Origin: Candidatus Omnitrophota bacterium
GTDB taxonomy: Bacteria > Omnitrophota > Gorgyraeia > Duberdicusellales > 4484-171
NCBI GenBank assembly: GCA_014729775.1
Contig: WJJJ01000006.1
Location: 16,694-80,693, forward strand
Length of the DNA: 64,000 nt
Reading direction: 5' to 3'
Shown here: positions 1-64,000 of the stretch, one piece after another
Numbering within the stretch: the first letter of the stretch is position 1
Layout of the letters: every line of letters starts with the position of its first letter
The notes under the pieces: generated by a model
Seen by the model: the letters and a program-made list of their open reading frames with translations, nothing else
Databases searched by the model: none
What the model was told of the DNA's origin: nothing
Translations under genes and position numbers: made by a program

Positions 1-894
1 CATCCTTTTTTCATTGTCTCTCTTTCCCTGCCGCCTTCGGAGCTTGACGTCAACGTACACCCCACCAAACGAGAGGTGAAACTGAAACACGAAACCGAAA
101 TAATCCGGATACTGCGCCGGGTCTGTGAAAACGCGCTCGTTTCCGACAGCAAAGCGAAACAGGCGGCGCAGCCGTTTACCCTGCGCGAACCCTCCGTTGA
201 AGGGCTCCGTGGGGAAGAAGCCGAAACTGCAGGCGTATCCCCCGATCCGGCCGCGAACACACCGCCGCGCCAGTATACTCTGGATACCGCAACCCCGTCT
301 TCCACTCCTGCCGCGCCTGCGCCCGGCAGGCTGAAAGATCTGCTCACGGCCGCTCGGTACATCGGACCGTTCCGCAAGAAATACCTACTGTTCGAAGCCG
401 ACCGTTCCCTTCTGATCATCGACCAGCATGCCGCGCAGGAACGGATCACTTATGAACAACTGCTCACCCAGGCATCCCGCGGCCGGGTCGAATCGCAACG
501 GCTTTTGGAACCGGTATTAGTTCGCGTTTCAGCGCAGGAAATACTTCTGTGGGAAATCCTGGAATCAAAACTGGAAAAACTCGGCTTCTCCACTACGAAA
601 TGGTCCCCGGACACGCTGGCAGTTCATGCTCATCCCGCGCTGATTACCGAAGCGGAAATCGCACTGCGGAATCTGCTGACCAAAGAAGAACGTACCGGAT
701 TCAATCTCGAAAACCTCGCTCGGCGGGCCTGTAAAGATTCTCTCACCGCCGGCTACCGGATGGACCCGGCCCAGGCAAAATTCATCATGCGCCAGCTTTG
801 CTCGTGTGCCGATCCTTTCGTCTGCCCGCACGGCCGTCCGACGGTAGCTGAAATACGGGAACATACTTTTGAGCGTGAATTTTTACGAAGGTAG
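1..894 (+). CDS. mutL: DNA mismatch repair protein MutL, C-terminal portion (5' end upstream of window)
   Basis: Frame 1 is open from base 1 (..LDVNVHPTKREVKLK..). Contains LLIIDQHAAQERITYE and FVCPHGRP motifs of the MutL C-terminal dimerisation domain. Confidence 0.85.
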   Translation, partial: HPFFIVSLSLPPSELDVNVHPTKREVKLKHETEIIRILRRVCENALVSDSKAKQAAQPFTLREPSVEGLRGEEAETAGVSPDPAANTPPRQYTLDTATPSSTPAAPAPGRLKDLLTAARYIGPFRKKYLLFEADRSLLIIDQHAAQERITYEQLLTQASRGRVESQRLLEPVLVRVSAQEILLWEILESKLEKLGFSTTKWSPDTLAVHAHPALITEAEIALRNLLTKEERTGFNLENLARRACKDSLTAGYRMDPAQAKFIMRQLCSCADPFVCPHGRPTVAEIREHTFEREFLRR

Positions 895-1003
895 GGAAAT
901 GAGTAAGAGGGGATCCCTGCAGAATCCTCTCTCCTTCCGTGGCTGGCCAGAATAACTCTCTCTTCCCAAGATGAACATGCGATAAACAAGGGTTTCGTGA
1001 AAT

Positions 1004-1582
1004 TTACCGCCGGAACTCGCTCAAACTAAGCCACCAATCGTTACAGCCCATCGAGCCGGCGGTATCCCACAGACGGCGGGCACTTTCGGTGTGCAGGTAC
1101 CGCGGCGCCTTGCGCATGAATTTTTCCGCCTGCTGAAATCCCTGCTCATGATATTCCTTCGCCTGAATCAGGCATTCCAGAATATCGGCATCGCGTGCGA
1201 TATGGCTTTCCGGCGACAGCTGATCGCAGTACTCGGCGCGCATGCAGGAGAATTCATCCTTCATCGCCGGCGGTAATTTTTCGATCTGCTCCGCGAAACA
1301 CGAATCCTCGGCACGGGGAAGGTCAAAATATTTCTGAGCGAGTTTATGGAGATCCGTAATGCGCGCTTCGTGAATATCATTAAACAGCGTCATCAGCAGC
1401 ACCCGGTAAGGATGCACATTCTCCAGACGGGCCAGCACGTATCCGATCACCGCGCAGCGAAAGCTGTGGTCGGCGACGCTCTCCGCCGACGGAACGCCTA
1501 CTACCGACCATCCCGAACGGCGGACACGTTTCAGCATTCCCGCTTCCAGCACAAACTGAAAAATATTTTGGTAATTATCCAT
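1004..1582 (-). CDS. HD-domain hydrolase, YfbR-like 5'-deoxynucleotidase family
   Basis: The RVRRSGW..VADHSFRCAVIGYVLA...FNDIHEARITDL pattern (H..HD..D) is typical of COG1896 HD hydrolases. Confidence 0.7.
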   Translation of the reverse strand: MDNYQNIFQFVLEAGMLKRVRRSGWSVVGVPSAESVADHSFRCAVIGYVLARLENVHPYRVLLMTLFNDIHEARITDLHKLAQKYFDLPRAEDSCFAEQIEKLPPAMKDEFSCMRAEYCDQLSPESHIARDADILECLIQAKEYHEQGFQQAEKFMRKAPRYLHTESARRLWDTAGSMGCNDWWLSLSEFRR

Positions 1583-2318
1583 TCATCTCCCGCTGCTTTG
1601 CAACTTCATAACAGAATATCGCGCAGGCCATGGCCACGTTCAGTGAAAGCGCCGCTCCCTGCATGGGAATGCACGTTTCAATGTCCAGGTGCTTGCGCAC
1701 CCCGTAACGGACGCCCGCGCCTTCCGATCCGAGCACGATACCCGCCGGACAGGGAATACTTAATTCGGGGAGCTTTTTCGCTTCCCCGGAGAGCACCCCC
1801 CCCAGGAGCCAGTATCCGTGCTTTTTCGCCTCAAGCAGCGCGTTGGAAAGATTTGCAACCTTGCACACCGGCACATAGTTTTCTCCGCCGGAAGCCACAT
1901 GCAGTACCGCTTCAGTAACCTCACAGGCCTTATGAGCCGGGATGACCACGGCAAACTTCCCGAAACAGGCCGCCGTGCGGATGATCACTCCCAGATTCTG
2001 CGGATCATGGAGCCGGTCAAGGAAAATGAGCGTGTACCGTTGGCGGCGCTCATCACACAAGGTGAAATCCTCCAGCGCGGCGTATTCGAACCGCTGTACC
2101 CGGGCGACGATACCCTGAAGATCCCGGGCGGGTTTCATGCTTTCCAGCTTCTTCGCCGACACAGTCTCTACCGGAATCCGGTTGCGGCGGAGGGCCTTTT
2201 CGATATGCGGAACGTCGAAACTGTCACGCACGAATACTTTCCGCACGGTGTGGGGATTGGTTTTAAGCCGTTCATATACGGAATTCCTCCCGTACAACAG
2301 CATGTATTTTTTTACCAT
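1575..2318 (-). CDS. rlmB: 23S rRNA 2'-O-ribose methyltransferase, TrmH/SpoU family (RlmB-like)
   Basis: N-terminal SpoU substrate-binding region (LLYGRNSVYERL) and SpoU methylase motifs (LDRLHDPQNLGVIIRTA, GSEGAG..G, LSLNVA). Confidence 0.75.
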   Translation of the reverse strand: MVKKYMLLYGRNSVYERLKTNPHTVRKVFVRDSFDVPHIEKALRRNRIPVETVSAKKLESMKPARDLQGIVARVQRFEYAALEDFTLCDERRQRYTLIFLDRLHDPQNLGVIIRTAACFGKFAVVIPAHKACEVTEAVLHVASGGENYVPVCKVANLSNALLEAKKHGYWLLGGVLSGEAKKLPELSIPCPAGIVLGSEGAGVRYGVRKHLDIETCIPMQGAALSLNVAMACAIFCYEVAKQREMNG

Positions 2319-2336
2319 GTTGCTGCGGATATATCC

Positions 2337-2576
2337 CTAATCCATCTGCTGGATCGCTTCCTGCAATAACGGCAAAACGTGCTCGGCCTCTTCTTTGGTA
2401 AGACGGCCCAACTTCGCGAAACGATATTCTCCGCTCTGGTCCTTGTTTTCACGGCTGATCTGAATCTTCTTCGCGCCCTTGTTATACGAATAAATCTTCA
2501 CCGACAGCCGTTCATACTCATTCTCCCAGTCCTTGGAAAACACGCATTCGTCCAGATTCGGATCGTAGGGCATCAC
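2337..2576 (-). CDS. small protein, possible PC4/YdbC-like single-stranded nucleic-acid-binding fold
   Basis: 79 aa; the central region (KIQISRENKDQSGEYRFAKLGRLTKEEAEHVL) weakly resembles bacterial PC4-like proteins. Confidence 0.3.
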   Translation of the reverse strand: MMPYDPNLDECVFSKDWENEYERLSVKIYSYNKGAKKIQISRENKDQSGEYRFAKLGRLTKEEAEHVLPLLQEAIQQMD

Positions 2577-2788
2577 AACCTCCTTTTTTCATACCCGATC
2601 ACACACACAAACTCAAAATCCTCAAGAACCGCAAAACCTAAAATTCAACACCGAAAAATATTCCGAAAGTGACCATTTCTGCTACTTCTACGTTTTTGGC
2701 TCTGCCCTCTTACTTCTTATTTCTTACTACTTACTTCTTTCTTCCCCCTGAGGATCACGCATCCAGGATCCGGAACCTCCCCAAATGT

Positions 2789-3337
2789 TCATCCCACCCA
2801 AAAATTATTTTTCTTCGCCGTTTGCCGGTCAATCATCACATGCTTATCCGGCACCATGCGTAAACTTTCGTGAATCGCCTGATCGAAGGTATACAGCTCG
2901 ATATGCTTGGCATGATATTCCTTGATCTGTTTAATCACATCGACAAAATCCGAATCTCCGGTGATCAGCGCGGCCACATCGTAATGGTTCATCACGGCTT
3001 TGGAAAACATATCCACCGCAATCTTTACGTCCAGACCCTTCTGCATCCAGTCTTTATTCATGCGCACCAGGCGGCCGAGCTTTACCTCAAAATAAGGAAT
3101 ATGCACTTTCAGATTGTGCAGGTAATCCCTCTGTTCCTGAAACGTATGCGGGTTCTCCTCCTGACTGAATTCCGCCGAATAGTAATAACAGCGTATGAGG
3201 TGACGTCTTCGTGACACCCATTTGATGATATTTCCCCAGTGAATTTCCTTTCGGCGCACAAACCCGCGTTTGCCCTTAATTTCCTTCATTTTCTGCACGA
3301 CGTATTCCGCGTCGATAAAAATCATGATTCTTTTCAT
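2789..3337 (-). CDS. NYN-domain (LabA/DUF88-like, PIN-fold) protein
   Basis: IMIFIDAEYV ... ITGDSDFVDVIKQIKEYHAKHIELYTF is the NYN/LabA signature. Confidence 0.65.
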   Translation of the reverse strand: MKRIMIFIDAEYVVQKMKEIKGKRGFVRRKEIHWGNIIKWVSRRRHLIRCYYYSAEFSQEENPHTFQEQRDYLHNLKVHIPYFEVKLGRLVRMNKDWMQKGLDVKIAVDMFSKAVMNHYDVAALITGDSDFVDVIKQIKEYHAKHIELYTFDQAIHESLRMVPDKHVMIDRQTAKKNNFWVG

Positions 3338-3362
3338 TGTATTTCCTTTATGTTTTTCGTTT

Positions 3363-3899
3363 CTATTGTACTTTGCGTATATACTTGCGCAGCGCGCGCC
3401 ATGTGTTCTCGCCTATCTTCCCGTCGGCCGTCAGCCCCTTTTCTTTCTGAAAGCGGACCAGCGCTTTCCGGGTGCGCGGCCCTTTTTTCCCGTCAATCGG
3501 ACCGGGATCATAGCCCGCGTTCACCAGCGCCTGCTGCATTTCCCTCATATTGATCTTGGAAGGAGAAAAATCGGCCTCATAGATCCTGACCAGCGAATCC
3601 CATGTCTTGTGGTCGGCGTATCCGGTCACGTTGAGTCCGAAATCCTCCTGAAATTCCCGCAGCGCGTCCCGGGTATGAAATCCCAGTTCTCCGTCGGGCG
3701 TACCCGGATTGTATCCGGCCGATTTGAGTAATTCCTGCAGTTCCTCCACTTTCGGATTATATCCGGCCACATCCCCGAACAACTCGCGTTCCTGCGCCAT
3801 TTCTTTCTGCAAAACCCGGAGCAGGAAATCGCATCCGCTGCACATCGTCCCTCCCAGTAACAGTACCGCAATCGCGGCGCCAATTCTGATCCGCCCCAT
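3363..3899 (-). CDS. secreted/lipoprotein with three peptidoglycan-binding (PG_binding_1) repeats
   Basis: Signal peptide with Cys; three repeats of the ..GY.PG..DG..G..T..AL..FQ...GL...G pattern. Confidence 0.6.
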   Translation of the reverse strand: MGRIRIGAAIAVLLLGGTMCSGCDFLLRVLQKEMAQERELFGDVAGYNPKVEELQELLKSAGYNPGTPDGELGFHTRDALREFQEDFGLNVTGYADHKTWDSLVRIYEADFSPSKINMREMQQALVNAGYDPGPIDGKKGPRTRKALVRFQKEKGLTADGKIGENTWRALRKYIRKVQ

Positions 3900-3901
3900 A
3901 C

Positions 3902-4120
3902 TTAAGATTTACGGTAGGTAATTCTTCCTTTACTGAGATCATAGGGGGAGAGTTCCACCTTTACTTTGTCGCCGGGAAGAATCCGGATGAAGAATTTGCG
4001 CATCTTTCCGCTTGGATACGCAGTGATCTTGTGTCCGTTCTCCAGCTCAACCCGGAACAATGAATTACCCAATACTTCCGATACTTTACCTTCGACCTCT
4101 ATGGCCTCTTCTTTTCCCAT
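3902..4120 (-). CDS. infA: translation initiation factor IF-1
   Basis: The internal ATG gives a 72-aa protein [66 protein letters not shown], the canonical IF-1 S1 fold. The longer 120-aa ORF is an upstream extension. Confidence 0.85.
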
Positions 4121-4800
4121 ACACCCTCCTTTTTTTGAAAATTTTGTCCTCTGTTCTCCCCTCGCGACATCGTTTCCTCCAACAGCCCTACCCGAAGACC
4201 GCAGGCGCGTATGCTTCGCACCAGCGCCGGCAGGATAGAAATCGTCGAGTCGCGTTTCCCCCACAGTGATTTTTCCGCCCCGTCATGAAGAAGAAAAATA
4301 TCACCCGGGGAAACTTCTCCGCCGAGCAAACTCCGGCGCATCAAAAACGGAACTCCCATCCAGTCATAGCTGGACTTCGACCAGCGCACCGAAATATACC
4401 CCAGTTCGCGCACACTCCGTTCCATGGCCGCGTGAAACCAGTCCCATAACGCCCAGGTCGGCCGAAAATAACGGGGCTCGGTCCCGGTAATATCGGCAAT
4501 CGCTTTGTGCGCGTCAGCTACTTCCCCGCGCATCGCCCGGTAATTCAGGATCGGACTCACCGGATGAGAGTAGGTGTGGTTGCCGATCTCATGCCCCTGC
4601 TGGGCTATCCGCCGCACCAGAGCCGAATAACGCGCTGCCCTTCGGCCGACGAGAAAGAAACTCGCGCGGACCTCGTAACGGGCCAGCACGTCGAGAAGCC
4701 GGGGGGTATATTCCGGATGCGGCCCGTCGTCGAACGTCAGCGCCACGCATCCCGCGGCCGGACTTATGCTCTCTTGGACGACTAACCCGCTTTTATTCAT
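4099..4800 (-). CDS. polysaccharide deacetylase (NodB-homology domain)
   Basis: [26 protein letters not shown] motifs. The 3' end overlaps the infA start by ~20 nt. Confidence 0.75.
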
Positions 4801-5473
4801 ACCTTTTCCCGTATTCCATATAATACAGAGGCGCGCGATGAAGCCATGCCTCCCAGGTCTTCACCCGAGTCACGTCCAGCCGGCGGAACCCGAACCGTTC
4901 AAAAAACGCAAACCGCGGCACCTGCCGCAATGCCCTGAACCGGATACCCCAGCGCCGCCGCGCCGCTTCCTCCAGCAGGGGAATCAACAGTTTCCGGCCG
5001 ATGCCCCGGCCGCGGTATCCGTCCATGATATTCTGATGTATGTGCACCGGATATTCGCGCGCGGCGCACGGCCGCAGCCGGGCATCCCCCTGAAAGGCGG
5101 AGAGCACATTGTATTTAATCATTCGTCCGGTTTTGGCGCTGAAAATCTTTCCCCGCGCGAGCATTTTGGCCAGGCTCACCGGCAATATCCTCAAAAGCAT
5201 CGTTCTGGAGTAGGCGCGGTCATCAACGCAGGCGCACACATACCCGACAGGTGTGCCCTGTTCTTCAGCGACCCAGGTGTATCTCGAATCATAATCAGTA
5301 AAATATTTCATTACCAGATCCGCGAGCAGTTCCCTGTCGGGAAAGAACACCTCGCACGGCTCGCCGAAATGCGCGGTATCACAACAAATGCGCCGCAGGG
5401 CATCCCGGTCTTTCGGTAAAAATTTCCTCACCGTAATCCGGGCCGCCTCATTCCGCGGAGAAACGGTTGTCAT
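4793..5473 (-). CDS. GNAT-family N-acetyltransferase
   Basis: Acetyl-CoA binding motif Q/R-x-x-G-x-G/A (YRGRGIGRKLL). Start placed at MTTVSPRNEA.. inside the longer ORF. Confidence 0.7.
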   Translation of the reverse strand: MTTVSPRNEAARITVRKFLPKDRDALRRICCDTAHFGEPCEVFFPDRELLADLVMKYFTDYDSRYTWVAEEQGTPVGYVCACVDDRAYSRTMLLRILPVSLAKMLARGKIFSAKTGRMIKYNVLSAFQGDARLRPCAAREYPVHIHQNIMDGYRGRGIGRKLLIPLLEEAARRRWGIRFRALRQVPRFAFFERFGFRRLDVTRVKTWEAWLHRAPLYYMEYGKRYE

Positions 5474-6026
5474 CAGACTCCTCCGGCAAATATGTAAATC
5501 GATATTTTGCTTTGGCAAGCTTTTCGAACAGCGCCGCTTCCTGGCTGAACGACGGCGAAATATCGACAATTTTGGAAAATCCCTCCCAGATCCCAAACCA
5601 CCCTAAAGGCATTAATACGATCCCGACTATTTCCAGCGTGAATTCACTGAATATCCGGTAATAGGCCGCAAACGTGAGTGACGCGAGAAAAAAAATCCCG
5701 AAACACACGAACATCGCGCCGCGCAGCCGTACGCGGCGAATTTCTTTGAGCCGCCTCAGCGAACGCTGCCGGAAATGCCGCGAAAGGCGCTGCGTAACCA
5801 TCGTTTCAGACTGCGGATCCCGGAGATCTTTGGGGGCACAGATCGTCACCGCTAAATCTCCGGTTTTTGTCTCCCGGTAGCGCTTGCGTAATTCCTGCAT
5901 AAAATCTTCCGAGAGAGTCCGTTGATTGAGCGGAGACGGATCAAAATCGGAAAACACATCATCCCAATCGTCGATCGCGATGACAATGTTATTTAAGCGT
6001 TTGAACTGGCTTTGTTCACCTTTCAT
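5448..6026 (-). CDS. hypothetical membrane protein (2 C-terminal TM helices)
   Basis: ORF with hydrophobic segments (FVCFGIFFLASLTFAAYY, IVGIVLMPLGWFGIW). No recognisable motif. Confidence 0.4.
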   Translation of the reverse strand: MKGEQSQFKRLNNIVIAIDDWDDVFSDFDPSPLNQRTLSEDFMQELRKRYRETKTGDLAVTICAPKDLRDPQSETMVTQRLSRHFRQRSLRRLKEIRRVRLRGAMFVCFGIFFLASLTFAAYYRIFSEFTLEIVGIVLMPLGWFGIWEGFSKIVDISPSFSQEAALFEKLAKAKYRFTYLPEESDDNRFSAE

Positions 6027-6086
6027 ATGAAATTTTTTGATTATAGCAAAAATCAGGCACGATGTCGAGATGCAGCGTGCATGGAT

Positions 6087-7319
6087 TTATTCTCCCCGTT
6101 CCCGCCACAGGAAGACCTTGTCACCGGGACGGACCCGGAACGGGAGCTTCACTCCGGCACGCTGCCCCTGTTCGGCTGCGGCAACACGCTGATGTTCCTG
6201 TTCTATTTCGCGCACTATCGCCGAAAGACCCGGGGTATGCCTGCCCCGCACAAGGACCCGATCACCCTGCCGAAGCCGGTGATGGGAGATTTTTATTTCG
6301 GCAACGCTGATTTTACTGAAAAAACGCACTATTCTGCCGATATATATTTTTTCCCGGGTATGCTCCAGTCCCTGACTCCATTCTTCCCGCGGAACGCCGA
6401 AATAAAAGCCCGAAGAAAACCCGCGCGTATAGACCCGGCTCAATTCGCGTCGGTAGGCGTCTTTTTTACCGGCGTCCAGTGTACCGTCTTGCCAGTCATC
6501 AATCGCCCGGCGGTACACGCCCGTAACCGTTCCCACGTATTCCGGGGCACGTTTGCGACCTTCTATTTTACAGGCGTCCACCCCGGCATCCAGCAGGCGA
6601 TCCAGGAAATCTATAGTACAAAGGTCTTTGGGACTCAGGACGTAATTTTGGCCGAGGACGAAAGACGCATCGCCGTCGCTATCGATAATACGGTATTCCC
6701 GGCGACAAGGCTGGACACACTCGCCGCGATTGGCTGATTTCCCGTGGTGATAGAGAGAAAGAAAACAGCGTCCGGAAACGCTCACGCACATCGCGCCGTG
6801 GATAAACACCTCTATCTCCATTGCCTGCTCTGCTGCGCCCGGACGTAATTTTCGGATGTGTGCGAGCGAACACTCCCTGGCCAGAACCGCCCGGCGCACG
6901 CCCTGTTCCCGGTAACAAGCCAAAGCCGCCTGATTCGCCGCGCTGGCCTGTGTGGATAAATGCACCGGGAGATGATGCTTGGCGGCGGACGTGATTACTC
7001 CCATATCCCAGGCAATCACCGCGTCGACTCCTGCCGCGGACGCTTCGCTCAGGATCCTCTCCGCTTTCTTGAGCTCATCATCAAATACAAAAACGTTCAA
7101 GGCCAGATACGCTTTGCAGCCGTGATGATGCAGAAAACGAACAACCTTGGCTAATTCTAAAAGGTCAAAATTGCGGGCGAGATTCCTCATATTGAGTCCC
7201 CGCACGCCGAAATACACCGCATCCGCCCCGTTTTCCACCGCGGCCCGCAGCCCGGCCCAATCCCCGCCCGGCGCGACAAGTTCCGGTTTTCGCCTCTTTT
7301 TCCCTTTTCCCTCACTCAT
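6087..7319 (-). CDS. peptidase U32 family protein (collagenase-like)
   Basis: N-terminal TIM-barrel region (ELVAPGGDWAGLRAAVENGADAVYFG) and conserved E..C..SGRC..S core of U32 peptidases. Confidence 0.75.
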   Translation of the reverse strand: MSEGKGKKRRKPELVAPGGDWAGLRAAVENGADAVYFGVRGLNMRNLARNFDLLELAKVVRFLHHHGCKAYLALNVFVFDDELKKAERILSEASAAGVDAVIAWDMGVITSAAKHHLPVHLSTQASAANQAALACYREQGVRRAVLARECSLAHIRKLRPGAAEQAMEIEVFIHGAMCVSVSGRCFLSLYHHGKSANRGECVQPCRREYRIIDSDGDASFVLGQNYVLSPKDLCTIDFLDRLLDAGVDACKIEGRKRAPEYVGTVTGVYRRAIDDWQDGTLDAGKKDAYRRELSRVYTRGFSSGFYFGVPREEWSQGLEHTREKIYIGRIVRFFSKISVAEIKISHHRLRQGDRVLVRGRHTPGLSAIVREIEQEHQRVAAAEQGQRAGVKLPFRVRPGDKVFLWRERGE

Positions 7320-8500
7320 AATTCACTGTTTTCCCGCGAGAGCAGACGGGCCCGCTGGATCGCCCCTGATCCGTACCTGGCCCTGATCTGTTCCACCGCC
7401 CGGTGCATCTGTTCCTGCCGTTCTTCGCGGCAGCCGTGGAACAGGAAATCCTTCTCCTCCTCCGGAACGAACTCAGACAGCCTGACCCCAAGCAGACGAA
7501 TTTTCCTACCTCCGGCGTCGAATCCGCGATACAACCGCCTGACCGCGGCGTATACCGTATCAACGAAATTAGTCGAAGCATTCATGGTACAGGTCCGCGT
7601 ATAGGTACGGAACCCTTCAAGCCGGATCTTCAGGCTCACTGTTTTTCCCTTATAGTGCTGAGCGCGCAGACGCGCCACTACATCCTCGCACAACCGCAGG
7701 AGATCGGTCTCCCGGCATTCATCTTTGAGGACATCCCGGGAATAGGTCAACTCCCGGCTGATCGATTTCGGTTCAGTCCCTGTCTCGATACCCCGGGGAT
7801 CAATCCCCCACGCAAGCTGATAAAGATGTGTGCCTGCCCTTCCCAGTTCCCGGTTGAGCAGAGCGGGATCCGCCCGCGCGATCTGTCCAATGCTCTGTAT
7901 ACCCATCACATGAAGCACCTCTTCCGTTTTTTTCCCCACTCCCCACAGCTTTCCGATCGGAAGACGCCATAAGAACCGAAGCTGTCCGGCCTCCGCGATG
8001 CAGGTAAACCCGTCCGGTTTACGGTAGTCGGAGGCGATTTTAGCGAGAAGCTTCGACGAAGCCAACCCTATTGAGGCAGTCAATTCCGTTTCCTCAAAAA
8101 TTACGCGTTTCATCCGGCGGCAGGCATTCTGCGGTCCGCCGAATAAATGCGCGCTTCCTGAAATATCAAGGAAGGCTTCATCAATACTTACCTTTTCGAT
8201 CAAAGGAGTAAACTGTTCCAGGATACGCAGAATTCGTGCCGATTCTCGCGCGTAGCGCCCCATGCGCACCGGTTGGAATTCCGCGCCGGGACAAAGTTGA
8301 TACGCCCGCGAAATCGGCATGGCCGAATGAATCCCGTACTTGCGTGCCTCATAGGAACAAGTCGACACTACCCCCCGTCCCCGACCGCCCAGAGGATCGG
8401 CTCCCACCACCACCGGTTTCCCCCGTAGTTCGGACCGGTCGCGCTGTTCTATGGCCGCGAAAAACGCGTCCATGTCGATGTGGACAATGTGCCTGGACAT
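7316..8500 (-). CDS. dinB: DNA polymerase IV (Y-family)
   Basis: IVHIDMDAFFAAIEQRD, GKPVVVG, VSTCSYEARKYGI, little-finger domain. 4-nt ATGA overlap with the U32 gene. Confidence 0.85.
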   Translation of the reverse strand: MSRHIVHIDMDAFFAAIEQRDRSELRGKPVVVGADPLGGRGRGVVSTCSYEARKYGIHSAMPISRAYQLCPGAEFQPVRMGRYARESARILRILEQFTPLIEKVSIDEAFLDISGSAHLFGGPQNACRRMKRVIFEETELTASIGLASSKLLAKIASDYRKPDGFTCIAEAGQLRFLWRLPIGKLWGVGKKTEEVLHVMGIQSIGQIARADPALLNRELGRAGTHLYQLAWGIDPRGIETGTEPKSISRELTYSRDVLKDECRETDLLRLCEDVVARLRAQHYKGKTVSLKIRLEGFRTYTRTCTMNASTNFVDTVYAAVRRLYRGFDAGGRKIRLLGVRLSEFVPEEEKDFLFHGCREERQEQMHRAVEQIRARYGSGAIQRARLLSRENSEL

Positions 8501-8775
8501 ACCCTGCTTCAAACTCTAAACTCTCACTCCAAGACTCTGAATTCCCGCGATTATTTCTTACGCAGTGGCGGGATCCCGTTGAATACCCGAAGCGGCGCGG
8601 AATAACTCGAAAAGAGTCCCGATACATAATCGGGATTTCGGTAAAAAATCATGGCATTTTAAAAAACTTCAAAAAGAAAGAATTTTTTTGTTAAAAGGGC
8701 ATCTGCTTTGATCTTTGATTTTTTTTAGGATGCAGGATTTTGAGCTGAGAGTTTCGTCCTTCAAATTCAAGGCGA

Positions 8776-8967
8776 TCATTCGATATCTTCAAATTCCGCG
8801 TCGATAATTTTCTCTTCTTTTTCCGGCCGGCGAGTCTTCCGGGGATGAGACCGGGGCTTTCGGGAAAAAAACAATTTGTGCAGGAATGAAAACAGGATCG
8901 AGCTCAGCCAGAACGCGAACAAAAATAAGAGAATGAACTTCACTAAGGAAAGCAGCACCTGTCCCAT
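8776..8967 (-). CDS. small hypothetical membrane protein
   Basis: 63-aa ORF with one TM helix followed by a basic and then acidic tail; 4 nt from the MscS gene. Confidence 0.3.
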   Translation of the reverse strand: MGQVLLSLVKFILLFLFAFWLSSILFSFLHKLFFSRKPRSHPRKTRRPEKEEKIIDAEFEDIE

Positions 8968-8970
8968 TGT

Positions 8971-10038
8971 TTACTCCTTCGAAGAATTTCCGTATTTCTG
9001 GAGATAGAGCAGCTGGGTCGGATAGGCGAAATCGATACCGCTGGTTTCAAACCGTTCCTTCAACGCCAGATTGATCGTCTGCTGAATATCCATGTATTTG
9101 TTGTAGTCACTGCCCAGGATGTAATACACTACTTCGAAATCGAGGCTGAAGTTCCCGAAAGAGAAAAAATGCGCCCGGTCAAACGCGGTATCGGGGATCG
9201 ACTTGACGATCTCCTCTACCGCCGGAGGAATTTCTTTCAGCCGCTCGAGCGGAGTTTCATAGGTTACGCCGAATTTAAATACGACCCGCCGCCGTTCCAT
9301 CCTTTTGTAGTTGCGGATACGGGAATTCGTAAGATCGGTATTGGAAAAAATAAGCTGTTCTCCCCCCAGACTGCGTATCCTTGTCGTTTTGATCCCAATA
9401 TGCTCGATCACCCCGAGATAATCTCCGGTAATGATAAAATCTCCCAGTTCAAACGGCCGGTCGAACAAAATCGCGAAGTAACTGAACAGATCGCCGAGCA
9501 CGGTCTGTGCCGCCAGCGCCACCGCCACTCCGCCGATCCCCAGCCCCGCGACCACGGTGGACACGTTGTATCCGAGATTATCCAGGAGAAAAATGACCGC
9601 GAAAACCCATATCAATACCTTAATAAGCCGCATGATGCCCTGCAGACTTTTCTGCATGAGCGTCCCCTGCTCGGTCCGGTACGAACAATAAAGCTTAAAC
9701 CCGCATCCGGCAAGCATAACGAAAAACCGGGCGGTAAAAAACGTGAGCACCCCGGTCACGGCGAGACCCATGCCGTCGTCGAACGCGGCGGGCAGAGTAA
9801 GTGTACGCAGGGCGAGATACAATATTACGAAATATGCCAAGGGGAAACCCACGTTCCGGGTAATACAAATCAGAAAATCATCCACCCAGGTGCGGGTTTT
9901 TTCCGCCCAGACCTTCAGTTTGCGCAGGACAAAAAACTTCAGTATCCGCATCAGCAGGTACCCCAAGCAGAATATCCCCGCCGCGATCAAATATTCCATC
10001 ACCCGGTTGTTCGCGTATTCCATCTCCAGAAAGTTCAA
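8971..10038 (-). CDS. mechanosensitive ion channel, MscS family
   Basis: TM helices followed by the conserved MscS beta-domain (GDFIITGDYLGVIEHIGIKTTRIRSLGGEQLIFSN). Confidence 0.8.
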   Translation of the reverse strand: MNFLEMEYANNRVMEYLIAAGIFCLGYLLMRILKFFVLRKLKVWAEKTRTWVDDFLICITRNVGFPLAYFVILYLALRTLTLPAAFDDGMGLAVTGVLTFFTARFFVMLAGCGFKLYCSYRTEQGTLMQKSLQGIMRLIKVLIWVFAVIFLLDNLGYNVSTVVAGLGIGGVAVALAAQTVLGDLFSYFAILFDRPFELGDFIITGDYLGVIEHIGIKTTRIRSLGGEQLIFSNTDLTNSRIRNYKRMERRRVVFKFGVTYETPLERLKEIPPAVEEIVKSIPDTAFDRAHFFSFGNFSLDFEVVYYILGSDYNKYMDIQQTINLALKERFETSGIDFAYPTQLLYLQKYGNSSKE

Positions 10039-10054
10039 TCGGCCTCCTTCTCTT

Positions 10055-10684
10055 CTACCGGAAAAAGACCCGGTACACTTTTAATTTTTTTTCATGCGAC
10101 TGCTCCGGAAACCGGAACGGGAGGAACTCTTTTCGCAGCCGTACCGACGTGCGGTAAGGCATCAGCACGTATTCCCCGTTCGCCCGTAGTACCGGCTCCC
10201 GACGGAGCAGGACCCCGTCCGCGTAATATTCAAGCATAAGATCGACCCTCTCTATCGGCCGGTCCCCGGTATTGCGTAATACCGTAACCAAATCATACAT
10301 CGGCGGCAGCCCTTCGGGCGACGACGTCTCCATCAGTTCCCAGTGTACGATCTCCACCTGGCCGGCAGCCTGCTGGGCCCGCAGATCAACGACATAACGG
10401 TACCCTTCCCATCCGAAAAATCCGATACCGCCGGCGCATATCACTATCACAATAATTTTCAGCGCCGGATACATCTTCCGCCAGTCAAACCAGATCCGCC
10501 CTGGGGACGGTCCGGCAGAGGATTCCCCGCGGCCGGAAAAGAACATAAAGAGCGCGGCGCCGGCTAAGGCCGTCGCCCACACCGCGGCAAGCGCGGCGCC
10601 GGCAAGAAAAAAAAGCACGGCCAGCAGTGCCAGCAGACAGGCAAAAAGCGCGCATACCTTTTTCTGCGCGGAATTCATGTACAT
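10055..10684 (-). CDS. hypothetical membrane protein
   Basis: Three predicted TM helices and a soluble C-terminal domain. No recognisable motif. Confidence 0.4.
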   Translation of the reverse strand: MYMNSAQKKVCALFACLLALLAVLFFLAGAALAAVWATALAGAALFMFFSGRGESSAGPSPGRIWFDWRKMYPALKIIVIVICAGGIGFFGWEGYRYVVDLRAQQAAGQVEIVHWELMETSSPEGLPPMYDLVTVLRNTGDRPIERVDLMLEYYADGVLLRREPVLRANGEYVLMPYRTSVRLRKEFLPFRFPEQSHEKKLKVYRVFFR

Positions 10685-10693
10685 CTTCCTTCC

Positions 10694-11281
10694 TTACCGT
10701 TTCTTTTTTTTGGCCGAAACCGAAAATTCAGCCGCTTTCTTCACAATATGCGGCACGAGTTCATCGATATCATGCCCGGAATTCACTTTCACGGTCACGT
10801 CGGCGTATTTCCTGTAGAGAGGAACGCGTTCGCGGTAAAGCGCCTCGATACCCCCGTTCCCTGTGCCGACAATGCCCCGGGAACGGTCATCCCGGATCCA
10901 ATCTTTCACGTCCCGCGCCGAAGCGGAAAGATAGACGACAATGGTATGGGCGCGGAGAAATTTCATCGCGCGCGGTGAATATACCGCGCTGCCTCCCGGT
11001 GAGATCACGGCTCTGAGCGTGGTCAGAGGAAGACTTCGAATCACCTTGTCTTCCCACTGAAGGAACCGCTTCTCGCCCAATACCTCAACAATGCGCGCCA
11101 ACGGTTTATTGAGCGTCAATTCCATGATTTTATCGGTGTCAAAAAACGCCCATTTCATATACTCGGAAACCTCCCGGCCAAGTACGCTCTTCCCCACGCC
11201 GGGCATGCCGATGAATGAAACATTGGGGATATCTGCCTGAAAAGAATCCTCGTAATAGCTCATGGGATCACGAAACTCCAA
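10694..11281 (-). CDS. aroK: shikimate kinase
   Basis: Walker A FIGMPGVGKS, FFDTD, lid region. Its size matches aroK. Confidence 0.8.
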   Translation of the reverse strand: MEFRDPMSYYEDSFQADIPNVSFIGMPGVGKSVLGREVSEYMKWAFFDTDKIMELTLNKPLARIVEVLGEKRFLQWEDKVIRSLPLTTLRAVISPGGSAVYSPRAMKFLRAHTIVVYLSASARDVKDWIRDDRSRGIVGTGNGGIEALYRERVPLYRKYADVTVKVNSGHDIDELVPHIVKKAAEFSVSAKKKKR

Positions 11282-11879
11282 CGGCAGAACGAACCACCGC
11301 TTCTGCCAAAGAAATCACCGGATCAAGAATTCCGGTCGCAAGTAGAAAAATCAAAATAAAAAAACTAAACGGCTCAATACGCGCGAATACCCGTTGCGCT
11401 GACGCGGGCAAAAAGGTGAAAAGCACCCGGGATCCGTCCAGCGGCGGCAGAGGAAGAAGATTGAACAGCCCGAGGATGATATTGATGCGTATCACGATCT
11501 CCAACACCTTTATCATGACGGGATTGAGCGTCATGAACCTCAAAGCGGCAAAAGACAGGACCGCGATAAAAAAATTCACCGCGCATCCTGAAAGAGCCAC
11601 CGCGACCCGGGCAAAACGGGAATCCCTCAGGACGCCGTAATTGACCGGAACCGGTTTTGCCCAGCCGAATCCGACGAGCAATACCATCAGGGCCCCGATC
11701 GGATCAATATGAACTGCCGGATTCAGCGACAAACGTCCGTCTCGATAGGCGGTCTCATCCCCGAACAAAAGCGCAGCAGTGCCGTGGGCGACTTCATGAA
11801 AAATCACCGAATAGAGCAGCAACGTGGTGAGAATGACAAATACCAGCGGACTCTGGAAAAATAAGCTCAATAATCCCAT
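11268..11879 (-). CDS. site-2 protease family (M50) zinc metalloprotease
   Basis: HEVAHG zinc motif inside a TM helix; LPLPPLDGSR motif. Confidence 0.75.
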   Translation of the reverse strand: MGLLSLFFQSPLVFVILTTLLLYSVIFHEVAHGTAALLFGDETAYRDGRLSLNPAVHIDPIGALMVLLVGFGWAKPVPVNYGVLRDSRFARVAVALSGCAVNFFIAVLSFAALRFMTLNPVMIKVLEIVIRINIILGLFNLLPLPPLDGSRVLFTFLPASAQRVFARIEPFSFFILIFLLATGILDPVISLAEAVVRSAVGVS

Positions 11880-11894
11880 CTGCTTTCCCGCGCG

Positions 11895-12461
11895 TTATTT
11901 CTTTTCCCAGACATGCTTCCCCTTGGTCTTATCGTACCGCTCAAACCAATCTCCCGACGCGGCTCTTTTGTAGTGATCCCGGAAAAAGATCCGTTCGACC
12001 TGAGAGACCTCGAGGTTGTTTTTTGCCGCGGTGACACGGTAAATCTGCCGTCTGGCTTTATTTTCTTTCTCAATGACCTGTTGAATTTCCTCTTTTTTTT
12101 CGGGAGCAATGTTCATGTCGATCAGTTCGATGTACCCGTTACGGTTCTCGCCGACATAACCGGCTTCAAAAAACCGTTTGACTTTCGGCGCCAGTTCTTT
12201 CCTCACGGCGATCGCGTCCTCGATCTGAACGCCGGAATCCTGCGCGTAGACATTCTGAATACCGAACAGCCAATTGAGCTGAGTGGGGGAATCTCCGTAA
12301 ATCTGATCTTCGATACTGTCGGCTTCCTCAACCACGTGCTGGTAGACGTCGACCCGCATGTTGATATCTACCTTCAACGGGTCTTTTGTCTGCAGCTGAA
12401 CCCGGGGTGTGCATGCCGCCGCGCACAGCAAAGCCGTAATAAAAAAGAATATCGGTCTCAT
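11895..12461 (-). CDS. lipoprotein, fused YnbE-like (N-term) and YdbL-like DUF1318 (C-term) domains
   Basis: Lipobox LLCAAAC. CTPRVQLQTKDPLKVDINMRVDV resembles E. coli YnbE (CTPRIEVAAPKEPITINMNVKI). The C-terminal GYVGENRNGYIELID...ENKARRQIYRVTAAKNNL..SQVERIFF matches the YdbL family. Confidence 0.55.
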   Translation of the reverse strand: MRPIFFFITALLCAAACTPRVQLQTKDPLKVDINMRVDVYQHVVEEADSIEDQIYGDSPTQLNWLFGIQNVYAQDSGVQIEDAIAVRKELAPKVKRFFEAGYVGENRNGYIELIDMNIAPEKKEEIQQVIEKENKARRQIYRVTAAKNNLEVSQVERIFFRDHYKRAASGDWFERYDKTKGKHVWEKK

Positions 12462-13591
12462 TGTTCACCTCCGCGGATATCGTGAAAATACACCGTGAAA
12501 TTCCGTTCTCCCATTTCCTCCGAAAAAAAACGCAGTTCAAGCATGAGCCCGTCCGGGGCCCGGGACAACTCCCAGGAAGCTCCATTATACCGGTAATCTT
12601 GCAAGTTGGCAACGAGAGCCCGGTAGGCGCGCGGGGTCATCCGCTTCTGCAGAAACGGAAAGGGCTTCTCCTGTTTGATCTGCACCTTTCCGCCGTCGCT
12701 GTTCTCCAGCAGTCCGCTCACCCGGGGCAAACCGCCAGCGCCGTTCGCGCACAGCCGCAAATCGCCGCTGAACGCTCCCGTGATCGTCACTTTTTCCTTC
12801 CCGCCGGCCAGCTGCACCAGGGAAGCAGCGGAAATATTGCTCGCCGACAGCCGGACACACGCCGGAACGAATTCGGCGAGGTCTACCCTGCCGGCCAAAG
12901 TCCCGCGGGCTCCCAGCAGCGGATGCGAAAATTCTTTCAGAATATAGGACATGCCCCTTTTTTCGACAGGCACTCGAATCGGAACAATATCCTTTCCTTT
13001 GAGCGAAATACCGGAAAGTTCCAGCACCAACCCATCCTGCGGACATTCCCGCAGGATGATCTGATCGATTTTCAACGGGCCCGTCTCAATCCGTCCATCG
13101 CGGACGGTCAGATTCTTCACCGCGGAAATTCCTTTCCCGCGGATCATCAGATCAACATCACCCTGTACCGTCAGCGGAAACGGCTCCCGCATCTTGATCC
13201 TGCCCCGGTCCACGCGTACCGCGACGGGAGGAGCACGGGAACCTCCGGACGGCATTGGGACGCCTGTTCCCGAAACGAGATCTTTGAAACCGCGCGCCTC
13301 CACCGCGATTTGTTCGATCGTAACCGAGGTAAGCTCCGGCTGAGCGATTCCCTGCCATCGAAAACGCAGAGTAACGCGGGCACAGGTGAGACTGGCGTGC
13401 GGTTTATCGGCGCGGAAATCGTAAAGGGTGAGAGAATTAAATCCGCTCTCCACGCGTCCAACCGCGAGCGAACCGCCGAGATACCGCGGTGCTGTCCGTA
13501 AAAGACAGACTTTGATCAGAAGATTCCTTCCGCATACCAATGACAGCAGTACGAACAGCACTCCGGCCGCGATCTTTGTTCGGAGCCTCAC
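12458..13591 (-). CDS. YdbH-like (AsmA-family) membrane-anchored protein, short form
   Basis: GTG start at 13591 overlaps the rhomboid stop (GTGA). It has an N-terminal TM helix (IAAGVLFVLLSLVCG) and is translationally coupled (4-nt overlap) to the YnbE/YdbL lipoprotein, as in the ydbH-ynbE-ydbL operon. Confidence 0.45.
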   Translation of the reverse strand: MRLRTKIAAGVLFVLLSLVCGRNLLIKVCLLRTAPRYLGGSLAVGRVESGFNSLTLYDFRADKPHASLTCARVTLRFRWQGIAQPELTSVTIEQIAVEARGFKDLVSGTGVPMPSGGSRAPPVAVRVDRGRIKMREPFPLTVQGDVDLMIRGKGISAVKNLTVRDGRIETGPLKIDQIILRECPQDGLVLELSGISLKGKDIVPIRVPVEKRGMSYILKEFSHPLLGARGTLAGRVDLAEFVPACVRLSASNISAASLVQLAGGKEKVTITGAFSGDLRLCANGAGGLPRVSGLLENSDGGKVQIKQEKPFPFLQKRMTPRAYRALVANLQDYRYNGASWELSRAPDGLMLELRFFSEEMGERNFTVYFHDIRGGEQ

Positions 13592-14385
13592 TCGCGGCTT
13601 TCCTTTTCCAGAATTTTTCTTTCTCTCCTGGTAAGAGAATCCATGCCCTCCCGGGAAATCTTTTCCAGTATCCGGTCCATTTCCCTGCGCCTGTCCGCGT
13701 GTCCGTCTTTCCCAGAGCCGAGCCACTGACGAAGCCGGTTTTTCAAAGCGTTCCAGGAAAAAATCCGGGCGGCAAAGAACCGAAACCGTTCCTGTTTGAC
13801 GTACAGGTACCCGATCCCCAGTCCCGCCAAATGAGCACTGTGGGCAATGCCTCCTCTTGGAGAGCCGAGCAGTGCCATTAATGTCAGACCGATGAATAAG
13901 AAAACCGCGTATTTGATCTTCATCGGAAACAGAAACAATACCAAGACCACGGTTTCGGGAAACATCACGGCGTAAGCGGCAAGCAGACCGAATATCGCGC
14001 CCGACGCGCCCACGATCGGGACCCCGGATCCCGGAGCAAGCAAAAAGCTGCACAGTCCCGCCCCGACGCCGGTGAGAAAATAGAATTTCAAGAACTCCCT
14101 TTTTCCCCACGCGGCCTCGATCCCGGGACCGAAAAAATACAATACCATCATGTTCACCAACAGATGGAAGAGTCCTCCATGAAGGAAAAGGTAGGTCACG
14201 AACTGCCAGATCATCAGGCGGGAGAACACCAGTACCGGCACCAGCCCGAACACGCGGAACCACGGAAAGTGGGCGAATATCGTACTTAGTAAAAACACGA
14301 CGACGTTCGCGATCAGCAGATTTTTTACCCCGGGAGTGATTCCGTATCCCGGATCGAATTGCGTATAGGTGCGATAGGGCGACAT
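13588..14385 (-). CDS. rhomboid family intramembrane serine protease
   Basis: GASGAIFG catalytic Ser motif, HLAGL catalytic His, six TM helices. Confidence 0.8.
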   Translation of the reverse strand: MSPYRTYTQFDPGYGITPGVKNLLIANVVVFLLSTIFAHFPWFRVFGLVPVLVFSRLMIWQFVTYLFLHGGLFHLLVNMMVLYFFGPGIEAAWGKREFLKFYFLTGVGAGLCSFLLAPGSGVPIVGASGAIFGLLAAYAVMFPETVVLVLFLFPMKIKYAVFLFIGLTLMALLGSPRGGIAHSAHLAGLGIGYLYVKQERFRFFAARIFSWNALKNRLRQWLGSGKDGHADRRREMDRILEKISREGMDSLTRRERKILEKESRE

Positions 14386-14411
14386 TGATACTCCTTTACA
14401 GCGGCGGGTTA

Positions 14412-14972
14412 TTATGCCTTGTTTTTCGCGAGCATGTTACAGAACAGCTGACCCTGTTCAATGGCATCATCAAGCGCGACATGCGTTTTCCGATTCTGAT
14501 CAAACCATTCCTTAGGCATAGTGCTTTTGGTCACTTTCAAAAAGGGCATTTTCAAAACCGCGGCGGCATAGGACTTCACGTCTAAAGCCACATAGGAAAA
14601 AGGACTTTCTCCCGTGAATTTCATCAGATACCAGAGCACGAATAAGAAATCGAACGACGCCGGGTACGCCACGAATACCGGCTTCCCGGGCAGGGAATGA
14701 ATCCACTGCACATACTCATTCATGGCTTTTTCGGGATCCTGGGGATTCTTCCGGGCTTCCTCCCAGGCCTTCGTCCTGGATTTCCACCACTGCATCGTAT
14801 CCGGATCCTGTCCCGCGCCCGGAAGTTCGGCCAGATTCACGCTGAACGTAGAAACCAGTTCCTTCCCGGCGGTAAACGCGGCCGACCCCAAACTCAGCAT
14901 CGAATACTGGCCGGGAACCGGGCCGTCCGCTTCAATATCCGTACTCACATATATTTCCTTTGCGTCTTTCAC
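14412..14972 (-). CDS. DEDDh-type 3'-5' exonuclease domain protein
   Basis: Exo I DIEADGP, Exo [11 protein letters not shown], Exo III H-x4-D (HVALDDAIE). Confidence 0.55.
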
Positions 14973-15184
14973 GAGGTTCTCCAGATCATCCGGATCTCCA
15001 GTACTTCACCGCAGTCAGGGCAGCGGAACATCTGTCTTTTGGGATCCACCCATTCCACGTATTCATGTCCCTCTACAATCCTGCCGCAAAAATCACATTT
15101 ATAGAGTTCCTCTTCATCTTTGGGAAACAGCGGACCGCAAGAATGATCAGACCCGGGAAATGTGTACTCGTCGCCGTATGCCAT
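14969..15184 (-). CDS. small zinc-ribbon protein
   Basis: 71 aa with two CxxC pairs (CDFCGR .. CPDCG). 4-nt overlap with the exonuclease gene. Confidence 0.45.
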
Positions 15185-15189
15185 AAGTA

Positions 15190-15936
15190 TTACTGGATTT
15201 CTGCGGTGAAAGTTCCCTTGATCAGCGTCTTTCCGTCTTCGGTCGGCACGCAGAGAAACACTTCTCCGGGCAAAGAGACACCGTAGGGGGTACCGAACTT
15301 CAGATACAGCACGTATCCTTCGCTGACTTCCCGCTCCCGCGGAAACTTGTCACCTTCTGACCGCCAATACAGCTGTATGCGCGGATTCATAATCGAGGGA
15401 TTGCCCGGATCGACCCGTATCACCTTATTTTCCAAGGAATCATCATCTTCTTCGGTAAACAATATGAAATAGACCGCGTTGCGGGGAAGCAGGGGATTTC
15501 CTTCCACCAATTTCAGTAAATTCCCCTGGATGCTGGCTTGCTCCAGTTTGCATTCCTGCCCGTGTATTCGGCCGGCTACCTTTGCGTGAGGAATCGAAAT
15601 CGAATCAACTTTCGCCGGACAGCCCAGAAGAGCCATTCTCTCCGCCGCATCTTCCTGCGCTGCCGCCGCCGGAACCTCCTCATCAACGACGCCGGTTCCT
15701 CCAGCGTGCGGTTTCGGCTCCGGTTTCAACACCGTCCCGTCTTCCAGTACTATTTTTTCAATGTCGTCCAGCCAATAGGTAAGATCCATCCCCAGCCAGC
15801 GTATCTTGATATACTGATCAGTCTGTTCAAGCAAAGTACCGTCGAGCGTACGTCCCGATTTCAGATGCACCTTAGTCTCCGCCCAAGCACTTATCCCTAC
15901 GCAAAAAATGAGCACCGTGAGAATAAACCTTTTCAT
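15190..15936 (-). CDS. secreted hypothetical protein carrying a shared N-terminal ~40-aa module
   Basis: Signal peptide, then KVHLKSGRTLDGTLLEQTDQYIKIRWLGMDLTYWLDDIEKI, the module shared with three other proteins in the window. Confidence 0.5.
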   Translation of the reverse strand: MKRFILTVLIFCVGISAWAETKVHLKSGRTLDGTLLEQTDQYIKIRWLGMDLTYWLDDIEKIVLEDGTVLKPEPKPHAGGTGVVDEEVPAAAAQEDAAERMALLGCPAKVDSISIPHAKVAGRIHGQECKLEQASIQGNLLKLVEGNPLLPRNAVYFILFTEEDDDSLENKVIRVDPGNPSIMNPRIQLYWRSEGDKFPREREVSEGYVLYLKFGTPYGVSLPGEVFLCVPTEDGKTLIKGTFTAEIQ

Positions 15937-15938
15937 CT

Positions 15939-16853
15939 TTACTCCACCCGTACCTTGAGCCGTTTTCCGCCCCAGTTCGTAATTCCGAAATTATCCGTAA
16001 AAAAAACGACCACCCTGTCCCAGTCTTCCTTGAATATCTTCATCGGGATGTTGTCATGCCCGATACCCGGCTCCACCTTTTTCACGTAAGGTTTATTCAT
16101 TTCATTAAACCACTTCTCCAGCTTCAGCAGAGTTTCGTAGGCGCTATCCTGATCACCGCACACCATTAATGTCCGCGGCAGACGACGCGCGTCCTCTTTA
16201 CGGAACCCCGGCGGCAGGAATCCGGCCACCATCGCGAACAGTTTCACCCGGGGATCCGCGGAGGCAACCTCAAGCCCGATCGTCCCGCCCAGAGAATACC
16301 CAACGATGCCTATTTTTTCTTTATCGGCGTTCGGGATCATTTGAGCGTAATCAACGACGCGAACGAACGTGTTTCCCCAATTGCTCCGCGCGCTTTGGAA
16401 ATAATGCACGTTGATCGCGATCACCCCTTCGTTCATCAAATCGGTCGCGAATCTTTTATACCGCTGGGCCCGGTCTCCTTGAATTCCGGCCGAACCGTGG
16501 ATCAGGATCACCACCGGACAAAGTGAGGTGCCGGGATTGTATACGTCGATCCGGACTTCATCATCTCCTACTTCTATCGTTTCCCGACTGAGCCCTTTCA
16601 CTGCTTTTGCCGCAGGGAATTCGGAAGAACCTATTTCTTCGATGTCATCCTTCCAGTAGGTAAGGATCGTCCCGTACCTTTTAACTTTGATGTATTCGTC
16701 GGTCTGTTCGATAATCGGCGCGCGGATCACCTCTCCGCGTTTCAAACGGATCACTTCCGCGAAACCCGGACCGATCCCCCCCCAAATCCCTGCCGAGAAT
16801 ACCGCCGCCGACACCCAGCACAATAAATGTTTTTTCATCGTTCTCCTCATCAC
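15939..16853 (-). CDS. secreted alpha/beta hydrolase (esterase/dienelactone-hydrolase-like) with the shared N-terminal module
   Basis: GYSLGG nucleophile elbow, a later His, and N-terminal module EVIRLKRGEVIRAPIIEQTDEYIKVKRYGTILTYWKDDIEEI. Confidence 0.65.
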   Translation of the reverse strand: MMRRTMKKHLLCWVSAAVFSAGIWGGIGPGFAEVIRLKRGEVIRAPIIEQTDEYIKVKRYGTILTYWKDDIEEIGSSEFPAAKAVKGLSRETIEVGDDEVRIDVYNPGTSLCPVVILIHGSAGIQGDRAQRYKRFATDLMNEGVIAINVHYFQSARSNWGNTFVRVVDYAQMIPNADKEKIGIVGYSLGGTIGLEVASADPRVKLFAMVAGFLPPGFRKEDARRLPRTLMVCGDQDSAYETLLKLEKWFNEMNKPYVKKVEPGIGHDNIPMKIFKEDWDRVVVFFTDNFGITNWGGKRLKVRVE

Positions 16854-17933
16854 TTATATTTTAATCCGGTTTCCGTTTTCGTCAAAGAAAAACATCCTTT
16901 TTTCGTCGATCTCCACGCCGACTTGAGCACAGTCTCCCGGAATATCCCCACGGCGGGCGACGGTCACTTCCCGTTCCGAGCCGACGTCCACGCGCGCGTA
17001 TGTTTCCTCTCCCAGAGATTCGGTATAGACCACCCTCCCGTTCATCTGCCCTCCTTCCTTAATCGTACGGGCGGCAGCCGGCCGGAATCCAAAATATACC
17101 CGCCCGTCCTGATACGGTTCCAACCCGGAGCCGAATCGTTCCGGAAGCTCTATCCTTATCCCCTCTTCGGCCAGCACCGGCCCGCCGTCGAAACCGACCT
17201 CCATACTGAGCACGTTCATCGGCGGAGTACCGATGAAACCGGCGACAAACAGCGTGCCCGGATCATGATACAACTCGCGGGGGGGCGAAATCTGCTCAAC
17301 TCTGCCTTCGCGTAACACCACTACCGCCTCTCCCAGCGACATGGCCTCCACCTGATCGTGAGTCACGTACATGATCGTTTTGCCGAGCCGCTGGTGAAGT
17401 TTGATAAACTCCCCTCTCAGTTCAATCCGCAATTTAGCGTCAAGGTTTGACAGCGGCTCGTCGAACAGAAACAGATCCGGATCACGCACGATCGCCCGGC
17501 CGGTAGCAACCCGCTGCTGCTGCCCCCCTGAAAGTTCCCGCGGATAACTATTTAATTTATGTTCGATATCCAGAATGCGGCTTACCTCCCGTACCCGCGA
17601 TGAAATCTCTTCGCGGGCAGCTTTTCTGACCCGCAGTCCGAACGCGATATTTTCGTATACGGACAGGTGCGGATAAAGCGCATAGTTTTGAAATACCATG
17701 GCGATATTGCGCCGGTAGGGCGGGCGGTGCGTCACATCCCGGCAACCGAGGAGTACCCGCCCGGCGGAAACTTCTTCAAGCCCGGCGATGCAGTTCAGCA
17801 GCGTCGATTTCCCGCATCCCGACGGACCGAGGATCACGTAGAACTTTCCCTCGGGAACGAAAAGATCAAGCTGATCAAGAGCGGTCAGCTCCCCGAACTT
17901 TTTACTCACTTTTTCCAGCTTCACTTCGGCCAT
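16854..17933 (-). CDS. sugar ABC transporter ATP-binding protein (MalK/UgpC-like)
   Basis: Walker [10 protein letters not shown], signature LSGGQQQRV, Walker [13 protein letters not shown], and a C-terminal transport-associated OB domain. Confidence 0.85.
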
Positions 17934-17937
17934 GCAT

Positions 17938-18756
17938 TTATCCTTTCATCGCTCCGGAAAGATACCCGGGACGGATATACCTCTGCAGGGCAAACGTAAA
18001 AATAAGGACCGGTATCGTGATAATCACCGCATAGGTTGCCGAAGAAAAAATATTCCCCCGGGAGATATAATAATACATTTTCAGCGGCATCGTCGGTTTC
18101 GACAGTGTCAGGTAAGAGGCGTAAATGAACTCATCCCACGAAAACATGAACGAAAAAATCCCGGCCACGCTGATACCCCTTAAAGACAGCGGCAAAACTA
18201 TTTTAAAAAACGCGTAGAGACGGCCGGCCCCGTCGATCAGCGCCTGTTTCTCAAGTTCTTTCGGAAAACTGGAAAACACTCCCACCAGAATAAAACAACT
18301 GATCGGCAGAACCCGGACCAGATGCGCCAGCATTAAGCCGAAAACGGTATCGAACAGTCCCCCTTTGATGAACGTAATCGAAACCGGCAGAGCGATGCTG
18401 ATTTCCGGGATCATCCGGGTGAGAAAGATGACCAGAATCAGTCCGTACCGGGCCCGGTAGCGAAACCGGGAAATCGCGTAGGCCGCGGGCACGGTGAGCA
18501 AAAGGCTTAACACGCTCGTCCCCAGCGCGGTCACAACGCTTTTGCTCAACGGCGCGAAGAACACGCTGCCGGAAGCGAGCACGTCGCGGAAATGGCTGAG
18601 AGTAAAATGCCGTACCAAATAGGGCGGATTCTGCGTAAACACGTCCCGGGGCGCGCTGACCGATATTTTCAACATGATATACATCGGAAAAACCAGCAGG
18701 CAGACGAGGATGAGTACCGTCATCCAGAAAAAAGTCCGTTTGACTGGTCTATTCAT
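17938..18756 (-). CDS. carbohydrate ABC transporter permease (MalG/UgpE-like)
   Basis: Six TM helices with the EAA loop. Start chosen at MNRPVKRT, giving a 4-nt overlap with the upstream permease. Confidence 0.8.
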   Translation of the reverse strand: MNRPVKRTFFWMTVLILVCLLVFPMYIMLKISVSAPRDVFTQNPPYLVRHFTLSHFRDVLASGSVFFAPLSKSVVTALGTSVLSLLLTVPAAYAISRFRYRARYGLILVIFLTRMIPEISIALPVSITFIKGGLFDTVFGLMLAHLVRVLPISCFILVGVFSSFPKELEKQALIDGAGRLYAFFKIVLPLSLRGISVAGIFSFMFSWDEFIYASYLTLSKPTMPLKMYYYISRGNIFSSATYAVIITIPVLIFTFALQRYIRPGYLSGAMKG

Positions 18757-19640
18757 GCGCCCGCGATTCCTTTCCTGCCTGCCGTTTTCAGATAGATCAA
18801 TACCGCGCACAGGATCATCCCCAGCAGAATAACCGAACTTGCCGCGGAAGTGTAGGGATTATTGTATTCCTGGTACTCCAGATAGGCGAAGGTGCCGATC
18901 ACTTTCAGGTTCTGTCCCATCAGGATCAGCGGCACCGCGAAAATACGGAACGCATCGACCCCTCGGATAATCACCGCGGCGGTAATCGACGGTACCAGCA
19001 GCGGCAGGGTAATCCGCCGGAACGTATAGAACACGCCCGCTCCGTCGATCCGGGCCGCCTTGTAGAGCACCGGATCGATCGACTGCAGACCGGATAAAAG
19101 GATCAGCATCACGATCGGTGTGACCTTCCAGCTGTCGGCGAGACTGACCATGACAATCGACCGCCACCCTCCGGACATCCAGTACACCGGCTCATTCAAT
19201 ACGCCCAGGTCCATGAGAATGCGGTTAATCCATCCCTGACCGGAAAACAGATAACTCATCATCACGCCGACGACTGCCGTGGGAATCGCTAAGGGAAGAA
19301 TAAAGACCGGCCGCAGGAACCGGATAACCCGAGAGCTTTTTGAAAGGATCAGCGCAAACAAGAACCCCAGACCGATCTCGATCGAAAGACTCAAAAAAGC
19401 GATAGAAACCGTATGAAACATCGCCAGACGGAACCCCTCCTGGGCAAACAATTCGCGGTAGTGGCTCATTGTAAGGCCGTTTCCTTCCACCGGCTCAAGA
19501 CTGAGCAATACCGTACGTGCAATCGGAACGACGGTCAGCACGCAGAGAAAAATCAGCAGCGGAAGGATACAGATAAGTTCGAAATGTTTCTTTCGCGCGC
19601 GACGCGCCAGCAACGGAAAAAAGGATAACAAACGGTTCAT
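18753..19640 (-). CDS. carbohydrate ABC transporter permease (MalF/UgpA-like)
   Basis: TM helices with EAA-like motif (KAARIDGAGVFYTFRRITLPLL). Confidence 0.8.
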   Translation of the reverse strand: MNRLLSFFPLLARRARKKHFELICILPLLIFLCVLTVVPIARTVLLSLEPVEGNGLTMSHYRELFAQEGFRLAMFHTVSIAFLSLSIEIGLGFLFALILSKSSRVIRFLRPVFILPLAIPTAVVGVMMSYLFSGQGWINRILMDLGVLNEPVYWMSGGWRSIVMVSLADSWKVTPIVMLILLSGLQSIDPVLYKAARIDGAGVFYTFRRITLPLLVPSITAAVIIRGVDAFRIFAVPLILMGQNLKVIGTFAYLEYQEYNNPYTSAASSVILLGMILCAVLIYLKTAGRKGIAGA

Positions 19641-20857
19641 CGCTCCCGGTAAAGCTCCTTTGCTCCTTCCAGCTTCTTCTTATATTTCTTCAAGGTTTCT
19701 TCGACCGGCGCCTGCTCAATGACAATTTCCCGAAACGCTTCGGTCACGTATTTTACGTAAGCCGGCCACCAGGTCACATTTTCGCGGAATTCGCCGTGTT
19801 TCATGGCTTTCTGCACGGAAGCGTAATACTGCTTCTGCCACTCTTCCACCTGACCGTAGGCATCCGTCCGCATGGACGGCCATCCAAGTTCGCCTACCAG
19901 CAACTCCTGGACTTCTTTCGACTGGAGAAACCAGATGAATTTTCGTGCCAGCTCTTTTCTGGCGCTGATCGAGGGAATTCCCAGCACGTCGCCGCCGATC
20001 ACGTGCCGCTCTCCGTGGGGCCCTTTCCAGCCGCTGTAGGTCCCGATGAAATCAAGTCCGTACTCTTTTACCAGAATGGTCACGCCAAACGGCCAGTTCT
20101 GCGCCAGATAGACCTGCTGATTTGCGATCATCCTGTTGGTGGTATCCCACTTGGCCCGCTGGGATCCCTGCGCGGCATACGGCCACAGCTTCTGTAGAAA
20201 AGCGAACGCCCGGATACAGCCCTCGTCATCAAAGGCGTACGGTTCACCGCCGGCCTGCAGGATGAATTCATACACCTGGGTAGCGGTCGGATTGCCGCCG
20301 AAACCTTTGAGCAGGATCCTTCCCCGCTCTTCCTTTTCTTTGAGCATTTTCGCGGTTTCCCGCAACTGCTCCCAGGTGCGGGGAACTTCAAGACCATATT
20401 CATCAAACTTTTCCTTATGGTAATAGACAATCTGTACGTTCGGACGAAAAGGCATGAACAGCAGTCTCCCGTCGAACTTCAGTGACTGTACAAGCGAGGG
20501 AATCGTATTGGCCGGGATCTCGTCCTCATATTGGCTGAGGTCCTCGACCAGCCCCTTATTCACCAGCACGGCCAGATTCATGTTATCCTGCGCGACCACG
20601 TCGATTTCCGCTTTACCCGCTTTCTGGAGCGCGTCGAGTTTGGTAGCGAGGCTGCCCGATTCGATCTGGATTCCTTCCACCTTCACGCCGTACCGGCTTT
20701 CGAAGAGAGGAAAGACTTTCGAACGCATGACCTGCCACTCGGATTCTCCGAGACTCATTGTGACCGTCAGACGATCTTTCGAACCGGAACCGGGCCCGCA
20801 GGAAATCAAAGCGAAGAGGAAGACGGCGGAGGCGCAGAAGAGAAATGGTTTTTTCAT
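19637..20857 (-). CDS. ABC transporter substrate-binding lipoprotein (solute-binding family 1)
   Basis: Lipobox LISCG, typical SBP_bac_1 size and composition, first gene of the transporter operon. Confidence 0.8.
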   Translation of the reverse strand: MKKPFLFCASAVFLFALISCGPGSGSKDRLTVTMSLGESEWQVMRSKVFPLFESRYGVKVEGIQIESGSLATKLDALQKAGKAEIDVVAQDNMNLAVLVNKGLVEDLSQYEDEIPANTIPSLVQSLKFDGRLLFMPFRPNVQIVYYHKEKFDEYGLEVPRTWEQLRETAKMLKEKEERGRILLKGFGGNPTATQVYEFILQAGGEPYAFDDEGCIRAFAFLQKLWPYAAQGSQRAKWDTTNRMIANQQVYLAQNWPFGVTILVKEYGLDFIGTYSGWKGPHGERHVIGGDVLGIPSISARKELARKFIWFLQSKEVQELLVGELGWPSMRTDAYGQVEEWQKQYYASVQKAMKHGEFRENVTWWPAYVKYVTEAFREIVIEQAPVEETLKKYKKKLEGAKELYRER

Positions 20858-20964
20858 ACCGTCATTATAACAAAAATAGCACAAGCCGTAAGTTTTTTCG
20901 AATAAGCGCGAGAAAGGAACGCCCTCTTACAGCCGGTACCCCGCGAAGGAGGGAAGAGATACGC

Positions 20965-21813
20965 TCATTTCCACTTTCTTCTGCTCAACAAGTACTCACT
21001 GCTCACCGTACGGCTGGTATCGAGCAGCAGCACCAGTTTTATTTCACCGTTCTTTACCAGCGGATAAAACGAACGGATGTCATGCCGATTCACGACCGTA
21101 AACGGCTCTTGTGTCTCAATGAGTCCTTTGAATTTTTTTTCTTCGTTCTTCTCGGGGACAAACAGCCGGTCGGCCGCGGCGGATAGCGATCCTTCCTCAT
21201 CCTGGTTATAATCCCAGGGAGTAATCTGATAGAAGACCATTCCCCGCTGTCCTTTTTTGGGAATGAGCAGGGTGACACTGCGCGCCCCCTCTTCCAGCGA
21301 TAACAGCATCTCATCCCGGACCAGATACAATTCATTGATCGGCGCATCTTCTTCGATCAGCTCGACCATCCGATCGCCCAGAGTGGAACCGGCTACCGTT
21401 TCCAGCTGCTGCTCAATTTCGGTCACTCTATGCCGGGCTGCGTTGCGTTCCACAAATCCCTGGTAGGCTACGATCATCACGATCGCCGCGAGTGACGCGA
21501 TCACGACATTACGAAACCGGCGTGAACTCCTGATCACGTTTGCGGGATCAACGGGCTCCTTTTCTTTCGCGAGACGGCTTATCGACCGGGATATCAGGCT
21601 CAAGGTCAGCACCAAGTGCAAAATCGCCAGCGCGGCTAAAGCACCGAGGCTCAGACCGAAAGCCGCAAAAAACGTGGACGCGATCGCGCTATTGAAGAAT
21701 GACCACTGGAAGACGGTTCCTGCCAGGATTAAGGCAAAACACATCAAATCAAACCACACCAAAAACATGATCAATTTTAAGGCCAAATCCTGCAAGCGCT
21801 TTAAATAATTCAT
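20965..21813 (-). CDS. hypothetical membrane protein
   Basis: N-terminal TM bundle and a soluble C-terminal domain. No recognisable motif. Confidence 0.4.
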   Translation of the reverse strand: MNYLKRLQDLALKLIMFLVWFDLMCFALILAGTVFQWSFFNSAIASTFFAAFGLSLGALAALAILHLVLTLSLISRSISRLAKEKEPVDPANVIRSSRRFRNVVIASLAAIVMIVAYQGFVERNAARHRVTEIEQQLETVAGSTLGDRMVELIEEDAPINELYLVRDEMLLSLEEGARSVTLLIPKKGQRGMVFYQITPWDYNQDEEGSLSAAADRLFVPEKNEEKKFKGLIETQEPFTVVNRHDIRSFYPLVKNGEIKLVLLLDTSRTVSSEYLLSRRKWK

Positions 21814-21877
21814 CGCTCCCTCCTTGCCTGTTCTGTTCCGCGTATTATTTCACTTGGAATCATCGCACACCCTCTGT

Positions 21878-22444
21878 TTACTTGAACCCGGCAGCGTAAT
21901 CGAAATCCCTCTGCATCACTGCCGCCTCGGTAACCAGATAGTAAGGGTAACGCACTCTGACCCGCCGGTATGCACTTTCCCCTCGCCAGGTCTTTTTGAA
22001 CCCCTCGGTGATTTTCAACCGCCGCAGCTCTACTGACAGCAAAGGAATGGTGCGTATTCCCCGAAGTACCCGAAACGTGCCTTTTACGTGAGGGTCTGCC
22101 GCAAACCAGGCAAAACTGTGCAGAGAATTTCGTAAATCGCGGCCGCAAGCCGTACGGCATGTACACTTATCCATATCTCCGTAACGGCGTTTCAGACGTT
22201 CGGCATCCTGGTAGCGAAGCACCAGGACATCGGCCCGGCTTGGGCCTGAGGGAGCAAACCCGTACACCAGATACCTGACCCTGCGAGCATCTTCCGAGAT
22301 CACCGCCCTGTACCGGTACCTGCGGCTTTCAATTACAATCTCACTTCCCTCTCGGGTAACTTTCTCCGGGGGAACCCGGTCACATCCCGCGGCCAACAGA
22401 ACAAAAAGCAGTGCCGCTAAAACCGATCGCGACCCTTTCCTCAT
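21878..22444 (-). CDS. hypothetical lipoprotein
   Basis: Lipobox LLAAGC after an internal start (MRKGSRSVLAALLFVLLAAGC). Confidence 0.4.
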   Translation of the reverse strand: MRKGSRSVLAALLFVLLAAGCDRVPPEKVTREGSEIVIESRRYRYRAVISEDARRVRYLVYGFAPSGPSRADVLVLRYQDAERLKRRYGDMDKCTCRTACGRDLRNSLHSFAWFAADPHVKGTFRVLRGIRTIPLLSVELRRLKITEGFKKTWRGESAYRRVRVRYPYYLVTEAAVMQRDFDYAAGFK

Positions 22445-22448
22445 TGGC

Positions 22449-23171
22449 TCATCCTTCCACCTGCCGCTCCTTGCGGCACCCGGAGGAAAACTGCGTTTTA
22501 ATCTTCTCACGGGAAAAAAATATCGACGTCAATGCCAGAGCGACCAGATAGATGCACGCGGAAACATACACAATATTCAGGTAAATTTGGGGAATAAAAT
22601 CCCACATGCCGCGCGCGCCCGGTCCGGAAGGAATCAACGACGCGCTCTGCCCGTTCAGATACTTGGTAAACGCGTGAAAACGCGCGGCCAGCCGGGAAAC
22701 GGGAAAGGTCGTCAGGTAGGCGCTTACGAACAGCAAAACGAGCCACGCGAACACGGCGGCAAAGCTGAACGCGATCCATTTCCTGGCGTCGGGACGAAGC
22801 CTGATAAGCGAATACCCGGTAAAGACCAGTACCCCCGCGGAAAGCGCCGAACACACAATGAACAGCAACGCGGAAACCGGCACGCCGGGCCGCATGATAA
22901 ACCGTTGGTGGAAACGGCGGATATCCGCGCGAATATCCTTCAGCTCCCGTCTCGCGCGCGCCGCCCGCTCGGGATTCTCTGCCGCTTTCTCATCCGTCAA
23001 TCGTTCTAATTCCCCGGTACGGGTGACCATCCCGCGGTACATGTGCGGAACGACGTCACGGTAGGCAAAGTAGGTCAATACCCCGCGCGCGCAGAGCAAC
23101 CCGAACAAAATAAACAGAATTCCGAAAATAATCACCCCCGCCGAGGGTTTTTTCATCATACCTCCTTTCAC
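22449..23171 (-). CDS. hypothetical polytopic membrane protein
   Basis: 4-5 TM helices. No recognisable motif. Confidence 0.4.
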   Translation of the reverse strand: MKGGMMKKPSAGVIIFGILFILFGLLCARGVLTYFAYRDVVPHMYRGMVTRTGELERLTDEKAAENPERAARARRELKDIRADIRRFHQRFIMRPGVPVSALLFIVCSALSAGVLVFTGYSLIRLRPDARKWIAFSFAAVFAWLVLLFVSAYLTTFPVSRLAARFHAFTKYLNGQSASLIPSGPGARGMWDFIPQIYLNIVYVSACIYLVALALTSIFFSREKIKTQFSSGCRKERQVEG

Positions 23172-23299
23172 ACCGCCGCTGCGGTTTCAGTACCTGAAAT
23201 CTTCCACACGCGTCCGGCAATGCTGTTTCGAATTTGCCGAAACCGAATCACACAAAACAAAAAGGCGAAAAGAGAATATATCTCGCCGGCACACGGCCT

Positions 23300-24301
23300 T
23301 CATCTTTGAGATGATCGTTTGCGAAGAAAAGCCGCAGTTTTTCGCATCAGATACTTTCTCCATCCGCCTCTCAAAAAAACCGCTGATTCACGTTCCGACA
23401 ACACTCCGCGATCCCGCATCGCCTTTAACTGCATATAGGCCAGATTGAACTGACTCAGTGTACACATAAAGGTCTTGTTATACTGATCAGCGCAGTAATG
23501 CATCGGGCACTTGATAACCTTAGGAGCGGTACGCCATCCGGAAAAAAGATCACCGATTTTATTGGTATTCCGAATGAGCATGGACAGGCACGGAAAGACC
23601 TCATACCGGTCATTCAGACAAAAGGCCGTACATCCCGCCTGACAGTATTCTCCGTGCGGATTATGGAGTACGATCTTCGCCAGGGAGTTATACCGGAATA
23701 CCAGATCAAGCTCTTCTTTCGAATAGGAAACAGATCCCTGGTGAAACGGATAATTCCGCCCCTGATATTCTCCGCAGAACAACACCGGCATCACTTTAAT
23801 CCCGTGCGCCCGGAAAAGATCAATGTCTTTTTCCAACCTGGAGAATAACGGCGGATACGTGACATAATCGCCGGCCATTCTGAAACCTTTCGCCTGAAAC
23901 TCTTTAACTAGCACGATCAGATCCATGAGATCGAGACCGCGCTTTTCCCTTTCAAGCGCGTGAACGGAAAAGATAATCTCCGTGATCCGCTCAGGGCCCA
24001 CAGCATCGAGAAACGTCCGGCATCTGTCCGTGAGAGAAAGATTCGAATCGATCCGGACATAATGCTTTCTCTTCACTTCCTGAACAAACTCAATGAGATT
24101 AGGGATGAGAAAAGGCTCCCCTCCGCATATAGAAACCAGCAAAGTCCGGCCGAAACGGTCAAGTCCCTGCATGATACGGCCGATATCCAGCGTTTTGACG
24201 GAACGAGGGTCGCCGCAGTGCTGTCCACAGTATACACAGGAAAAGTTGCACACGTAGGACGGATGCATAAACACAAGAGTGTCGTAATCAACAAGTTCCA
24301 T
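23300..24301 (-). CDS. radical SAM enzyme with Cys-rich C-terminal (possible auxiliary Fe-S) region
   Basis: CNFSCVYCG (Cx3Cx2C) and GGEPFL motifs. The C-terminal cysteines are CQAGCTAFC..C and CPMHYC. Confidence 0.7.
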   Translation of the reverse strand: MELVDYDTLVFMHPSYVCNFSCVYCGQHCGDPRSVKTLDIGRIMQGLDRFGRTLLVSICGGEPFLIPNLIEFVQEVKRKHYVRIDSNLSLTDRCRTFLDAVGPERITEIIFSVHALEREKRGLDLMDLIVLVKEFQAKGFRMAGDYVTYPPLFSRLEKDIDLFRAHGIKVMPVLFCGEYQGRNYPFHQGSVSYSKEELDLVFRYNSLAKIVLHNPHGEYCQAGCTAFCLNDRYEVFPCLSMLIRNTNKIGDLFSGWRTAPKVIKCPMHYCADQYNKTFMCTLSQFNLAYMQLKAMRDRGVLSERESAVFLRGGWRKYLMRKTAAFLRKRSSQR

Positions 24302-25034
24302 TTCTTACTCCCTTCCGTGAGACGCTGCTGATCTTTCTTATCGCAGCCCTGACCGCCGACAGACCGGATTTTAACTGCCGCCGGCGCACCTGGCGTCGTA
24401 TGTGCTTGAGTTGTTCGATCTTCAGCTGGAGCGAACCGATCTTTCTGCCGTTCCTTTCGCAGGGCACCGTCCCGTTCGCGTGATGAAGCACAATATCCCG
24501 CGGGGGATTCCCCCCGTGAGTCATCGCCCAGAATTGCCGCGGCAAAACATCCCAGCGCAGTCCGATAGTGTTTTCCTGCAGAATAGCGTTTATCGCGGAC
24601 TGATCGAAATGTCTCATCTTTTCATAATCGATTTTCAGTACCGCCTCGAAAAAAGACAGTGTCTTTTCGTTGCAGCGGATCACCATAAACCCGCTGTTGA
24701 TCTCTTTCTGCGGCCAGTGTTCGGCCTGAAACAGGATATCCTTTCCCTTGATCTCCCGGCGGATAAGAGGGGTGCATTCCCGAAAAAACTGGATGTCGAG
24801 ATCTGACCAGATGATCACCTTCCCGTAATTCTCTTTTACCAAGCGAACCAGATATTGCAGTTTTATCCTGACCAGCTCAAGGAACCCCGGAGACGACCAA
24901 TCGCCGCCGCCTTCACCGGCGGCCCCCAGATAGTCGATTCGTACATCCCAATCATCCCGCAATGTCTTCAGAAAGATCTTTTTAAAATATTCCGCCTCAT
25001 CCGTGCACAGCGCGTACAAGCTGAATGATGACAT
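24288..25034 (-). CDS. putative nucleotide-diphospho-sugar transferase (Nucleotid_trans-like glycosyltransferase)
   Basis: DxD-like IIWSDLDIQF and the overall GT-A-like pattern. Overlaps the radical SAM gene start by 14 nt. Confidence 0.5.
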   Translation of the reverse strand: MSSFSLYALCTDEAEYFKKIFLKTLRDDWDVRIDYLGAAGEGGGDWSSPGFLELVRIKLQYLVRLVKENYGKVIIWSDLDIQFFRECTPLIRREIKGKDILFQAEHWPQKEINSGFMVIRCNEKTLSFFEAVLKIDYEKMRHFDQSAINAILQENTIGLRWDVLPRQFWAMTHGGNPPRDIVLHHANGTVPCERNGRKIGSLQLKIEQLKHIRRQVRRRQLKSGLSAVRAAIRKISSVSRKGVRNGTC

Positions 25035-25058
25035 GAGCAGCTCCTTTTTTTCAGCAGT

Positions 25059-26360
25059 TTATCCAAGGAAGTTTTTCCGAACGAAATCGCGGACGCGCAA
25101 TACGATGTTGTCCATGTTCAGATATTCCCAATTGCCGTTTCGTCCCAACAAAAAAACGTTCCGCGCTTCCAGCGTATCTTTGATTCCCTTTTTCACCTCC
25201 GCAAGACCCAAGGTAGGTATCATGTAGGTATATTCGACCCGCCTGATATCTGTCACTTGCACATCCTCAGCCGACCGCAGGACTCCGATCCGCATGAGAT
25301 CGTTTACGACCGCCCCGCTCATCTCTTCCGGTGACATACCGGAAGCGCGTCCTTTATCCGTAATCTCAGCCACGGCCGCGGCAGGAAAACGGTTACTGAA
25401 ATTATGCATGAGCGTAAGTCGGTAAAAAACCTCATCACCTTTGAAAAACACCCAGTGGCAATCATCTATCATACGGAATCGCGCGCCATCCTTAAGCCCT
25501 ACCATGATAAAGAACGTATGATTCCATCTGAGTTGGTCATAATGAGATCGGATCCCTTCCATTTCAATCGCGCGGAGCAGCTCCGGCAGGGGAATCGTGG
25601 AAATCACCGTATCTGCCTCAAATTTCTGCCCACGGGTCGTAAAGATACCCCACCGACCGTTTTGCTGCCGCAGATGGCTGACTTTCGCGTTCGTCACGAC
25701 CCTGTTCTGTATGTCCCGGCCGATATGATCTGTCAGGGCCTGAACGCCTTCCCGGGGATAGATGAATTTGGCCTGATACGCTCTGCCGACTTCTTTTTTC
25801 CAGAACACGTTTTTCATGAACTCTAATGGTGCGGCCGGTTCGATCTTGACGCTTACCAGGTCGGAAGATATCTCCGATAAAGGACAGTTCCATATTTTCC
25901 GGTTATAAGGCACCATGAAATGCCGAGCGGTACCGAATCCGGAATAACTTTCGATCCATTCCGCAAGCGTGTGGACATCTTTCTTCCGCCGGGCAAAGAC
26001 GTACCCTAACACACATTCAAGCTTTTCCCGGATCGGCAGATCCCGTATACCATTTTCAAAAGGATAATCGAGCAGGACTGTCCGGCCGTTTCCTTTGCGA
26101 TGGACAATCTTGACATTTCTGTCAGAATATTGATAGTCAAGCGGCAGGGAACAAAAAAAATCCATCGCTTCCTGGCTGCGGCTGTAGATCGCATGGACGG
26201 CAAAATCCCAACGGTAAGGCCCGGTGGTATTCGTACGGCATAACCCTCCGGTCCTCGGTTCTTTTTCCAGGACTACGAAATCCTTCCCCTGTTCGTTCAG
26301 ACGGCGTCCAAGTTCCAGACCCGCCAGACCGCCTCCCAACACTGCTATTTTAACGGACAT
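25059..26360 (-). CDS. FAD/NAD(P)-binding oxidoreductase, UDP-galactopyranose-mutase / amine-oxidase-like
   Basis: N-terminal Rossmann motif KIAVLGGGLAGLELG..VLEKEPRTGG. Length and motifs resemble UGM/protoporphyrinogen-oxidase-like flavoenzymes. Confidence 0.65.
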   Translation of the reverse strand: MSVKIAVLGGGLAGLELGRRLNEQGKDFVVLEKEPRTGGLCRTNTTGPYRWDFAVHAIYSRSQEAMDFFCSLPLDYQYSDRNVKIVHRKGNGRTVLLDYPFENGIRDLPIREKLECVLGYVFARRKKDVHTLAEWIESYSGFGTARHFMVPYNRKIWNCPLSEISSDLVSVKIEPAAPLEFMKNVFWKKEVGRAYQAKFIYPREGVQALTDHIGRDIQNRVVTNAKVSHLRQQNGRWGIFTTRGQKFEADTVISTIPLPELLRAIEMEGIRSHYDQLRWNHTFFIMVGLKDGARFRMIDDCHWVFFKGDEVFYRLTLMHNFSNRFPAAAVAEITDKGRASGMSPEEMSGAVVNDLMRIGVLRSAEDVQVTDIRRVEYTYMIPTLGLAEVKKGIKDTLEARNVFLLGRNGNWEYLNMDNIVLRVRDFVRKNFLG

Positions 26361-26551
26361 ATCTTTACAGGTGACACAAAAACGGTAAAGCCTGCTCTAA
26401 TTTTTCTCTGCCTCTATCAATTATACACTATCCCCGGGCAGATGGGTATCCCTGCCTCGCGCGGGGCGTCCGCCGACGCCGGTATCTCATTCGCGAACGC
26501 GTCCTCATCAAGAAAAATCATGCATACCCTGTCTTTCCGCACCGGCCCAGC

Positions 26552-27124
26552 TCATTCGAACTGTTCTCTCACCTCGGACCGGGTAAAGAAAAACACCACC
26601 GCGCCCACGACCGCGGATAATAATACTATTTCACGGATGATCATCATTTCATAAATCTGAAACACATTCCCTATGACCGTGCTTATACTTCCGGAAACAC
26701 CGCTGTTCTCAACCGCCACTCCCGCGACGATCACCGCGACCATGTTCCCCAGCATCGAAACCGAAGTAATCACCTTACAGATCCCGCCGGTGATCACCGC
26801 GCCCAGCGTAATTTTCCTCCAGTCTTCCTTCAAGCGCAGAATATTTATCCCTCCCCAGAATGTGAGGAACGCCATGAACGGCAGAAGCACGAATACCACG
26901 CTGAGCGACCACGGATTGGCAAACTCTTTCTCAAAAAAACCAACGATCAGAGAAAGCTGCCGCGGCGACAAATGAGCCGAAGCGCCCTGCAGCCAGTGGA
27001 GAAGCACCGGCTTGTTGACGATCCACAAATAGATCATAAATACCGCCTGAAAAAAAATCACCCCTCCGGCGACAGACAACAGCACGCCCATCACCGTAAC
27101 CCCGATTGATCTTCGCGTATTCAT
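26552..27124 (-). CDS. hypothetical polytopic membrane protein
   Basis: 5 predicted TM helices. Start chosen at MNTRRS. Confidence 0.4.
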   Translation of the reverse strand: MNTRRSIGVTVMGVLLSVAGGVIFFQAVFMIYLWIVNKPVLLHWLQGASAHLSPRQLSLIVGFFEKEFANPWSLSVVFVLLPFMAFLTFWGGINILRLKEDWRKITLGAVITGGICKVITSVSMLGNMVAVIVAGVAVENSGVSGSISTVIGNVFQIYEMMIIREIVLLSAVVGAVVFFFTRSEVREQFE

Positions 27125-27250
27125 ACTCCGCCTTTCTTTTCTTCGGGTCTCCTCGCCCATCCCGGGTCCACACTCTCCCTATCCGGACCGGGCCTCCCTG
27201 ACACATCTTCCCCGCGCATTCCCAAAACGCCCAGAGGAATAATCCTCTTA

Positions 27251-27281
27251 TTCCCCCATTTGTCCACCCCGGCGGTGGACA
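27251..27281. promoter_or_regulatory. perfect 13-5-13 palindrome CCATTTGTCCACC-CCGGC-GGTGGACAAATGG
   Basis: Read directly from the sequence; it sits in the promoter region of 26552..27124. A related half-site CCGGGGTGGATAAATGG lies at 28864..28880, upstream of the TPR gene. Confidence 0.4.
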
Positions 27282-27342
27282 AATGGCTGCACCAGCCGGC
27301 CCGAGACCCGTGCCCCCAATACATCAGCACCGGATCATTTCA

Positions 27343-27978
27343 TTATTCATGTATGTACGCCCACTTCCTCATTCTCTCTATCGAGCCGCCGAACGCGTAT
27401 TCCGGATAGTTCTGCTCCGGGTAATACAGAAATATATCCCAATTCAGAATCCCCAGGGGCGTCTCCACGTACAGAACCCAGGGATTGCCGTGCCACTGCC
27501 TTGAGCTATCGGCCCGTTCATAACGGTATTCCGGATACGCGCCCATATCGGTCCCGGGGATTTTTTCAATATACTGGGGCACCAGCGCCTCAAGATTATC
27601 CGGCGGTTCCCCTTTATCCGCAGTGTACTGCCTGATCGCCTCGACCAGCGGTTCGGACCGTTCTGCCAGTGCGCGAAACCGCCGCGCGCGGACGTCCACC
27701 GCGGCGCGAACTGCCAGCGTAATGCCGACAAACAGAATAGACGCCAAAAGCATTGATACCGCGAATCGCCGCGGTCGGGGAAACAGTGCCAGCACCGCCG
27801 CCGCCGGCACCAGCAGGACCGCCGCCACAAACGGCAGAACAAAAAAGACCGATGCCTGCTGGAGAGCCATAGACCCCCGCGGGGAAAGCGCATACCATTT
27901 TAAAAATAGCTCTATACCGTTGACCACCAACGCTATGCCGCCTGCGGCCAGCATAGTCACGATCATTTTTTTCTTCAT
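27343..27978 (-). CDS. hypothetical membrane protein with extracytoplasmic C-terminal domain
   Basis: Three N-terminal TM helices, then a soluble domain (EKIPGTDMGAYPEYRYERAD..). Confidence 0.4.
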   Translation of the reverse strand: MKKKMIVTMLAAGGIALVVNGIELFLKWYALSPRGSMALQQASVFFVLPFVAAVLLVPAAAVLALFPRPRRFAVSMLLASILFVGITLAVRAAVDVRARRFRALAERSEPLVEAIRQYTADKGEPPDNLEALVPQYIEKIPGTDMGAYPEYRYERADSSRQWHGNPWVLYVETPLGILNWDIFLYYPEQNYPEYAFGGSIERMRKWAYIHE

Positions 27979-28136
27979 CTTCCTCCTTGAGCCTTCTCTT
28001 CAGTAAACAAAAGAACAATTCTCAATACCCGCCCCCCACAAGGATTTCATCAATCACTAAGATGGCAGGCATCACTGTATTCAACTCTTTCGCTATTCTT
28101 TCTTTTCTTGCATTCCTCCGCCACCGCATCAAATCG

Positions 28137-28784
28137 TTACTCTTTCATTTTCGTGCGTTCACCTATTCTCTTTTTTATGGCTGTGAGAAAATAATCTATA
28201 AGCCCGATGATCTGTCTATTTTCTTTGAATCGCTCACTTTTCTGAAAAAGCTCTTTTGCCTTTAAGAATTCATTTTCGGCTCTTGAGTAATCTTTCAGGT
28301 AAAAATAACACTGCGCCCGCGCGTCATACAGACGCGGATCATCGGGAGCTATTTCAAGCGCTTTGTTAAAATACCTGAGCGCCTCTCTTTCGTCACGCAT
28401 GCTGAAATATGTCCACCCCAGCCCCTCATAGGCTTGCGCGCGCTCGGGGGCTAATTCCATGGCTATTTGAAACTTCGCAAGAGCGGACGGGTAGTTCCCC
28501 TTGTGAAGGAATTCGTTCCCCTGCGCGATATACAACTCGAATTTTCCCTGGCTGTCGCGGCCACCGGTATCTCGAACATCCCCGGTGATTTTTACGTTAT
28601 CAATACTCTCGATATCTTCCAGGTAATATGTGATGGGCACCCCGCTGATATCCACCTTTATTCTCTCTTCTGTTTTCTCGATAACCGGCGCTTCTATCGT
28701 CTTCCCGGACTTCAGCAGAATATTTTCCGCGGCCAGCGAAAAAGCACACCAAACGCAGAAGAGAAATACCGTGATCTTTCTCAT
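28137..28784 (-). CDS. secreted TPR-repeat protein with the shared N-terminal module
   Basis: Signal peptide, module ENILLKSGKTIEAPVIEKTEERIKVDISGVPITYYLEDIESI, then 3-4 TPR repeats (AQAYEGLGWTYF.., ALRYFNKALEIAPDD.., YDARAQCYFYLKDYSRA). Confidence 0.65.
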   Translation of the reverse strand: MRKITVFLFCVWCAFSLAAENILLKSGKTIEAPVIEKTEERIKVDISGVPITYYLEDIESIDNVKITGDVRDTGGRDSQGKFELYIAQGNEFLHKGNYPSALAKFQIAMELAPERAQAYEGLGWTYFSMRDEREALRYFNKALEIAPDDPRLYDARAQCYFYLKDYSRAENEFLKAKELFQKSERFKENRQIIGLIDYFLTAIKKRIGERTKMKE

Positions 28785-29469
28785 GTTTTTTCCTTCGTAG
28801 ATGTTCTAGACCCCGTGTTTCACAAGTGATACACCGGTCTTCCTATTCCAGATGCATCGGCCCCCGGGGTGGATAAATGGACTCTGCAATCCCTCAGTTT
28901 CGCGCCGTTTTTCTGCCTTTTCATAAATTAAAATTGCGAAACGTATTTCCAGACTTCCTGAGACAAAAATGTAAATCCCTCTACCCGCCTATTTTTCGTA
29001 AAAAAATCCCGAATACAACACACAACACTACACCGCGCCTACAGAGAGAATATCAACTAGGATACAGGCCCTCAAATAACCAAGCTCCCTTTTTAATGGG
29101 AGGGCTTTCCGGTGGACCGGGGCAAGATCGGTGAAATATTTTTGCCGATCGGTAACAAGCTTATATCTCCCGATTTTAAGCTTTTCCTTTACACTTACCT
29201 AAAAGCTCCTGATCCCGCGCTCGGCGTTTCGTTTATTCAATTGATTTTCCCTTAGGAAAAATCCGTAGAAGATTTTCGCAGGGTGAGCGGGGAAGGAAAA
29301 AGCGGTATCTGAGCGAATGGACGAGCGAGTTCGCTTTTTTCCAGTGAAAGCGGCGAAACACTACACCCAAAACATCATGCGATGCTGCACCCTCAGCTTT
29401 CCGGCACGCTCTTCTCGCCTTCCTCCCACTCCTCCCCCGCCGGGAGGGTCCATCGCGCAAGGTGGACTC

Positions 29470-31320
29470 TTACTTCCCTGTCGCTTCTTCCATAATCTCC
29501 GTCATCCGTTTAAAAAACTCCGGCGACGGAGGTCTGTTCTGTTCAAGCGCGAGCGCCCCCTCATACAGCTGAAGGATGTAGTTTTTCAGGCGGGGGTCGT
29601 TACTATCGGCCATGTACAATTTGGAAAGGTTTTTCGTCAGCGGGTGTTCAAGGTTAATCTCCATGATCTTCTTCGATGCGGTAAAATTCTTGTCCATCGC
29701 GGACATGAGCTTCTCCATCTGCGCGTCCATGCCCTTGCTGCCGGCCACCAGCGTCACCGGCGAATCCACCAGCCGTTTCGACGGCCGCACGTCCTCGACC
29801 GTATCGGCCAGCGCGGAACGGAATACTGACAGCAATCCCTTGGATAAACTGTCCTGCGGCGTCTCCACTTTGCTCTCGGCTTCGGCCACATCGGCCTTGT
29901 CCGCCGATTCAAGCTTCTTCTTCTCGTACTCCCCGATCGAGGGCACGATGAACACGTCCACCGGATCGGTCAGGAGAAGGACTTCAATCTCGTTCTTGCG
30001 GAAGTATTCCAGATTCGGGTTGCGTTCCAGCATCTGCCGGTTCTCCCCGGAAAGGTAATAGATCGCTTTCTGATCCGGCTTCATCGCCTCGACGTACTGC
30101 TTCAACGACACCAGCTCCCCGGCGCCGCGTTTTGACGATTCAAACCGCAGCAGTGACAGGATCGTATCGCGGTTCTCGAAATCCACCTGCACACCGGTCT
30201 TAAACAGCGGACCGAACTCGCGGTAGAACTTCTCATACTTCTCCCGGTCGGTCTTAGCCCAATCCTGCAGCATTCCCAGAACCTTGGAAGTGAGCACCTT
30301 GCGGATCCGCGCGGTGGTCGGGCTCGACTGTGTCACCTCGCGTGAAACGTTCAAGGGCAGATCCGGCGTATCCACCACGCCTTTGACGAAGCGCAGATAT
30401 TCGGGCACAAGCGCCTTGGCGTCATCCTGGATCATGATCTTGTTGGCGTAAAGGTGCACTGTCTTCTCGTGCTGATAGCCCCAGGTACTCAGCGGAGCCT
30501 TGCCCGGGATGAACAGCAGCGCTTTGAAATTCACCGTGCCCTCCAGCGACAGGTGCAGATGTCCCATGGGCTCGTCGGTATCGTTGGTCAGGAATTTATA
30601 AAACTCATTGCGTTCGCTTTCCGAGACCTCATCTTTCTTCCGCCGCCACAGCGCCTCCACCGTATTGACTTTTTCATTATTGAGCAGTATCGGGAAATCG
30701 GCGAAATTGGAATAGCGGGTGATGATGCCTTTGACCGCATAGGGCTGGCTGAATTGCTGTGAATTCTCTTTAAGCGTAAATGAAATCTTGGTGCCCTGCG
30801 CTTTGCGGTCGATCTCCTCGACCGTAAACTGCCCGCTGCCTGTCGACGTCCAGCGGAAAGCCCTGCCATCCGGCGCGGCGTGCCGCGTTTCGACCGTCAC
30901 CTCATCGGCGACCATGAATACCGAATAGAACCCGATGCCAAAACGCCCGATCAGGCTCTCCTTATCCGCGCCCTGCCCCTGCTTGACCTGCTCCAAGAAC
31001 TCCAGCGTCCCTGAACGGGCCACCGTGCCCAGGTTATTGATCAGCTCATCCCTGGTCATGCCCACGCCGAAATCCTCAATGGAAAAGGTGTGTTTTTTCT
31101 CATCCACGCTGATGCGAATCTCCGCGGGCAGAGATTCATCGAGTACGGGCTGGCCCGTTGCTTTGCGGAAGCGCAGTTTATTCAGCGCGTCGGAAGAGTT
31201 GGAAATGAGTTCGCGTAAGAATACTTCGGGATGGGTATAGAGTGAATGGGCGATGAGATGAAGCAACTGCTTCATCTCAGCTTTGTATTCGTACGTCTGC
31301 GGCGTCGTCTGGTTACTCAT
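29470..31320 (-). CDS. htpG: molecular chaperone HtpG (Hsp90)
   Basis: The N-terminal ATPase pattern EVFLRELISNSSDALNKLRF, including the conserved NASDA-like segment (NSSDA), GIGFYS, and a full-length 616 aa. Confidence 0.9.
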   Translation of the reverse strand: MSNQTTPQTYEYKAEMKQLLHLIAHSLYTHPEVFLRELISNSSDALNKLRFRKATGQPVLDESLPAEIRISVDEKKHTFSIEDFGVGMTRDELINNLGTVARSGTLEFLEQVKQGQGADKESLIGRFGIGFYSVFMVADEVTVETRHAAPDGRAFRWTSTGSGQFTVEEIDRKAQGTKISFTLKENSQQFSQPYAVKGIITRYSNFADFPILLNNEKVNTVEALWRRKKDEVSESERNEFYKFLTNDTDEPMGHLHLSLEGTVNFKALLFIPGKAPLSTWGYQHEKTVHLYANKIMIQDDAKALVPEYLRFVKGVVDTPDLPLNVSREVTQSSPTTARIRKVLTSKVLGMLQDWAKTDREKYEKFYREFGPLFKTGVQVDFENRDTILSLLRFESSKRGAGELVSLKQYVEAMKPDQKAIYYLSGENRQMLERNPNLEYFRKNEIEVLLLTDPVDVFIVPSIGEYEKKKLESADKADVAEAESKVETPQDSLSKGLLSVFRSALADTVEDVRPSKRLVDSPVTLVAGSKGMDAQMEKLMSAMDKNFTASKKIMEINLEHPLTKNLSKLYMADSNDPRLKNYILQLYEGALALEQNRPPSPEFFKRMTEIMEEATGK

Positions 31321-31371
31321 TGCACACTCCTTTGGTGGTACTTAGTTATCTTACCGAATTTTACCGTTTTT

Positions 31372-31695
31372 TCAACCCCTTTTTGCCTCATCGATCAGCC
31401 GGTTCAGGGTACGGTCATAGCGCGTCAAACACTCATCCATCACCACATCCGGCTCCCGCCCGGCCTCAAGGATCAGCTCAAGACACAGCACGGCCAGATC
31501 CCCGGCCTCGGTGATCCCGTGCGGATCGCCGGCCTCAAGCAGCGCACGGACTTCGTCCACGTGCTTCTCGGCCAGCCGAAGCAGTTTCTGCTCATGCTCC
31601 TTCCCTTTTCCGCCGTTGCAGTGCTGAGAAAGAGAGTGGATGTCCTTCAACCGCTCCTGGGCGTCACTGGTAAATATCGATGGTTGTCGCTCCAT
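31372..31695 (-). CDS. small MazG-like nucleotide pyrophosphohydrolase domain protein (tentative)
   Basis: EAGDLAVLCLELILEAG..DVVMDECLTRYDRTLNR resembles the MazG EELGDxLxxxxxxA...D....i..KL.RR helix pair. Confidence 0.35.
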   Translation of the reverse strand: MERQPSIFTSDAQERLKDIHSLSQHCNGGKGKEHEQKLLRLAEKHVDEVRALLEAGDPHGITEAGDLAVLCLELILEAGREPDVVMDECLTRYDRTLNRLIDEAKRG

Positions 31696-31767
31696 TTGTA
31701 TATCCGGCAGCCTCTCTCGACAGCGGCCACGATGCCTGTTTCGTCCTTCGGCTGCGTGTGCGTGTCC

Positions 31768-31860
31768 GCATATCAGGACATCAGTATATCAGCAGGCAAC
31801 AGATCAATGTATCAGGTGATCAAGAATTATGCGCATGCATCCCGGCCTGCTGCTTCTCCG
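31768..31860. repeat. intergenic repeat element copy A (ATATCAG family)
   Basis: GCATATCAGGACATCAGTATATCAGCAGGC ... GCCTGCTG inverted partner; 27/29 identical to copy C. Confidence 0.55.
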
Positions 31861-31945
31861 ACACCCTGACTACTACTCCCCTCGTCTGCCGGCCCGCTCT
31901 CTCCGACCCTTCCCTTCCAGGCTTCTTACCTCTTCTTCCCGTCTC

Positions 31946-32311
31946 TCACGCCGCATAAATAAACACCACGCCCACCGCGCAGGTAACCAACGCGAACACG
32001 CGGATCAACGGATCCGGGCTGCGCTCTATTTTTCCCATTATCGGCTGCAGCCCCCCGGAACGGAGCAGGAGGATCAGGGCGCCTTTGAGTACCGCGATCA
32101 CCCCGAACAGCGTGATCACAAACGACAAGCGGCACTGGGAGGCGGCAAAAAGAAGAAAAATTCCGACGATGAAGGCGATCGGCGCCGACCACAGGATCCG
32201 ATTACCCCGCTGCCAGAACACCAGCCACCGCCGCAAAATCTGAGGCCGGATGAGGTAGGCAACTCCCTCGGCCATGAATACAATACCCAGGAGTTTGACG
32301 ATTTCGGACAT
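31946..32311 (-). CDS. small hypothetical membrane protein (3-4 TM)
   Basis: 121-aa hydrophobic ORF flanked by repeat elements. No recognisable motif. Confidence 0.4.
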   Translation of the reverse strand: MSEIVKLLGIVFMAEGVAYLIRPQILRRWLVFWQRGNRILWSAPIAFIVGIFLLFAASQCRLSFVITLFGVIAVLKGALILLLRSGGLQPIMGKIERSPDPLIRVFALVTCAVGVVFIYAA

Positions 32312-32363
32312 ATCTCCCCCTTTTTTTTAACCCTAAACGCTAAATCCTCCACAAAGAAAAGTA

Positions 32364-32466
32364 AATCAGGATATCAGTTTATCGGAAACCATGAAAGTGT
32401 ATGCCGCAATGCGGTTTATCTGATAAACTCCCCACCCATATCCTGTGATACTGATATACTGTATCT
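32364..32466. repeat. intergenic repeat element copy B
   Basis: AAATCAGGATATCAG.. left end, CCTGTGATACTGATATACTGTATCTC right end, and an internal GTTTATC-T-GATAAAC palindrome. Confidence 0.5.
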
Positions 32467-32527
32467 CTCCTTTACTTCTTGCCTCTTACCTCTTCCCCTC
32501 CGGAATCAAGGATCCCGGATCGAAGAA

Positions 32528-33028
32528 CTACGTCGAGAATGTTCCTGTATGCATTACCTCTTCCACGCTCCTTTTTTCGTGCGGATGGAAACCTTCTTTG
32601 GGATAACCGAGAGAGATCAGGCTCACCAGCTTATACCCGGAAGGTACCTCCATCAATTCCAGGATATGGTCGGCGTATTCTTTTTTATCGCCGGCGATCC
32701 AGCAGGACCCGATGCCCAGCGCCCGCGCAGCCAGCAGAAGCTGGGTCGTCGCGGCACTGCCGTCTTCAAGGTAATACTTGGTGATCTTGCTCACCACGAT
32801 GACGCATGCCGCGGCGCCAGCCAGGAACTTGCCGTTGGGGCAGATCTTCCCCAGTTCTTTCAAACGGCCCGCATCCGTGATTACGATAAACTCCCACGGC
32901 TGTTCGCCCCGCGCGGTCGGCGCCAGACGCGCCGCGTCGATCATCCTGTGAAATGCGGGCGTCTCGATCGGCTTATCTTCATACTCTCTCACGCTGCAGC
33001 GATTTTTCACGGTTTCAAAAAACTCCAT
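32528..33028 (-). CDS. nitroreductase family protein
   Basis: RCSVREYEDKPIE..APTARGEQPWEF motif and GIGSCW near the C-terminus. Confidence 0.75.
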   Translation of the reverse strand: MEFFETVKNRCSVREYEDKPIETPAFHRMIDAARLAPTARGEQPWEFIVITDAGRLKELGKICPNGKFLAGAAACVIVVSKITKYYLEDGSAATTQLLLAARALGIGSCWIAGDKKEYADHILELMEVPSGYKLVSLISLGYPKEGFHPHEKRSVEEVMHTGTFST

Positions 33029-33033
33029 ACAAA

Positions 33034-33735
33034 TTATCCTCCTTTCTCACCCCAAAACAGATGCGCGACACCGGGAAACAAGACCCTGCGGCCGGCGCGC
33101 AGCGCCCGGGCCTGTAATAATCCTTCCATTACTTTATCCGGAGACAAAAACGTTTCGATTGAGGCACCTAAATAACGGTACGCCCGGCAGCGTCCGCCGA
33201 ACATCCTTACCGCGGCCGGGATCACGCCGAGATAGCGGCGGTACAATCCATGAATCATGCCCGTTTGCGGCGGGCACAGCTCCAGTATCCCCAGCCGACC
33301 GCCGGGCTGCAGTACCCGCACGCATTCGCGCAACGCGTCCACCGGCCGTGCGATATTACGCAGGCCGAAGGCCATGCTCACCGCGTCAAAAGAACAATCG
33401 GCAAACGGCAACGCGCAGGCATCGCCCCATATCCAGCATACGTGTATTTTCCCGCGGGAAGTTTTTTCCGCGGCTTTATCCAGCATTGCCTGGGTAAAGT
33501 CAAGGCCGGTTACCTCAGCACCCCGCCGCGCGCAGGCAATCGCTACATCACCACTGCCGCAGCAAACATCGAGCACCCGGCTTCCCCGACCGATCCGGAG
33601 TTCGTTAATCAGTGCCCGGCGCCAGAAACGGTCGAGATTGGCGCTCAGCAAATGATTGAAAAAATCATAACGGCCGCTTACCGAGGAAAACATCCGCCGG
33701 ATCTTTTCCGGACTTTTGCCTTCACTCACCGGCAT
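33034..33735 (-). CDS. ubiE: demethylmenaquinone/ubiquinone C-methyltransferase
   Basis: MFSSVSGRYDFFNHLLS.., SAM motif VLDVCCGSGD; typical UbiE/MenG. Confidence 0.8.
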   Translation of the reverse strand: MPVSEGKSPEKIRRMFSSVSGRYDFFNHLLSANLDRFWRRALINELRIGRGSRVLDVCCGSGDVAIACARRGAEVTGLDFTQAMLDKAAEKTSRGKIHVCWIWGDACALPFADCSFDAVSMAFGLRNIARPVDALRECVRVLQPGGRLGILELCPPQTGMIHGLYRRYLGVIPAAVRMFGGRCRAYRYLGASIETFLSPDKVMEGLLQARALRAGRRVLFPGVAHLFWGEKGG

Positions 33736-34117
33736 GCGCCCGGATCATATCCGCCACGGCTGACAGAGCTTCCTGATCCGCCTCTTTGGCGTGGGCAAAA
33801 TTCAAATCCGCGATGGCTTTTATCGGCACCAGATGCACATGCGCGTGAGGCACCTCCAGTCCCGCGACCATCACTCCGATCCGCTCGCACTCCACTGCCT
33901 GTTCGATCATCCGCGCAACCCGCTTAGCGAACACCGTCAGATCGCCCAGTAATTGATCATCGAGATCGAACAGGTAATCGATCTCCTGCTTAGGGATGAC
34001 CAGGGTGTGGCCGGGATTGATCGGCCGAATATCGAGAAACGCCAGAAAACGGTCATCCTCGAGGATTTTATGACAGGGGACCTCACCGTTGATTATTTTC
34101 GCAAACAAACTGGGCAT
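33722..34117 (-). CDS. HIT-family (histidine triad) protein
   Basis: HAHVHLVP histidine triad. Start chosen at MPSLFAKIING. 14-nt overlap with ubiE. Confidence 0.75.
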   Translation of the reverse strand: MPSLFAKIINGEVPCHKILEDDRFLAFLDIRPINPGHTLVIPKQEIDYLFDLDDQLLGDLTVFAKRVARMIEQAVECERIGVMVAGLEVPHAHVHLVPIKAIADLNFAHAKEADQEALSAVADMIRAHAGE

Positions 34118-34153
34118 GTTTCCTCCTTTTATCAATCCCTTTGTTACTTGTAT

Positions 34154-34594
34154 TCAAATATCCCGGGGGCATTTTCTCTTACATAGATTATCGACCGAAT
34201 AGGTATTGCACTCGACGTAAAAGAGCAGGAAGAAGAAATACAGCGCGTAGACCATCAGCAAACCTACCACGCCCCAGTCCTGCACCAGTCCCTTGCCGAA
34301 AACAAACGCAGCCATGAGCAGGATGCCGGCGGCCGACGCCGGAACAGTAGCCGCGCCCAGGATAAGCAAGAGACCGATCAGCGCTTCGAGCGGAGGCACG
34401 CTATAAGCGAATATCCTGACCAGGCCGGCCGGTAAAACCGTACCTTCGTAATCGCCGGCCATCTTTTCGGCGAACGGTTCGAGATTGGAGCCGAGCCGTA
34501 CCAGGCCGTGAATCAACATGTTCACGCCCATGGTGAAACGCAGAAGCAGGTAGGCGAAGGACTTGGTATTGTTCATAGACTTTATTTCAGTCAT
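34154..34594 (-). CDS. DoxX-family membrane protein
   Basis: 4 TM helices; LLLRFTMGVNMLIHGL is typical of DoxX. Confidence 0.6.
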   Translation of the reverse strand: MTEIKSMNNTKSFAYLLLRFTMGVNMLIHGLVRLGSNLEPFAEKMAGDYEGTVLPAGLVRIFAYSVPPLEALIGLLLILGAATVPASAAGILLMAAFVFGKGLVQDWGVVGLLMVYALYFFFLLFYVECNTYSVDNLCKRKCPRDI

Positions 34595-34706
34595 CGGATC
34601 GTTATTCCTGGACCACTGCTCCCGGCCCGACCTTTTTCCGTGAAACCGGACGCGCCGGCGTTGGTCCCCTCTCTTCCGTCAAGGATCAAGAACCCCGGAT
34701 CCGGAA

Positions 34707-35609
34707 TTAGAATGCTCTGTCCGATATCCGTTCACCCGGCCAGGTGCTCACGCCAAAATTATCTGCGAACCACATCACGATGCTGCGCCAGTTATCCCAG
34801 AACATCGTCATGGGAATAGTGTGGCCGTAACCCTTATCTACTTCGTAGGTAAACGACTTTCCGTATTCTTCATACCAGGATTTCAGCCTGCGCAGGGTTT
34901 TTATGGAGTTGTCCTTGCTGCCGCTGCGGAAATACATCTTGGGCAGACGCGACGCGTGAAACTTGGTAAAACCCGGGGGGAAGTATCCGGCACTAATCGC
35001 GAGCAGTTTGATCCGCGGATCGCGAGAGGCCACCTGCAGGGCGACGGTCCCGCCGAGCGAGTATCCCACCATCCCGATTTTGTCTTCGTCCGCATTGGGA
35101 ATCGACTGGGCAAAATCGATCGCTTTGACGAATGTCCGCACCCACATCGGTTGGGAACTTTCAAAATAATGGACGTTGACCGCGATAATCCCCTGGTTCA
35201 TTAAGTCGTAACCGAAGCGGCGATAACGCGAGGCACGCTTGCCCGTGATTCCGGCCGACCCGTGGATCACCAGCACCACGGGAGAACCAGGACGGCCGGG
35301 GTTGTAGACATCTACCTTTACCCGCTTGTTGCCCAGAGTGAGATATTCGGTGGATTCTCCCATGGAAACCGCTTCGCCCTGATCGATCGCTTCCCCGTGC
35401 TCTCCGCTCCCGGCGCCTTCAATCGATTCAATATCCGATTTCCAGTAGGTCAGCGGCACCCCGGATATTTCAATCTTCACGTACTCCCCGGTCTGCTCGA
35501 CAATCTTCCCCCGCACTTCGTTCCCGTTCTTGAGCACGAGGGTTTCAGCACAGAGCGCGAACGGAAGAAAAAAAAGAAAAGATAAGCTGAGCGTGAATAC
35601 CTTCTTCAT
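34707..35609 (-). CDS. secreted alpha/beta hydrolase, paralog of 15939..16853, with the shared N-terminal module
   Basis: GYSLGG nucleophile elbow, collinear with 15939..16853 over its whole length; module ETLVLKNGNEVRGKIVEQTGEYVKIEISGVPLTYWKSDIESI. Confidence 0.65.
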   Translation of the reverse strand: MKKVFTLSLSFLFFLPFALCAETLVLKNGNEVRGKIVEQTGEYVKIEISGVPLTYWKSDIESIEGAGSGEHGEAIDQGEAVSMGESTEYLTLGNKRVKVDVYNPGRPGSPVVLVIHGSAGITGKRASRYRRFGYDLMNQGIIAVNVHYFESSQPMWVRTFVKAIDFAQSIPNADEDKIGMVGYSLGGTVALQVASRDPRIKLLAISAGYFPPGFTKFHASRLPKMYFRSGSKDNSIKTLRRLKSWYEEYGKSFTYEVDKGYGHTIPMTMFWDNWRSIVMWFADNFGVSTWPGERISDRAF

Positions 35610-35681
35610 CTTACAATTTCACCGCACATCCCGCACCCGGAATCAAGAATCCAGAATCGAAACGATCCTGCCGCCTCCCCC

Positions 35682-36542
35682 TCATCTCAAACCCTCCAGA
35701 ACTCTCCCTATCACATCCGGTTTGTTCAGCGTAAAAAAATGCAGGCGTTCAAATCCATGCTGTTGCAAATCCCGGCACTGGGCGATAGTAAATTCAATTC
35801 CCCGCTGTTTCATTTCATCCGGTTTATCACGCAGACCTCCTAATTGTTCTTCGGTCCGCGCCGGAATCGTCGCTTTGCATACCGAAGCGAATTTCTTCAC
35901 TTTAGAAATATCGGTCAGAGGAAGGATCCCGGGCAGAATGGGAATATTCACTCCCCGCGCGCGCAGGGTATCATGAAAGCGGTAGAAGTAGGAATTGTCA
36001 AAAAACATCTGGGTCACCGCAAATTTTGCCCCAGCGTTGATCTTGGCAATCGTATGCTCGATGTCACGGTCGAATGATGCCGACTCGATATGACCTTCCG
36101 GATACACCGCCACGCCCATGCAAAAATCTCCCCGCTCGCGGATGAACCGCACCAGGTCCACCGCGTAGGAAAACTCCTGGCCCAGGAAATTGAACCCCTC
36201 CACTCCTTCCGGCGGATCGCCGCGCAGAGCCATGATGTTCTCGATACCGCGAGTGCGGTATCCATCCAGCACGCGAGTGATATCACTGCCCGCAGCCTGC
36301 AGCGAGGTAAGATGCGGCATTACCGTGAAATCACTCTCGCGCAGGAGAATGTCCACAGCGTCCAGTGTTTTGTCCTGGCTGCTGCCACCGGCGCCGCAGG
36401 TCATGGATACGTAGAGCGGATCATAGTTCTCCAGCAGCCGTAGATTATTCCGTAACGTCCGGGCGCCCTTTTCGGTCCGCGGAGGAAAGAATTCGAACGA
36501 ATAACCAGATGACCGCTGAGAAAGGATCTGGGAAATTTTCAT
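35682..36542 (-). CDS. metF: 5,10-methylenetetrahydrofolate reductase
   Basis: FEFFPPRTEKG, SMTCGAGGS, TIM-barrel MTHFR motifs. Start chosen at MKISQILS. Confidence 0.8.
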   Translation of the reverse strand: MKISQILSQRSSGYSFEFFPPRTEKGARTLRNNLRLLENYDPLYVSMTCGAGGSSQDKTLDAVDILLRESDFTVMPHLTSLQAAGSDITRVLDGYRTRGIENIMALRGDPPEGVEGFNFLGQEFSYAVDLVRFIRERGDFCMGVAVYPEGHIESASFDRDIEHTIAKINAGAKFAVTQMFFDNSYFYRFHDTLRARGVNIPILPGILPLTDISKVKKFASVCKATIPARTEEQLGGLRDKPDEMKQRGIEFTIAQCRDLQQHGFERLHFFTLNKPDVIGRVLEGLR

Positions 36543-36600
36543 ATGGGACATTATATCAAACAATCCCTGTTTTCTAAGTGGTTTTTAGGGATAACCGCGA

Positions 36601-37005
36601 TCAAAACTCCCGGAATCCGGTAAAGCGGGCATCCTGCCTCTTCTCCAGCATCCCCCGAAACCTGTACTTCAGCCAGCGCTTCAGCACCTGACGGGTCACG
36701 GGAATCAGTCCCAGGAATCCGAGGATATCGGTAAGGATCCCGGGTGTAAGCAGAACGACTCCGCTGGCGAGCACGATCACCCCCTCCAGCATCCGTTCAG
36801 CCGGCATGATACCCTGGTCCAGCTCCCGGCGGATATCGCGGATCAAAATGAATCCCTGCGCCCGCGCCAGGTAGGCGCCGCATACGCCGGTCACGATCAC
36901 CAGCAAGACCGTATTCAGCGTACCGATATACTGACCGATCTGGATCAGCAGAGCCAGTTCGATCAGGGGCACTAGAGTAAACAGCAGTAAAAGGTATCCA
37001 AACAT
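36601..37005 (-). CDS. fxsA: FxsA family cytoplasmic membrane protein
   Basis: LLLLFTLVPLIELALLIQIGQYIG..VIVTGVCGAYLARAQGF matches the FxsA N-terminus. Confidence 0.65.
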   Translation of the reverse strand: MFGYLLLLFTLVPLIELALLIQIGQYIGTLNTVLLVIVTGVCGAYLARAQGFILIRDIRRELDQGIMPAERMLEGVIVLASGVVLLTPGILTDILGFLGLIPVTRQVLKRWLKYRFRGMLEKRQDARFTGFREF

Positions 37006-37195
37006 AAAGACTCCTTTCCGCGTAATGGGGGGCCGCGTCCTTCAATCACGGTTACGGAACCCGTTTCAGTTATGCACAGTGGCAACCACGCGCATACACA
37101 TAAAGAACAAACTACTTCTCTCATTATTGTACACGGATTCCGGTCTCGTTCAACCGCGGATAGAGAAAAAGGAAAGGATGCGTGACGGGAATGGT

Positions 37196-37810
37196 TCAAC
37201 TCACGGGTTTCTTGCGGGCAGAACCCGGACGGCGGCGAAGCTCGTTGACTTCCCGCCGGAGCGTTTGCACCGTCCGTTCGAGATGCGCACCGTACAATTC
37301 GGCTTCGGCGCGGGACTGACTCACGGAGGAAAGCGCAGATTCAGCTTTGTTACGCCGGAGCCGTTCATTCCGGGCGCGCGCATGATCGGATATGTTCCGG
37401 ATCACCCCCACGATAAACTTTCGGCCCTGCTCATCGATATACAACGTTTTTTTAGTCACGATCGTGTGGGTAATTCCCTGCCGGTCGGTAAACTCTTCCT
37501 CGTTGATATTGGACCGGCCGCTTTCAAACACTGCCTCATCCTGCTCATAAAAAACTCCCGCTTCTTCGGCCGGAAAATAATCATAATCGGTCCTTCCCAG
37601 CAGTTCCTTGAGGTCAAATCCCATAAACCGGCAATAGGCCCTGTTTAAAAACACCCAGCGGTGCGCCCGGTCTTTGACAAATACCGGATCGGCAATACTG
37701 TTGACTACATTTCGGAAAAAAGAGGAATTTTCTTCGGGAGAAACAACGGCGGCAACCGGAGAAGTCTTTCCTCGAAAAACCTTCTTCGGTTCTATTTTTT
37801 GTTTTTTCAT
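37196..37810 (-). CDS. PAS-domain protein
   Basis: FRNVVNSIADPVFVKDRAHRWVFLNRAYCRFMG..G..DYDYF is a PAS fold signature; a coiled-coil tail follows. Confidence 0.5.
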   Translation of the reverse strand: MKKQKIEPKKVFRGKTSPVAAVVSPEENSSFFRNVVNSIADPVFVKDRAHRWVFLNRAYCRFMGFDLKELLGRTDYDYFPAEEAGVFYEQDEAVFESGRSNINEEEFTDRQGITHTIVTKKTLYIDEQGRKFIVGVIRNISDHARARNERLRRNKAESALSSVSQSRAEAELYGAHLERTVQTLRREVNELRRRPGSARKKPVS

Positions 37811-37925
37811 CGTGAATGGACTGTCTGTGAACAGACAGCCGTTTTTTTCCGCGGCGGGAATTTGTCCCCGCGTCTACACGGATTTATCTTACTCCCTGAG
37901 GGAATATTGTCAAGACATATATTGA

Positions 37926-39068
37926 CTAGGAGAATTCCTGAAAAAGGTGGGCGAACGACACCCCGCACACCTCCCCGGCCCAGTACTGAGAGGTCACGTT
38001 CTGCATCGCTTCGAATAAATCCTCGTTCTGGATCCCGTTCTTCACCGAAAGATACGCCTCCACGAACGCGCAGAGATTATCCACCGCCTTGACCAGACTG
38101 CCGCTTTTGTACATTTCTCCTTTTTCGTCTTTAAGATCGGTAAATTCGCTCTCGGTATACATCCGCAGCTGCGCCTGCCACCGCTCGGGAATAAGCGTGT
38201 AAATCTTATTTTCCATCTCCTCCCGTTCGTACTCCTTGATAATGTCGCTTAACCCCTCCACCGACCGCTTTACCGGATTGATCACGTCGCGGGTAAGCAC
38301 CTCGGGAAGGTCGTGGAATAGTCCGGTGAAATAATTATTGGCACACTGCTCCCGGTTGGCGTTCACTTGCAGGGAAAACAAATAGGTCAGCATCGCGACC
38401 AGCAGCATGTGTCCCAGCACGGCGGTGCGCGGCACCCGGTGCAGATGGCTCCAGCGCACCTGAAACCGGAGCTGGCCACAGATGTTGACGAAATGCCGCA
38501 GCTTCTGGGAAAAAAGAAACTGCTGCATGCTTTTCAAATCGCCGTATTTTTCCTGCTTGGATCGGATATCCCTGCGGATCTCGCCGATACCGTATCCGGC
38601 CGGATTGGCGCGTTCGATAATATCAAATTCCCATTTGGTCGCGTAGAAATGGGCCGCGCTGATTATCCGCCGGTTGACGTTGCGTTCCCGGTCAAGCAGA
38701 TAATCCCGGAACCGCGTGCAGAAATCAGGTCCCAGCGGCGCGATGACCTCGTGAATCCGCTCATAGGCCCACTGGTTCAGCTGAACATATTTATCCCAGT
38801 CCTCTTTAATCCGGTGAAAAAGCGGAGGCTTGAGATCGGTCAGGACGGTACGCTGGAGATATTCGAAAATCCCCGCTTCGATGATCTGAATCCAGTCAAA
38901 CTCATCTGAAGTGCCTAGATCCTCCTCGAATTTCCCCAGCACAAACGCAATGATCATTTTATGCGCCTGCTTGTCCAGCTCGGTGAGTTCAACGGTCCGG
39001 ATCTGATCATTCCAGCGCTGCATGCTCGCCGCTTCGAATAATTTTAATAACAGAGGTTTATGAACCAT
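37926..39068 (-). CDS. HD-domain hydrolase (YfbR-like core with ~180-aa insertion)
   Basis: N-terminal LLKLFEAASMQRWNDQIRTVELTELDKQAHKM and FHDLPEVLTRDVINPVK correspond to the YfbR N-terminal helix and HD motif, but are separated by a long insert. Confidence 0.6.
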   Translation of the reverse strand: MVHKPLLLKLFEAASMQRWNDQIRTVELTELDKQAHKMIIAFVLGKFEEDLGTSDEFDWIQIIEAGIFEYLQRTVLTDLKPPLFHRIKEDWDKYVQLNQWAYERIHEVIAPLGPDFCTRFRDYLLDRERNVNRRIISAAHFYATKWEFDIIERANPAGYGIGEIRRDIRSKQEKYGDLKSMQQFLFSQKLRHFVNICGQLRFQVRWSHLHRVPRTAVLGHMLLVAMLTYLFSLQVNANREQCANNYFTGLFHDLPEVLTRDVINPVKRSVEGLSDIIKEYEREEMENKIYTLIPERWQAQLRMYTESEFTDLKDEKGEMYKSGSLVKAVDNLCAFVEAYLSVKNGIQNEDLFEAMQNVTSQYWAGEVCGVSFAHLFQEFS

Positions 39069-40395
39069 GATGAGACGGGAGGTCTTTCAGTAAAATATTC
39101 GACTCGGCACCGGCGATCCGACGATTGAAATCAGCAAGCACCGATTTCAGTTTTTTCAAGGAAGAGGTTTCAGGCACGGGAATACTCGTCGACCCGTGGG
39201 ATTCCAGCGTCCGGAGCACCGACGCGACGGTCAATGAATGCGCGTCCCTGGCCGGCTGATACGCGGTATCCTGGTAGCCGGAAAGTTGTACTTCGTTAGC
39301 CAGCCCGTCCTGTTGAAGCTCAAAGAGTATATCCCGTACCAGCCGGATGGGAATATCCAGACGGTGGGAAATATCCTCTGCGGGAAGAGGCGCTTCTCCC
39401 CGGTCGAATCGGGATACCATCAGATGAAAAATATAGAGTGTCAGAAGACGGCGGTAGTCCAGGCTGATATTGGTGCAGTCGGGCTCGTATTCATAGGTAT
39501 CCACGTTTTGATGAGCGAAAGATATCTCGGCGCCGAACAGCACGATCAGCCAGCTCAACTGCATCCATATCAAAAAAAGCGGCAGCGCGGCGAAACTCCC
39601 GTAAATCGCGTTCATACGGGATGCCCCGATCTGCAGACCGATATAAGCCCACTGCACCACCTGATACACCGTTCCGGCCGCGATCCCGGCCACGATCCCG
39701 GATCTGATATGCACCTTGGTATTCGGCATAAACACATAGATAAAGGAAAACAGGATCCACAGCACGACAAACGGCAGGAGCCTGAGCAAAAAGAAGATCA
39801 CCGGACTGAAGGCCCCCAGAAGCGCGGTTTTTTCGACAAGCAGGGTCACCTGACTTTGAATAAAAACAGTGACACTGCTAGAAACGATAAACAGCACCGG
39901 ACAAACCATCATCACCGACAGATAATCGCTGAACTTTCGTCCGATCGACCGAGGTTTCTTCACCCCCCAGATATCGTTGAAGGAACGTTCGATATTCCCG
40001 AGCACCCGAATCACCGTCCAGAACAGAAAAACGACGCCGATCCCTGCGACCACGCCGCCGCGCGTATTCTCCAGCAAAGTACGGGAAAAGGTAATGATCC
40101 TGGTCACCACTTCTTCCTGGCCCGAAAACTTGGTGAGCAGCTGCCTCTCCAGCATTTTGTCCAGGCCGAAGCCTTTGGCGATGCCAAACAGCAGAGCGAA
40201 TACCGGCACGATTGAGAGAAGAGAGAAAAAGGTAAGAGCCGAAGCCCACAACCGGCACTTATCTTCCTGAAATCCGCGTAAGCTGAGCACCACCACCCGC
40301 AGGGGTTTGATCACATATGATCTTTTTCCGGCAAGGTCCCGGCCGCGCACGCGCCAAATGTCCCGGGTGAGGAATTGAATGATTTTTTTTACCAT
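39058..40395 (-). CDS. YihY/BrkB-family inner membrane protein
   Basis: Six TM helices, LTFFSLLSIVP and GAEISF motifs, 445 aa. Confidence 0.7.
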   Translation of the reverse strand: MVKKIIQFLTRDIWRVRGRDLAGKRSYVIKPLRVVVLSLRGFQEDKCRLWASALTFFSLLSIVPVFALLFGIAKGFGLDKMLERQLLTKFSGQEEVVTRIITFSRTLLENTRGGVVAGIGVVFLFWTVIRVLGNIERSFNDIWGVKKPRSIGRKFSDYLSVMMVCPVLFIVSSSVTVFIQSQVTLLVEKTALLGAFSPVIFFLLRLLPFVVLWILFSFIYVFMPNTKVHIRSGIVAGIAAGTVYQVVQWAYIGLQIGASRMNAIYGSFAALPLFLIWMQLSWLIVLFGAEISFAHQNVDTYEYEPDCTNISLDYRRLLTLYIFHLMVSRFDRGEAPLPAEDISHRLDIPIRLVRDILFELQQDGLANEVQLSGYQDTAYQPARDAHSLTVASVLRTLESHGSTSIPVPETSSLKKLKSVLADFNRRIAGAESNILLKDLPSHHGS

Positions 40396-40486
40396 AACTG
40401 CCTGTCTGTGACGATCCCGGCCCCCTGATGCTTCATCCCTATTTTTGCGATCGGATATCCGGGATCCAGAATCTACACAAAAGTAA

Positions 40487-40744
40487 TTACCCGTATTTGA
40501 CCTTCATCGCCAGGATCACCAGTGCCAAAGCCAGGATGAACCCGTTGGCGGCGATCATCGGCGGTTCACGCAGTAAGATGCCGTACACCAGCCAGAAAAA
40601 CACCCCCAGAGCGAACATCGAAAAAGTCACGAATGAAAGATCTCTGGTATTTCGGGTCCGAAGAATGCGGATGACCTGCGGCAGGAATGATACCGCGCAG
40701 AGCGTTCCGGCAATGACTCCGACAAGAGTATGAATACTTTCCAT
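40487..40744 (-). CDS. SemiSWEET / PQ-loop sugar transporter
   Basis: 85 aa, three TM helices, PQ motif SFLPQVIRIL. Confidence 0.6.
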   Translation of the reverse strand: MESIHTLVGVIAGTLCAVSFLPQVIRILRTRNTRDLSFVTFSMFALGVFFWLVYGILLREPPMIAANGFILALALVILAMKVKYG

Positions 40745-40773
40745 TGTTTTCCACGCGGCGGGAAACGGTATGA

Positions 40774-41430
40774 TCAGCTTTCAATCCCATATTTTTGCGA
40801 TACTTCCCGCAAAAACCGCTGCGTTTTTTCCAGCACCTGTCTGGCCGCCTGCATGACTCTCAGCACTTCGGCTTCCGAAATGTCGTCGCGGGCGGCACCC
40901 AGCGTTTCCAGCTGGGTGTCCACTAATTCGGATATGATTTTGAGTTTATGCGCGTAGGTGGAATCCATCACGATTTTTAACGACCTCGGATTTAAATAAT
41001 ACTCCTTCTGTTGAAGAAGGTACTCGTCAAACCACATGTAGTTCATCAATACCGAAATCATCTGCAAACGGTCCCGCAGAGAAAGCAGGTAATACTTCTC
41101 TTTTTCGCTGATCCCCTCGTCGTTCCAGCGGCCCTTTAAAAAATTGTCGAGCCGGGTATAGACCGAATCGAGTTCCCGGAAATGCTGTTCAAACGGTCCC
41201 GCGAACTGCCCGTAATCGATCCTGGGCTTCATCTCCTCCGGCAGAAGCACTTCGCCCGCAGACGACCCTGCCCTCTGACCAGGACAAAGATGTTCTTCGG
41301 GAACGAATTGAAACACCATCGCCGCGCCGGCGGCACCTGCGGCAAGAAGCGAGAGAATCCACAAAATAAGATACCGGCTTCGCGCGTTCTTCATAAGAAG
41401 TATCATAACTCTTTTTGCGCAAGAAATCAA
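40774..41430 (-). CDS. hypothetical membrane-anchored protein (operon gene 4)
   Basis: N-terminal TM helix and a soluble domain. No recognisable motif. Confidence 0.4.
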   Translation of the reverse strand: MISCAKRVMILLMKNARSRYLILWILSLLAAGAAGAAMVFQFVPEEHLCPGQRAGSSAGEVLLPEEMKPRIDYGQFAGPFEQHFRELDSVYTRLDNFLKGRWNDEGISEKEKYYLLSLRDRLQMISVLMNYMWFDEYLLQQKEYYLNPRSLKIVMDSTYAHKLKIISELVDTQLETLGAARDDISEAEVLRVMQAARQVLEKTQRFLREVSQKYGIES

Positions 41431-41439
41431 TCGCGGAAA

Positions 41440-42363
41440 TTATTTTGCGGGAGCGGAAGAAGTAGTCACCGGCGGTCCCGCGGGCGCAGAAGAGCCCGAA
41501 TCTCCCGCGGACGGAGTAAGCGAAGGAAGGACCGGCTTTTCCAGGAAATGGTGATCAAGCGAGGCGGCCTGCGGCGGCATTTCTTTGGGCGGCGCGTTCT
41601 CGGCGACCGGGATGCTTTCGTCGCCGTAGGAAACCTTGAAGGGAAAGACGAACTGCACGGCTTTTACCGCCCGGTTATCGTAATCGAACTTAGTCTGCAC
41701 GTTGGGAAATATGAGCTTGATCTCTTCAATCCTGAAATCGGATTCCGGAAAAAACACGTGTCCTTCGTATTTGACGTTCGGATATATGTAGCCGCTGCGC
41801 AGCATCACTTTTTCCAGCATCGCGTCAATCCGATTGGTTTTTCGCTGAAAAAAATAATTTGCGATCTTAAAAGGCGCGTCGTAGTACCCCGGCGCGTAAT
41901 CCTCCCCAGCCTGAGTAAATCCCGATACCGGTTTCGACCAGCCCTTGGGCTGGGGCCGATAATAAGCCGCCAGATTCTGGTGCTGACCGTGCAGGTCATC
42001 GACGATAATGCACTGCTCCGGATAAATCCGGATCGGCTCATCGCTGAAATTGGCGATTTTCACGTCAAATACGATGGAATCATCCGGATAGGGATTATGC
42101 GCCCTGGTGCCGAAGAATTCACTGTCCAGAAAGAATTTATCGAGTTCCGCATGGGTCATGTGGGTAACGGTGATCTTGATATCTTCCTTGAGCACCGTCC
42201 GCGTTTTGGGCCGCAAAGAAAACTCCCCTGGCACCCGGTTTCGCTGACGGGAATAGAATTCCCGTTTTGAAAACTGCTCAAACGCCGGATTGTGCGAACT
42301 CCCGCAGCCGCTCACCGCACATAATCCGGCACACACGCAGCCGACAATGAAAATATTCTTCAT
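41440..42363 (-). CDS. hypothetical lipoprotein with Pro/Ser-rich C-terminal tail (operon gene 3)
   Basis: Lipobox AVSGCG at the chosen start MKNIFIVGCVCAG; low-complexity tail (PSAGDSGSSAPAGPPVTTSSAPA). Confidence 0.45.
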   Translation of the reverse strand: MKNIFIVGCVCAGLCAVSGCGSSHNPAFEQFSKREFYSRQRNRVPGEFSLRPKTRTVLKEDIKITVTHMTHAELDKFFLDSEFFGTRAHNPYPDDSIVFDVKIANFSDEPIRIYPEQCIIVDDLHGQHQNLAAYYRPQPKGWSKPVSGFTQAGEDYAPGYYDAPFKIANYFFQRKTNRIDAMLEKVMLRSGYIYPNVKYEGHVFFPESDFRIEEIKLIFPNVQTKFDYDNRAVKAVQFVFPFKVSYGDESIPVAENAPPKEMPPQAASLDHHFLEKPVLPSLTPSAGDSGSSAPAGPPVTTSSAPAK

Positions 42364-42441
42364 GTACCTCCCCCTGATCAAATCCACTTCAAATATATAT
42401 TTTTTTTTGTGAGTTTGCAAGCGGAAAACGCAAATAACGTT

Positions 42442-43116
42442 TTATCTGGGGACCGTTTCCCCGCGTAAAATTCCGGGCAGAGGCTCGGCGTCGATTCTCA
42501 GACCTCCGTCATGCTCGATACGGATAGTATACAGCAGACCGGGACGGAACCGCGTCCCCGGAGCCTCGATCTGAGCGCTTTTCACCCCCGCGGCATCGGC
42601 CTGTTCCGGATCCAACGCGTATTCCCAGAATCGCCGCCACAGCCGGCGTTCGAACCGGCTTTGCACGCCGGGAATTTTGTACCCCGCGGGAATTTCATTC
42701 ACCGGAGTAATCACGAACTCCTGGGTCTCGGGCCCGTCGAGCATAAACACCTTCCAGAACAGGTACGCGCTTTTGCCCCGTAACGCGTCCTGCTGACGCA
42801 GATGAATATCACGGAACCTGATCACTAACGACTGGAACTGGATCATATCGCCGGAAAACGTATAATATTGAGGCTGGAGCGGACGGCCTTCGCTATCATA
42901 TTCCAGGAATTTAATCGTGGTGCGGTGGGCATTGGTCGCGGGAATATCCTCCACCGCAGTCACCAGCACTTCAGCCGCGCGCGAATCCGCTTCCAGACGC
43001 GATACCATCCGGCGCAGGATCTCCTGCTGCCGCAATGAACGGTAATAAAGGAACCCCGCGGTCGCGGCGGCAGCGATCATCAGCAAGATAAGAAAAGAAT
43101 AAATCTTCGCGGACAT
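42442..43116 (-). CDS. hypothetical membrane-anchored protein (operon gene 2)
   Basis: N-terminal TM helix (IYSFLILLMIAAAATAGFLYY). No recognisable motif. Confidence 0.4.
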   Translation of the reverse strand: MSAKIYSFLILLMIAAAATAGFLYYRSLRQQEILRRMVSRLEADSRAAEVLVTAVEDIPATNAHRTTIKFLEYDSEGRPLQPQYYTFSGDMIQFQSLVIRFRDIHLRQQDALRGKSAYLFWKVFMLDGPETQEFVITPVNEIPAGYKIPGVQSRFERRLWRRFWEYALDPEQADAAGVKSAQIEAPGTRFRPGLLYTIRIEHDGGLRIDAEPLPGILRGETVPR

Positions 43117-43177
43117 CTCCCCCTCCTGGTTCACCTTCAATCATATCCAAAAGGGATTACGGTGTAAAGCGCTTCTT

Positions 43178-43765
43178 TTACATCTCTATCGGAAGGGACT
43201 GCTCTAAGGGAGAACGCGAGCGAAGAATAAGCGGCACTTCATTGGTAATCCGCCTGCCGCCCAGTACGCGCGGCACCCGATGCAGACACCATTCACCCGA
43301 AACCGAAAAAAACTCTAATTTCTGCATCTCAAAATGTCCGTACTCAAAAAAGTCAAAAATTACTTTACCGGTTTTTTTGTCCCGGGAGATGTACCCGCGC
43401 ACAACGTAGGTAAACGGCTGCTGGGGGTCGATTTCCTGAAACTGAACCCTCTTCTTTTCCTGCGAGAAGGACGGCCCGCGGGCGCTGACCAGTTTATCCG
43501 CGGGATGCAGATAAAGATGGATTTCGGGTCTTCCCTTTTTATCCAGCGCGATACGCTGAGGACAGGGAGCGTAGAATTCAAAGATGAGATCAATCCTGTC
43601 TCCCGGGGCGTACTCCTCTTGGGGAGTACGCAGCCGCACCACTACCTCCCGCTGGGAAGAATACAGCGATTCAACCAGTTTTACCGCGCCGAGCACCATC
43701 AACACAAAAACAGTTACCCGCAGGACCCAGCGCCTGACATGAGCGGAAGCAAAAATTGTTCTCAT
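43178..43765 (-). CDS. hypothetical membrane-anchored protein (operon gene 1)
   Basis: N-terminal TM helix (VLRVTVFVLMVLGAVKLV). No recognisable motif. Confidence 0.4.
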   Translation of the reverse strand: MRTIFASAHVRRWVLRVTVFVLMVLGAVKLVESLYSSQREVVVRLRTPQEEYAPGDRIDLIFEFYAPCPQRIALDKKGRPEIHLYLHPADKLVSARGPSFSQEKKRVQFQEIDPQQPFTYVVRGYISRDKKTGKVIFDFFEYGHFEMQKLEFFSVSGEWCLHRVPRVLGGRRITNEVPLILRSRSPLEQSLPIEM

Positions 43766-43868
43766 TGTACACCTCAGTTACACACTCAATTACTATGGTA
43801 AAGACACCGACCTGTTACGTCAAGAGAAAAGGCAAAGGCCGGAAGGAGGGATAAGGGATAAGAAGTAA

Positions 43869-43918
43869 GGGGGTAAGAGAGAAGAGAAGAGAAGAGAAGA
43901 GAAGAGAAGAGAAGAGAA
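43869..43918. repeat. (GAGAA)10 pentanucleotide microsatellite, preceded by degenerate purine-rich copies from ~43830
   Basis: Ten perfect tandem GAGAA units read directly from the sequence, 104-153 bp upstream of the 43765 start codon. Confidence 0.9.
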
Positions 43919-44083
43919 AAAACAGTGTGGAGACGGAAAGCAGAGGATCAACGACAGGCAAAAGAGAGCAACAGGACCTCTTTCCTCTGCGCAACAACGC
44001 AGCTATGCAAAATCGAGGATCAATTCGGACGGCACGACTTCCTTTATGCGCACCGGACGCCGCGATACGGGCAGGGAAATTCG

Positions 44084-44608
44084 CTATTCAGTCCCGAGGT
44101 AATCGTCGCGGTTCAAAAGGTCGTAATAATGGTCATTTATGACGGAATCTTCTTTCACGATGCCGTAAGAATGGGTTCCGGTGACCGAATCGTGATCCAC
44201 GGTACGGCCGTAAGGCGAAACCACCGCGTTACTTACCATCACTTCATCGAGCACGCCGGATAATCCGGTAAAAGTCCCTGAGAACACGACATAATCGCCT
44301 TTATTCACGTGTACCGGGAGCGCGAAGGAATCTTTCAGCATCAGCGTGACTTTTACCGCGAACGGCGAATACGGACTCGCTTCAGTGGAAAGCGTCACCC
44401 GGACGTCTTCAAACCGGTTTTTTTCAATACGGGTTACGTACCCTTTTCCGTTGATAAACTTATGAGCGTAATGCGCTTCCAATTCACGAAGCTCAGTTCC
44501 GGAAACGCCGTTGCGCAGCGCACCGTAAATATCCTGAAAAATATAATTCGCGTGTGCGGAACACGGGATCACCGCCAGCGCGATCACACAGATAATCAGC
44601 TTTTTCAT
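44084..44608 (-). CDS. secreted hypothetical protein
   Basis: Signal peptide (LIICVIALAVIPCSAHA). No recognisable motif. Confidence 0.45.
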   Translation of the reverse strand: MKKLIICVIALAVIPCSAHANYIFQDIYGALRNGVSGTELRELEAHYAHKFINGKGYVTRIEKNRFEDVRVTLSTEASPYSPFAVKVTLMLKDSFALPVHVNKGDYVVFSGTFTGLSGVLDEVMVSNAVVSPYGRTVDHDSVTGTHSYGIVKEDSVINDHYYDLLNRDDYLGTE

Positions 44609-44697
44609 GCTCCCTCCTTGTATACTCGGATCCTTCTAAGAAAAACATTTTTCTGTTGGTCCTCCAGAATCGGAGACCGAGGATCCTGCGTCCTGGA

Positions 44698-45078
44698 TTA
44701 CGCTCTTCCCTCCAGAATCTTTCCGACCGTCATCAATAACTCCTGGCTCGTCACCGGTTTCGCGAGAGAACGCACCTCACCGGTGAGATTCTTTAAAAAC
44801 TCTTCGTCTTCTTTGGTCAAAATCCCGGTAAGAAACAACGTCGGAATCATATTGGTTTGTTCATCTTCGGAAAGCAGCCGCTTGATATCTTCTCCGCGCA
44901 TACCGGGCATAATCACGTCCAGGATGATCAAATCCGGCTGGTGCTTTTTCGCGAGCGTAAACGCTTCTTTCCCTTCTGTCGTGGAAACGACCTCATAATC
45001 CGCCCGCTGAAGCATTTGCGTGATTACACGAACCACCTCTTCCTCATCATCCACAAGCAAAATCTTCTTATTCTCCAC
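44698..45078 (-). CDS. single-domain response regulator (CheY-like receiver)
   Basis: KILLVDDEEEV..DLIILDVIMPGM..K motifs. GTG start at 45078 is preceded by AAGGAGG; the longer ORF reaches 45147. Confidence 0.7.
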   Translation of the reverse strand: MENKKILLVDDEEEVVRVITQMLQRADYEVVSTTEGKEAFTLAKKHQPDLIILDVIMPGMRGEDIKRLLSEDEQTNMIPTLFLTGILTKEDEEFLKNLTGEVRSLAKPVTSQELLMTVGKILEGRA

Positions 45079-45240
45079 TCCCCCTCCTTGATTACGTACT
45101 TCTTCCCTTGTTATTGTACTCCATTTTCTCAAGAAAGACAATAGCATCCTGCGGAGGATCTGAATCGCGCGTATCAGGTGACCGGGACGAAGAGAGCGAG
45201 TTCCTTTATGAAGAGCTGATCTCGCGGCTACACCGAAATC

Positions 45241-45375
45241 GCATATCAGGACATCAGAATATCAGCGGGAAGTAGACTAAGGCATCAGACTATCGAGAAT
45301 AATAAGCGTGTATTCTGCTCTGTTTCTTTTCTGCCCCCCCCCGCTCACTGATATCTTATACTGATATACTCTATC
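45241..45375. repeat. intergenic repeat element copy C (most complete)
   Basis: Left arm GCATATCAGGACATCAGAATATCAGCGGG. Right arm CCCGCTCACTGATATCTTATACTGATATACTCTATC. The arm termini are reverse complements of each other. Confidence 0.6.
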
Positions 45376-45395
45376 GGCCTCTCACCTCTTCTCCC

Positions 45396-47054
45396 TCATG
45401 CTCCCATTTCCGCTTTCACGTCTTCTTCGGCAGTAGCGGCCGGACGGATATTGAATTTTTCCCGGAGGACTTTGAGCACGTTGGACGAAACAAATGCCGG
45501 AAGTGAAGGCCCCAGAACAATATTCCGCACATCCAGTGAAAACAAGGTCAGCAGAATACATACCGCTTTCTGTTCGTACCAGGAAATGATGAACGAAAGC
45601 GGCAAATCATTCACGCCGCACCCCAGTGCTTCCGCGAGACCCGAAGCGATCTTGATCGCTGAATAGGAGTCGTTACACTGACCGCAGTCAAGCAAACGGG
45701 GTATCCCGCCGATCGTTCCTAAGTCCAAACGGTTAATCCTGAACTTCCCGCAGGCCAACGTCAATATCACGCAGTCTTCGGGAACCTTCTCGGCAAATTC
45801 GGTATAATAGTTGCGGCCCGGTTTGGCGCCGTCACAACCGCCGATCAAAAAAAATCTTTTGATTTTTTTCTGCTTCACCAGATCGAGTACTTTATCGGCG
45901 ACGCCAAGCACCGCATGATGACCGAAGCCTACGGTAATCGTCTTCTCGATCCGGTCATCCTTAAATCCGCCGAGAGAAAACGCTTTTTCGATGACCGGTG
46001 AAAAGTCTTTTTTTTCGTTTCCTCCGGGAATATGCGCAATTCCGGGCCAGGCGACCAAGCCGGTGGTAAAAATTCGGTCAATGTAAGAGGATTTCGGCTC
46101 CTGGATACAATTGGTCGTCATCAGGATAACCGCGGGGATTCCGTCGAACTCCTTCTGCTGATTCTGCCAGGCCGACCCAAAATGGCCGGCAAAATGAGGA
46201 TATTTTTTCAACTCAGGGTACCCGTGCGCAGGAAGCATCTCTCCGTGGGTATAGATATTGATTCCCTTCCCTTCGGTCTGCTCCAGAAGCTGTGCAAGAT
46301 CCAGCAGATCATGCCCGGAAACAATAATTGCCGGCCCTTTTTTCACTCCGAGAGCTACTTCCGTGGGTTCGGGATGGCCGAAGCGCCCGGTATGCGCAGC
46401 ATCAAGAAGTTCAAGGCATTTTAAGTTCACGCTGCCGAACTCAAAAATCAGCTTCACCAAATCATCGGCATTCAGCGAATCGTCAACTAATGCCGCCAAA
46501 CCGCGGGAAAAGAACCGATTAACCTCGATGTCTTCCTTCCCCAGCAGTAATGCGTGATGCGCGTAGGCCGCCATTCCTTTGAGACCGTAGAGCAAAATCT
46601 CCCGCAGACTGCGAATATCCTCGTCCAATTCCGGATCACTCATAATCCCTACTTCATCAGCCCGCGAAAGCATCTGCTCACGGGTCTGCCCAGGCTCCCA
46701 TAACACTGCGCTGGGAATCCCGGCAATCCATTTCTCATCCCCCCTTTCTTCCACCCTGGCTTTGAGCATATCCCTCAAAGTTCTGGCCCGTATGATATCC
46801 GCCTCCAGCCGGGCCTCGTCAAAATTCACGTTGGTTACGGTAGTAAACAGCCCTTCCGCCAGAAATCTCGCGACCTCGGCTTCTTCCATGCCAATCTTCC
46901 GCGCTTCCGATTCGTACCAGGCGATCTGCTTCAGCAGATGAACCAATACGTCCTGCAGATCTGCGACCGGAGCTGTCTTTCCGCATACTCCTTTTTGTAA
47001 ATGACACCCTTGACCCTTCATCGTCTGCTCACATTGGCGGCAAAACATTTCCAT
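45396..47054 (-). CDS. hcp: hydroxylamine reductase / hybrid-cluster protein
   Basis: MFCRQCEQT N-terminal cubane-cluster motif, 552 aa, hybrid-cluster Cys/His/Glu ligand pattern. Confidence 0.9.
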   Translation of the reverse strand: MEMFCRQCEQTMKGQGCHLQKGVCGKTAPVADLQDVLVHLLKQIAWYESEARKIGMEEAEVARFLAEGLFTTVTNVNFDEARLEADIIRARTLRDMLKARVEERGDEKWIAGIPSAVLWEPGQTREQMLSRADEVGIMSDPELDEDIRSLREILLYGLKGMAAYAHHALLLGKEDIEVNRFFSRGLAALVDDSLNADDLVKLIFEFGSVNLKCLELLDAAHTGRFGHPEPTEVALGVKKGPAIIVSGHDLLDLAQLLEQTEGKGINIYTHGEMLPAHGYPELKKYPHFAGHFGSAWQNQQKEFDGIPAVILMTTNCIQEPKSSYIDRIFTTGLVAWPGIAHIPGGNEKKDFSPVIEKAFSLGGFKDDRIEKTITVGFGHHAVLGVADKVLDLVKQKKIKRFFLIGGCDGAKPGRNYYTEFAEKVPEDCVILTLACGKFRINRLDLGTIGGIPRLLDCGQCNDSYSAIKIASGLAEALGCGVNDLPLSFIISWYEQKAVCILLTLFSLDVRNIVLGPSLPAFVSSNVLKVLREKFNIRPAATAEEDVKAEMGA

Positions 47055-47120
47055 ATAACCTCCTCTGTTTTAATTACTCCCTCCTGGATCTTTGATCGCT
47101 CTATTGTAATCAATTTTATT

Positions 47121-47534
47121 TCAGGCGGCACCCTTCCCGGATAAAGAAGCAACGGTGATTCCGTCCAGTTTTTTCCTTAGGTCCTGCTGGATCTCCTTCA
47201 TCTTCCGGTGAAGAGGACATGTCGAAGAATTCACGCAGGTCTTTGGGTTTTTTAAACACTCCATCAGGGTAAGCGGTCCCTGAAAGATACGGATCACTTC
47301 TTGCAGCTGAATCGTATCCGGCAGGCGAGCAAGTCTAAACCCACCCTGTTTACCTTTTTGAGAACGCAATACTCCGGCAGCACTGAGCCTCTGGAGAATG
47401 CGACGCAGGAACGGTTGAGGGATATCAAGCTCCCTGCTCAGCTGAGCCACAGTGACAATCCTTTCCGGATAAAGACTGAGATATGAAAGCGCCCGTATCG
47501 CGTAATCAGTATCTTTGGTAATCAGCTTCATCAT
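47121..47534 (-). CDS. Rrf2-family transcriptional regulator (NsrR/IscR-like)
   Basis: N-terminal wHTH (DYAIRALSYLS...VTVAQLSRELDIPQPFLRRILQRL). Three C-terminal Cys for a cluster. Immediately upstream of hcp. Confidence 0.8.
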   Translation of the reverse strand: MMKLITKDTDYAIRALSYLSLYPERIVTVAQLSRELDIPQPFLRRILQRLSAAGVLRSQKGKQGGFRLARLPDTIQLQEVIRIFQGPLTLMECLKNPKTCVNSSTCPLHRKMKEIQQDLRKKLDGITVASLSGKGAA

Positions 47535-47548
47535 TCACCTCCACATAT

Positions 47549-47569
47549 ATGATACTATTTTAGTATCAT
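47549..47569. promoter_or_regulatory. perfect 9-3-9 palindrome ATGATACTA-TTT-TAGTATCAT, candidate Rrf2 operator
   Basis: Read directly from the sequence; it lies 15-35 bp upstream of the rrf2 start codon, adjacent to the RBS GGAGGTG. Confidence 0.4.
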
Positions 47570-47640
47570 TTGTCAAGAAGGATCTCCTTTCCCGCGCTCC
47601 CGGACACGCCCCCCGTAAACGCCCCCTGTGAACTTCACCC

Positions 47641-47664
47641 CTGTTAACTTCAGAAGTTAACCAG
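47641..47664. promoter_or_regulatory. palindrome GTTAACTTC-A-GAAGTTAAC plus flanking CCTGTkAACTTCA and AAyGGGAGG direct repeats (47625..47751)
   Basis: Read directly from the sequence. Confidence 0.35.
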
Positions 47665-47983
47665 AGGTAATAAAATCAACGGTTTTTCACCGGTCGTGTC
47701 AACCTACGAAGTTAACGGGAGGAAGTTAATGGGAGGTACGCGAACGGGAGGTGAACAGGAAGAGACCAGATTGGTCGTTTCTTGACATCTTGGGTTACAG
47801 AACGGGAACAGGAAATGAGTGATCTGGCAGAGGATTGAAAAAGAGGGGAATATTCCGGATGTGTATGTTGAGCTAATGATTCGGATAGAGCTTGGGACCT
47901 TTCTTTTCTTCCGGCTTCTCTGCTTCTTTGCCGCTTGCCTCCTTACTCCTCTTCTCTTTTACCCTTCCCCAACCTACGCGGAT

Positions 47984-48072
47984 GAATCAGATTCGCATAT
48001 CAAAATATCAGTAGGAAGCGTGTCAAGCTCTCCGGCTATCAGAAACTGTTTCCACAGAGTTCTGATACCTCC
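47984..48072. repeat. intergenic repeat element copy E
   Basis: GCATATCAAAATATCAGTAGG left end and TATCAGAAACTG..CAGAGTTCTGATACCTCC right end. Confidence 0.45.
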
Positions 48073-48148
48073 TTCTCTTTTGCTTCTTACTTCTTCAGTC
48101 TCTCCTTCCCTCCAGGCTCAAGGATCGTGGATCCAGCGCATCCCGCCT

Positions 48149-48874
48149 CTACGCCACCCCTTCGCATCCAAACCGCCGCCGGATACTTTCCAGCCGCCCG
48201 AAACAAATCACCTTATCCTGCTCGCGGAGGAGGGTTAAAGCGGACAGGTCGGTCATGGTTCTTCCGCCCCGCTCGATCGCCAGCACATTGATCCCGTCAC
48301 GGCGCAGATCGGCCTCCGCCAGGGACTTGCCGGCGATTCCACTCTCCGCGCAGACCTCGATCTGTGATACGCCGTAGCCACCTGTGGCGACAAGCAGTTC
48401 TTCGAAGGTGACGGGAGAAATGATCTTTTTCTTCACGATCTTCGTTCTTAAATACTCGGTCACGCGGGAGGTAAATTTCGCGTGGGTGAACAGCCGGTAA
48501 AAAAGCAACCCCGCGCATATGATAACTACTAAATTCATCACCGGCAGCAGCCATGCCGGAAAAACCAGGTGCAGGAACGGGATCTGTATCTTTTCCGCAA
48601 GGCTCACCGGACGCAGGGAATTGGCGAACGTCGCCACCAGCGTAACCAGTCCCGCGTGTCCCAGCACGATCAGGACACTGGCGATGCGGCGCCGCTGAGG
48701 ATTGCCGGTGATCAGTTCAGCTTCCTTGGTAGTAAAACCGGTACCGGTGAAACAGGACAATGCCTGGAACTTCGCCAGCGACCATTCCAGACCCGTCAAC
48801 TCAAACGCGACCGCGCCGATGCGCACGATTACGAAGGCCACGGTAATGGCCAGAAGGAATAGGAACAGATTCAT
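48149..48874 (-). CDS. membrane protein with C-terminal TrkA-C (RCK_C)-like domain, putative ion channel/transporter
   Basis: N-terminal TM helices plus a pore-like segment (CFTGTGFTT); the C-terminal soluble domain (VCAESGIAGKSLAEADL..GINVLAIERGG) resembles TrkA-C. Confidence 0.45.
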   Translation of the reverse strand: MNLFLFLLAITVAFVIVRIGAVAFELTGLEWSLAKFQALSCFTGTGFTTKEAELITGNPQRRRIASVLIVLGHAGLVTLVATFANSLRPVSLAEKIQIPFLHLVFPAWLLPVMNLVVIICAGLLFYRLFTHAKFTSRVTEYLRTKIVKKKIISPVTFEELLVATGGYGVSQIEVCAESGIAGKSLAEADLRRDGINVLAIERGGRTMTDLSALTLLREQDKVICFGRLESIRRRFGCEGVA

Positions 48875-48924
48875 CTTTCCTCCTTTGCTGTATCCGCCGG
48901 GGGCCTTACCCGAAAGCGGACGGT

Positions 48925-50169
48925 TCAGAATTCTTTTTTATACCGAAAATAAATCTTTCCCTCGCCTTCTTCCCGGGCTTCTTCCGCTGGCGTCTCCGCG
49001 GGCTGTCGGATTTCCTTTTCGGCGCCCACGGAAACGCCGTCAGAGATCTCGACCTCGCCGCCGATGGTATGTTTTGTTTCCGGGGTTTCCTCCTCGAAAT
49101 TCTCCTGCTCCACCCGGTATTTTACCGCCGCCCCGGGAGTAACCTCTTTTTTAATCTCCAGCGCTCTGGTCTCTCCCTGCAGTTCTACGGAGAACTCCTT
49201 AATGCCCAGCCGGTTACCCAACTTTTCGGCTTCACCCCCGAGCATGAAATAATCCACGAACTCTCCTACCATTTCCGGAGTCACCTCGCCTTCTTGAAAA
49301 CCCTGTTCGGTCGCCTTCCACCGTTTGCCGGTCACCAGCATGACCAGAAGATGCTGGGGCGGAAGATGCGGAACAGAAGAAAGCTCCATCTGGGGCGCAC
49401 GAACGGTGCCGGTCAGGGATAAATGTATCTTGATCCCCTCGATGTCGGTCACCGCTTTTATGTATAGAGCCGGATCCGCCGGATCTCCGGTAAACGTACA
49501 ACGGCTGGGCTTCAGTCCAAAGGAAACATTGTTCGGTCCGGTAATCCGCCCTCCTTTGATATCGACTTTGCCCTCAACCCTGTTCTTTTCCGTATCGGTT
49601 TCTAGCGTATACGCCAGCGGAATGTCCTGAGCCGTGAAATTCTCGTATTCCGCCCGGAGGACGGACCCGTTTCCGGATAAGATCACGCGGGGAAGTTGGC
49701 CCGCGGCGTGGATATTGAATTCTTCCAGAGTACCGCTGAGCGCAAGCCCTCCGTCTTTCCCGGGAAACAAGTCAACAAGCCCCACCCGGGGCGCGTAGAC
49801 GGTAAGATCAAGCACCGATTCCTCATAAGAGCCGTAAAACAGTATTCGGCGGGAATGAGGAAGCTTGAGCGTACCGTTGAACACGTTCAGCCATATTCCG
49901 GAAATCTTCAGGCGTATGTCCGCCCGCTGGATTTCCCACTGGTCGCTCACGGCAAGAAAACGAGTATCGTCAATCCGGACGTCATGCAGAGAAAACGTGC
50001 CCGACAAACGGCCCGACGCATCATTATACTCTATGGAATCGGGTCCGAGATAATAAGCCGACACCGTCCGAACGGCCAGCTCCCCGCCGGAAGGAGTACC
50101 CAAGATCCAAACGGCGGCACCGCACGCGACCACGACGGGCAGAAATAAGAAAAGAATTCTTTTTTTCAT
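48925..50169 (-). CDS. TamB-like / DUF490 translocation-assembly-module domain protein, short form
   Basis: Signal anchor; C-terminal GTVRAPQMELSSVPHLPPQHLLVMLVTG is typical of the TamB DUF490 segment. Confidence 0.5.
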   Translation of the reverse strand: MKKRILFLFLPVVVACGAAVWILGTPSGGELAVRTVSAYYLGPDSIEYNDASGRLSGTFSLHDVRIDDTRFLAVSDQWEIQRADIRLKISGIWLNVFNGTLKLPHSRRILFYGSYEESVLDLTVYAPRVGLVDLFPGKDGGLALSGTLEEFNIHAAGQLPRVILSGNGSVLRAEYENFTAQDIPLAYTLETDTEKNRVEGKVDIKGGRITGPNNVSFGLKPSRCTFTGDPADPALYIKAVTDIEGIKIHLSLTGTVRAPQMELSSVPHLPPQHLLVMLVTGKRWKATEQGFQEGEVTPEMVGEFVDYFMLGGEAEKLGNRLGIKEFSVELQGETRALEIKKEVTPGAAVKYRVEQENFEEETPETKHTIGGEVEISDGVSVGAEKEIRQPAETPAEEAREEGEGKIYFRYKKEF

Positions 50170-50213
50170 GAAGATGCAAGATTACCGGATATTCACGAGG
50201 CCGACGGCGAACG

Positions 50214-51068
50214 TCAGGAAGAACCTTCCTGATGTCGGCCGGGCAGGTGCGGTTCTTGAATTCGGATCACCGGAAACGGAAAACCGGCATCCCGGAATTT
50301 CTCAATAAGTTTCTCTCTGATCTCACAGCGCAGACTCCAGGTCTCCGGCGCGTCTTTTCCCTTGCTTAAAATACGCAGGACCATCGTGCGTTCGGTAAAA
50401 TCCACGACCTGCACCACCGCGACTTTTTCCTTGGTCGCGAACTGGCTCTGGCCCACAATCTCCCGGACCCACGATTTGATCTGCTCAACGTCACAAAGAT
50501 AATCAACATAAAGCATAACGCTGCCCAACAGCGATGGATCCTTAATGGTCCAGTTCTGCATGACCGTACTGGCTAAAATGTTATTGGGAACGATGATCCT
50601 GCGGTTGTCCCAGGTACGGATCATCGTCTGCATAAGAGAAATTTCTTCGATCCATCCGAAATCGTTCTGGAAAATTACCGCGTCCCCCAGCCGCACCGGC
50701 TGGGCAAAAGAGATGGAAATGCCCGCGATAACGTTGGATAACGTGCTCTGTGCGGCCATTCCTAATACGACTCCGGCCACTCCGGCCGACGCGAGCAAAC
50801 CGGTTCCTATATTCTTCACCGCTTCAAACTGCAGGAGAAAAATGACGAATGCGAAGAAATAAATTCCCGCGATGAGTACGCGGCGAAGGATCGTCACTTT
50901 GGTATCGAGGGCGGAAATGCCTGCCATCTTTCTCCGTTCCAGGCGGGATGCCAGCACTTTGCGCCAGCGGTTCACGAGAATCCCGGCGACTTTCGCCGCG
51001 ATCACGGCCACAAGAAAAATCACGGCGCTGACCGCGATCTTAGGAATAATTTCGGTGTTCCACTCCAT
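50214..51068 (-). CDS. mechanosensitive ion channel, MscS family (small)
   Basis: Three TM helices plus the MscS beta-domain (GDAVIFQNDFGWIEEISLMQTMIRTWDNRRIIVPN). Confidence 0.75.
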   Translation of the reverse strand: MEWNTEIIPKIAVSAVIFLVAVIAAKVAGILVNRWRKVLASRLERRKMAGISALDTKVTILRRVLIAGIYFFAFVIFLLQFEAVKNIGTGLLASAGVAGVVLGMAAQSTLSNVIAGISISFAQPVRLGDAVIFQNDFGWIEEISLMQTMIRTWDNRRIIVPNNILASTVMQNWTIKDPSLLGSVMLYVDYLCDVEQIKSWVREIVGQSQFATKEKVAVVQVVDFTERTMVLRILSKGKDAPETWSLRCEIREKLIEKFRDAGFPFPVIRIQEPHLPGRHQEGSS

Positions 51069-52489
51069 TATTCTTCCCGTTTCGCGACCGGCACGTATTT
51101 CTTGCCGAATGAACCCGCGTATACCGCCCTCGGCCGGAAAATCCGGTTATTTTCCAAATACTCCATCACCCGGGACGTCCATCCGGCTACGCGGCTCACC
51201 GCGAAAAGTGCCGTAAACATCTCCACCGGTATCCCCAGACAGGAATACACGATGCCGGAATAGAAATCTACATTCGGAAATATACCTTTGGTTTCCCCCA
51301 GCCGGGCAATCGCCAACTTTTCCAGCTCCTTGGCCGTGGCGTAAAGCCTTTTTATTTCGTCACTGCCGCGGTTCTCCACCAGGTATTCGGCCAGCGGCCC
51401 CAACACCCGCGCCCGGGGATCATACGCCTTGTATACCCGGTGTCCGAATCCCATGATCTTTTTCTTCTTTTCACAAGTCTGTTCAAACCATCCTTTTGCT
51501 TTTTTGGGATCGTCGATCTCACGAAGCATTTTTAACACCTCGGCGTTCGCACCGCCGTGCAGAGGTCCGTTGAGCGCCGCGATCCCCGACCCTACCGCCA
51601 GGTACATATCGGAAAGCGTGGAGGCGACGACCATCGTCGCGAACGTACTCGCGTTCATCCCGTGATCCGCGTGCAGGATCAGCGTAACGTCCATAATCCG
51701 CTCCTCGATCGGCGTCGGCCTTCTTCCCGTGATCATATACACGAGATTCCCGGCATGGCTTAAATCAGGATCGGGCTCTAAGGGGAGCGCTCCCCGCCGG
51801 ATTCGCTCCACCGCCCCGGCGATCGTCGCCACCCCGGAAATCAGCCGGTACGTCGGGGTAAACCCCACCGGCGGGCCGTACTTTTTATCCACTTCTTTCG
51901 GTTTGGACCCGCCTTTTTTCTCTTTAAACTCATATATCGCGTGCTTTTCGCCGCGGGGCCGCGTCTCCATGGGAATGGAATCCTCGTCCGCGCTGATCGA
52001 AGGGAACCTGTCCGGACGGTACGCTTCCTGGTCCACGTAAGTACTTTCCTGCCGCATCAGGTTGGTCCCCAGACGCAGCGCGGCCATCGCGTTCATCTTC
52101 TCCACCGGAAACCCCATCAGTGTTCTGATGGTCTGGGGTACCCGCCGGCAATGAAGCAACTGGGAGGAAAAACGCTCATGCTGTTTCCCCGTGGGCAGTT
52201 CCCCGTGCAGAAGCAAGTAGGACACTTCCTCGAAACTTGAATGCGCGCAGAGATCAAAAATGTCATACCCCCGGTATATCAGTTCTCCTTTGGAACCGTT
52301 GACGTACCCGATCTTACTTTCACAGGCAATCGCCCCCTCCAAACCGGGACCGACGATACAGTTCACCGGCCACTTTACCGGCCCCGTGTATGGGGCTTCT
52401 TCCTGAGGCGTTTTCTTCACCTCCGCCCGCGCTTCCTTTTTTGCGTTCTTGATCAGTGTGGTTATTTCTTTGGTCTTGCTCACCATCAT
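51068..52489 (-). CDS. gltA: citrate synthase
   Basis: GFGHRVYK, LILHADHG and VSRVAGW motifs. A ~45-aa insertion is present relative to typical enzymes. Confidence 0.9.
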   Translation of the reverse strand: MMVSKTKEITTLIKNAKKEARAEVKKTPQEEAPYTGPVKWPVNCIVGPGLEGAIACESKIGYVNGSKGELIYRGYDIFDLCAHSSFEEVSYLLLHGELPTGKQHERFSSQLLHCRRVPQTIRTLMGFPVEKMNAMAALRLGTNLMRQESTYVDQEAYRPDRFPSISADEDSIPMETRPRGEKHAIYEFKEKKGGSKPKEVDKKYGPPVGFTPTYRLISGVATIAGAVERIRRGALPLEPDPDLSHAGNLVYMITGRRPTPIEERIMDVTLILHADHGMNASTFATMVVASTLSDMYLAVGSGIAALNGPLHGGANAEVLKMLREIDDPKKAKGWFEQTCEKKKKIMGFGHRVYKAYDPRARVLGPLAEYLVENRGSDEIKRLYATAKELEKLAIARLGETKGIFPNVDFYSGIVYSCLGIPVEMFTALFAVSRVAGWTSRVMEYLENNRIFRPRAVYAGSFGKKYVPVAKREE

Positions 52490-52717
52490 GCCTCCTTTGA
52501 TAATCCTTACTTAATGAGATTTATTGCTCATGGATCTGCGATCCTGGTCATTCAATAGAAAATAACATGAAGCGAAGATCCCGTATCCAAGTTCTCTTCT
52601 CTATCCAGCATTCAGGCTCCAAGATAAAGGATCCGGAATCATATTCCTCATTATAAGCACACCCAGACCCGGATGCAACAGAAGAATACCGCCTCCGCAC
52701 ACTTACAATTATCCGTG

Positions 52718-54322
52718 CTACAGCGTACGCAGGTACTTCTTAAGCGGCGGGATGGCCTGCGGATTGACGCTCAGCGACCGGAGCCCGGCACGCACGAATT
52801 TACCGGACCAACGAGGATCCGCGGCCAGTTCCCCGCACACACTGCATTCAATCCCGGCCGTTCGCGCCGCCTCGATCACCCGGCGGACCAAAGGAAAAAT
52901 CAACGCGGCGCCCTTCCGGTAATAGTTCGCCACCGCGGCGTTCTCTCTGCCCGCGGCCATTGAATACTGAATAAGATCATTAGTCCCCACCGAGAGAAAA
53001 TCCGAGAGCCGGCATAATTGCTCAACCTGAAAAACCGCCGCCGGGGTTTCAATCATGGTGCCTATCCGCAGAGACGGACAGTGCACCCCTTCCGCGGACA
53101 GCTTCTCCTGACAAAACTCCACAATGCTTCGAACCCGGCGCACCTCCTGAGGGAGGGTCACCATCGGGATGCACAGACGCACCGGAAAATCCCGTGCCAG
53201 ACGAAGCATCACCCGAATTTGTGTCTCCAGCAGACCGCGGTGGGCAAGCAGAAAGCGCACACCCCGCAAGCCCAGCGACGGATTCAGTTCGTGCGCCGGC
53301 TCCTGATAAGGCAATAATTTATCCCCTCCTATGTCCAAAAGACGAAAGACACAATCCCGGCCGCCGGCCTGGACTAATATGGCGCGAAAATGGTCCAGCA
53401 AAAAATTTTCTTTCGGGAAAGAACGGCTGGACAGATATACCTGTTCAATCCGGAACAGCCCGATACCCTCCGCGCCGGAGGCCAGCGCCGCCTTCACGTC
53501 TTCGATACAGGCCGCGTTGGCGCAGACCCGGATCCGTGTCCCTTGCCGCGTCACCGCCGGCGCGGACGCTTCCCCGGCCGTCGCAAGCCGGTCACGTTCA
53601 AGCTGTTTCTTCCGGTCGATGTACCGGGAAAACACCTTCTTCTCCGGCGAGACGAACAACACCCCCTTCTCGCCGTCGAGGAGCACAGGAACGCCGGAAG
53701 ACACAAGAGAACAGAGCGATTTCACTCCGTATACTCCCGGAACCCCCAATCCACGCGCGAGTATTGCGCTGTGGGAATTAGCACTCCCCTCTTCTACAAC
53801 TATCCCGCGCAGATGAGCGCGGTTGAGCTGAACGGTATCCGAAGGAAGCAGGCGCCGGGCAATCACAATACTGCCCGGGGGAAGTTCTTTAAGCTCGTTT
53901 TTCTCATACCCAAGCAACACCCTGAGCAGCCGGCAGCTCACGTCATGAAAATCATCGGCGCGGCTTCGAAAATTCTCGTCGGACATCGAGAGCAGAGAAT
54001 TCATCCAACGCCGAAACACGTTACGCACCGCCTGCTCGGCGCTCACCAGCTCGTTTTCCAGCTCTTCCAGAATCGCGCTCTTGAGCTGTTCATCCTTGAG
54101 TATCTGTTTATGCGCTTCAAAAATCGCCGCGTGTTCTTTCCCTATCTGCCGTTCAACCGCGTAACGAGTCTGTTCCAGGTCTTTTACTACCTCGACCAGC
54201 GCGTTATACACCCGCACCATTTCACGGTGAACTTCTTCTTTTTTTACTTCTCCGGGCAGTACATTTCGGCTGAGGATATCCCGGTACGGAAACGCCAGGC
54301 CGTAGGCAATCCCCGGCGACAT
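52718..54322 (-). CDS. ptsI: phosphoenolpyruvate-protein phosphotransferase (PTS enzyme I)
   Basis: Start chosen at MSPGIAYG. The GSANSHSAILARGLGVP phosphohistidine region and PEP-utilising C-terminal TIM barrel are present. Confidence 0.85.
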   Translation of the reverse strand: MSPGIAYGLAFPYRDILSRNVLPGEVKKEEVHREMVRVYNALVEVVKDLEQTRYAVERQIGKEHAAIFEAHKQILKDEQLKSAILEELENELVSAEQAVRNVFRRWMNSLLSMSDENFRSRADDFHDVSCRLLRVLLGYEKNELKELPPGSIVIARRLLPSDTVQLNRAHLRGIVVEEGSANSHSAILARGLGVPGVYGVKSLCSLVSSGVPVLLDGEKGVLFVSPEKKVFSRYIDRKKQLERDRLATAGEASAPAVTRQGTRIRVCANAACIEDVKAALASGAEGIGLFRIEQVYLSSRSFPKENFLLDHFRAILVQAGGRDCVFRLLDIGGDKLLPYQEPAHELNPSLGLRGVRFLLAHRGLLETQIRVMLRLARDFPVRLCIPMVTLPQEVRRVRSIVEFCQEKLSAEGVHCPSLRIGTMIETPAAVFQVEQLCRLSDFLSVGTNDLIQYSMAAGRENAAVANYYRKGAALIFPLVRRVIEAARTAGIECSVCGELAADPRWSGKFVRAGLRSLSVNPQAIPPLKKYLRTL

Positions 54323-54399
54323 CACTTTTCCCCGCAGTCTCGTATTGAGCTTGAGTTCGGCCGTCATTGCGTTATTAATTCCGGGGGTTCTCTGATGCT

Positions 54400-54663
54400 T
54401 CAGCACGGAAACATCGTCGTTGTCTTCACCCGGGCAGTCTTTCTCGGCGCGTTGCGGTGGATCAGAGCAGCCCGTCTCCGGTCCTTTTCCCGTAAACGGC
54501 TCAAGCCGTCAACAAACATCCGGCGGTAAAGATCCACCGCTTTTTCTTCTTCCTCAAATGAAGAATACATCCATTGAGCGGTTTGACCGGAGAAGTGACG
54601 GATTTCGGACATCACCGATTGGAAAACCCGGTGCGCGCGTTCAGGACGATAAACTTTCCCCAT
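54400..54663 (-). CDS. small hypothetical protein
   Basis: 87-aa ORF between the HAD hydrolase and ptsI. No recognisable motif. Confidence 0.3.
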   Translation of the reverse strand: MGKVYRPERAHRVFQSVMSEIRHFSGQTAQWMYSSFEEEEKAVDLYRRMFVDGLSRLREKDRRRAALIHRNAPRKTARVKTTTMFPC

Positions 54664-54676
54664 CTCCGCCTCCTTG

Positions 54677-55315
54677 TTATCGAATAATTTTCTTCAACTC
54701 GACAATACGGTCAATCAGAAAATCCGGTCCGGCTTTGCGCAGTGACTGGAGATCACCGACACCGTAGGTCACCCCGCAGGTGATAAGACCGGCCCTTTTT
54801 CCCGCGAGGATATCCACATCCATATCTCCAATGAATACCGCTCTCGACGGAGGCACGCGAAACAATTCTCTGGCCCGGTCAACCGGACACGCGTCCGGTT
54901 TTAGGCACCGGTCGTCGTCTCCGCCGACGATATGAAGAAAATATGTGTCCAGGTGCACCGCTTTTAATACCGCCTCAGCCATTTCTTTGCGGGCATTCGT
55001 CGTCACCAGAAGTACTTTTTCCCGGAAATGCTCCAGCACATCCTCCACTCCCGAAAAAACCTTCATTTCTTCCAGGTTCCGGCGGTAATGATTCGTAAAG
55101 AGTTCTACTCCCCGGTCAACGACTTCCTTTCTTTGTCCCGCACACTGATAGACCAGATCCCGCACGCCCGTCCCTATCACGGCCACCACTTCGTCAAAAG
55201 AGCGTTGGGGAAGATCAAGATCGCGTAACATCTCGTTGACCGCATGGGTAATGTGTTCCCGGGAATCCACCAGGGTACCGTCCAAATCAAAGATCAGCAT
55301 GTCCGCTTCAGACAT
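54677..55315 (-). CDS. HAD-superfamily hydrolase (phosphoglycolate-phosphatase-like)
   Basis: Motif I LIFDLDGTLVDS at the chosen start MSEADM. Motif II/III pattern (TNARK.., GDMDVDILAG). Confidence 0.7.
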   Translation of the reverse strand: MSEADMLIFDLDGTLVDSREHITHAVNEMLRDLDLPQRSFDEVVAVIGTGVRDLVYQCAGQRKEVVDRGVELFTNHYRRNLEEMKVFSGVEDVLEHFREKVLLVTTNARKEMAEAVLKAVHLDTYFLHIVGGDDDRCLKPDACPVDRARELFRVPPSRAVFIGDMDVDILAGKRAGLITCGVTYGVGDLQSLRKAGPDFLIDRIVELKKIIR

Positions 55316-56006
55316 CGATCCCCTTTCGCCCCTGCCGTCGTTTTTGCCGAATCGCTTCTTCAAACACCACACCGCCGGAAATAATATACTTGAGAGCCGT
55401 ATCGACCGCGACATCCAACACCTGCACTTTTTCCCGGGGAAAGAGCATTAACAGCCCTGAAAACGGCGCGGGCGCAAGCGCGATAAACACGTTGACCAAA
55501 TCCTTGCCGGTTTTTTGGCTCAGTACGTCAAGCTGTTCATTGGTAAGAAAACCCAATGAGTACGTCCCGGGATAAGGATACTCTACCAGCACCACTTTTT
55601 GGAATTCAGTTTTTTTCTCTCCGAACAGGAAATCCGAAAGCTGCTTGGCGGCGGGATAAATATTGGCGACAAACGGAATCTTCAACAAGAGCCTTTCCAG
55701 CCAGGGAAACAATTTCTGCCCAACTAAATGAGTAGACAACACCCCCACCCCGACCACACACAGAATCAGCACAATGAAGCCGAGACCGGGAATACGAGAT
55801 CCGGTGAGTTCAAACAGAACCGAATTGATATACCGTTCGGCAAACCCGTTTATCGCCTGGAATAAAAATACCAGAATGTAAATCGTGACCGCCAGCGGGA
55901 ACAGCGCCGCGATCCCGGCGAAAAAATACTTTCTGACACGGATAAGCCATCCCTTCTGTCTGTCAGAAGCCGACCGCCCCTTCTCGACGCCGGCATTCGT
56001 TGTCAT
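55308..56006 (-). CDS. DUF502-family membrane protein
   Basis: IRVRKYFFAGIAALFPLAVTIYILVFLF is the DUF502 N-terminus. Confidence 0.6.
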   Translation of the reverse strand: MTTNAGVEKGRSASDRQKGWLIRVRKYFFAGIAALFPLAVTIYILVFLFQAINGFAERYINSVLFELTGSRIPGLGFIVLILCVVGVGVLSTHLVGQKLFPWLERLLLKIPFVANIYPAAKQLSDFLFGEKKTEFQKVVLVEYPYPGTYSLGFLTNEQLDVLSQKTGKDLVNVFIALAPAPFSGLLMLFPREKVQVLDVAVDTALKYIISGGVVFEEAIRQKRRQGRKGIDV

Positions 56007-56027
56007 ACGCGCTCCCTCCGCAGTTCA

Positions 56028-56471
56028 TTATTGGGCAACAAATTTATCTTTTCCTACTCCGCATACCGGACACCGCCAGTCATCAGGAATTTTGTCAAAG
56101 GGAGTGCCCGGCTCGATACCTCCGTCGGGATCTCCCTTGGCCGGATCGTACACGTATCCGCACACCGTGCAGCGGAAAGTTCCTTCATTTTGCTTTGATC
56201 CTTTCTGCGGCTGTTTCTCGGCACCGCGCGCTTCGGTAATTTTTTCCCGGGTTTCCCCGCCGGGACTTTCCACATGGAAGCCTATTTTTACCGTGACCTG
56301 CCAGTAATCCACCCGTTTATTCACGATGTGCCCGCGGGTTTCCACCACTTCAAACCACCGCATATTCCGGATCGACTCCCCGGCCTGAGAAATGGCGTTC
56401 TGCACCGCGGATTCGATACCGGTCTTAGAAGACCCCACTATTTCGACCTTTTTATACACTGCTTCGCTCAC
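56028..56471 (-). CDS. dodecin-rubredoxin fusion protein
   Basis: Residues 1-68 ([48 protein letters not shown]) are a dodecin. A linker follows, then a canonical rubredoxin ([38 protein letters not shown]). Confidence 0.65.
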
Positions 56472-56687
56472 CGCAACCCCCCCTCCTTGTACCCCAGTTC
56501 GACCTGCAAATATTCTCTATTCACCGATAGTATACACTTGCTTCCCACCGGTGCAACATGATTTTCTCCGGCGCGCCTCTTGCGGATTCTGCCCAACGGC
56601 CACGAAACAACGACCATGAGCGGTTTCTTCACATTTTTAGTTTTTTCGCTATGCTTCTCTGAAATCAAGGATCGAAGATCAACCGTC

Positions 56688-56930
56688 TCAAGAACCGATC
56701 CCGACCGCCTGATCGATCGCCGGCTTGTCAAAACCGACAATAATATTCCCCTCCACATCGAGTACAGGAACTCCCATTTGTCCCGACTTCTCCTGCATCT
56801 CTTTGATCTTCTCGGCGTCGCCTGCGACGTTGACCTCTTCGTACTCGACCTGGTGTTCTTCCAGATACTGTTTTGTTTTTTGACAATAAGGACACGTCGG
56901 CGTGCTGTAAATGGTTACTTTCACCATCAA
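56688..56930 (-). CDS. glutaredoxin-like protein (NrdH/Grx fold)
   Basis: 80 aa with CPYC active site and GVPVL motif. Confidence 0.7.
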   Translation of the reverse strand: MMVKVTIYSTPTCPYCQKTKQYLEEHQVEYEEVNVAGDAEKIKEMQEKSGQMGVPVLDVEGNIIVGFDKPAIDQAVGIGS

Positions 56931-56978
56931 ATTCCCTCCTTTCTTACCACGGTAACTTTTCTTTTTCCCGACTTCTCT

Positions 56979-57491
56979 TTACTGGAGCTTTTTCCGGGCC
57001 GCTTCGATAAAGGCCGGGAGGTCGGACGGCTGGCGGCTAGTCACCAGATTCCCGTCAACCACGACTTCCTGATCACAGTACTCGGCGCCGGCATAGATGA
57101 GATCCTGCCGGATTGATTTCCATCCGGTCGCTTTCCTTCCTTCCAGTGCTTTAGCGGTAACGAGCAGCTGCGCCCCATGGCAGATGCTGAACACCGGCTT
57201 GCCGTCATCCATGAATTTTCTTGCGAACGCGACCGCATCAGGGCTGACGCGAAGACGATCCGGAGAATACCCTCCCGGAATCAATAACGCGTCAAACCGA
57301 TCGGGCTGCGCCTCCGTGACTGCCTGGTCGATCTTTACCGTGGTTCCTTCTTTTTTCCCTTTCACTTCCGCGCCGGCTTTTACCCCCAGATGAACCAACT
57401 CATGCCCCGCGTCGCGAAAGGCGTCCGCGGGTTTCTGGTATTCGGAATCTTCAAACATGTCGTCGATGATCACCGCTATCTTTTTCCCCAT
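56979..57491 (-). CDS. DJ-1/PfpI-family protein (YhbO-like)
   Basis: Start chosen at MGKKIAVIIDD. Catalytic elbow ICHGAQLL. Motif ALLIPGG. Confidence 0.8.
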   Translation of the reverse strand: MGKKIAVIIDDMFEDSEYQKPADAFRDAGHELVHLGVKAGAEVKGKKEGTTVKIDQAVTEAQPDRFDALLIPGGYSPDRLRVSPDAVAFARKFMDDGKPVFSICHGAQLLVTAKALEGRKATGWKSIRQDLIYAGAEYCDQEVVVDGNLVTSRQPSDLPAFIEAARKKLQ

Positions 57492-57692
57492 TTTTTCCTC
57501 CCCTCTCTTTTTCTGTCCGGCAATTTTCCGCCTTCCCTCTTTTTCCACTTATATTTTAACGCAGAAAGGAAAGAGAGCCATGGGGATATTCTCCTTTTTC
57601 TTGACCTGTTTCTCCCGATGCAGGACTTAATGGGCGGGATCGAAAAAGAACGATAATGGGCGTATGCACCGGACATCTATAGGTGTATGCAG

Positions 57693-58484
57693 TTACGCAG
57701 ATTGAGCGAATCGTTTCAAACCCCGTTTCATACGGCGGATCAAACGAATCCTGTGGCCGGGCGCTTCGTACCGCAGACGCTTCAAGTATCTGCGCATCGG
57801 ATTACGGTCCGGAGTAAAATGGCGGCACTCATCCAGCTGACACCATACATCCGCGGTCATTCGTGCGATTTTGCGGCACACGTCTTCCGGCAGGTACGTA
57901 TACCCGGCGTTGCTGTCAGGCCGAAAATTGTAACGAAACGCGATCCCCAGATGACGGCACAATGCCGCAACTACACCGGGATCCTCGACGAGATCTTCGT
58001 ATTTGACCACAAAAATATTCTGCGCAGACAGAGACAGGGCGTCGATCACCTGGCGGTTCCTTTCTCGCCACTGCTCGATAAACCCGTCAATCGCAGCCAA
58101 CGGATCCGGATACCTCGCGATGGAATCGTAAAATGCCTGTTTGGCGTCAGTCCTGTGGCGGTAATGCTCAAGGGTCGAATAACACACGTTCACCGGATCT
58201 CGATAAATCCATACAAGATACACCGTATACGCATGGAACTCTTCCAGGATCTGATTGATACGGTGATCCGCGGTTGCGTTCGGCATCTTTATTAATACCG
58301 GTTTTTCGCTGTTTTGCAGACACTCCCGGATTTGCGATTCAGGCTTCAGATTCCAGTCCTTGAACAGTTCGGAATCAATGGCCTCTTCATATCCGCAACA
58401 GGTTTTCCCGTTCAGCAGAGTATAATATAAAACGCTCGTGCCCGAACGCTGAATGCCGGAAACCATCACAAGTTTGTTATTCAT
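57693..58484 (-). CDS. sulfotransferase-family protein
   Basis: 5'-PSB-like P-loop MVSGIQRSGTS and a downstream 3'-PB-like region. Confidence 0.5.
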   Translation of the reverse strand: MNNKLVMVSGIQRSGTSVLYYTLLNGKTCCGYEEAIDSELFKDWNLKPESQIRECLQNSEKPVLIKMPNATADHRINQILEEFHAYTVYLVWIYRDPVNVCYSTLEHYRHRTDAKQAFYDSIARYPDPLAAIDGFIEQWRERNRQVIDALSLSAQNIFVVKYEDLVEDPGVVAALCRHLGIAFRYNFRPDSNAGYTYLPEDVCRKIARMTADVWCQLDECRHFTPDRNPMRRYLKRLRYEAPGHRIRLIRRMKRGLKRFAQSA

Positions 58485-58611
58485 ACACTTCCCATCGCGC
58501 CGTCTTTGACCTCATCAAGTCTGTTATATCGTGATATATGAGGCCGGTCAACATAAAAACATACCAGATCCTCCCCGCCGGCCGGGATTTCCCTTTCGTT
58601 ACCGCGTTTAT

Positions 58612-59373
58612 TTATTCCGCATAGATCATTTTCCGGGTCATTCCCCCGTCAACGATCAAATTCACCCCCGTGACGAAAGAGTTTTCCGGTTCTCCCAGGA
58701 ATTTTACCGCACGCGCGACATCATCCGGGATCCCGACCCGGCCCGCCGGATGCTGAGCGTGATCTACCTTGGTGAGGGTCTCTTTCTTTCTGCGGGAAGA
58801 TTTGGCCCACCCGGAAACATCGATCCATCCCGGGCTCACCGCGTTTACCCGGATTTCAGGCCCGAGACTCACCGCCAGTGAATGGGTCAACGCGAGTACG
58901 CCGCCCTTTGAAGCCGAATATGCGAAGGTATCAGCCTCTGACATCAGCGCCCGGGTCGAGGCAATATTCACGACTGCGCCGCGGGATTTGCGCAGATAGG
59001 GCGCGCAGTGCTTCACAGATAAAAAATATCCGGTCAGATTGACCGCCAGCTGGCGATTCCATTCCGCGTGGGAGAATTCCTCCAAAGACGCATTCTTTAC
59101 CACTGCCGCGTTATTCACCAGAACATCTATTCTTCCGAAGACCTGAACCGCCTGCTCCACCATGGCCTCGACCGAATCCGGAACCGCGGTGTCGCATTCT
59201 ATGAACTTTATTATTCCCTGATCCTTCCCTTCTTGTTCAGTTTCTTCACCCGCTTCCCGGTCAAGCTCGGCAATGACCACCCGGAAACCTTCTTCCAGAA
59301 ACCGCAGAGCGACACATTTCCCTATACCCTGACCTCCGCCGGTAACGACCGCTACTCTGTGCTTCCTTCCCAT
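58612..59373 (-). CDS. short-chain dehydrogenase/reductase (SDR)
   Basis: Start chosen at MGRKHRVAVVTGGGQGIG (TGxxxGxG). NNAA. YSASK catalytic triad. Confidence 0.8.
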   Translation of the reverse strand: MGRKHRVAVVTGGGQGIGKCVALRFLEEGFRVVIAELDREAGEETEQEGKDQGIIKFIECDTAVPDSVEAMVEQAVQVFGRIDVLVNNAAVVKNASLEEFSHAEWNRQLAVNLTGYFLSVKHCAPYLRKSRGAVVNIASTRALMSEADTFAYSASKGGVLALTHSLAVSLGPEIRVNAVSPGWIDVSGWAKSSRRKKETLTKVDHAQHPAGRVGIPDDVARAVKFLGEPENSFVTGVNLIVDGGMTRKMIYAE

Positions 59374-59503
59374 TGAAATTCTCCTCTTTTGAATATTTAC
59401 TCCATGATCTTCGGCTCGACCCGAACCATCCGCAGAAAAGGGGACGGTTCTATTTTCACCTCCAAAACATTCGTTCACCTCTGCGAGTAACAGAAAGGGA
59501 GTG

Positions 59504-60286
59504 TCACTGCTGGCACTCGGCACACCAGTACCCGCTCCTGCCGCCGATTTTTCCTTTTTGGATCCGGCCGCCACACCTCGGACACCTCCCGCCCTTCCCT
59601 CTGGCGGGAATAAGCCAGGTCCGCGGCATCTGCGCGGGGTCGGCCTTATACTGCACGGATTTTTCCAAGACATATTTCATTTTCTGAAAAACATTTTTTT
59701 TCTCTTCTTCGGTAAGCCGGCTGACCTTTTTTTTGGGCAGCACACCCGCCTGAAAAAGGATCTCATCGGAATAAATGTTCCCGATTCCGGCGAGGTACTT
59801 CTGGCTCATTAAGGCCTGTTTCGCGGTACTGCGGCCGCGCCCCAGCGCGTCGCTGAAAGTCTCAAAATCCACCTCCAGCGCGTCCGGTCCCAGCTTCTGT
59901 TTCCGGATGTACTCATCCATCGACCCCGCATACTGGATCCGGCCCAGCAACCGCCGGTTATCAAAGGCAAGCGTATACCCGTTGGCAAACCTGAACCGCG
60001 CCCGGGGATGCCCCGGTTCCGCACCAGGATCTTTGTAGTACCGGAAAAAACCGGTCATGCCGAAGTGGACCACCAGCCAGTCTCCCTTTTTCAACTTGAC
60101 GAAAAGATACTTCCCCCGGCGGTCGGCAGTTTTGAATTCGTCGTTCTTCAGTTTTTTGCGAAACTTCGGTTCCGTGATCCCTTTTAATATCCTTTTCCTG
60201 TCCACTTCTACGTCTTTGATTTTTTTATGCAGACTCGTCCGCTTCAGATAGCGGCGAAACACTTCTACGTCAGGCAACTCGGGCAT
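59504..60286 (-). CDS. mutM: formamidopyrimidine-DNA glycosylase (Fpg/Nei family)
   Basis: N-terminal MPELPDVE catalytic Pro2/Glu3, H2TH region, and C-terminal zinc finger CPRCGG...C..C. Confidence 0.85.
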   Translation of the reverse strand: MPELPDVEVFRRYLKRTSLHKKIKDVEVDRKRILKGITEPKFRKKLKNDEFKTADRRGKYLFVKLKKGDWLVVHFGMTGFFRYYKDPGAEPGHPRARFRFANGYTLAFDNRRLLGRIQYAGSMDEYIRKQKLGPDALEVDFETFSDALGRGRSTAKQALMSQKYLAGIGNIYSDEILFQAGVLPKKKVSRLTEEEKKNVFQKMKYVLEKSVQYKADPAQMPRTWLIPARGKGGRCPRCGGRIQKGKIGGRSGYWCAECQQ

Positions 60287-60410
60287 TTTGACTCCTTTCT
60301 TTTCTCACAATCAATCCCCCCTCTGCCGGCCGACCTGACAGGGGTTGACAGGAAAGCGTCTCCCGACAACGGCACCGGCACGTTTTGCTGGCCGGTTACG
60401 TGTATCTTTT

Positions 60411-60536
60411 CTTATATCAGCACATAGGGATATCGGTCAAAAGCGGATAAGAGCATCAGATATTATGAGAATGCATTCTGATATGCTGCTCCTCTGAGAA
60501 CCTGCCCGCTGATCTCCTGGTCTGCTGATATACCCT
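60411..60536. repeat. intergenic repeat element copy D
   Basis: CTTATATCAGCACATAGGGATATCGG / GAGCATCAGATAT.. left end and CCCGCTGATCTCCTGGTCTGCTGATATACCCTC right end, similar to copy C. Confidence 0.5.
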
Positions 60537-60579
60537 CTTTTTCTATTTCTCTCTTCCCGTCCAGCATCCAGGATCTCCC

Positions 60580-63288
60580 CTACATTACCTTCAGCTTCTT
60601 CAATACCTGCGCCGCGGCAAGGGGAACCAGACTCGTTCCGAAGGCCAGCGCCCATTCCCCCCCCGTTAAAGGTACAGTCTTCAGCACCCGGGCCAAAAAG
60701 GGCACGTAGAGCGACAGGGATAAGAGTATGATCCCCAGCAGGAGCGCGGCCCAGACAAACCTGTTTCGGGTCACTTCATTCCTGAAAATTCGCGAATGTC
60801 GGTCCCGGACGTTAAACACGTGCCACAGAGAAGCCAGTCCCAGAGAAAAATAGGCGACGGTAACAGCCCGCGCGGGATCGGCCTTCATCACGAAAAGGAC
60901 ATAGGTAAAACAGCCGAATACCGCCAGTCCCATCAGCACCCCGTACACGAATACCGCGGCCCAGTGCGCGCGAGTCAGCACCTGCTCATCCGGACTGCGG
61001 GGGGGATGTTCCATCACGCGGGGATCTCCTTCCCCCATTCCCAAGGCGAGCGCGGGAAACACGTCGGTCACCAGGTTAAGAAAAAGGATCTGCAAAGGAA
61101 GCAGAGGCAGGGGAAGCCGCAAAACCGAAGCAATTCCTACGGCGGCAATCTCGCTCACATGACAGGGAAGCAGATACACGATAAACTTCCGTATATTCCC
61201 GAAAATAACCCTTCCCTGGGCGACCGCGCGCACGATCGTGGGGAATGAATCATCCTGCAACACGATATCGGCGGCTTCACGAGCTACCTGAGTTCCTCTT
61301 TGTCCCATTGCAATACCAATATCAGCCTTCTTTAACGCCGGCGCATCATTCACTCCATCGCCGGTCATTGCGACTACGTGGCGTTTTTTTTGATACATCT
61401 CAATAAGATCCAGTTTCTGTCCCGGCGTTACCCGCGCGAATATAGGAACATCCAGAATTTCGTTGAGTTCCGACTCGCTCATGTCATCGGGAGATTTCAG
61501 ATCTTTCCCTTCCACCGCGCGTAACGTCCGGTCCTGATCCAACCCTAAATCAGCCGCCACGGCTTCAGCGGTATCCGCCTGATCACCGGTTACCATTACC
61601 GTACGGATTCCCGCACGCGCGCATTCGGCCAGCGATGAGCGGATTTCCCCGCGGGGCGGGTCAAAAAATCCCACCAATCCCAAAAATACAAGATCCGCAT
61701 AGGGCTCTTCGGCCAACTGATGAACTCGTTTTTCGGCGCAGGCGAGCATTCGCAATCCTTTCTTGGCGTAGTCGCGGGAAATACGGCCCCACCGTTCTTT
61801 TGCCTCGGCGGAAAACGAACTCTCTTTTGATTCGGTACGGTACCTGCCGCAGGCTGCAATAACCTCCTCCGGCGCGCCTTTCACCAAGACCAAAAAAGGC
61901 GCGTCTTGTCCGTTATAGGTAGCCATCATTTTACGCTCGGAATCAAACGCCTCTTCGCGCTGTTCCGGGAAGCGGCGCTTCAACGCGTCCTTCCCTATGC
62001 CGGCAAGCTCACCGGCCTGGAGCAACGCGACCTCCAGGGGATCACCGACCGTCTTCTCGGGATCAGTACGGGAAAAAGACGCGTTGTTACATAACACCCC
62101 GCAGCGTATAAGATCGTTTACCCGGGGACGGTCTTTGACTTCAATCCGCGAAGACTGCTCGAAGAATCCTTCTCCCTCTTCCCCTGTAAAACGCGTTCGC
62201 ACCGGCTCGGCTCCGGACGGATGCAGGACACTTACTTCCATTCTGTTTTCGGTAAGCGTCCCCGTTTTATCCGTACAAATAATATCGGTTGAACCGAGTG
62301 TTTCGACTGCCGCGAGTTTTTCCACGATCGCGTTCTCCCGGGCCATACGCCACATGCCGCGCGCCAGCGCGATCGTCGCAACGACCGGAAGACCTTCGGG
62401 GATTGCCGCAATGGCGAGCACGATCGCCGTTTCGATCATAAGATAGGCCTCTTTTCCGGCCAGGATCCCGCTTACCGCCAACAGGGCCGCGACCGCTCCG
62501 GTCACCCATAACAGAACGTGTCCCAGCCGGTTGAGTTTCTTCTCGAGCGGCGTCTTTTCTTCCCCCGCCTCTTCGGCCAGCGATGAGATATTCCCCAGTT
62601 CTGTTTCCATCCCGGTCGCGGTCACCACGGCCTCGCCGGATCCGCGTAGAAGAGTGGTCCCTTTCCAAAGCATACTTCTGCGGTCGTGCAGAGGAGCATC
62701 CTCGGCGCACGGTTTTTCCTGTTTGGACACGGGCATGGATTCGCCGGTCAACGCTGATTCATTGGCCTGGAGCTTGGATGCCTCCAGGATACGCAGATCG
62801 GCCGATACGATATCCCCTTCATTCAAGAGCACGATATCTCCGGGAACGAGATCCTCGGCATCAATCTGCCTTGCTTCCCCGTTCCGCCGGACCACGGTTT
62901 TTACCCGGCTCAGTTTCTGGAGAGCTTCCATCGACCGGGAGGCTTTCAGCTCGGTAAAAAATCCGACAGCCGCATTGAGAAAGAGGGCGACCGCGATCGC
63001 CGCGGCCTGCACCCAGCCTTCAAAGAAAAACGAGATCACCGCGGCGGCAAGAAGCAGAATGATGATCACACTCTTGAATTGATTGATCAGAATAGCCCAA
63101 GCGCTCTTTTTCTTTTCGGTCCGGATACGGTTGGGACCCCACTGGCCGCGGCGGCGGGGGACTTCCTGCTCACTTACCCCTTTCCGGGCATCGATTCCCA
63201 GTTCATCCAGGACATCTCCGGATGGAGATGCCCAGGGAGCGGACAGTTTATCCTGCGGAGGGAATGTGGTATGTTGTTTTTTTTCCAT
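60580..63288 (-). CDS. P-type cation-transporting ATPase (type IIA/IIB, Ca2+-like)
   Basis: DKTGTLT phosphorylation site, TGES, TGDGVNDAPALKKADIGIAMG, ten TM helices, 902 aa. Confidence 0.9.
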   Translation of the reverse strand: MEKKQHTTFPPQDKLSAPWASPSGDVLDELGIDARKGVSEQEVPRRRGQWGPNRIRTEKKKSAWAILINQFKSVIIILLLAAAVISFFFEGWVQAAAIAVALFLNAAVGFFTELKASRSMEALQKLSRVKTVVRRNGEARQIDAEDLVPGDIVLLNEGDIVSADLRILEASKLQANESALTGESMPVSKQEKPCAEDAPLHDRRSMLWKGTTLLRGSGEAVVTATGMETELGNISSLAEEAGEEKTPLEKKLNRLGHVLLWVTGAVAALLAVSGILAGKEAYLMIETAIVLAIAAIPEGLPVVATIALARGMWRMARENAIVEKLAAVETLGSTDIICTDKTGTLTENRMEVSVLHPSGAEPVRTRFTGEEGEGFFEQSSRIEVKDRPRVNDLIRCGVLCNNASFSRTDPEKTVGDPLEVALLQAGELAGIGKDALKRRFPEQREEAFDSERKMMATYNGQDAPFLVLVKGAPEEVIAACGRYRTESKESSFSAEAKERWGRISRDYAKKGLRMLACAEKRVHQLAEEPYADLVFLGLVGFFDPPRGEIRSSLAECARAGIRTVMVTGDQADTAEAVAADLGLDQDRTLRAVEGKDLKSPDDMSESELNEILDVPIFARVTPGQKLDLIEMYQKKRHVVAMTGDGVNDAPALKKADIGIAMGQRGTQVAREAADIVLQDDSFPTIVRAVAQGRVIFGNIRKFIVYLLPCHVSEIAAVGIASVLRLPLPLLPLQILFLNLVTDVFPALALGMGEGDPRVMEHPPRSPDEQVLTRAHWAAVFVYGVLMGLAVFGCFTYVLFVMKADPARAVTVAYFSLGLASLWHVFNVRDRHSRIFRNEVTRNRFVWAALLLGIILLSLSLYVPFLARVLKTVPLTGGEWALAFGTSLVPLAAAQVLKKLKVM

Positions 63289-63291
63289 CGG

Positions 63292-64000
63292 TCATCTATC
63301 CGGCCGGAACAGGCTATCGATAAATTCTTTCGGCGACGCGGCCCCGTCGATCACCGCATGTATTCCCGTTGCGATCGGAAGCACTTGGCCCCGGTCTCGG
63401 GCCAGCGCGCACACCGGAGCCAGGACCCGGCATCCTTCCGGCAAACCCTGCATTTTTTCCTTTATCTCGGACTGTGACCGTCCCCGGGCCAGCAGTTCTC
63501 CGAACGTTCGGTGATGACTCTGCGCGCTCAAAGCGGTGGCGATCAGATCACCCAGGCCGGCGACGGAATACACCGTCTCTTTTCTCCCGCCGAGTAACCG
63601 GATCAATTCACTCATCTCATCCAGCGCGCTGGTGAGAAATGCGGCCCGGAAATTGACGCTGCGTATCCCTGAACCGCTGATCAGTCCCAATCCGATCGCG
63701 TAGATATTCTTGAGAATCCCGCCCCACTCCACCCCGGCGGCATCATCGCTGATCTGTACGCGGAATGCGGATGTCTGCGTGACCACGCGTACCTTTTCCC
63801 GCGCGTCATCACTGCCGCCGCTCACCAATACTTTACACGGCACTCCTCTGGCGAACTCGTCCGCGATGGACGGTCCTGACATCACGGTCACCTCATGACC
63901 GCAGAAAAGTTCCCGGAGCACGTCCGTGGCGGTACGTAGGGTATTGGGTTCGATGCCCTTAGAAAGGTTAATCACGACCTGCTCCGGGGGAGAATCCGCG
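63292..64000 (-). CDS. gpsA: NAD(P)H-dependent glycerol-3-phosphate dehydrogenase, C-terminal part (5' end beyond window)
   Basis: The frame stays open to base 64000. ISKG/NIYAIGLGL/GLGDL.T motifs of the GpsA C-terminal domain are present; the N-terminal Rossmann fold is missing from the window. Confidence 0.75.
   Translation of the reverse strand, partial: ADSPPEQVVINLSKGIEPNTLRTATDVLRELFCGHEVTVMSGPSIADEFARGVPCKVLVSGGSDDAREKVRVVTQTSAFRVQISDDAAGVEWGGILKNIYAIGLGLISGSGIRSVNFRAAFLTSALDEMSELIRLLGGRKETVYSVAGLGDLIATALSAQSHHRTFGELLARGRSQSEIKEKMQGLPEGCRVLAPVCALARDRGQVLPIATGIHAVIDGAASPKEFIDSLFRPDR

Follow-up and report, generated by a model that had tools for sequence, protein, structure and literature searches.

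A perfect (GAGAA)8 tract upstream of a predicted promoter for exported orphan proteins in a Candidatus Omnitrophica genome: one candidate contingency locus

A short-read metagenome-assembled genome of a Candidatus Omnitrophica bacterium carries a perfect (GAGAA)8 repeat at positions 43879-43918, on the + strand of the 64 kb window analysed here (the window is the whole stretch of DNA under study, 64,000 nt, with positions counted from its first base). The repeat lies 165 bp past the stop codon of g0, within the 318 bp that separate this gene from g1 (Table 1); both genes run in the same direction on the minus strand. By analogy with the upstream repeats of nadA, hmw and vlhA, the single most likely reading, to which we give a probability of roughly 0.37, is that of a slippage-prone repeat that tunes the transcription of g1. 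Slipped-strand mispairing at replication would add or remove 5-bp units, and each such step would shift all the DNA upstream of the tract by 5 bp relative to the -35 and -10 hexamers, equivalent to roughly 17 angstroms and half a turn of the helix. Transcription of g1, and perhaps of the genes downstream, would go up or down as a result, in a manner both heritable and reversible. Both premises of this mechanism, namely the hypermutability of the tract and an effect of its length on expression, are ones that we infer. The points in favour of a switch are that (i), the tract is perfect and unique in the window, (ii), it is placed upstream of a predicted promoter, (iii), it does not coincide with a chimeric join and, (iv), the products encoded downstream are anchored by a transmembrane (TM) segment or are lipoproteins, and are lineage-specific orphans. 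Against it count the distance of the tract from the predicted core promoter and the fact that it stands alone, when several contingency loci are usually present in genomes that rely on them. We regard the tract as one candidate contingency locus.

Table 1. Coordinates of the genes and sequence elements at the repeat locus.
Feature	Position	Strand	Remarks
g0, 174 aa, secreted orphan	44084..44608	-	GF333_01215
9-nt direct repeat GAGGATCAA, distal copy	44015..44023		72 bp from proximal copy
9-nt direct repeat GAGGATCAA, proximal copy	43943..43951		candidate distal site, not statistically significant
Segment at least 85% purine on the + strand, 128 nt	43821..43948		longest such segment in the window
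Degenerate purine-rich flank, RRRTAAG x4	43841..43878	no strand	bridges tract and promoter region
Sigma-70-like candidate TTGACG-17-TACCAT	43795..43823	-	consensus match, prediction only; 30 nt upstream of g1 ATG
Shine-Dalgarno-like GAGGTG	43770..43775	-	4 nt before g1 ATG; read from sequence
g1, 195 aa, N-terminal TM helix and beta-sandwich domain	43178..43765	-	NCBI GF333_01210
Second promoter-like site TTTACA-17-TATGAT, 10/12 matches	43140..43168	-	in the 61-bp gap between g1 and g2
g2, 224 aa, without known domain, TM anchor at the N-terminus	42442..43116	-
g3, 307 aa, lipoprotein (lipobox VSGC), orphan	41440..42363	-	GF333_01200
g4, 206-218 aa, without known domain, TM anchor at the N-terminus	40774..41430	-

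The extent of the tract was established with a regular-expression scan of the 64 kb window and with Tandem Repeats Finder, which delimits it at 43878-43918 with a period of 5, 8.2 copies and 100% matches; read on the gene (minus) strand, the tract is (CTCTT)n. The first-pass annotation had counted ten units from 43869 and placed the tract 104 bp from the start codon. Positions 43869-43878 read GGGGGTAAGA and contain no GAGAA unit; the actual count is eight, with a first base at 43879 and 113 bp to the g1 ATG at 43765. From base composition, such a tract is expected by chance about 1e-17 times per window. It is the sole simple sequence repeat (SSR) of at least 15 nt in the 64 kb and it sits inside the longest purine run of the window (48 nt). 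Its description as a slippage-prone SSR was well founded, since a perfect repeat of eight units is beyond the cut-off of at least five units applied by PhasomeIt to candidate phase-variable penta-repeats (PMC6321876), and the CTCTT unit slips at a high rate in the opa genes of Neisseria (PMC13183285). Because the unit number exceeds this threshold and because CTCTT drives opa switching, it is reasonable to infer that the tract is unstable in length.

Because the genome is a metagenome assembly, we looked for a mis-join at the tract. There is no sign of an assembly join or artefact: the tetranucleotide correlation across the tract is 0.95 (r), compared with 0.14-0.82 for other related genomes, one codon model fits the genes on either side, and 68 of about 70 genes lie on the minus strand without a break. 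The exact number of units is an assembly consensus and, the source being a short-read assembly, could be off. That the tract as a whole results from a mis-join, or from a collapsed or expanded repeat, is nevertheless very improbable: its 40 bases are shorter than a read, and tetranucleotide composition, codon usage, gene order and strand are all continuous across it.

The position of the tract relative to the promoter of g1 determines how it may act. The only good sigma-70-like site in the g0-g1 gap, TTGACG-17-TACCAT, has its predicted -35 hexamer at 43823-43818 and its predicted -10 hexamer at 43800-43795, both wholly downstream of the tract, which stands 55 bp away. This site is followed by GAGGTG and then by the ATG at canonical distances, and we consider it a plausible g1 promoter. 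Sites of this kind are not enriched over shuffled sequences (15 found for 10.8 expected in 14 kb); canonical ones do turn up where they are sensible, as with TTGACA-16-TATCAT ahead of the Rrf2 gene. On this prediction, the tract covers about -91 to -130 from the transcription start, and the degenerate flank fills the space up to the -35 hexamer. With 55 bp separating it from the predicted -35 and 113 bp from the start codon, the tract is, as far as the predicted promoter tells, a distal promoter element and not a core-promoter spacer. The TA repeats of hif are an example of a repeat between the -35 and the -10; the GAGAA tract does not occupy such a position. Several mechanistic claims made on first inspection are affected. 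The tract had been placed inside the promoter region and its unit number was thought to alter the spacing of promoter elements; since the predicted -35 and -10 are both downstream of the tract, gains or losses of units cannot affect the distance between them. The same annotation had named a position of the -35 and -10 elements downstream of the tract as one half of an outcome that would speak against it, and this is where they fall in silico. An argument from curvature is also weak, because a 5-bp period should cancel phased bends. What the position is compatible with is a distal effect of the nadA or hmw type, given the predicted promoter. A search upstream of the tract found no credible activator or repressor site, the two copies of GAGGATCAA being compatible with chance, and the motif GAGGATC shows no enrichment across the window (14 copies for 12.5 expected).

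Three known systems offer precedents for a repeat in such a place. At nadA of Neisseria meningitidis, a TAAA tract upstream of the core promoter is proposed to act through the spacing of distal elements to the promoter (PMC2791445). The two loci differ in that NadR operators and an IHF site have been mapped around the nadA repeat, whereas no operator was found for the GAGAA tract, the only candidate being the two chance-compatible copies of GAGGATCAA. At hmw1A and hmw2A of Haemophilus influenzae, heptamers (TGAAAGA/ATCTTTC)n located 69-106 bp upstream modulate expression according to their number (PMC2651432). Both there and here, a purine/pyrimidine-biased SSR precedes a gene whose product is a surface protein (hmw) or an exported protein (g1), and it is outside the -35/-10 spacer, as predicted in the case of g1; the GAGAA tract is 113 bp from the ATG, is pyrimidine-rich on the gene strand and has heptamer-periodic flanks. 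The hmw repeats are, in contrast, made of 7 bp in 13-38 copies as against 5 bp in 8 copies, the products are unrelated and the host of the GAGAA tract is an uncultured environmental bacterium. In Mycoplasma gallisepticum, finally, the expression of vlhA depends on the number of repeats in a (GAA)n tract, which is also a homopurine repeat upstream of the promoter, and the vlhA genes are lipoprotein genes (PMC6258824). The vlhA repeat is closer to the transcription start (~40 nt upstream, as against ~90 nt here) and is one of many in a large multigene family whose flanks are conserved, whereas the GAGAA tract is a single locus.

The tract does not code for protein: every frame contains a stop codon between the tract and the g1 ATG, and the coding scores of the 60-aa and 43-aa open reading frames (ORFs) that run through the tract are -0.12 and -0.29 per codon, compared with +0.21 for called genes. 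No Shine-Dalgarno sequence precedes the 60-aa ORF, which had rightly been dismissed as an artefact. These results bear on the comparison with the opa genes of Neisseria, which share with the tract an identical unit on the gene strand at a comparable copy number (PMC13183285). The opa repeat lies in the region coding for the signal peptide and acts by frameshift, unlike the GAGAA tract. An opa-like translational switch in a signal-peptide coding region is evoked by the shared unit and by the LLFSS-type hydrophobic peptide that the 60-aa ORF encodes, but it is largely refuted by the stops in three frames and by the negative coding scores; in addition, g1 has its own TM anchor, which aligns with those of its homologues. 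A purine- and GGA-rich small RNA transcribed from the + strand, for example a CsrA sponge, is suggested by the many GGA motifs on that strand, but neither a promoter nor a terminator was found for it on the + strand. Rfam gives no match at gathering score over the window and none at E <=1 over 43700-44150, and RNA folds of the region are no better than shuffled sequences on both strands. Together, we regard these two proposals as scarcely conceivable.

The surroundings of the tract are themselves of low complexity. The purine-rich flank reported earlier, GGAAGGAGGGATAAGGGATAAGAAGTAAGGGGGTAAGA, is indeed present at 43841-43878. It had been taken for degenerate GAGAA copies and this part does not hold: its period is about 7 nt (GGATAAG / GGATAAG / AAGTAAG / GGGGTAAG; Tandem Repeats Finder, AGGGATA x2.3), so that the flank cannot be made of decayed GAGAA units. 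A degenerate heptamer repeat that resembles this flank, (TCTTACT)5.3 with 83% matches, occupies 2708-2744 in an intergenic region of 212 bp (2577-2788), with the opposite orientation relative to its own genes. A 22-nt match between the tract region and 2705-2726 is at the level expected by chance for low-complexity DNA. An origin from a dispersed repeat or MITE was discarded, the intergenic region of the tract showing no significant similarity to the other 32 of the window.

Such surroundings could have seeded a microsatellite of no functional consequence. According to this alternative, the tract is a recent slippage expansion in a purine-rich spacer, perhaps variable in length, with no meaningful effect on genes. 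The flank, which is already purine-rich and heptamer-periodic, is a plausible seed, and the (TCTTACT)5 repeat is a second degenerate heptamer tract, located between other genes and oriented opposite to them. The tract is moreover outside the predicted core promoter, regulator sites and RNA families were not found around it, and long repeats of 5-11 nt are sporadic in environmental bacteria, at least as the survey of Mrazek et al. (2007) is reported in a later paper (PMC4679880). A neutral origin explains less well why the 64 kb window is otherwise devoid of long perfect SSRs, as are 682 kb of related DNA (see below), and eight uninterrupted units beside the promoter of exported orphan proteins is the classic arrangement of a contingency locus. 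We consider a neutral microsatellite a serious possibility, with the odds nonetheless against it.

The composition of the gene strand suggests another type of function. The minus-strand RNA of 43841-43920 would contain 34 C and no G, which makes it the most extreme 80-nt stretch of the 64 kb for C over G; the 128-nt purine segment of Table 1 holds 44 YC dimers, and the intergenic region of the tract is the sole one of 33 that is strongly pyrimidine-rich on the gene strand (purine 0.67 on the + strand). No intrinsic terminator was found after g0. It can be proposed from these data that the G-free, C-rich pyrimidine RNA, ~80-128 nt long, is a Rho loading site or insulator, at which Rho would be recruited and transcripts coming from g0 would end ahead of the g1 promoter; the perfect repeat would then be an incidental route to a CU-rich RNA. 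The region has indeed the composition of a rut site (~70-80 nt of C-rich, G-poor, unstructured and untranslated RNA after a gene): it starts downstream of the g0 stop codon, with the tract 165 nt past it, the tract is unpaired in the minimum free energy fold and the region as a whole folds no better than shuffled sequences. What argues against this proposal is that a rut site requires a composition and not a perfect repeat, natural rut sites not being perfect tandem repeats, and that the window provides a single example. No rho gene was found among the proteins scanned, which were those of the 64 kb window. We hold this role to be unlikely.

Viewed as DNA, the same stretch has a marked symmetry: 43878-43917 is a perfect 40-nt homopurine mirror repeat, whereas the second longest one in the 64 kb measures 18 nt. 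Homopurine-homopyrimidine composition and mirror symmetry, the two sequence features that define a potential for H-DNA, are thus combined in the tract, and the earlier suggestion that it can adopt this structure is correct in principle. The CTCTT repeats of opa are said to form H-DNA in vitro, as Belland reportedly found in 1991. The tract could then be a static structural element that forms H-DNA under negative supercoiling and serves as a supercoil-sensitive modulator or barrier, whatever its variation in length. H-DNA usually requires acidic pH or high superhelical stress, and there is little evidence that it has a function in bacteria. We find this explanation quite improbable.

An N-terminal hydrophobic segment or export signal is present in all five proteins encoded by g0-g4, and the codon usage of the genes is native. 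The gene coordinates, the hydrophobic N-terminal anchors, the VSGC lipobox and the lack of Pfam or NCBIfam domains reported by the first-pass annotation are all correct, which confirms g1-g4 as exported proteins of unknown function. None of g0-g4 matched an entry of Pfam, NCBIfam or PADLOC, and PHROGs yielded nothing useful; g2 and g4 have no sequence match in the PDB. In a word search of 5.8 billion proteins, which covered g0, g1 and g3, the three queries matched only themselves, g1 with 100% identity to an entry on a 94.8 kb contig. An exhaustive HMMER search with g1 recovered 12 distant homologues (E 2.5e-10 to 1.6e-4, 19-29% identity in the alignment), with which the TM anchor of g1 aligns. 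With the alignment of homologues, AlphaFold gives a confident model of g1 (pLDDT 84.6), an N-terminal helix followed by a beta-sandwich that resembles only generic Ig/FnIII/arrestin-like folds (TM-scores 0.33-0.38). The single-sequence model of g3 is unusable (pLDDT 36.8). As a minor observation, g1 and its 12 distant members form a small undescribed family with the motifs GDxIEL, FDFGxFGxFE and GGxW.

The four-gene operon proposed earlier is doubtful. The TTTACA-17-TATGAT site in the g1-g2 gap is followed by an AGGAGG Shine-Dalgarno sequence and the g2 ATG, and it is a stronger match than the site predicted for g1, which suggests that g2 may be transcribed on its own. Because g2 has this better promoter-like site of its own, an operon of four genes is not secure. 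A gap of 78 bp precedes g3. Downstream of g4, further genes on the same strand follow at gaps of 29 and 91 bp and no terminator was found there, so that no clear operon boundary appears.

Relatives of the locus were sought in several ways. A search of public assemblies found no exact copy on record of the g1, g0, Hcp or P0001 proteins. Close relatives of g1 were found neither in genome contigs (two scans, the second with a 5-sequence alignment) nor in metagenome contigs, and those contig collections likewise yielded no close relative of the neighbouring BrkB gene. The contexts of distant g1 homologues (L001-L005) contain neither the operon neighbours nor an upstream repeat. Anchoring the search on the BrkB-like gene yielded 80 metagenome loci (50-60% identity, 682 kb in total), which show no synteny with g0-g4, nor even with the adjacent HD gene, and were used only as a control for the base rate of SSRs. 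They contain no SSR of at least 20 nt and no purine or pyrimidine run of at least 28 nt. Because long SSRs and purine or pyrimidine runs are absent from these 682 kb of relatives, the tract is exceptional for the lineage and does not reflect a lineage-wide habit of low complexity.

The anchor gene itself, at 39058-40395, encodes a membrane protein of the BrkB/YihY family (E 5e-58) with a C-terminal extension that weakly matches an Rrf2-like winged helix (E 0.0012). This architecture appears to be conserved over the full length in the 80 metagenome relatives; the gene neighbourhood is not conserved.

To our knowledge, random switching of surface proteins driven by repeats is known almost entirely from host-adapted pathogens. 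If the tract varies and affects expression, the same strategy would exist in an uncultured Omnitrophica bacterium, and g1-g4 would stand out as envelope proteins for which selection fluctuates, for instance through contact with prey or attack by phages. If it is functional, a distal-promoter SSR beside envelope genes would be a known arrangement, and the host would be its unusual aspect; if it is invariant, the tract is an isolated intergenic microsatellite of little consequence. Phase variation is not known to have been described in Omnitrophota, and two phylum-wide genome surveys do not mention it or simple repeats. Members of this uncultured phylum have been proposed to live by preying on other microbes or parasitising them (PMC10066038). 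It is tempting to speculate that the tract is the first SSR contingency locus in Omnitrophota, where half-turn steps of 5 bp would toggle lineage-specific envelope proteins for interactions with prey, hosts or phages. We consider this broader claim rather unlikely; if true, bet-hedging by SSRs would extend from animal-adapted pathogens to uncultured environmental nanobacteria.

Other elements were noticed in the window. The intergenic region upstream of the Rrf2-hcp genes (47535-48148) is unusually long (614 bp) and contains three short tandem repeats (47599-47736) as well as long pyrimidine-rich stretches; the best sigma-70-like site of the area, TTGACA-16-TATCAT, is located there (47576..47549). 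An intergenic element of about 100 nt is shared by 31767-31866 and 45240-45339, with 72% identity overall and 96% over a 27-nt core that reads GCTGATAT(A/T)CTGATGTCCTGATATGCG on the minus strand. It precedes two minus-strand genes that are unrelated to each other, one a 107-aa ORF (31372-31695) and the other a stand-alone response regulator (44698-45147), and is a candidate for a common operator or promoter. The heptamer ATATCAG occurs 20 times for 4.9 expected, a number reached in 0 of 100 shuffles, and clusters in a few intergenic regions (31770-32457, 45243-45367, 48005 and 60414-60531), often as close direct or inverted copies. Finally, a 155-nt direct repeat with 70% identity links two coding regions 18.8 kb apart (16393-16547 and 35158-35312), and its copies are probably paralogous gene segments.

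Follow-up and report, generated by a model that had tools for sequence, protein, structure and literature searches.

We report a family of dispersed intergenic repeats in an Omnitrophota genome, which we interpret, with moderate confidence, as decayed copies of a ~130-bp non-autonomous foldback DNA element of the MITE/REPIN type that is present in few lineages of this phylum. Five copies (A to E) were found in the window, i.e., the whole stretch of 64,000 nucleotides that was analysed. Because intact copies exist in a few other Omnitrophota genomes, the five loci are most likely relics of a miniature mobile element. The family appears to be undescribed: searches of Rfam and of the literature, the latter returning nothing on Omnitrophota repeats, agree with the first-pass annotation of the window, which had matched the repeat to no known family.

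Omnitrophota are an uncultured phylum of small cells, and the element would be the first miniature repeat described for it. The conserved pentamer at strict 8-nt phasing offers a concrete starting point in the search for the enzyme or protein by which the arms are read, and the element could serve as a lineage marker and as a predictor of assembly breaks in MAGs. The consequence for the window itself is small, in that decayed relics explain several long intergenic spacers.

Results

The window and its genes

The window is bacterial and has an extreme coding-strand bias, with practically all confident genes of positions 1-64000 on the minus strand and GC skew uniformly negative over the 64 kb. 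The hybrid-cluster protein gene hcp (45396-47054, minus strand), which adjoins copy C, encodes a product with 100% identity to MBD3245618.1, annotated as "hydroxylamine reductase [Candidatus Omnitrophica bacterium]" and encoded on a 94.8-kb MAG contig; the best homologues after it show 67-68% identity and nearly all come from Omnitrophota. We scanned 70 ORFs of the window against Pfam and rescanned 10 of those that had no match at E <= 1e-5 against NCBIfam. The matches are ordinary housekeeping, transport and redox genes, and no transposase, integrase, Y1/RAYT or other recombinase was detected among these 70 ORFs, so that the earlier statement that no transposase lies nearby holds within the window.

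Five related loci

The five loci named in the first-pass annotation are all present at the reported positions (Table 1). The strongest test of them is an arm profile HMM built from 12 arms taken exclusively from other contigs, with no window sequence included. This HMM matches exactly the five loci in the 64-kb window, at 37.5 to 14.5 bits, and nothing elsewhere above noise, while its best score in 30 dinucleotide-preserving shuffles of the window is 11.9 bits. The word ATATCAG is four-fold enriched in the window, with 20 occurrences versus 4.9 expected, a count reached in 0 of 100 shuffles.

Table 1. Positions of the repeat copies, adjoining purine-rich tracts and GATCC-type motifs in the window
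Feature	Position	Strand	Description	Arm HMM	RNA fold
Copy A	31767-31860	-	well-kept arm 31767-31822 and degraded opposite side keeping CAGCAGGC/GCCTGCTG	31.6 bits, E 8e-9	z -2.0
Copy B	32361-32461	-	short left arm fragment 32361-32385 and right arm 32418-32459	15.4 bits, E 9e-4; 12.2 bits, E 0.0095	z -1.6
Copy C	45239-45371	-	full-length but decayed foldback element		-45.2 kcal/mol, z -2.8
Copy C arms	45240-45294; 45326-45371	-	left (gene-distal) arm; right remnant	31.2 bits, E 1e-8 (45240-45294); weak match (45346-45368)
Copy D	60411-60535	-	full-length; right arm 60478-60533 complete, left arm 60413-60465 decayed	37.5 bits, E 1e-10 (top window score)	z -0.9
Copy E	47984-48072	-	units 1-4, innermost unit pair and loop; remainder gone	14.5 bits, E 0.0018 (47986-48042)	z -0.5
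Purine-rich tract at copy A	31861-31945	-	from stop codon of gene 31946-32311 to copy A; GAAGAGGTAAGA at 31924-31935
Purine-rich tract at copy B	32464-32501	-	array of degenerate heptamers (GAGGTAA-type) that precedes copy B in gene sense; purine-run scan, TRF period 7 at 32472-32494, 12-mer at 32484-32495
Purine-rich tract at copy C	45372-45395	-	from hcp stop codon to copy C; contains GAAGAGGTGAGA at 45380-45391
Purine-rich tract at copy D	60529-60563	-	from stop codon of P-type ATPase gene to copy D; purine-run scan
Purine-rich tract at copy E	48066-48113	-	gene-proximal side of copy E; purine-run scan and 12-mer
GATCC-type motif sites	32500-32524; 35637-35661; 48112-48136; 56659-56683; about 2750-2785	-

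Several details noted in the first-pass annotation are borne out as well. The left arms of A and C are 27/29 identical over the segment that it quoted (the two copies are 72% identical over 100 nt), the right arms of B, C and D all end in the shared CTGATATAC (at 32451-32459, 45361-45369 and 60525-60533, respectively), the two termini of C are reverse-complementary, the pairing noted in A is retained, and each copy lies between co-directional minus-strand genes. A period of 8 is found by TRF at 31770-31792 in A and at 45243-45265 in C. Two items did not hold, GGATCC as a specific part (see below) and a mini-palindrome of the same word that had been placed at 58538-58551. The latter sequence, TATATCGTGATATA, lies at about 58526-58539, gives no arm-profile score and probably arose by chance; it was rejected as a member of the family.

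The window copies are 90-135 bp long and are old, mutationally decayed members of the family, usually with one arm better kept than the other. This decay is apparent from the content of the arms: D has seven units in one arm (GTATATCAG CAGACCAG GAGATCAG CGGGCAG GTTCTCAG AGGAGCAG CATATCAG), and A and E amount to essentially one arm plus debris. The arm units 1-4 of E read GCATATCAA AATATCAG TAGGAAG, and its innermost pair and loop read TATCAGAA...TTCTGATA. Watson-Crick matches between the two arms number 33/60 in C and 36/60 in D. All five copies have the same orientation, with same-orientation alignment better than inverted alignment in 9 of the 10 pairs. At n=5 this bias is weak (1/16), and since all the genes lie on one strand, orientation with respect to transcription is inseparable from orientation with respect to replication. 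The genes that flank the copies, both in the window and in the Omnitrophota MAG PPR_0471 described below, are unrelated and do not belong to a common regulon; they include genes for a response regulator and Rrf2, and fpg, thiL, alr and pfk-like genes.

Each window copy is located just downstream of a purine-rich tract that follows a stop codon. The first-pass annotation had described a CT-rich tract and the GGATCC motif after each copy. The tract, which is purine-rich in gene sense, is present and is more specific than this description, in that the 12-mer GAAGAGGTRAGA (allowing at most 1 mismatch) occurs four times in the window (0.5 expected), each time on the minus strand, and is confined to loci A, B, C and E. 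GGATCC was rejected as a part of the element: it is common genome-wide, its occurrences (42 versus 28 expected) are mostly intragenic, and among the five loci only B and E have it in their intergenic region. Copy E has a second purine-rich tract on its opposite side (47898-47975, minus strand), as if it had been inserted into a single tract and split it. CCCATTA was considered as a second intergenic motif and was dropped (6 occurrences versus 6.9 expected).

Anatomy of the element

The intact element is ~130 bp long and consists of two inverted 59-nt arms with a loop of ~10 nt between them. Each arm contains seven phased 8-nt units (NNNATCAG), of which the fourth is odd (nGGnAG), in the order GCGCATATCAG, nnTAYCAG, nnnATCAG, nnGGnAG, nnTAYCAG, nnnAYCAG, nATATCAGG. 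The arrays have a period of 8, their non-identical units follow a fixed order, and two arrays face each other as an inverted pair; a single 59-nt arm, being made of direct 8-nt units, is not self-complementary. In the window copies the odd fourth unit appears in its correct place as CGGGAAG, CAGGCAA, CGGGCAG and TAGGAAG, which distinguishes the family from plain octamer microsatellites. The columns of the ATCAG core carry 1.82 bits versus 0.87 bits in the spacer columns, and this constraint on the phased pentamers fits sequence-specific protein recognition rather than pairing. The arms of one element are only ~80% complementary, no better than arms of different copies.

Copies in other genomes

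Clean copies were found in PPR_0471 and on six metagenome contigs. Matches of the periodic pattern YTGATATNYTGATRTNYTGATATG among genome contigs are mostly (TTGATATG)n and (CTGATATG)n microsatellites of Bacteroidota and other phyla, and the only relevant ones are L056 and L067, both from PPR_0471. Among metagenome records a stringent 26-nt pattern is matched only by the six contigs L119-L124, and it gave 0 matches in the viral contigs scanned. PPR_0471 carries three copies in 13 kb, which is an ascertainment-biased sample. Full foldbacks are present in L056, L121, L122 and L124, and in the window at C and D; L119 and L123, like A and E of the window, have a single arm, and the arm in L067 runs off the end of the examined locus.

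The elements of L056, L121 and L122 are 125-138 bp long, non-coding and located between ORFs. The two copies in L056, at 2325-2460 and 4575-4715, each have 47/59 Watson-Crick matches between their arms and fold with -64 and -79 kcal/mol, respectively (z -9.9 and -12.6). The arms of the L056 element differ from each other and can be assigned to an alpha and a beta type. The two copies are 87% identical when one of them is inverted (138 aligned columns, loop included) versus 75% identical in the same orientation; they are therefore one asymmetric element (alpha arm, loop, beta arm) that is present in both orientations between same-strand genes.

The ends of the PPR_0471 elements are palindromic (TAAAnGCGC...GCGCnTTTA). 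A candidate target-site duplication, the dinucleotide TA, adjoins the two L056 copies at both ends and the copies in L067, L121 and L122 at their left ends. This TA may instead be a piece of the palindromic end, and it is absent at L119, L123, L124 and the window copies. In PPR_0471 and L124 the copies lie 29-35 nt and 5-10 nt, respectively, from the start of the downstream gene; inspection by eye of the 29-35 nt between the PPR_0471 copies and the next start codon for outward promoters revealed nothing convincing. No transposase, RAYT or recombinase was detected in 10 ORFs scanned beside copies on other contigs, and neither the window nor the fragments showed a longer, autonomous element bounded by such arms.

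In two contigs the copies overlap the last codons at the 3' ends of real ORFs, namely a GT4 glycosyltransferase gene (L124, 7435-7495) and a Wzy_C O-antigen ligase gene (L119, 1309-1391), so that the insertion appears to supply a C-terminal tail and a stop codon.

The family is confined to a few Omnitrophota lineages and is patchy across the phylum, as counted in 64 kb and small fragments. No copy was found in the ~140 kb of sequence examined from other lineages of Omnitrophota, seven or eight in number, nor at the loci of Hcp and ThiL homologues in relatives, the nearest of which has ~60-68% protein identity. The gene order mtnA-thiL-tsaE-tsaB-alr is conserved in the clade. In PPR_0471 the mtnA-thiL and tsaB-alr junctions measure 190 and 167 nt and contain one element each, and the element is absent from the orthologous junctions of the distant relatives L127 and L130, where mtnA and thiL are 3 nt apart and tsaB and alr are 8 nt apart or overlapping. 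Since L127 and L130 are relatives with only 56-60% ThiL identity, these short junctions are suggestive and are not true empty sites.

Tests for a DNA element versus an RNA structure

A DNA element is favoured by three tests, namely the presence of the element in both orientations, the lack of covariation and the lack of strand asymmetry. The covariation term of the alifold analysis is positive (+3.39), with compensatory changes in 3 of 40 pairs, and most pairs are invariant ATCAG/CTGAT. Over seven elements the mismatches on the sense strand comprise 25 G-U and 28 A-C, i.e., there is no asymmetry with respect to the transcript strand. Rfam gave nothing at the gathering score for the whole window and nothing at E <= 10 for copy C; for the clean copies it gave only generic miRNA-hairpin matches below threshold (27 bits versus gathering scores of 68-110).

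A scan with a terminator consensus found no terminator-like site at copy C, and the 3' flanks of the window copies (GCGATTTCGG, GCGGACACG, GCGAATCTG) have no T-run after the 3' arm. The PPR_0471 copies end in GCGCTTTTA, and their stem of ~55 bp is A+T-rich, unlike the short G+C-rich stem of a terminator. We discarded the T-run as an oriented terminator signal: the A-run and the T-run terminate the palindrome on either side and move with the element in both orientations.

Discussion

The first-pass annotation had offered three options for the repeat, a MITE-like element, a structured 3'-UTR RNA or a set of sites for a DNA-binding protein. The MITE-like element is the best supported of these, by a defined asymmetric 130-bp element, its presence in both orientations, its location in gene junctions that are tight in relatives, the patchy distribution and the solo and decayed copies; the structured RNA does not fare well in light of the covariation, the mismatches and the weak folds of the window copies. 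We infer that a trans-acting transposase or recombinase would recognise the phased ATCAG pentamers as a subterminal array of binding sites and would place the element, by copying or moving it, in short gaps between genes at gene ends, and that the copies would drift afterwards and become the relics seen in the window genome. These relics probably have only incidental effects at most; the upstream gene could, for example, gain a weak hairpin in its 3' UTR. Against a plain selfish relic, the single orientation in the window and the conserved purine-rich tract after the stop codon could mean selection for a role at the transcript level.

Such a role is the essence of the REP-like alternative, in which the foldback in the 3' UTR acts as a terminator, an exonuclease block or an RNase III substrate and sets differential expression within operons. 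The location of each window copy after a stop codon and between co-directional genes, the common orientation of the five copies, the ~55-bp stems and very low z-scores of the clean copies, and the ends of the PPR_0471 element, which would yield a hairpin and a short T-run in either orientation, would all suit this function. We nevertheless consider it unlikely, given the positive alifold term with 3/40 compensatory pairs, the balance of G-U and A-C mismatches (25 versus 28 in seven elements), the occurrence of the same element in both orientations in PPR_0471, the folds of the window copies, which hardly surpass those of shuffled sequence (z -0.5 to -2.8), and the lack of a terminator-like site at copy C and of a T-run after the 3' arms in the window. 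A function in RNA is also compatible with a mobile origin, which makes it an add-on more than an exclusive rival. Alternatively, the loci could be dispersed arrays of seven direct and seven inverted ATCAG sites with 8-bp phasing, cooperatively coated by a protein that serves nucleoid organisation or regulation. This would account for pentamers that are kept while the spacers vary (1.82 versus 0.87 bits), for the strict 8-nt phase, for sites that are both direct and inverted and for the proximity of some copies to downstream gene starts in PPR_0471 and L124. However, no common regulon unites the flanking genes, most of the sampled Omnitrophota lack the family, no candidate protein was identified, and the decay of the window copies argues against a maintained function; moreover, a 130-bp unit with its loop and asymmetric arms has been copied as a block, which independent gain of sites would not give. 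We regard this reading as quite unlikely.

A role at the transcript level or as a protein array may overlie the mobile element, and the conserved phasing of the ATCAG pentamers, as a sequence pattern, points to sequence-specific recognition, perhaps by the transposase itself. A purely local origin, in which replication slippage would create short-period arrays independently in each intergenic region with no common element behind them, appears highly improbable. The intergenic regions of the genome do also contain 5- and 7-nt arrays, and (YTGATATG)n microsatellites are widespread in other phyla, but several genomes have in common the fixed order of seven non-identical units, including the fourth that lacks ATCAG, and to judge from these sequences the shared order largely refutes slippage. 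The 87% identity of the L056 copies over 138 aligned columns, loop included, and the 72% identity of copies A and C over 100 nt likewise speak against it.

Comparison with known repeat systems

Our preferred reading, a miniature mobile element, invites comparison with the bacterial MITEs, such as Correia/NEMIS of Neisseria and ERIC/IRU. The likeness extends to a non-coding sequence of ~100-150 bp whose inverted termini form a long imperfect hairpin, and to many dispersed intergenic copies that lie at gene ends or inside operons, occur in both orientations and decay. In contrast to these MITEs, the arms of the Omnitrophota element are seven phased 8-nt units with an ATCAG core instead of a plain TIR, the sequence examined contains no established target-site duplication and no parent IS or transposase, and the host belongs to the uncultured phylum Omnitrophota.

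The closest architectural analogues of the ATCAG element are the eukaryotic Foldback (FB) transposons, which also have long inverted arms of tandem short sub-repeats and a small or absent internal region. FB elements are eukaryotic and far larger, and the likeness is one of form, with no evidence of common ancestry or a common enzyme. Arrays of short sites are also known from ribbon-helix-helix proteins, which coat DNA cooperatively: MetJ binds 8-bp metboxes, ParG binds 8-bp-spaced tetramer boxes and omega of pSM19035 binds 7-bp WATCACW heptads. These arrays resemble the arms of the ATCAG element in their contiguous short sites, their phasing of 7-8 bp and their direct and inverted arrangement, and WATCACW itself resembles WATCAGN, whereas they are single regulatory or partition sites beside their own genes and not a dispersed multi-copy element. 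The likeness in 8-bp phasing may be taken as a lead, and it implicates no ribbon-helix-helix protein.

In the REP/REPIN-RAYT system, two inverted modules and a short spacer constitute a replicative hairpin unit, which is extragenic, leaves single-module remnants and, according to the proposed model, is mobilised in trans by a single-copy enzyme (PMC3116915, PMC3337134). The ATCAG element is similarly an extragenic doublet of inverted modules that forms a hairpin and leaves singlets as remnants. REP sequences are imperfect palindromes of ~20-40 nt, whereas the module of the ATCAG element comprises 59 nt of direct sub-repeats and is not palindromic; for want of a short palindrome in its arm, the element falls outside the definition of a REP. 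The conserved GTAG head is missing as well, and the 64-kb window has no RAYT (Y1 transposase) gene.

Intergenic direct repeats of the heptamer TAACTGA (= CTGATAA) have been described in Beggiatoaceae, Cyanobacteria and Bacteroidetes, where they form near-perfect direct tandem arrays, mostly just upstream of start codons, and a repeat-binding protein has been proposed for them (PMC4679880). These heptamers and the STRR heptamers of cyanobacteria share with the ATCAG element the short-period intergenic arrays and nearly the same core word, CTGATA, and differ from it in that the period of the element is 8 and its non-identical units, in fixed order, form inverted pairs that make up a discrete 130-bp element. 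It is conceivable, and in our view very unlikely, that the ATCAG element is a prokaryotic counterpart of the foldback transposons, in which the arms would be cooperative protein-loading arrays (seven ATCAG sites per arm at 8-bp spacing) read by a dedicated putative protein, e.g., of the ribbon-helix-helix or HUH type, and which, along with the TAACTGA heptamers of Beggiatoaceae and Cyanobacteria and the (YTGATATG)n octamers of Bacteroidota, would make up one wider class of short-period repeats with a "CTGATA" core.

Other repeats in the window and elsewhere

The purine-rich tracts of the window are degenerate 7-nt arrays of the AGTAAGA/GAGGTAA type that usually begin right after a stop codon, and in the intergenic regions they resemble cyanobacterial STRR-type heptamer repeats. 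In addition to the tracts beside the copies, purine-rich sequence is found on the minus strand at 2708-2744, where no ATCAG element adjoins it, and on the plus strand at 40214-40244 and 43822-43933. The last of these is a 112-nt run between two minus-strand genes and includes a perfect (AGAGA)x8.2 microsatellite at 43878-43918. A GATCC-type motif (e.g., GATCCGGGATCCTTGATTCCGG) with ~7-nt phasing is found on the minus strand directly after stop codons (Table 1) and sometimes runs into a purine-rich tract; it is independent of the ATCAG element.

Two dienelactone hydrolase-family genes (15939-16853 and 34707-35609) contain an internal 155-nt direct repeat (16393-16547 and 35158-35312, 70% identity), which reflects paralogues and is not a mobile repeat. 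The gene of an Rrf2 regulator precedes hcp, and its upstream region (47545-47740) has a TTGACA promoter-like site that carries the palindrome GATACTAAAATAGTATC and, at a greater upstream distance, GTTAACTTC/GAAGTTAAC repeats in direct and inverted arrangement (TRF 47623-47652 and 47708-47736). The palindrome and the repeats are probably operator sites for the Rrf2 protein.

Outside the window, L056 of PPR_0471 contains an (AAATCCC)n array at 925-975 and an inverted (TTGGGAT)n array at 1104-1151, which flank ~130 nt in a convergent intergenic region. With this second foldback-type feature in PPR_0471, inverted arrays of short units may be a general habit of these genomes. Microsatellites of the octamer types (TTGATATG)n and (CTGATATG)n occur widely in MAGs of rumen Bacteroidales, in Flavobacterium and Saprospiraceae and in some Gammaproteobacteria (L001-L118), where they often immediately precede a start codon of the opposite strand and may be contingency-locus repeats; some of them (L017, L025, L033) are paired with inverted TTGATAAG/CTTATCAA arrays.

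Follow-up and report, generated by a model that had tools for sequence, protein, structure and literature searches.

A rare dodecin-rubredoxin fusion protein from Candidatus Omnitrophota and its possible role in oxygen defence

In a 64,000-nucleotide stretch of a Candidatus Omnitrophota genome (hereafter the window) we found a gene encoding a 16 kDa subunit in which a dodecin domain is joined through a flexible linker to a classical rubredoxin. This architecture is very rare and, in the literature searched, undescribed. The best reading, to which we give a probability of roughly one half, is that the protein forms a dodecamer with stacked flavins and 12 tethered rubredoxins which trade electrons in the service of oxygen/ROS defence. 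The gene, its parts and its neighbours are listed in Table 1.

Table 1. Features of the dodecin-rubredoxin locus (positions in the window)
Feature	Position	Strand	Description	Evidence
Dodecin-linker-rubredoxin gene, complete	56028..56471	(-)	147 aa, GTG start, TAA stop 56028-56030	ORF list, Pfam and NCBIfam, homolog alignment
Dodecin domain	56268..56471	(-)	aa 1-68	PF07311, 2vxa identity, AF2, Foldseek
Flexible linker	56178..56267	(-)	aa 69-98, K/E/A/G/S-rich	predicted disordered
Classical rubredoxin domain	56031..56177	(-)	aa 99-147	PF00301, NF045768, pLDDT, Foldseek
Shine-Dalgarno site	56482..56487	(-)	AGGAGG, 10 nt upstream of GTG start	read from sequence
Possible own promoter of the fusion, weak	56529..56556	(-)	TTGCAC, 16 nt, TATACT	read from sequence only
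YruB-family glutaredoxin-like protein, upstream	56688..56930	(-)	80 aa, CPYC	PF00462 E=2e-20; TIGR02196 95.5 bits (cutoff 88.55)
DJ-1/PfpI family protein, upstream	56979..57491	(-)		PF01965 E=1.3e-51; TIGR01382 175 bits
DUF502 membrane protein, downstream	55308..56006	(-)	21 nt after fusion stop	PF04367 E=2e-30

An earlier note on this DNA had described the reading frame as a complete dodecin and a complete rubredoxin separated by a low-complexity linker of ~30 aa, leaving the strand unstated. Pfam, NCBIfam, AF2 and Foldseek all agree with this description, and both peptide strings quoted at the time match the product exactly. Additionally, the N-termini of 12 homologs line up exactly at M1 of the fusion.

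The N-terminal domain was recognized by the Pfam Dodecin profile (PF07311, aa 5-68, profile positions 1-64 of 64, E=1.4e-26, 93 bits against a cutoff of 22.5) as well as by the NCBIfam model of bacterial dodecins (NF043052, DodecBact, profile 1-67 of 67, 106.8 bits, cutoff 75). It aligns without gaps to the dodecin 2vxa of H. halophila at about 65% identity (64-65%). The secondary structure predicted by AF2 follows the beta-alpha-beta-beta topology (strands at 5-15, 37-50 and 53-65, a helix at 19-31), and Foldseek matched the domain to 2vxa with a probability of 1.00 and a TM of 0.61 on the target, with the AF2 monomer reaching a pLDDT of only ~68. With 147 aa and an appended rubredoxin, the protein departs from the stand-alone dodecin architecture of ~70 aa; judged by its sequence, the domain nevertheless belongs to the dodecins. 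None of the longer dodecin matches that we examined carries a second Pfam domain, which agrees with the earlier statement that dodecins otherwise occur on their own.

Residues of the flavin pocket are well kept. In the alignment of 13 fusions, W39, R46-G47 and the fusion-specific Y56-W57 never vary, and Q58 hardly does. In a gap-free alignment W39 falls on Trp39 of Rv1498A (3oqt), while W38 and R45 of the T. thermophilus dodecin TtDod (mutant entries W38F and R45A) map to W39 and R46. We take W39 to be the flavin-stacking Trp of the domain. In Rv1498A, Trp39 is the main flavin binder (PMC8044443). It could be, though, that W39 is conserved for structure and not for flavin binding. At position 56, which shares a strand with Q58, 16/16 fusions have Tyr and 78% of the stand-alone relatives have His; further fusion-specific substitutions are K16, V67 and R100. 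The invariant, fusion-specific Tyr56 suggests that the flavin pocket is under selection particular to the fusion.

The C-terminal domain matches the Pfam Rubredoxin profile (PF00301, aa 99-144, profile 2-47 of 47, E=3.1e-24, 85.2 bits, cutoff 23) and lies just above the threshold of the NCBIfam rubredoxin model (NF045768, 90.6 bits, cutoff 90). Among 13 sequences there is no variation in the predicted Fe ligands C101, C104, C134 and C137, nor in the aromatic core of Y106, Y108, F125, W132 and F144. Both knuckles (CxxCG and CPxCG) are present, and C104 and C134 are set apart by the 29-residue spacer that serves as a criterion for classical rubredoxins (PMC12528894). The domain is modelled by AF2 with a pLDDT of ~90, and Foldseek superimposed it on 1rdg with a TM of 0.94 and an rmsd of 0.6 A over 51 columns. 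V139 is the counterpart of Val44 in C. pasteurianum rubredoxin (Cp), and for a rubredoxin of this Cp type we assume a potential of roughly -50 to -90 mV; no low-potential adaptation is evident.

The linker behaves quite differently from the domains that it joins. AF2 gives aa 69-95 a pLDDT of ~30, and across the family the linker varies in length from 21 to 55 aa and in net charge from +1 to +5; its identity is 25%, against 66% for the dodecin domain and 75% for the rubredoxin domain. These values point to purifying selection on both domains and none on the linker. Conserved domains combined with a free linker of variable length are the signature of a functional tether. In the AF2 monomer (pTM 0.39) the two domains do not dock.

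At least 17 homologs at 46-58% identity, drawn from independent ENA, NCBI, JGI and Logan assemblies, share this architecture, and 12 homologs of other assemblies can be aligned with the window protein over its whole length. The earlier note had warned that a frameshift or sequencing error might join two separate genes; such an artefact, or a chimeric assembly, is hardly conceivable, since the reading frame is uninterrupted, the homologs from these four sources conserve both domains around linkers of different lengths, the composition of the gene (GC 53.2%, GC3 56.8%) is native to the window, and look-alikes were recognized and left out.

Two of these look-alikes deserve mention: L059 (Armatimonadia, 34% over aa 7-144) consists of a ferritin-like gene, a stop and a separate rubredoxin, and L091 is an Hrb-type protein with another flavin domain. 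We likewise set aside L013, L093 and L104 as partial matches without the N-terminal part of the dodecin, P0013-P0017 as tandem rubredoxins, and P0020 and P0120 as dodecins with over-extended starts.

The fusion is rare by every count that we made. Among 1.84 billion clusters at 50% identity there is 1 full-length representative, and among the matches listed at least 2 of 185,579 species genomes carry the fusion, both of them Ca. Omnitrophota. The exact window protein is absent from the public sequence collection, and the sole public name given to its homologs is "hypothetical protein". The concern that the architecture might be common and already annotated can thus be set aside. In the literature searched we found no description of the fusion, as the earlier note had supposed, and the words dodecin and rubredoxin co-occur there only in an incidental fold table.

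In a neighbour-joining tree of dodecin domains, all 16 fusions fall into one clade together with a truncated fusion (P0124) and an odd sequence (P0153), with a bootstrap for this clade of 0/30 and a comparison set that favours sequences resembling the window protein. In the corresponding tree of rubredoxin domains the fusion branches without resolution. The signature residues favour a common origin of the fusions, short of proof.

In the window, the fusion is preceded by genes for a CPYC glutaredoxin and a DJ-1/PfpI protein, as had been proposed. The DJ-1/PfpI gene lies 48 nt ahead of the glutaredoxin gene, and its start is likely the ATG at 57491, with a GGAGG site, and not that of a longer GTG ORF reaching 57548. 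The possible promoter lies within the 216-nt gap that follows the glutaredoxin gene; in a consensus promoter and terminator scan it stayed below threshold, and nothing was called around the fusion, including any terminator between the glutaredoxin gene and the fusion. The Rfam scan of the whole window returned no matches and thus no riboswitch or rRNA. HtpG encoded in the window is ~62% identical to its counterparts in KSB1, Omnitrophota and Calditrichota alike and favours none of these phyla. On the downstream side, the DUF502 gene may be co-transcribed with the fusion; in the synteny comparison with other fusion loci this neighbour is not conserved.

The earlier note had further placed these genes in a redox-stress module together with hcp. 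The glutaredoxin and DJ-1/PfpI part of this proposal stands, across the gap mentioned above. The hcp part does not: the gene (Prismane, 45396-47054), which is accompanied by an Rrf2 regulator, lies ~9 kb from the fusion, and citrate synthase, PtsI, MscS, TamB-like and other housekeeping genes in between put it outside the cluster. No SOD, POR (2-oxoacid:ferredoxin oxidoreductase) or reductase gene adjoins the fusion in the window, and in a tblastn comparison of the window with six fusion loci the fusion itself was the only shared element.

The link to redox stress is much better supported by the contexts of the homologs than by the window. All nine non-redundant contexts, among which the window contributes its glutaredoxin and PfpI genes, contain genes for redox functions or oxygen stress that share the orientation of the fusion and lie no more than ~3 genes from it. 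A Fe/Mn-SOD gene adjoins the fusion at a distance of 41 nt in L001 and of 27 nt in L168-172 and is found nearby in L003, and L008 carries a Cu/Zn-SOD that is not homologous to it. L007, L009 and L088 encode hemerythrin, the last two of them also ferritin-like proteins; thiol peroxidase (Tpx) occurs in L008 and MsrAB in L088. Flavin and electron-transfer enzymes are present as well. L007, L008, L009 and L088 encode POR alpha/beta, L006 has a gene for an FMN azoreductase and L088 a WrbA-like one; in L007 and L008 the gene for a Pyr_redox_2 flavoenzyme precedes the fusion by 10-13 nt. The neighbour sets vary between loci, and L001, L003, L006 and L168, which belong to one closely related subclade, are not independent contexts.

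The two Pyr_redox_2 proteins share 37% identity with each other and fall below every NCBIfam cutoff, their best match being a sub-threshold one to TIGR03169. The cutoffs lend no support to naming them NROR or NorW: on the NorW model NF003437 (cutoff 392) they score 47.6 and 33.3 bits. By architecture only, they are candidate reductases.

How might such a protein work? The dodecin domain would probably form the usual hollow dodecamer, stacking dimers of oxidised flavin, which in bacterial dodecins is FMN, between Trp39 residues. Since the dodecin C-terminus exits at the particle surface, each subunit would bear a rubredoxin on a disordered tether of 21-55 residues, which would bring 12 one-electron Fe(Cys)4 carriers within reach of six flavin pockets and of outside partners. 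The particle would thereby couple the sequestration of flavin to electron transfer, in the oxygen/ROS defence of oxygen-sensitive uncultured bacteria. We infer the assembly of the dodecamer, its loading with flavin and Fe, and the intramolecular electron transfer together with its direction.

Several published observations are consistent with this reading. Dodecin termini are surface-exposed, and C-terminal cargo carried on linkers still yields flavin-binding dodecamers (PMC7414021). Dodecin binds oxidised flavin tightly and its holocomplex dissociates upon reduction (PMC3743158), so that redox chemistry directly controls occupancy. Free flavins in their reduced form are known to promote the reduction of Fe(III) and Fenton damage and to mobilise iron from ferritins (PMC9018393), and NROR-Rd chains are the normal wiring of oxygen detoxification in anaerobes (PMC12528894).

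On thermodynamic grounds, the favoured direction would be from reduced flavin or semiquinone to rubredoxin. Free FMN has a potential of about -205 mV, and bound flavin lies below it, since binding favours the oxidised form. The potentials of rubredoxins, about -90 to +50 mV, are far above that of dodecin-bound flavin, so electron flow is plausible one way only. Free reduced flavin, a source of superoxide and a driver of Fenton reactions, would be locked in the cage once oxidised, its electrons passing through rubredoxin into the normal rubredoxin network; NAD(P)H flavoenzymes encoded nearby, or 2-oxoacid:ferredoxin oxidoreductase, would be candidate partners on the other side. On the other hand, bound oxidised flavin may simply be redox-silent, and the sandwiching of the isoalloxazine between Trp residues may limit access. 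We hold only tentatively to the specific picture of a cofactor-storage cage with an electron relay, in which 12 tethered rubredoxins oxidise reduced flavin, whether free or captured, possibly by way of the Tyr56-Trp57 pair beside the pocket, so that flavin is trapped and a ROS-detoxifying electron drain results.

It is also conceivable, if unlikely, that the dodecin part merely oligomerises rubredoxin into a 12-valent hub, raising its local concentration for reductases, SOR, rubrerythrin or FDP, with flavin outside the electron flow. The long, unconserved linker, the lack of predicted interdomain contact and contexts rich in rubredoxin-type partners and reductase candidates would all suit a scaffold, and dodecin tolerates the display of C-terminal cargo well (PMC7414021). 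Many simpler oligomerisation domains would be available for this purpose, however, and a scaffold does not call for an invariant Trp39 and R46, a nearly invariant Q58, pocket selection of the kind that Tyr56 suggests, or flavin enzymes as recurrent neighbours.

The two halves might instead have been fused for co-regulation or stoichiometry alone, a Rosetta-stone pair of flavin buffer and electron carrier acting independently in oxidative stress. We regard this as quite improbable: domain order and tether are kept across 46-58% divergence, Y56, K16, V67 and R100 suggest adaptation to the fused state, and 12-fold display inevitably brings rubredoxin within reach of the flavin pockets. Independence would nonetheless fit the disordered linker and missing AF2 interface, as well as the closeness of both domains to stand-alone relatives (71-74% identity for the dodecin, 80-82% for the rubredoxin).

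Finally, electrons could run the opposite way, from Pyr_redox_2 or OFOR through rubredoxin to the caged flavin, which would be locked away under O2 and freed to flavoenzymes on anoxia. In L007 and L008 the flavoprotein reductase candidates encoded just ahead of the fusion could feed such a route, and there is precedent for its second step: in E. coli flavorubredoxin, a rubredoxin domain passes electrons to FMN. A parallel exists in bacterioferritin and Bfd, where the contents of a storage cage, iron in this case, are mobilised by electrons from a small Fe-S protein; this is an analogy only, given another fold, a non-covalent partner and no homology. Transfer from rubredoxin to flavin is nevertheless steeply uphill thermodynamically, and with Val139 present the fusion has no evident low-potential adaptation. 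Thus, although release of flavin upon reduction is a known dodecin property (PMC3743158), we find redox-gated release distinctly improbable.

The flavorubredoxin NorV and multidomain flavodiiron proteins that carry added Rd and NROR domains resemble the fusion in having a C-terminal rubredoxin on a flavoprotein, where it relays electrons between a Pyr_redox_2-type reductase and flavin. Residues 80-145 of the fusion match the C-terminal rubredoxin region of the NorV model NF003954, a similarity that would also suit redox-gated release, but the whole protein scores 57.1 bits against a cutoff of 711, and the metallo-beta-lactamase or flavodoxin core of NorV-type proteins is absent.

The closest relatives of the fusion rubredoxin, at 78-85% identity, are the rubredoxin domains of high-molecular-weight rubredoxin (Hrb) and related flavin-reductase fusions (PF01613 and PF00301), natural proteins in which a flavin-binding domain is likewise linked covalently to a classical rubredoxin. 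Their flavin domain has a catalytic NAD(P)H:flavin oxidoreductase fold with prosthetic FMN, unlike a cage that stacks exchangeable flavin dimers, and Pfam found no match to PF01613 in the fusion protein. According to a reference cited in PMC12528894, these fusions work in the O2/NO detoxification chains of anaerobes.

The cellular role of bacterial dodecins has so far been defined loosely, as flavin storage or buffering. The position of the fusion beside genes for SOD, hemerythrin, ferritin-like proteins, peroxidase and flavin reductases makes it testable whether dodecins control both the redox state and the availability of free flavin under redox and oxygen stress. Should the more specific picture of an electron relay hold true, this would be the first cage found in nature to store a cofactor and have its own electron relay, a "flavin trap and electron drain" shielding oxygen-sensitive candidate-phylum bacteria, and the first clear physiological role of a bacterial dodecin in oxidative stress. 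The fusion marks a lineage-restricted adaptation in Ca. Omnitrophota and an unplaced relative, in which oxygen tolerance is poorly understood.

The fusion is also a natural precedent for engineered dodecin display scaffolds. Those built on M. tuberculosis dodecin carry cargo on the exposed C-terminus via flexible linkers and form 12-valent flavin-binding particles (PMC7414021); they are synthetic and made for immunisation or bioengineering, whereas the fusion is natural and conserved and its cargo is redox-active. It could supply a compact self-assembling particle with 12 flavins and 12 Fe-S centres for bioelectronics or biocatalysis.

Bacterial dodecins of known structure (H. halophila 2vxa, M. 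tuberculosis Rv1498A 3oqt/2yiz, T. thermophilus 2cz8 and Streptomyces 6r1e/6ri3) share with the fusion the beta-alpha-beta-beta domain of ~68 aa and the equivalents of W39, R46 and Q58. They are single-domain proteins, whereas the fusion carries linker and rubredoxin on the surface-exposed C-terminus, and all five solved bacterial dodecins compared have His56 in place of the Tyr of the fusions. A further difference concerns R65 of TtDod, a residue studied by mutation (2ux9, R65A), which is replaced by H in the window fusion and by N in the other fusions.

The open reading frame proposed in the earlier note was confirmed, on the minus strand, and both of its domains are complete. In Pfam, aa 5-68 match Dodecin with E=1.4e-26 (profile positions 1-64 of 64), and aa 99-144 match Rubredoxin with E=3.1e-24 (positions 2-47 of 47). 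The protein also exceeds the NCBIfam cutoffs for the bacterial dodecin equivalog (106.8 bits, cutoff 75) and the rubredoxin equivalog (90.6 bits, cutoff 90). Each domain is thus a bona fide member of its own family. An AGGAGG site lies 10 nt 5′ of the start codon.

The possibility that a frameshift had joined two separate genes was refuted by the same architecture in independent assemblies, by a collinear alignment and by native base composition. Searching 5.8 billion clusters of proteins, we found 12 unnamed proteins (138-172 aa, 50-58% identity) that share the Dodecin + Rubredoxin architecture; their source assemblies are from ENA, NCBI, JGI and Logan. GTDB genomes (loci L008 and L009), a JGI metagenome (L088) and cluster look-ups (P0390-P0394) supplied more members, and an exhaustive search added the proteins P0121 and P0124, the latter a contig-end fragment. 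Two candidate loci were excluded: in L059 a stop codon separates the two genes, and in L091 the flavin domain is a different one. The 13 fusions in one alignment stay collinear over their whole length, M1 to C-terminus; mean pairwise identity is 66% for the dodecin domain, 75% for the rubredoxin domain and only 25% for the linker, which is K/E/A/G/S-rich and varies from 21 to 55 residues. GC and GC3 of the gene match those of the window. The dodecin-rubredoxin fusion is real and not an artefact.

It is also rare, lineage-restricted, unannotated and, within the literature searched, undescribed. Among all 1.84 billion 50%-identity cluster representatives, HMMER matched the whole fusion profile in a single stretch in one protein only (P0121, 144 aa); the other matches covered dodecin alone, rubredoxin alone or a fragment. 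The full fusion is encoded by at least 2 of 185,579 species-representative genomes, both Ca. Omnitrophota MAGs, and the sole name given to any member in the sources is "hypothetical protein" (MBD3379792.1, Ca. Omnitrophota). Our literature search found no dodecin fusion or multi-domain dodecin; the words "dodecin" and "rubredoxin" co-occurred in a single paper, in an unrelated fold table. The longer dodecin matches contained no second Pfam domain, which upholds the view that dodecins otherwise stand alone. Some stand-alone dodecin relatives (P0136, P0214, P0253) have C-terminal low-complexity tails of 25-40 aa (K/R/S-, D/E- or E/K-rich) with no second domain, and the fusion linker could have evolved from such tails.

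In a neighbour-joining tree, all fusion dodecin domains fall into one clade with no bootstrap support; a single origin is likely, not proven. Fusion-specific residues were sought against 112 stand-alone dodecins and 139 other rubredoxin domains, a set biased toward likeness to the window protein, so that the contrast is conservative. Tyr56 (window codon 56304-56306, minus strand) occurs in 16/16 fusions versus 14% of stand-alone dodecins. Most of the latter (78%) have His there, as do all five bacterial dodecins of solved structure in the alignment. K16, V67 and R100 are likewise enriched. The window protein carries these four signatures and lacks two others (I8, E136). Tyr56 adjoins W57 and lies on the same strand as Q58, two residues away; its fixation may reflect adaptation for electron relay or phosphate contact.

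In the AF2 monomer (pTM 0.39), the dodecin part forms the beta-alpha-beta-beta fold (E5-15, H19-31, E37-50, E53-65; pLDDT ~68), linker residues 69-95 are disordered (pLDDT ~30), the rubredoxin part is confident (pLDDT ~90), and the domains show no packing against each other. Foldseek matched the dodecin part to dodecin 2vxa from H. halophila (64% identity, TM 0.61 on target) and the rubredoxin part to D. gigas rubredoxin 1rdg (TM 0.94, rmsd 0.6 A). A gap-free alignment of the dodecin domain with Rv1498A of M. tuberculosis places W39 on Rv1498A Trp39, which is cited as the chief residue that binds flavin (PMC8044443). W38, R45 and R65 of the T. thermophilus dodecin, all mutated in earlier studies according to PDB titles, correspond to W39, R46 and H66. 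W39 and R46 are invariant across the fusion family, and position 66 is His in the window protein and Asn in other fusions. The rubredoxin part shows CxxCG...CPxCG with the classical 29-residue spacing (criterion in PMC12528894). Its invariant Val139 is equivalent to C. pasteurianum Val44, a numbering that agrees with the titles of the L41A, G43A and V44A mutant structures.

In the dodecamer the dodecin termini lie exposed at the surface, and constructs that carry protein cargo at the C-terminus via flexible linkers still assemble into dodecamers that bind flavin; the flavins bind only once the dodecamer is assembled, stacked between symmetry-related Trp residues (PMC7414021). Binding of oxidised flavin is tight, and the complex comes apart once the flavin is reduced (PMC3743158). 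Free reduced flavins act as reductants of Fe(III), feed Fenton chemistry and mobilise ferritin iron (PMC9018393), and in anaerobes NROR-type flavoenzymes pass electrons via rubredoxin to O2/ROS-detoxifying enzymes (PMC12528894). From these facts we infer that the fusion would form a dodecamer storing up to 12 flavins and displaying 12 tethered rubredoxins, within reach of both the pockets and external partners.

Val44-type rubredoxins have potentials of about -50 to -90 mV and free FMN of about -205 mV; preferential binding of the oxidised form shifts bound flavin further down. Passing electrons from reduced flavin to rubredoxin would thus be downhill and the reverse steeply uphill, which favours a "flavin trap and electron drain": rubredoxin would oxidise reduced flavin, the cage would sequester the oxidised flavin, and electrons would exit via rubredoxin partners. 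Less likely rivals, each compatible with the sequence data, are a pure 12-valent rubredoxin scaffold, mere co-expression of the two domains, and rubredoxin-driven flavin release, which would send electrons in the uphill direction. Engineered mtDod display scaffolds resemble the fusion in architecture. In its working, the fusion would be closest to Hrb and flavorubredoxin, where rubredoxin is tethered to a flavoprotein. Unlike known flavin + rubredoxin families, the fusion has neither a Flavin_Reduct domain nor a flavodiiron core, and the combination therefore lies outside them. The fusion gives a concrete entry point, easy to test, to what dodecins do physiologically and to oxygen defence in candidate phyla.

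Features of the window and of homologous fusion loci (L handles)
Locus	Feature	Coordinates (strand)	Position relative to fusion gene
Window	Dodecin-rubredoxin fusion, 147 aa, GTG start (ORF list)	56028-56471 (-)	
Window	CPYC glutaredoxin-like protein, YruB family	56688-56930 (-)	upstream
Window	DJ-1/PfpI protein	56979-57491 (-)	upstream
Window	DUF502 membrane protein		21 nt downstream of stop
Window	hcp unit	45396-47534 (-)	
Window	Rrf2-family regulator	47121-47534 (-)	
Window	SDR	58612-59673 (-)	
Window	ORFs of 601, 448, 362 and 229 aa	12458-14263 (-), 31829-33175 (+), 41182-42270 (+), 44309-44998 (+)	
L001	Fe/Mn-SOD		41 nt downstream
L168-L172	Fe/Mn-SOD		27 nt upstream
L003-L005	Fe/Mn-SOD		~1 kb upstream
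L008	Cu/Zn-SOD		one gene downstream
L008	Thiol peroxidase (Tpx) fusion, 285 aa	4964-5821 (+)	
L007	Pyr_redox_2 flavoprotein	3738-4874 (+)	ends 10-13 nt before
L008	Pyr_redox_2 flavoprotein	6803-7987 (+)	ends 10-13 nt before
L007, L009, L088	Hemerythrin		near
L009, L088	Ferritin-like proteins		near
L088	MsrAB, neighbouring the fusion		
L088	WrbA/FMN_red-like flavodoxin and two further genes	4200-5919 (+)	directly downstream
L007, L008, L009, L088	Two-subunit 2-oxoacid:ferredoxin oxidoreductase		near
L006	FMN-dependent azoreductase		near
L001	CC0125/CC1285-family lipoprotein	9397-9855 (+)	directly upstream
L003	CC0125/CC1285-family lipoprotein	7661-8128 (+)	directly upstream

The redox-stress module of the earlier note stood in part. 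Domain matches confirmed the glutaredoxin and DJ-1/PfpI neighbours, spaced 48 nt from each other, with 216 nt between glutaredoxin and fusion; this gap holds a weak promoter candidate (TTGCAC-16-TATACT). The ATG chosen earlier for DJ-1/PfpI, preceded by a GGAGG site, is likely its start. Membership of hcp and its Rrf2 regulator was rejected, as they lie ~9 kb off, with citrate synthase, PtsI, MscS, TamB-like and other genes intervening. The hybrid-cluster protein gene (Prismane, E=2.8e-168), directly downstream of the regulator, probably forms with it a separate nitrosative-stress unit. Elsewhere in the window, four ORFs have no Pfam match at E<=1e-5, and the longest SDR ORF has a ~100-aa domain-free N-terminal extension; the SDR domain begins at aa 106, so the true start is probably near Met101 (MGRKHRVAVVTGGG). 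No Rfam family reached the gathering score anywhere in the 64-kb window (1-64000). HtpG from the window shows the same ~62% identity to proteins of KSB1, Omnitrophota and Calditrichota, and best identities to public data of only ~55-62% point to a poorly sampled source lineage.

The contexts of homologous fusions are more informative. Gene order varies among the loci and the oxygen-stress theme persists. Two SOD types that are not homologous recur beside the fusion, which argues for functional linkage; four of the compared contexts represent one closely related subclade. The homologous Pyr_redox_2 proteins (37% mutual identity) scored above no NCBIfam cutoff, the best model being TIGR03169, sub-threshold, and they may constitute a group of rubredoxin reductases still to be characterised. 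In L008, the oxidative-stress island that holds the fusion gene also encodes Tpx (NF001808, 165 bits) joined, in an unusual pairing, to a pterin-4a-carbinolamine dehydratase-like domain at the C-terminus (70.9 bits, cutoff 80; aa 187-284). The lipoproteins of L001 and L003 share 64% identity. In L088, the flavodoxin is accompanied by a 251-aa membrane protein of the RnfD/NqrB family and a Pfam-less protein of 117 aa, and these genes may be a small membrane-linked redox unit.
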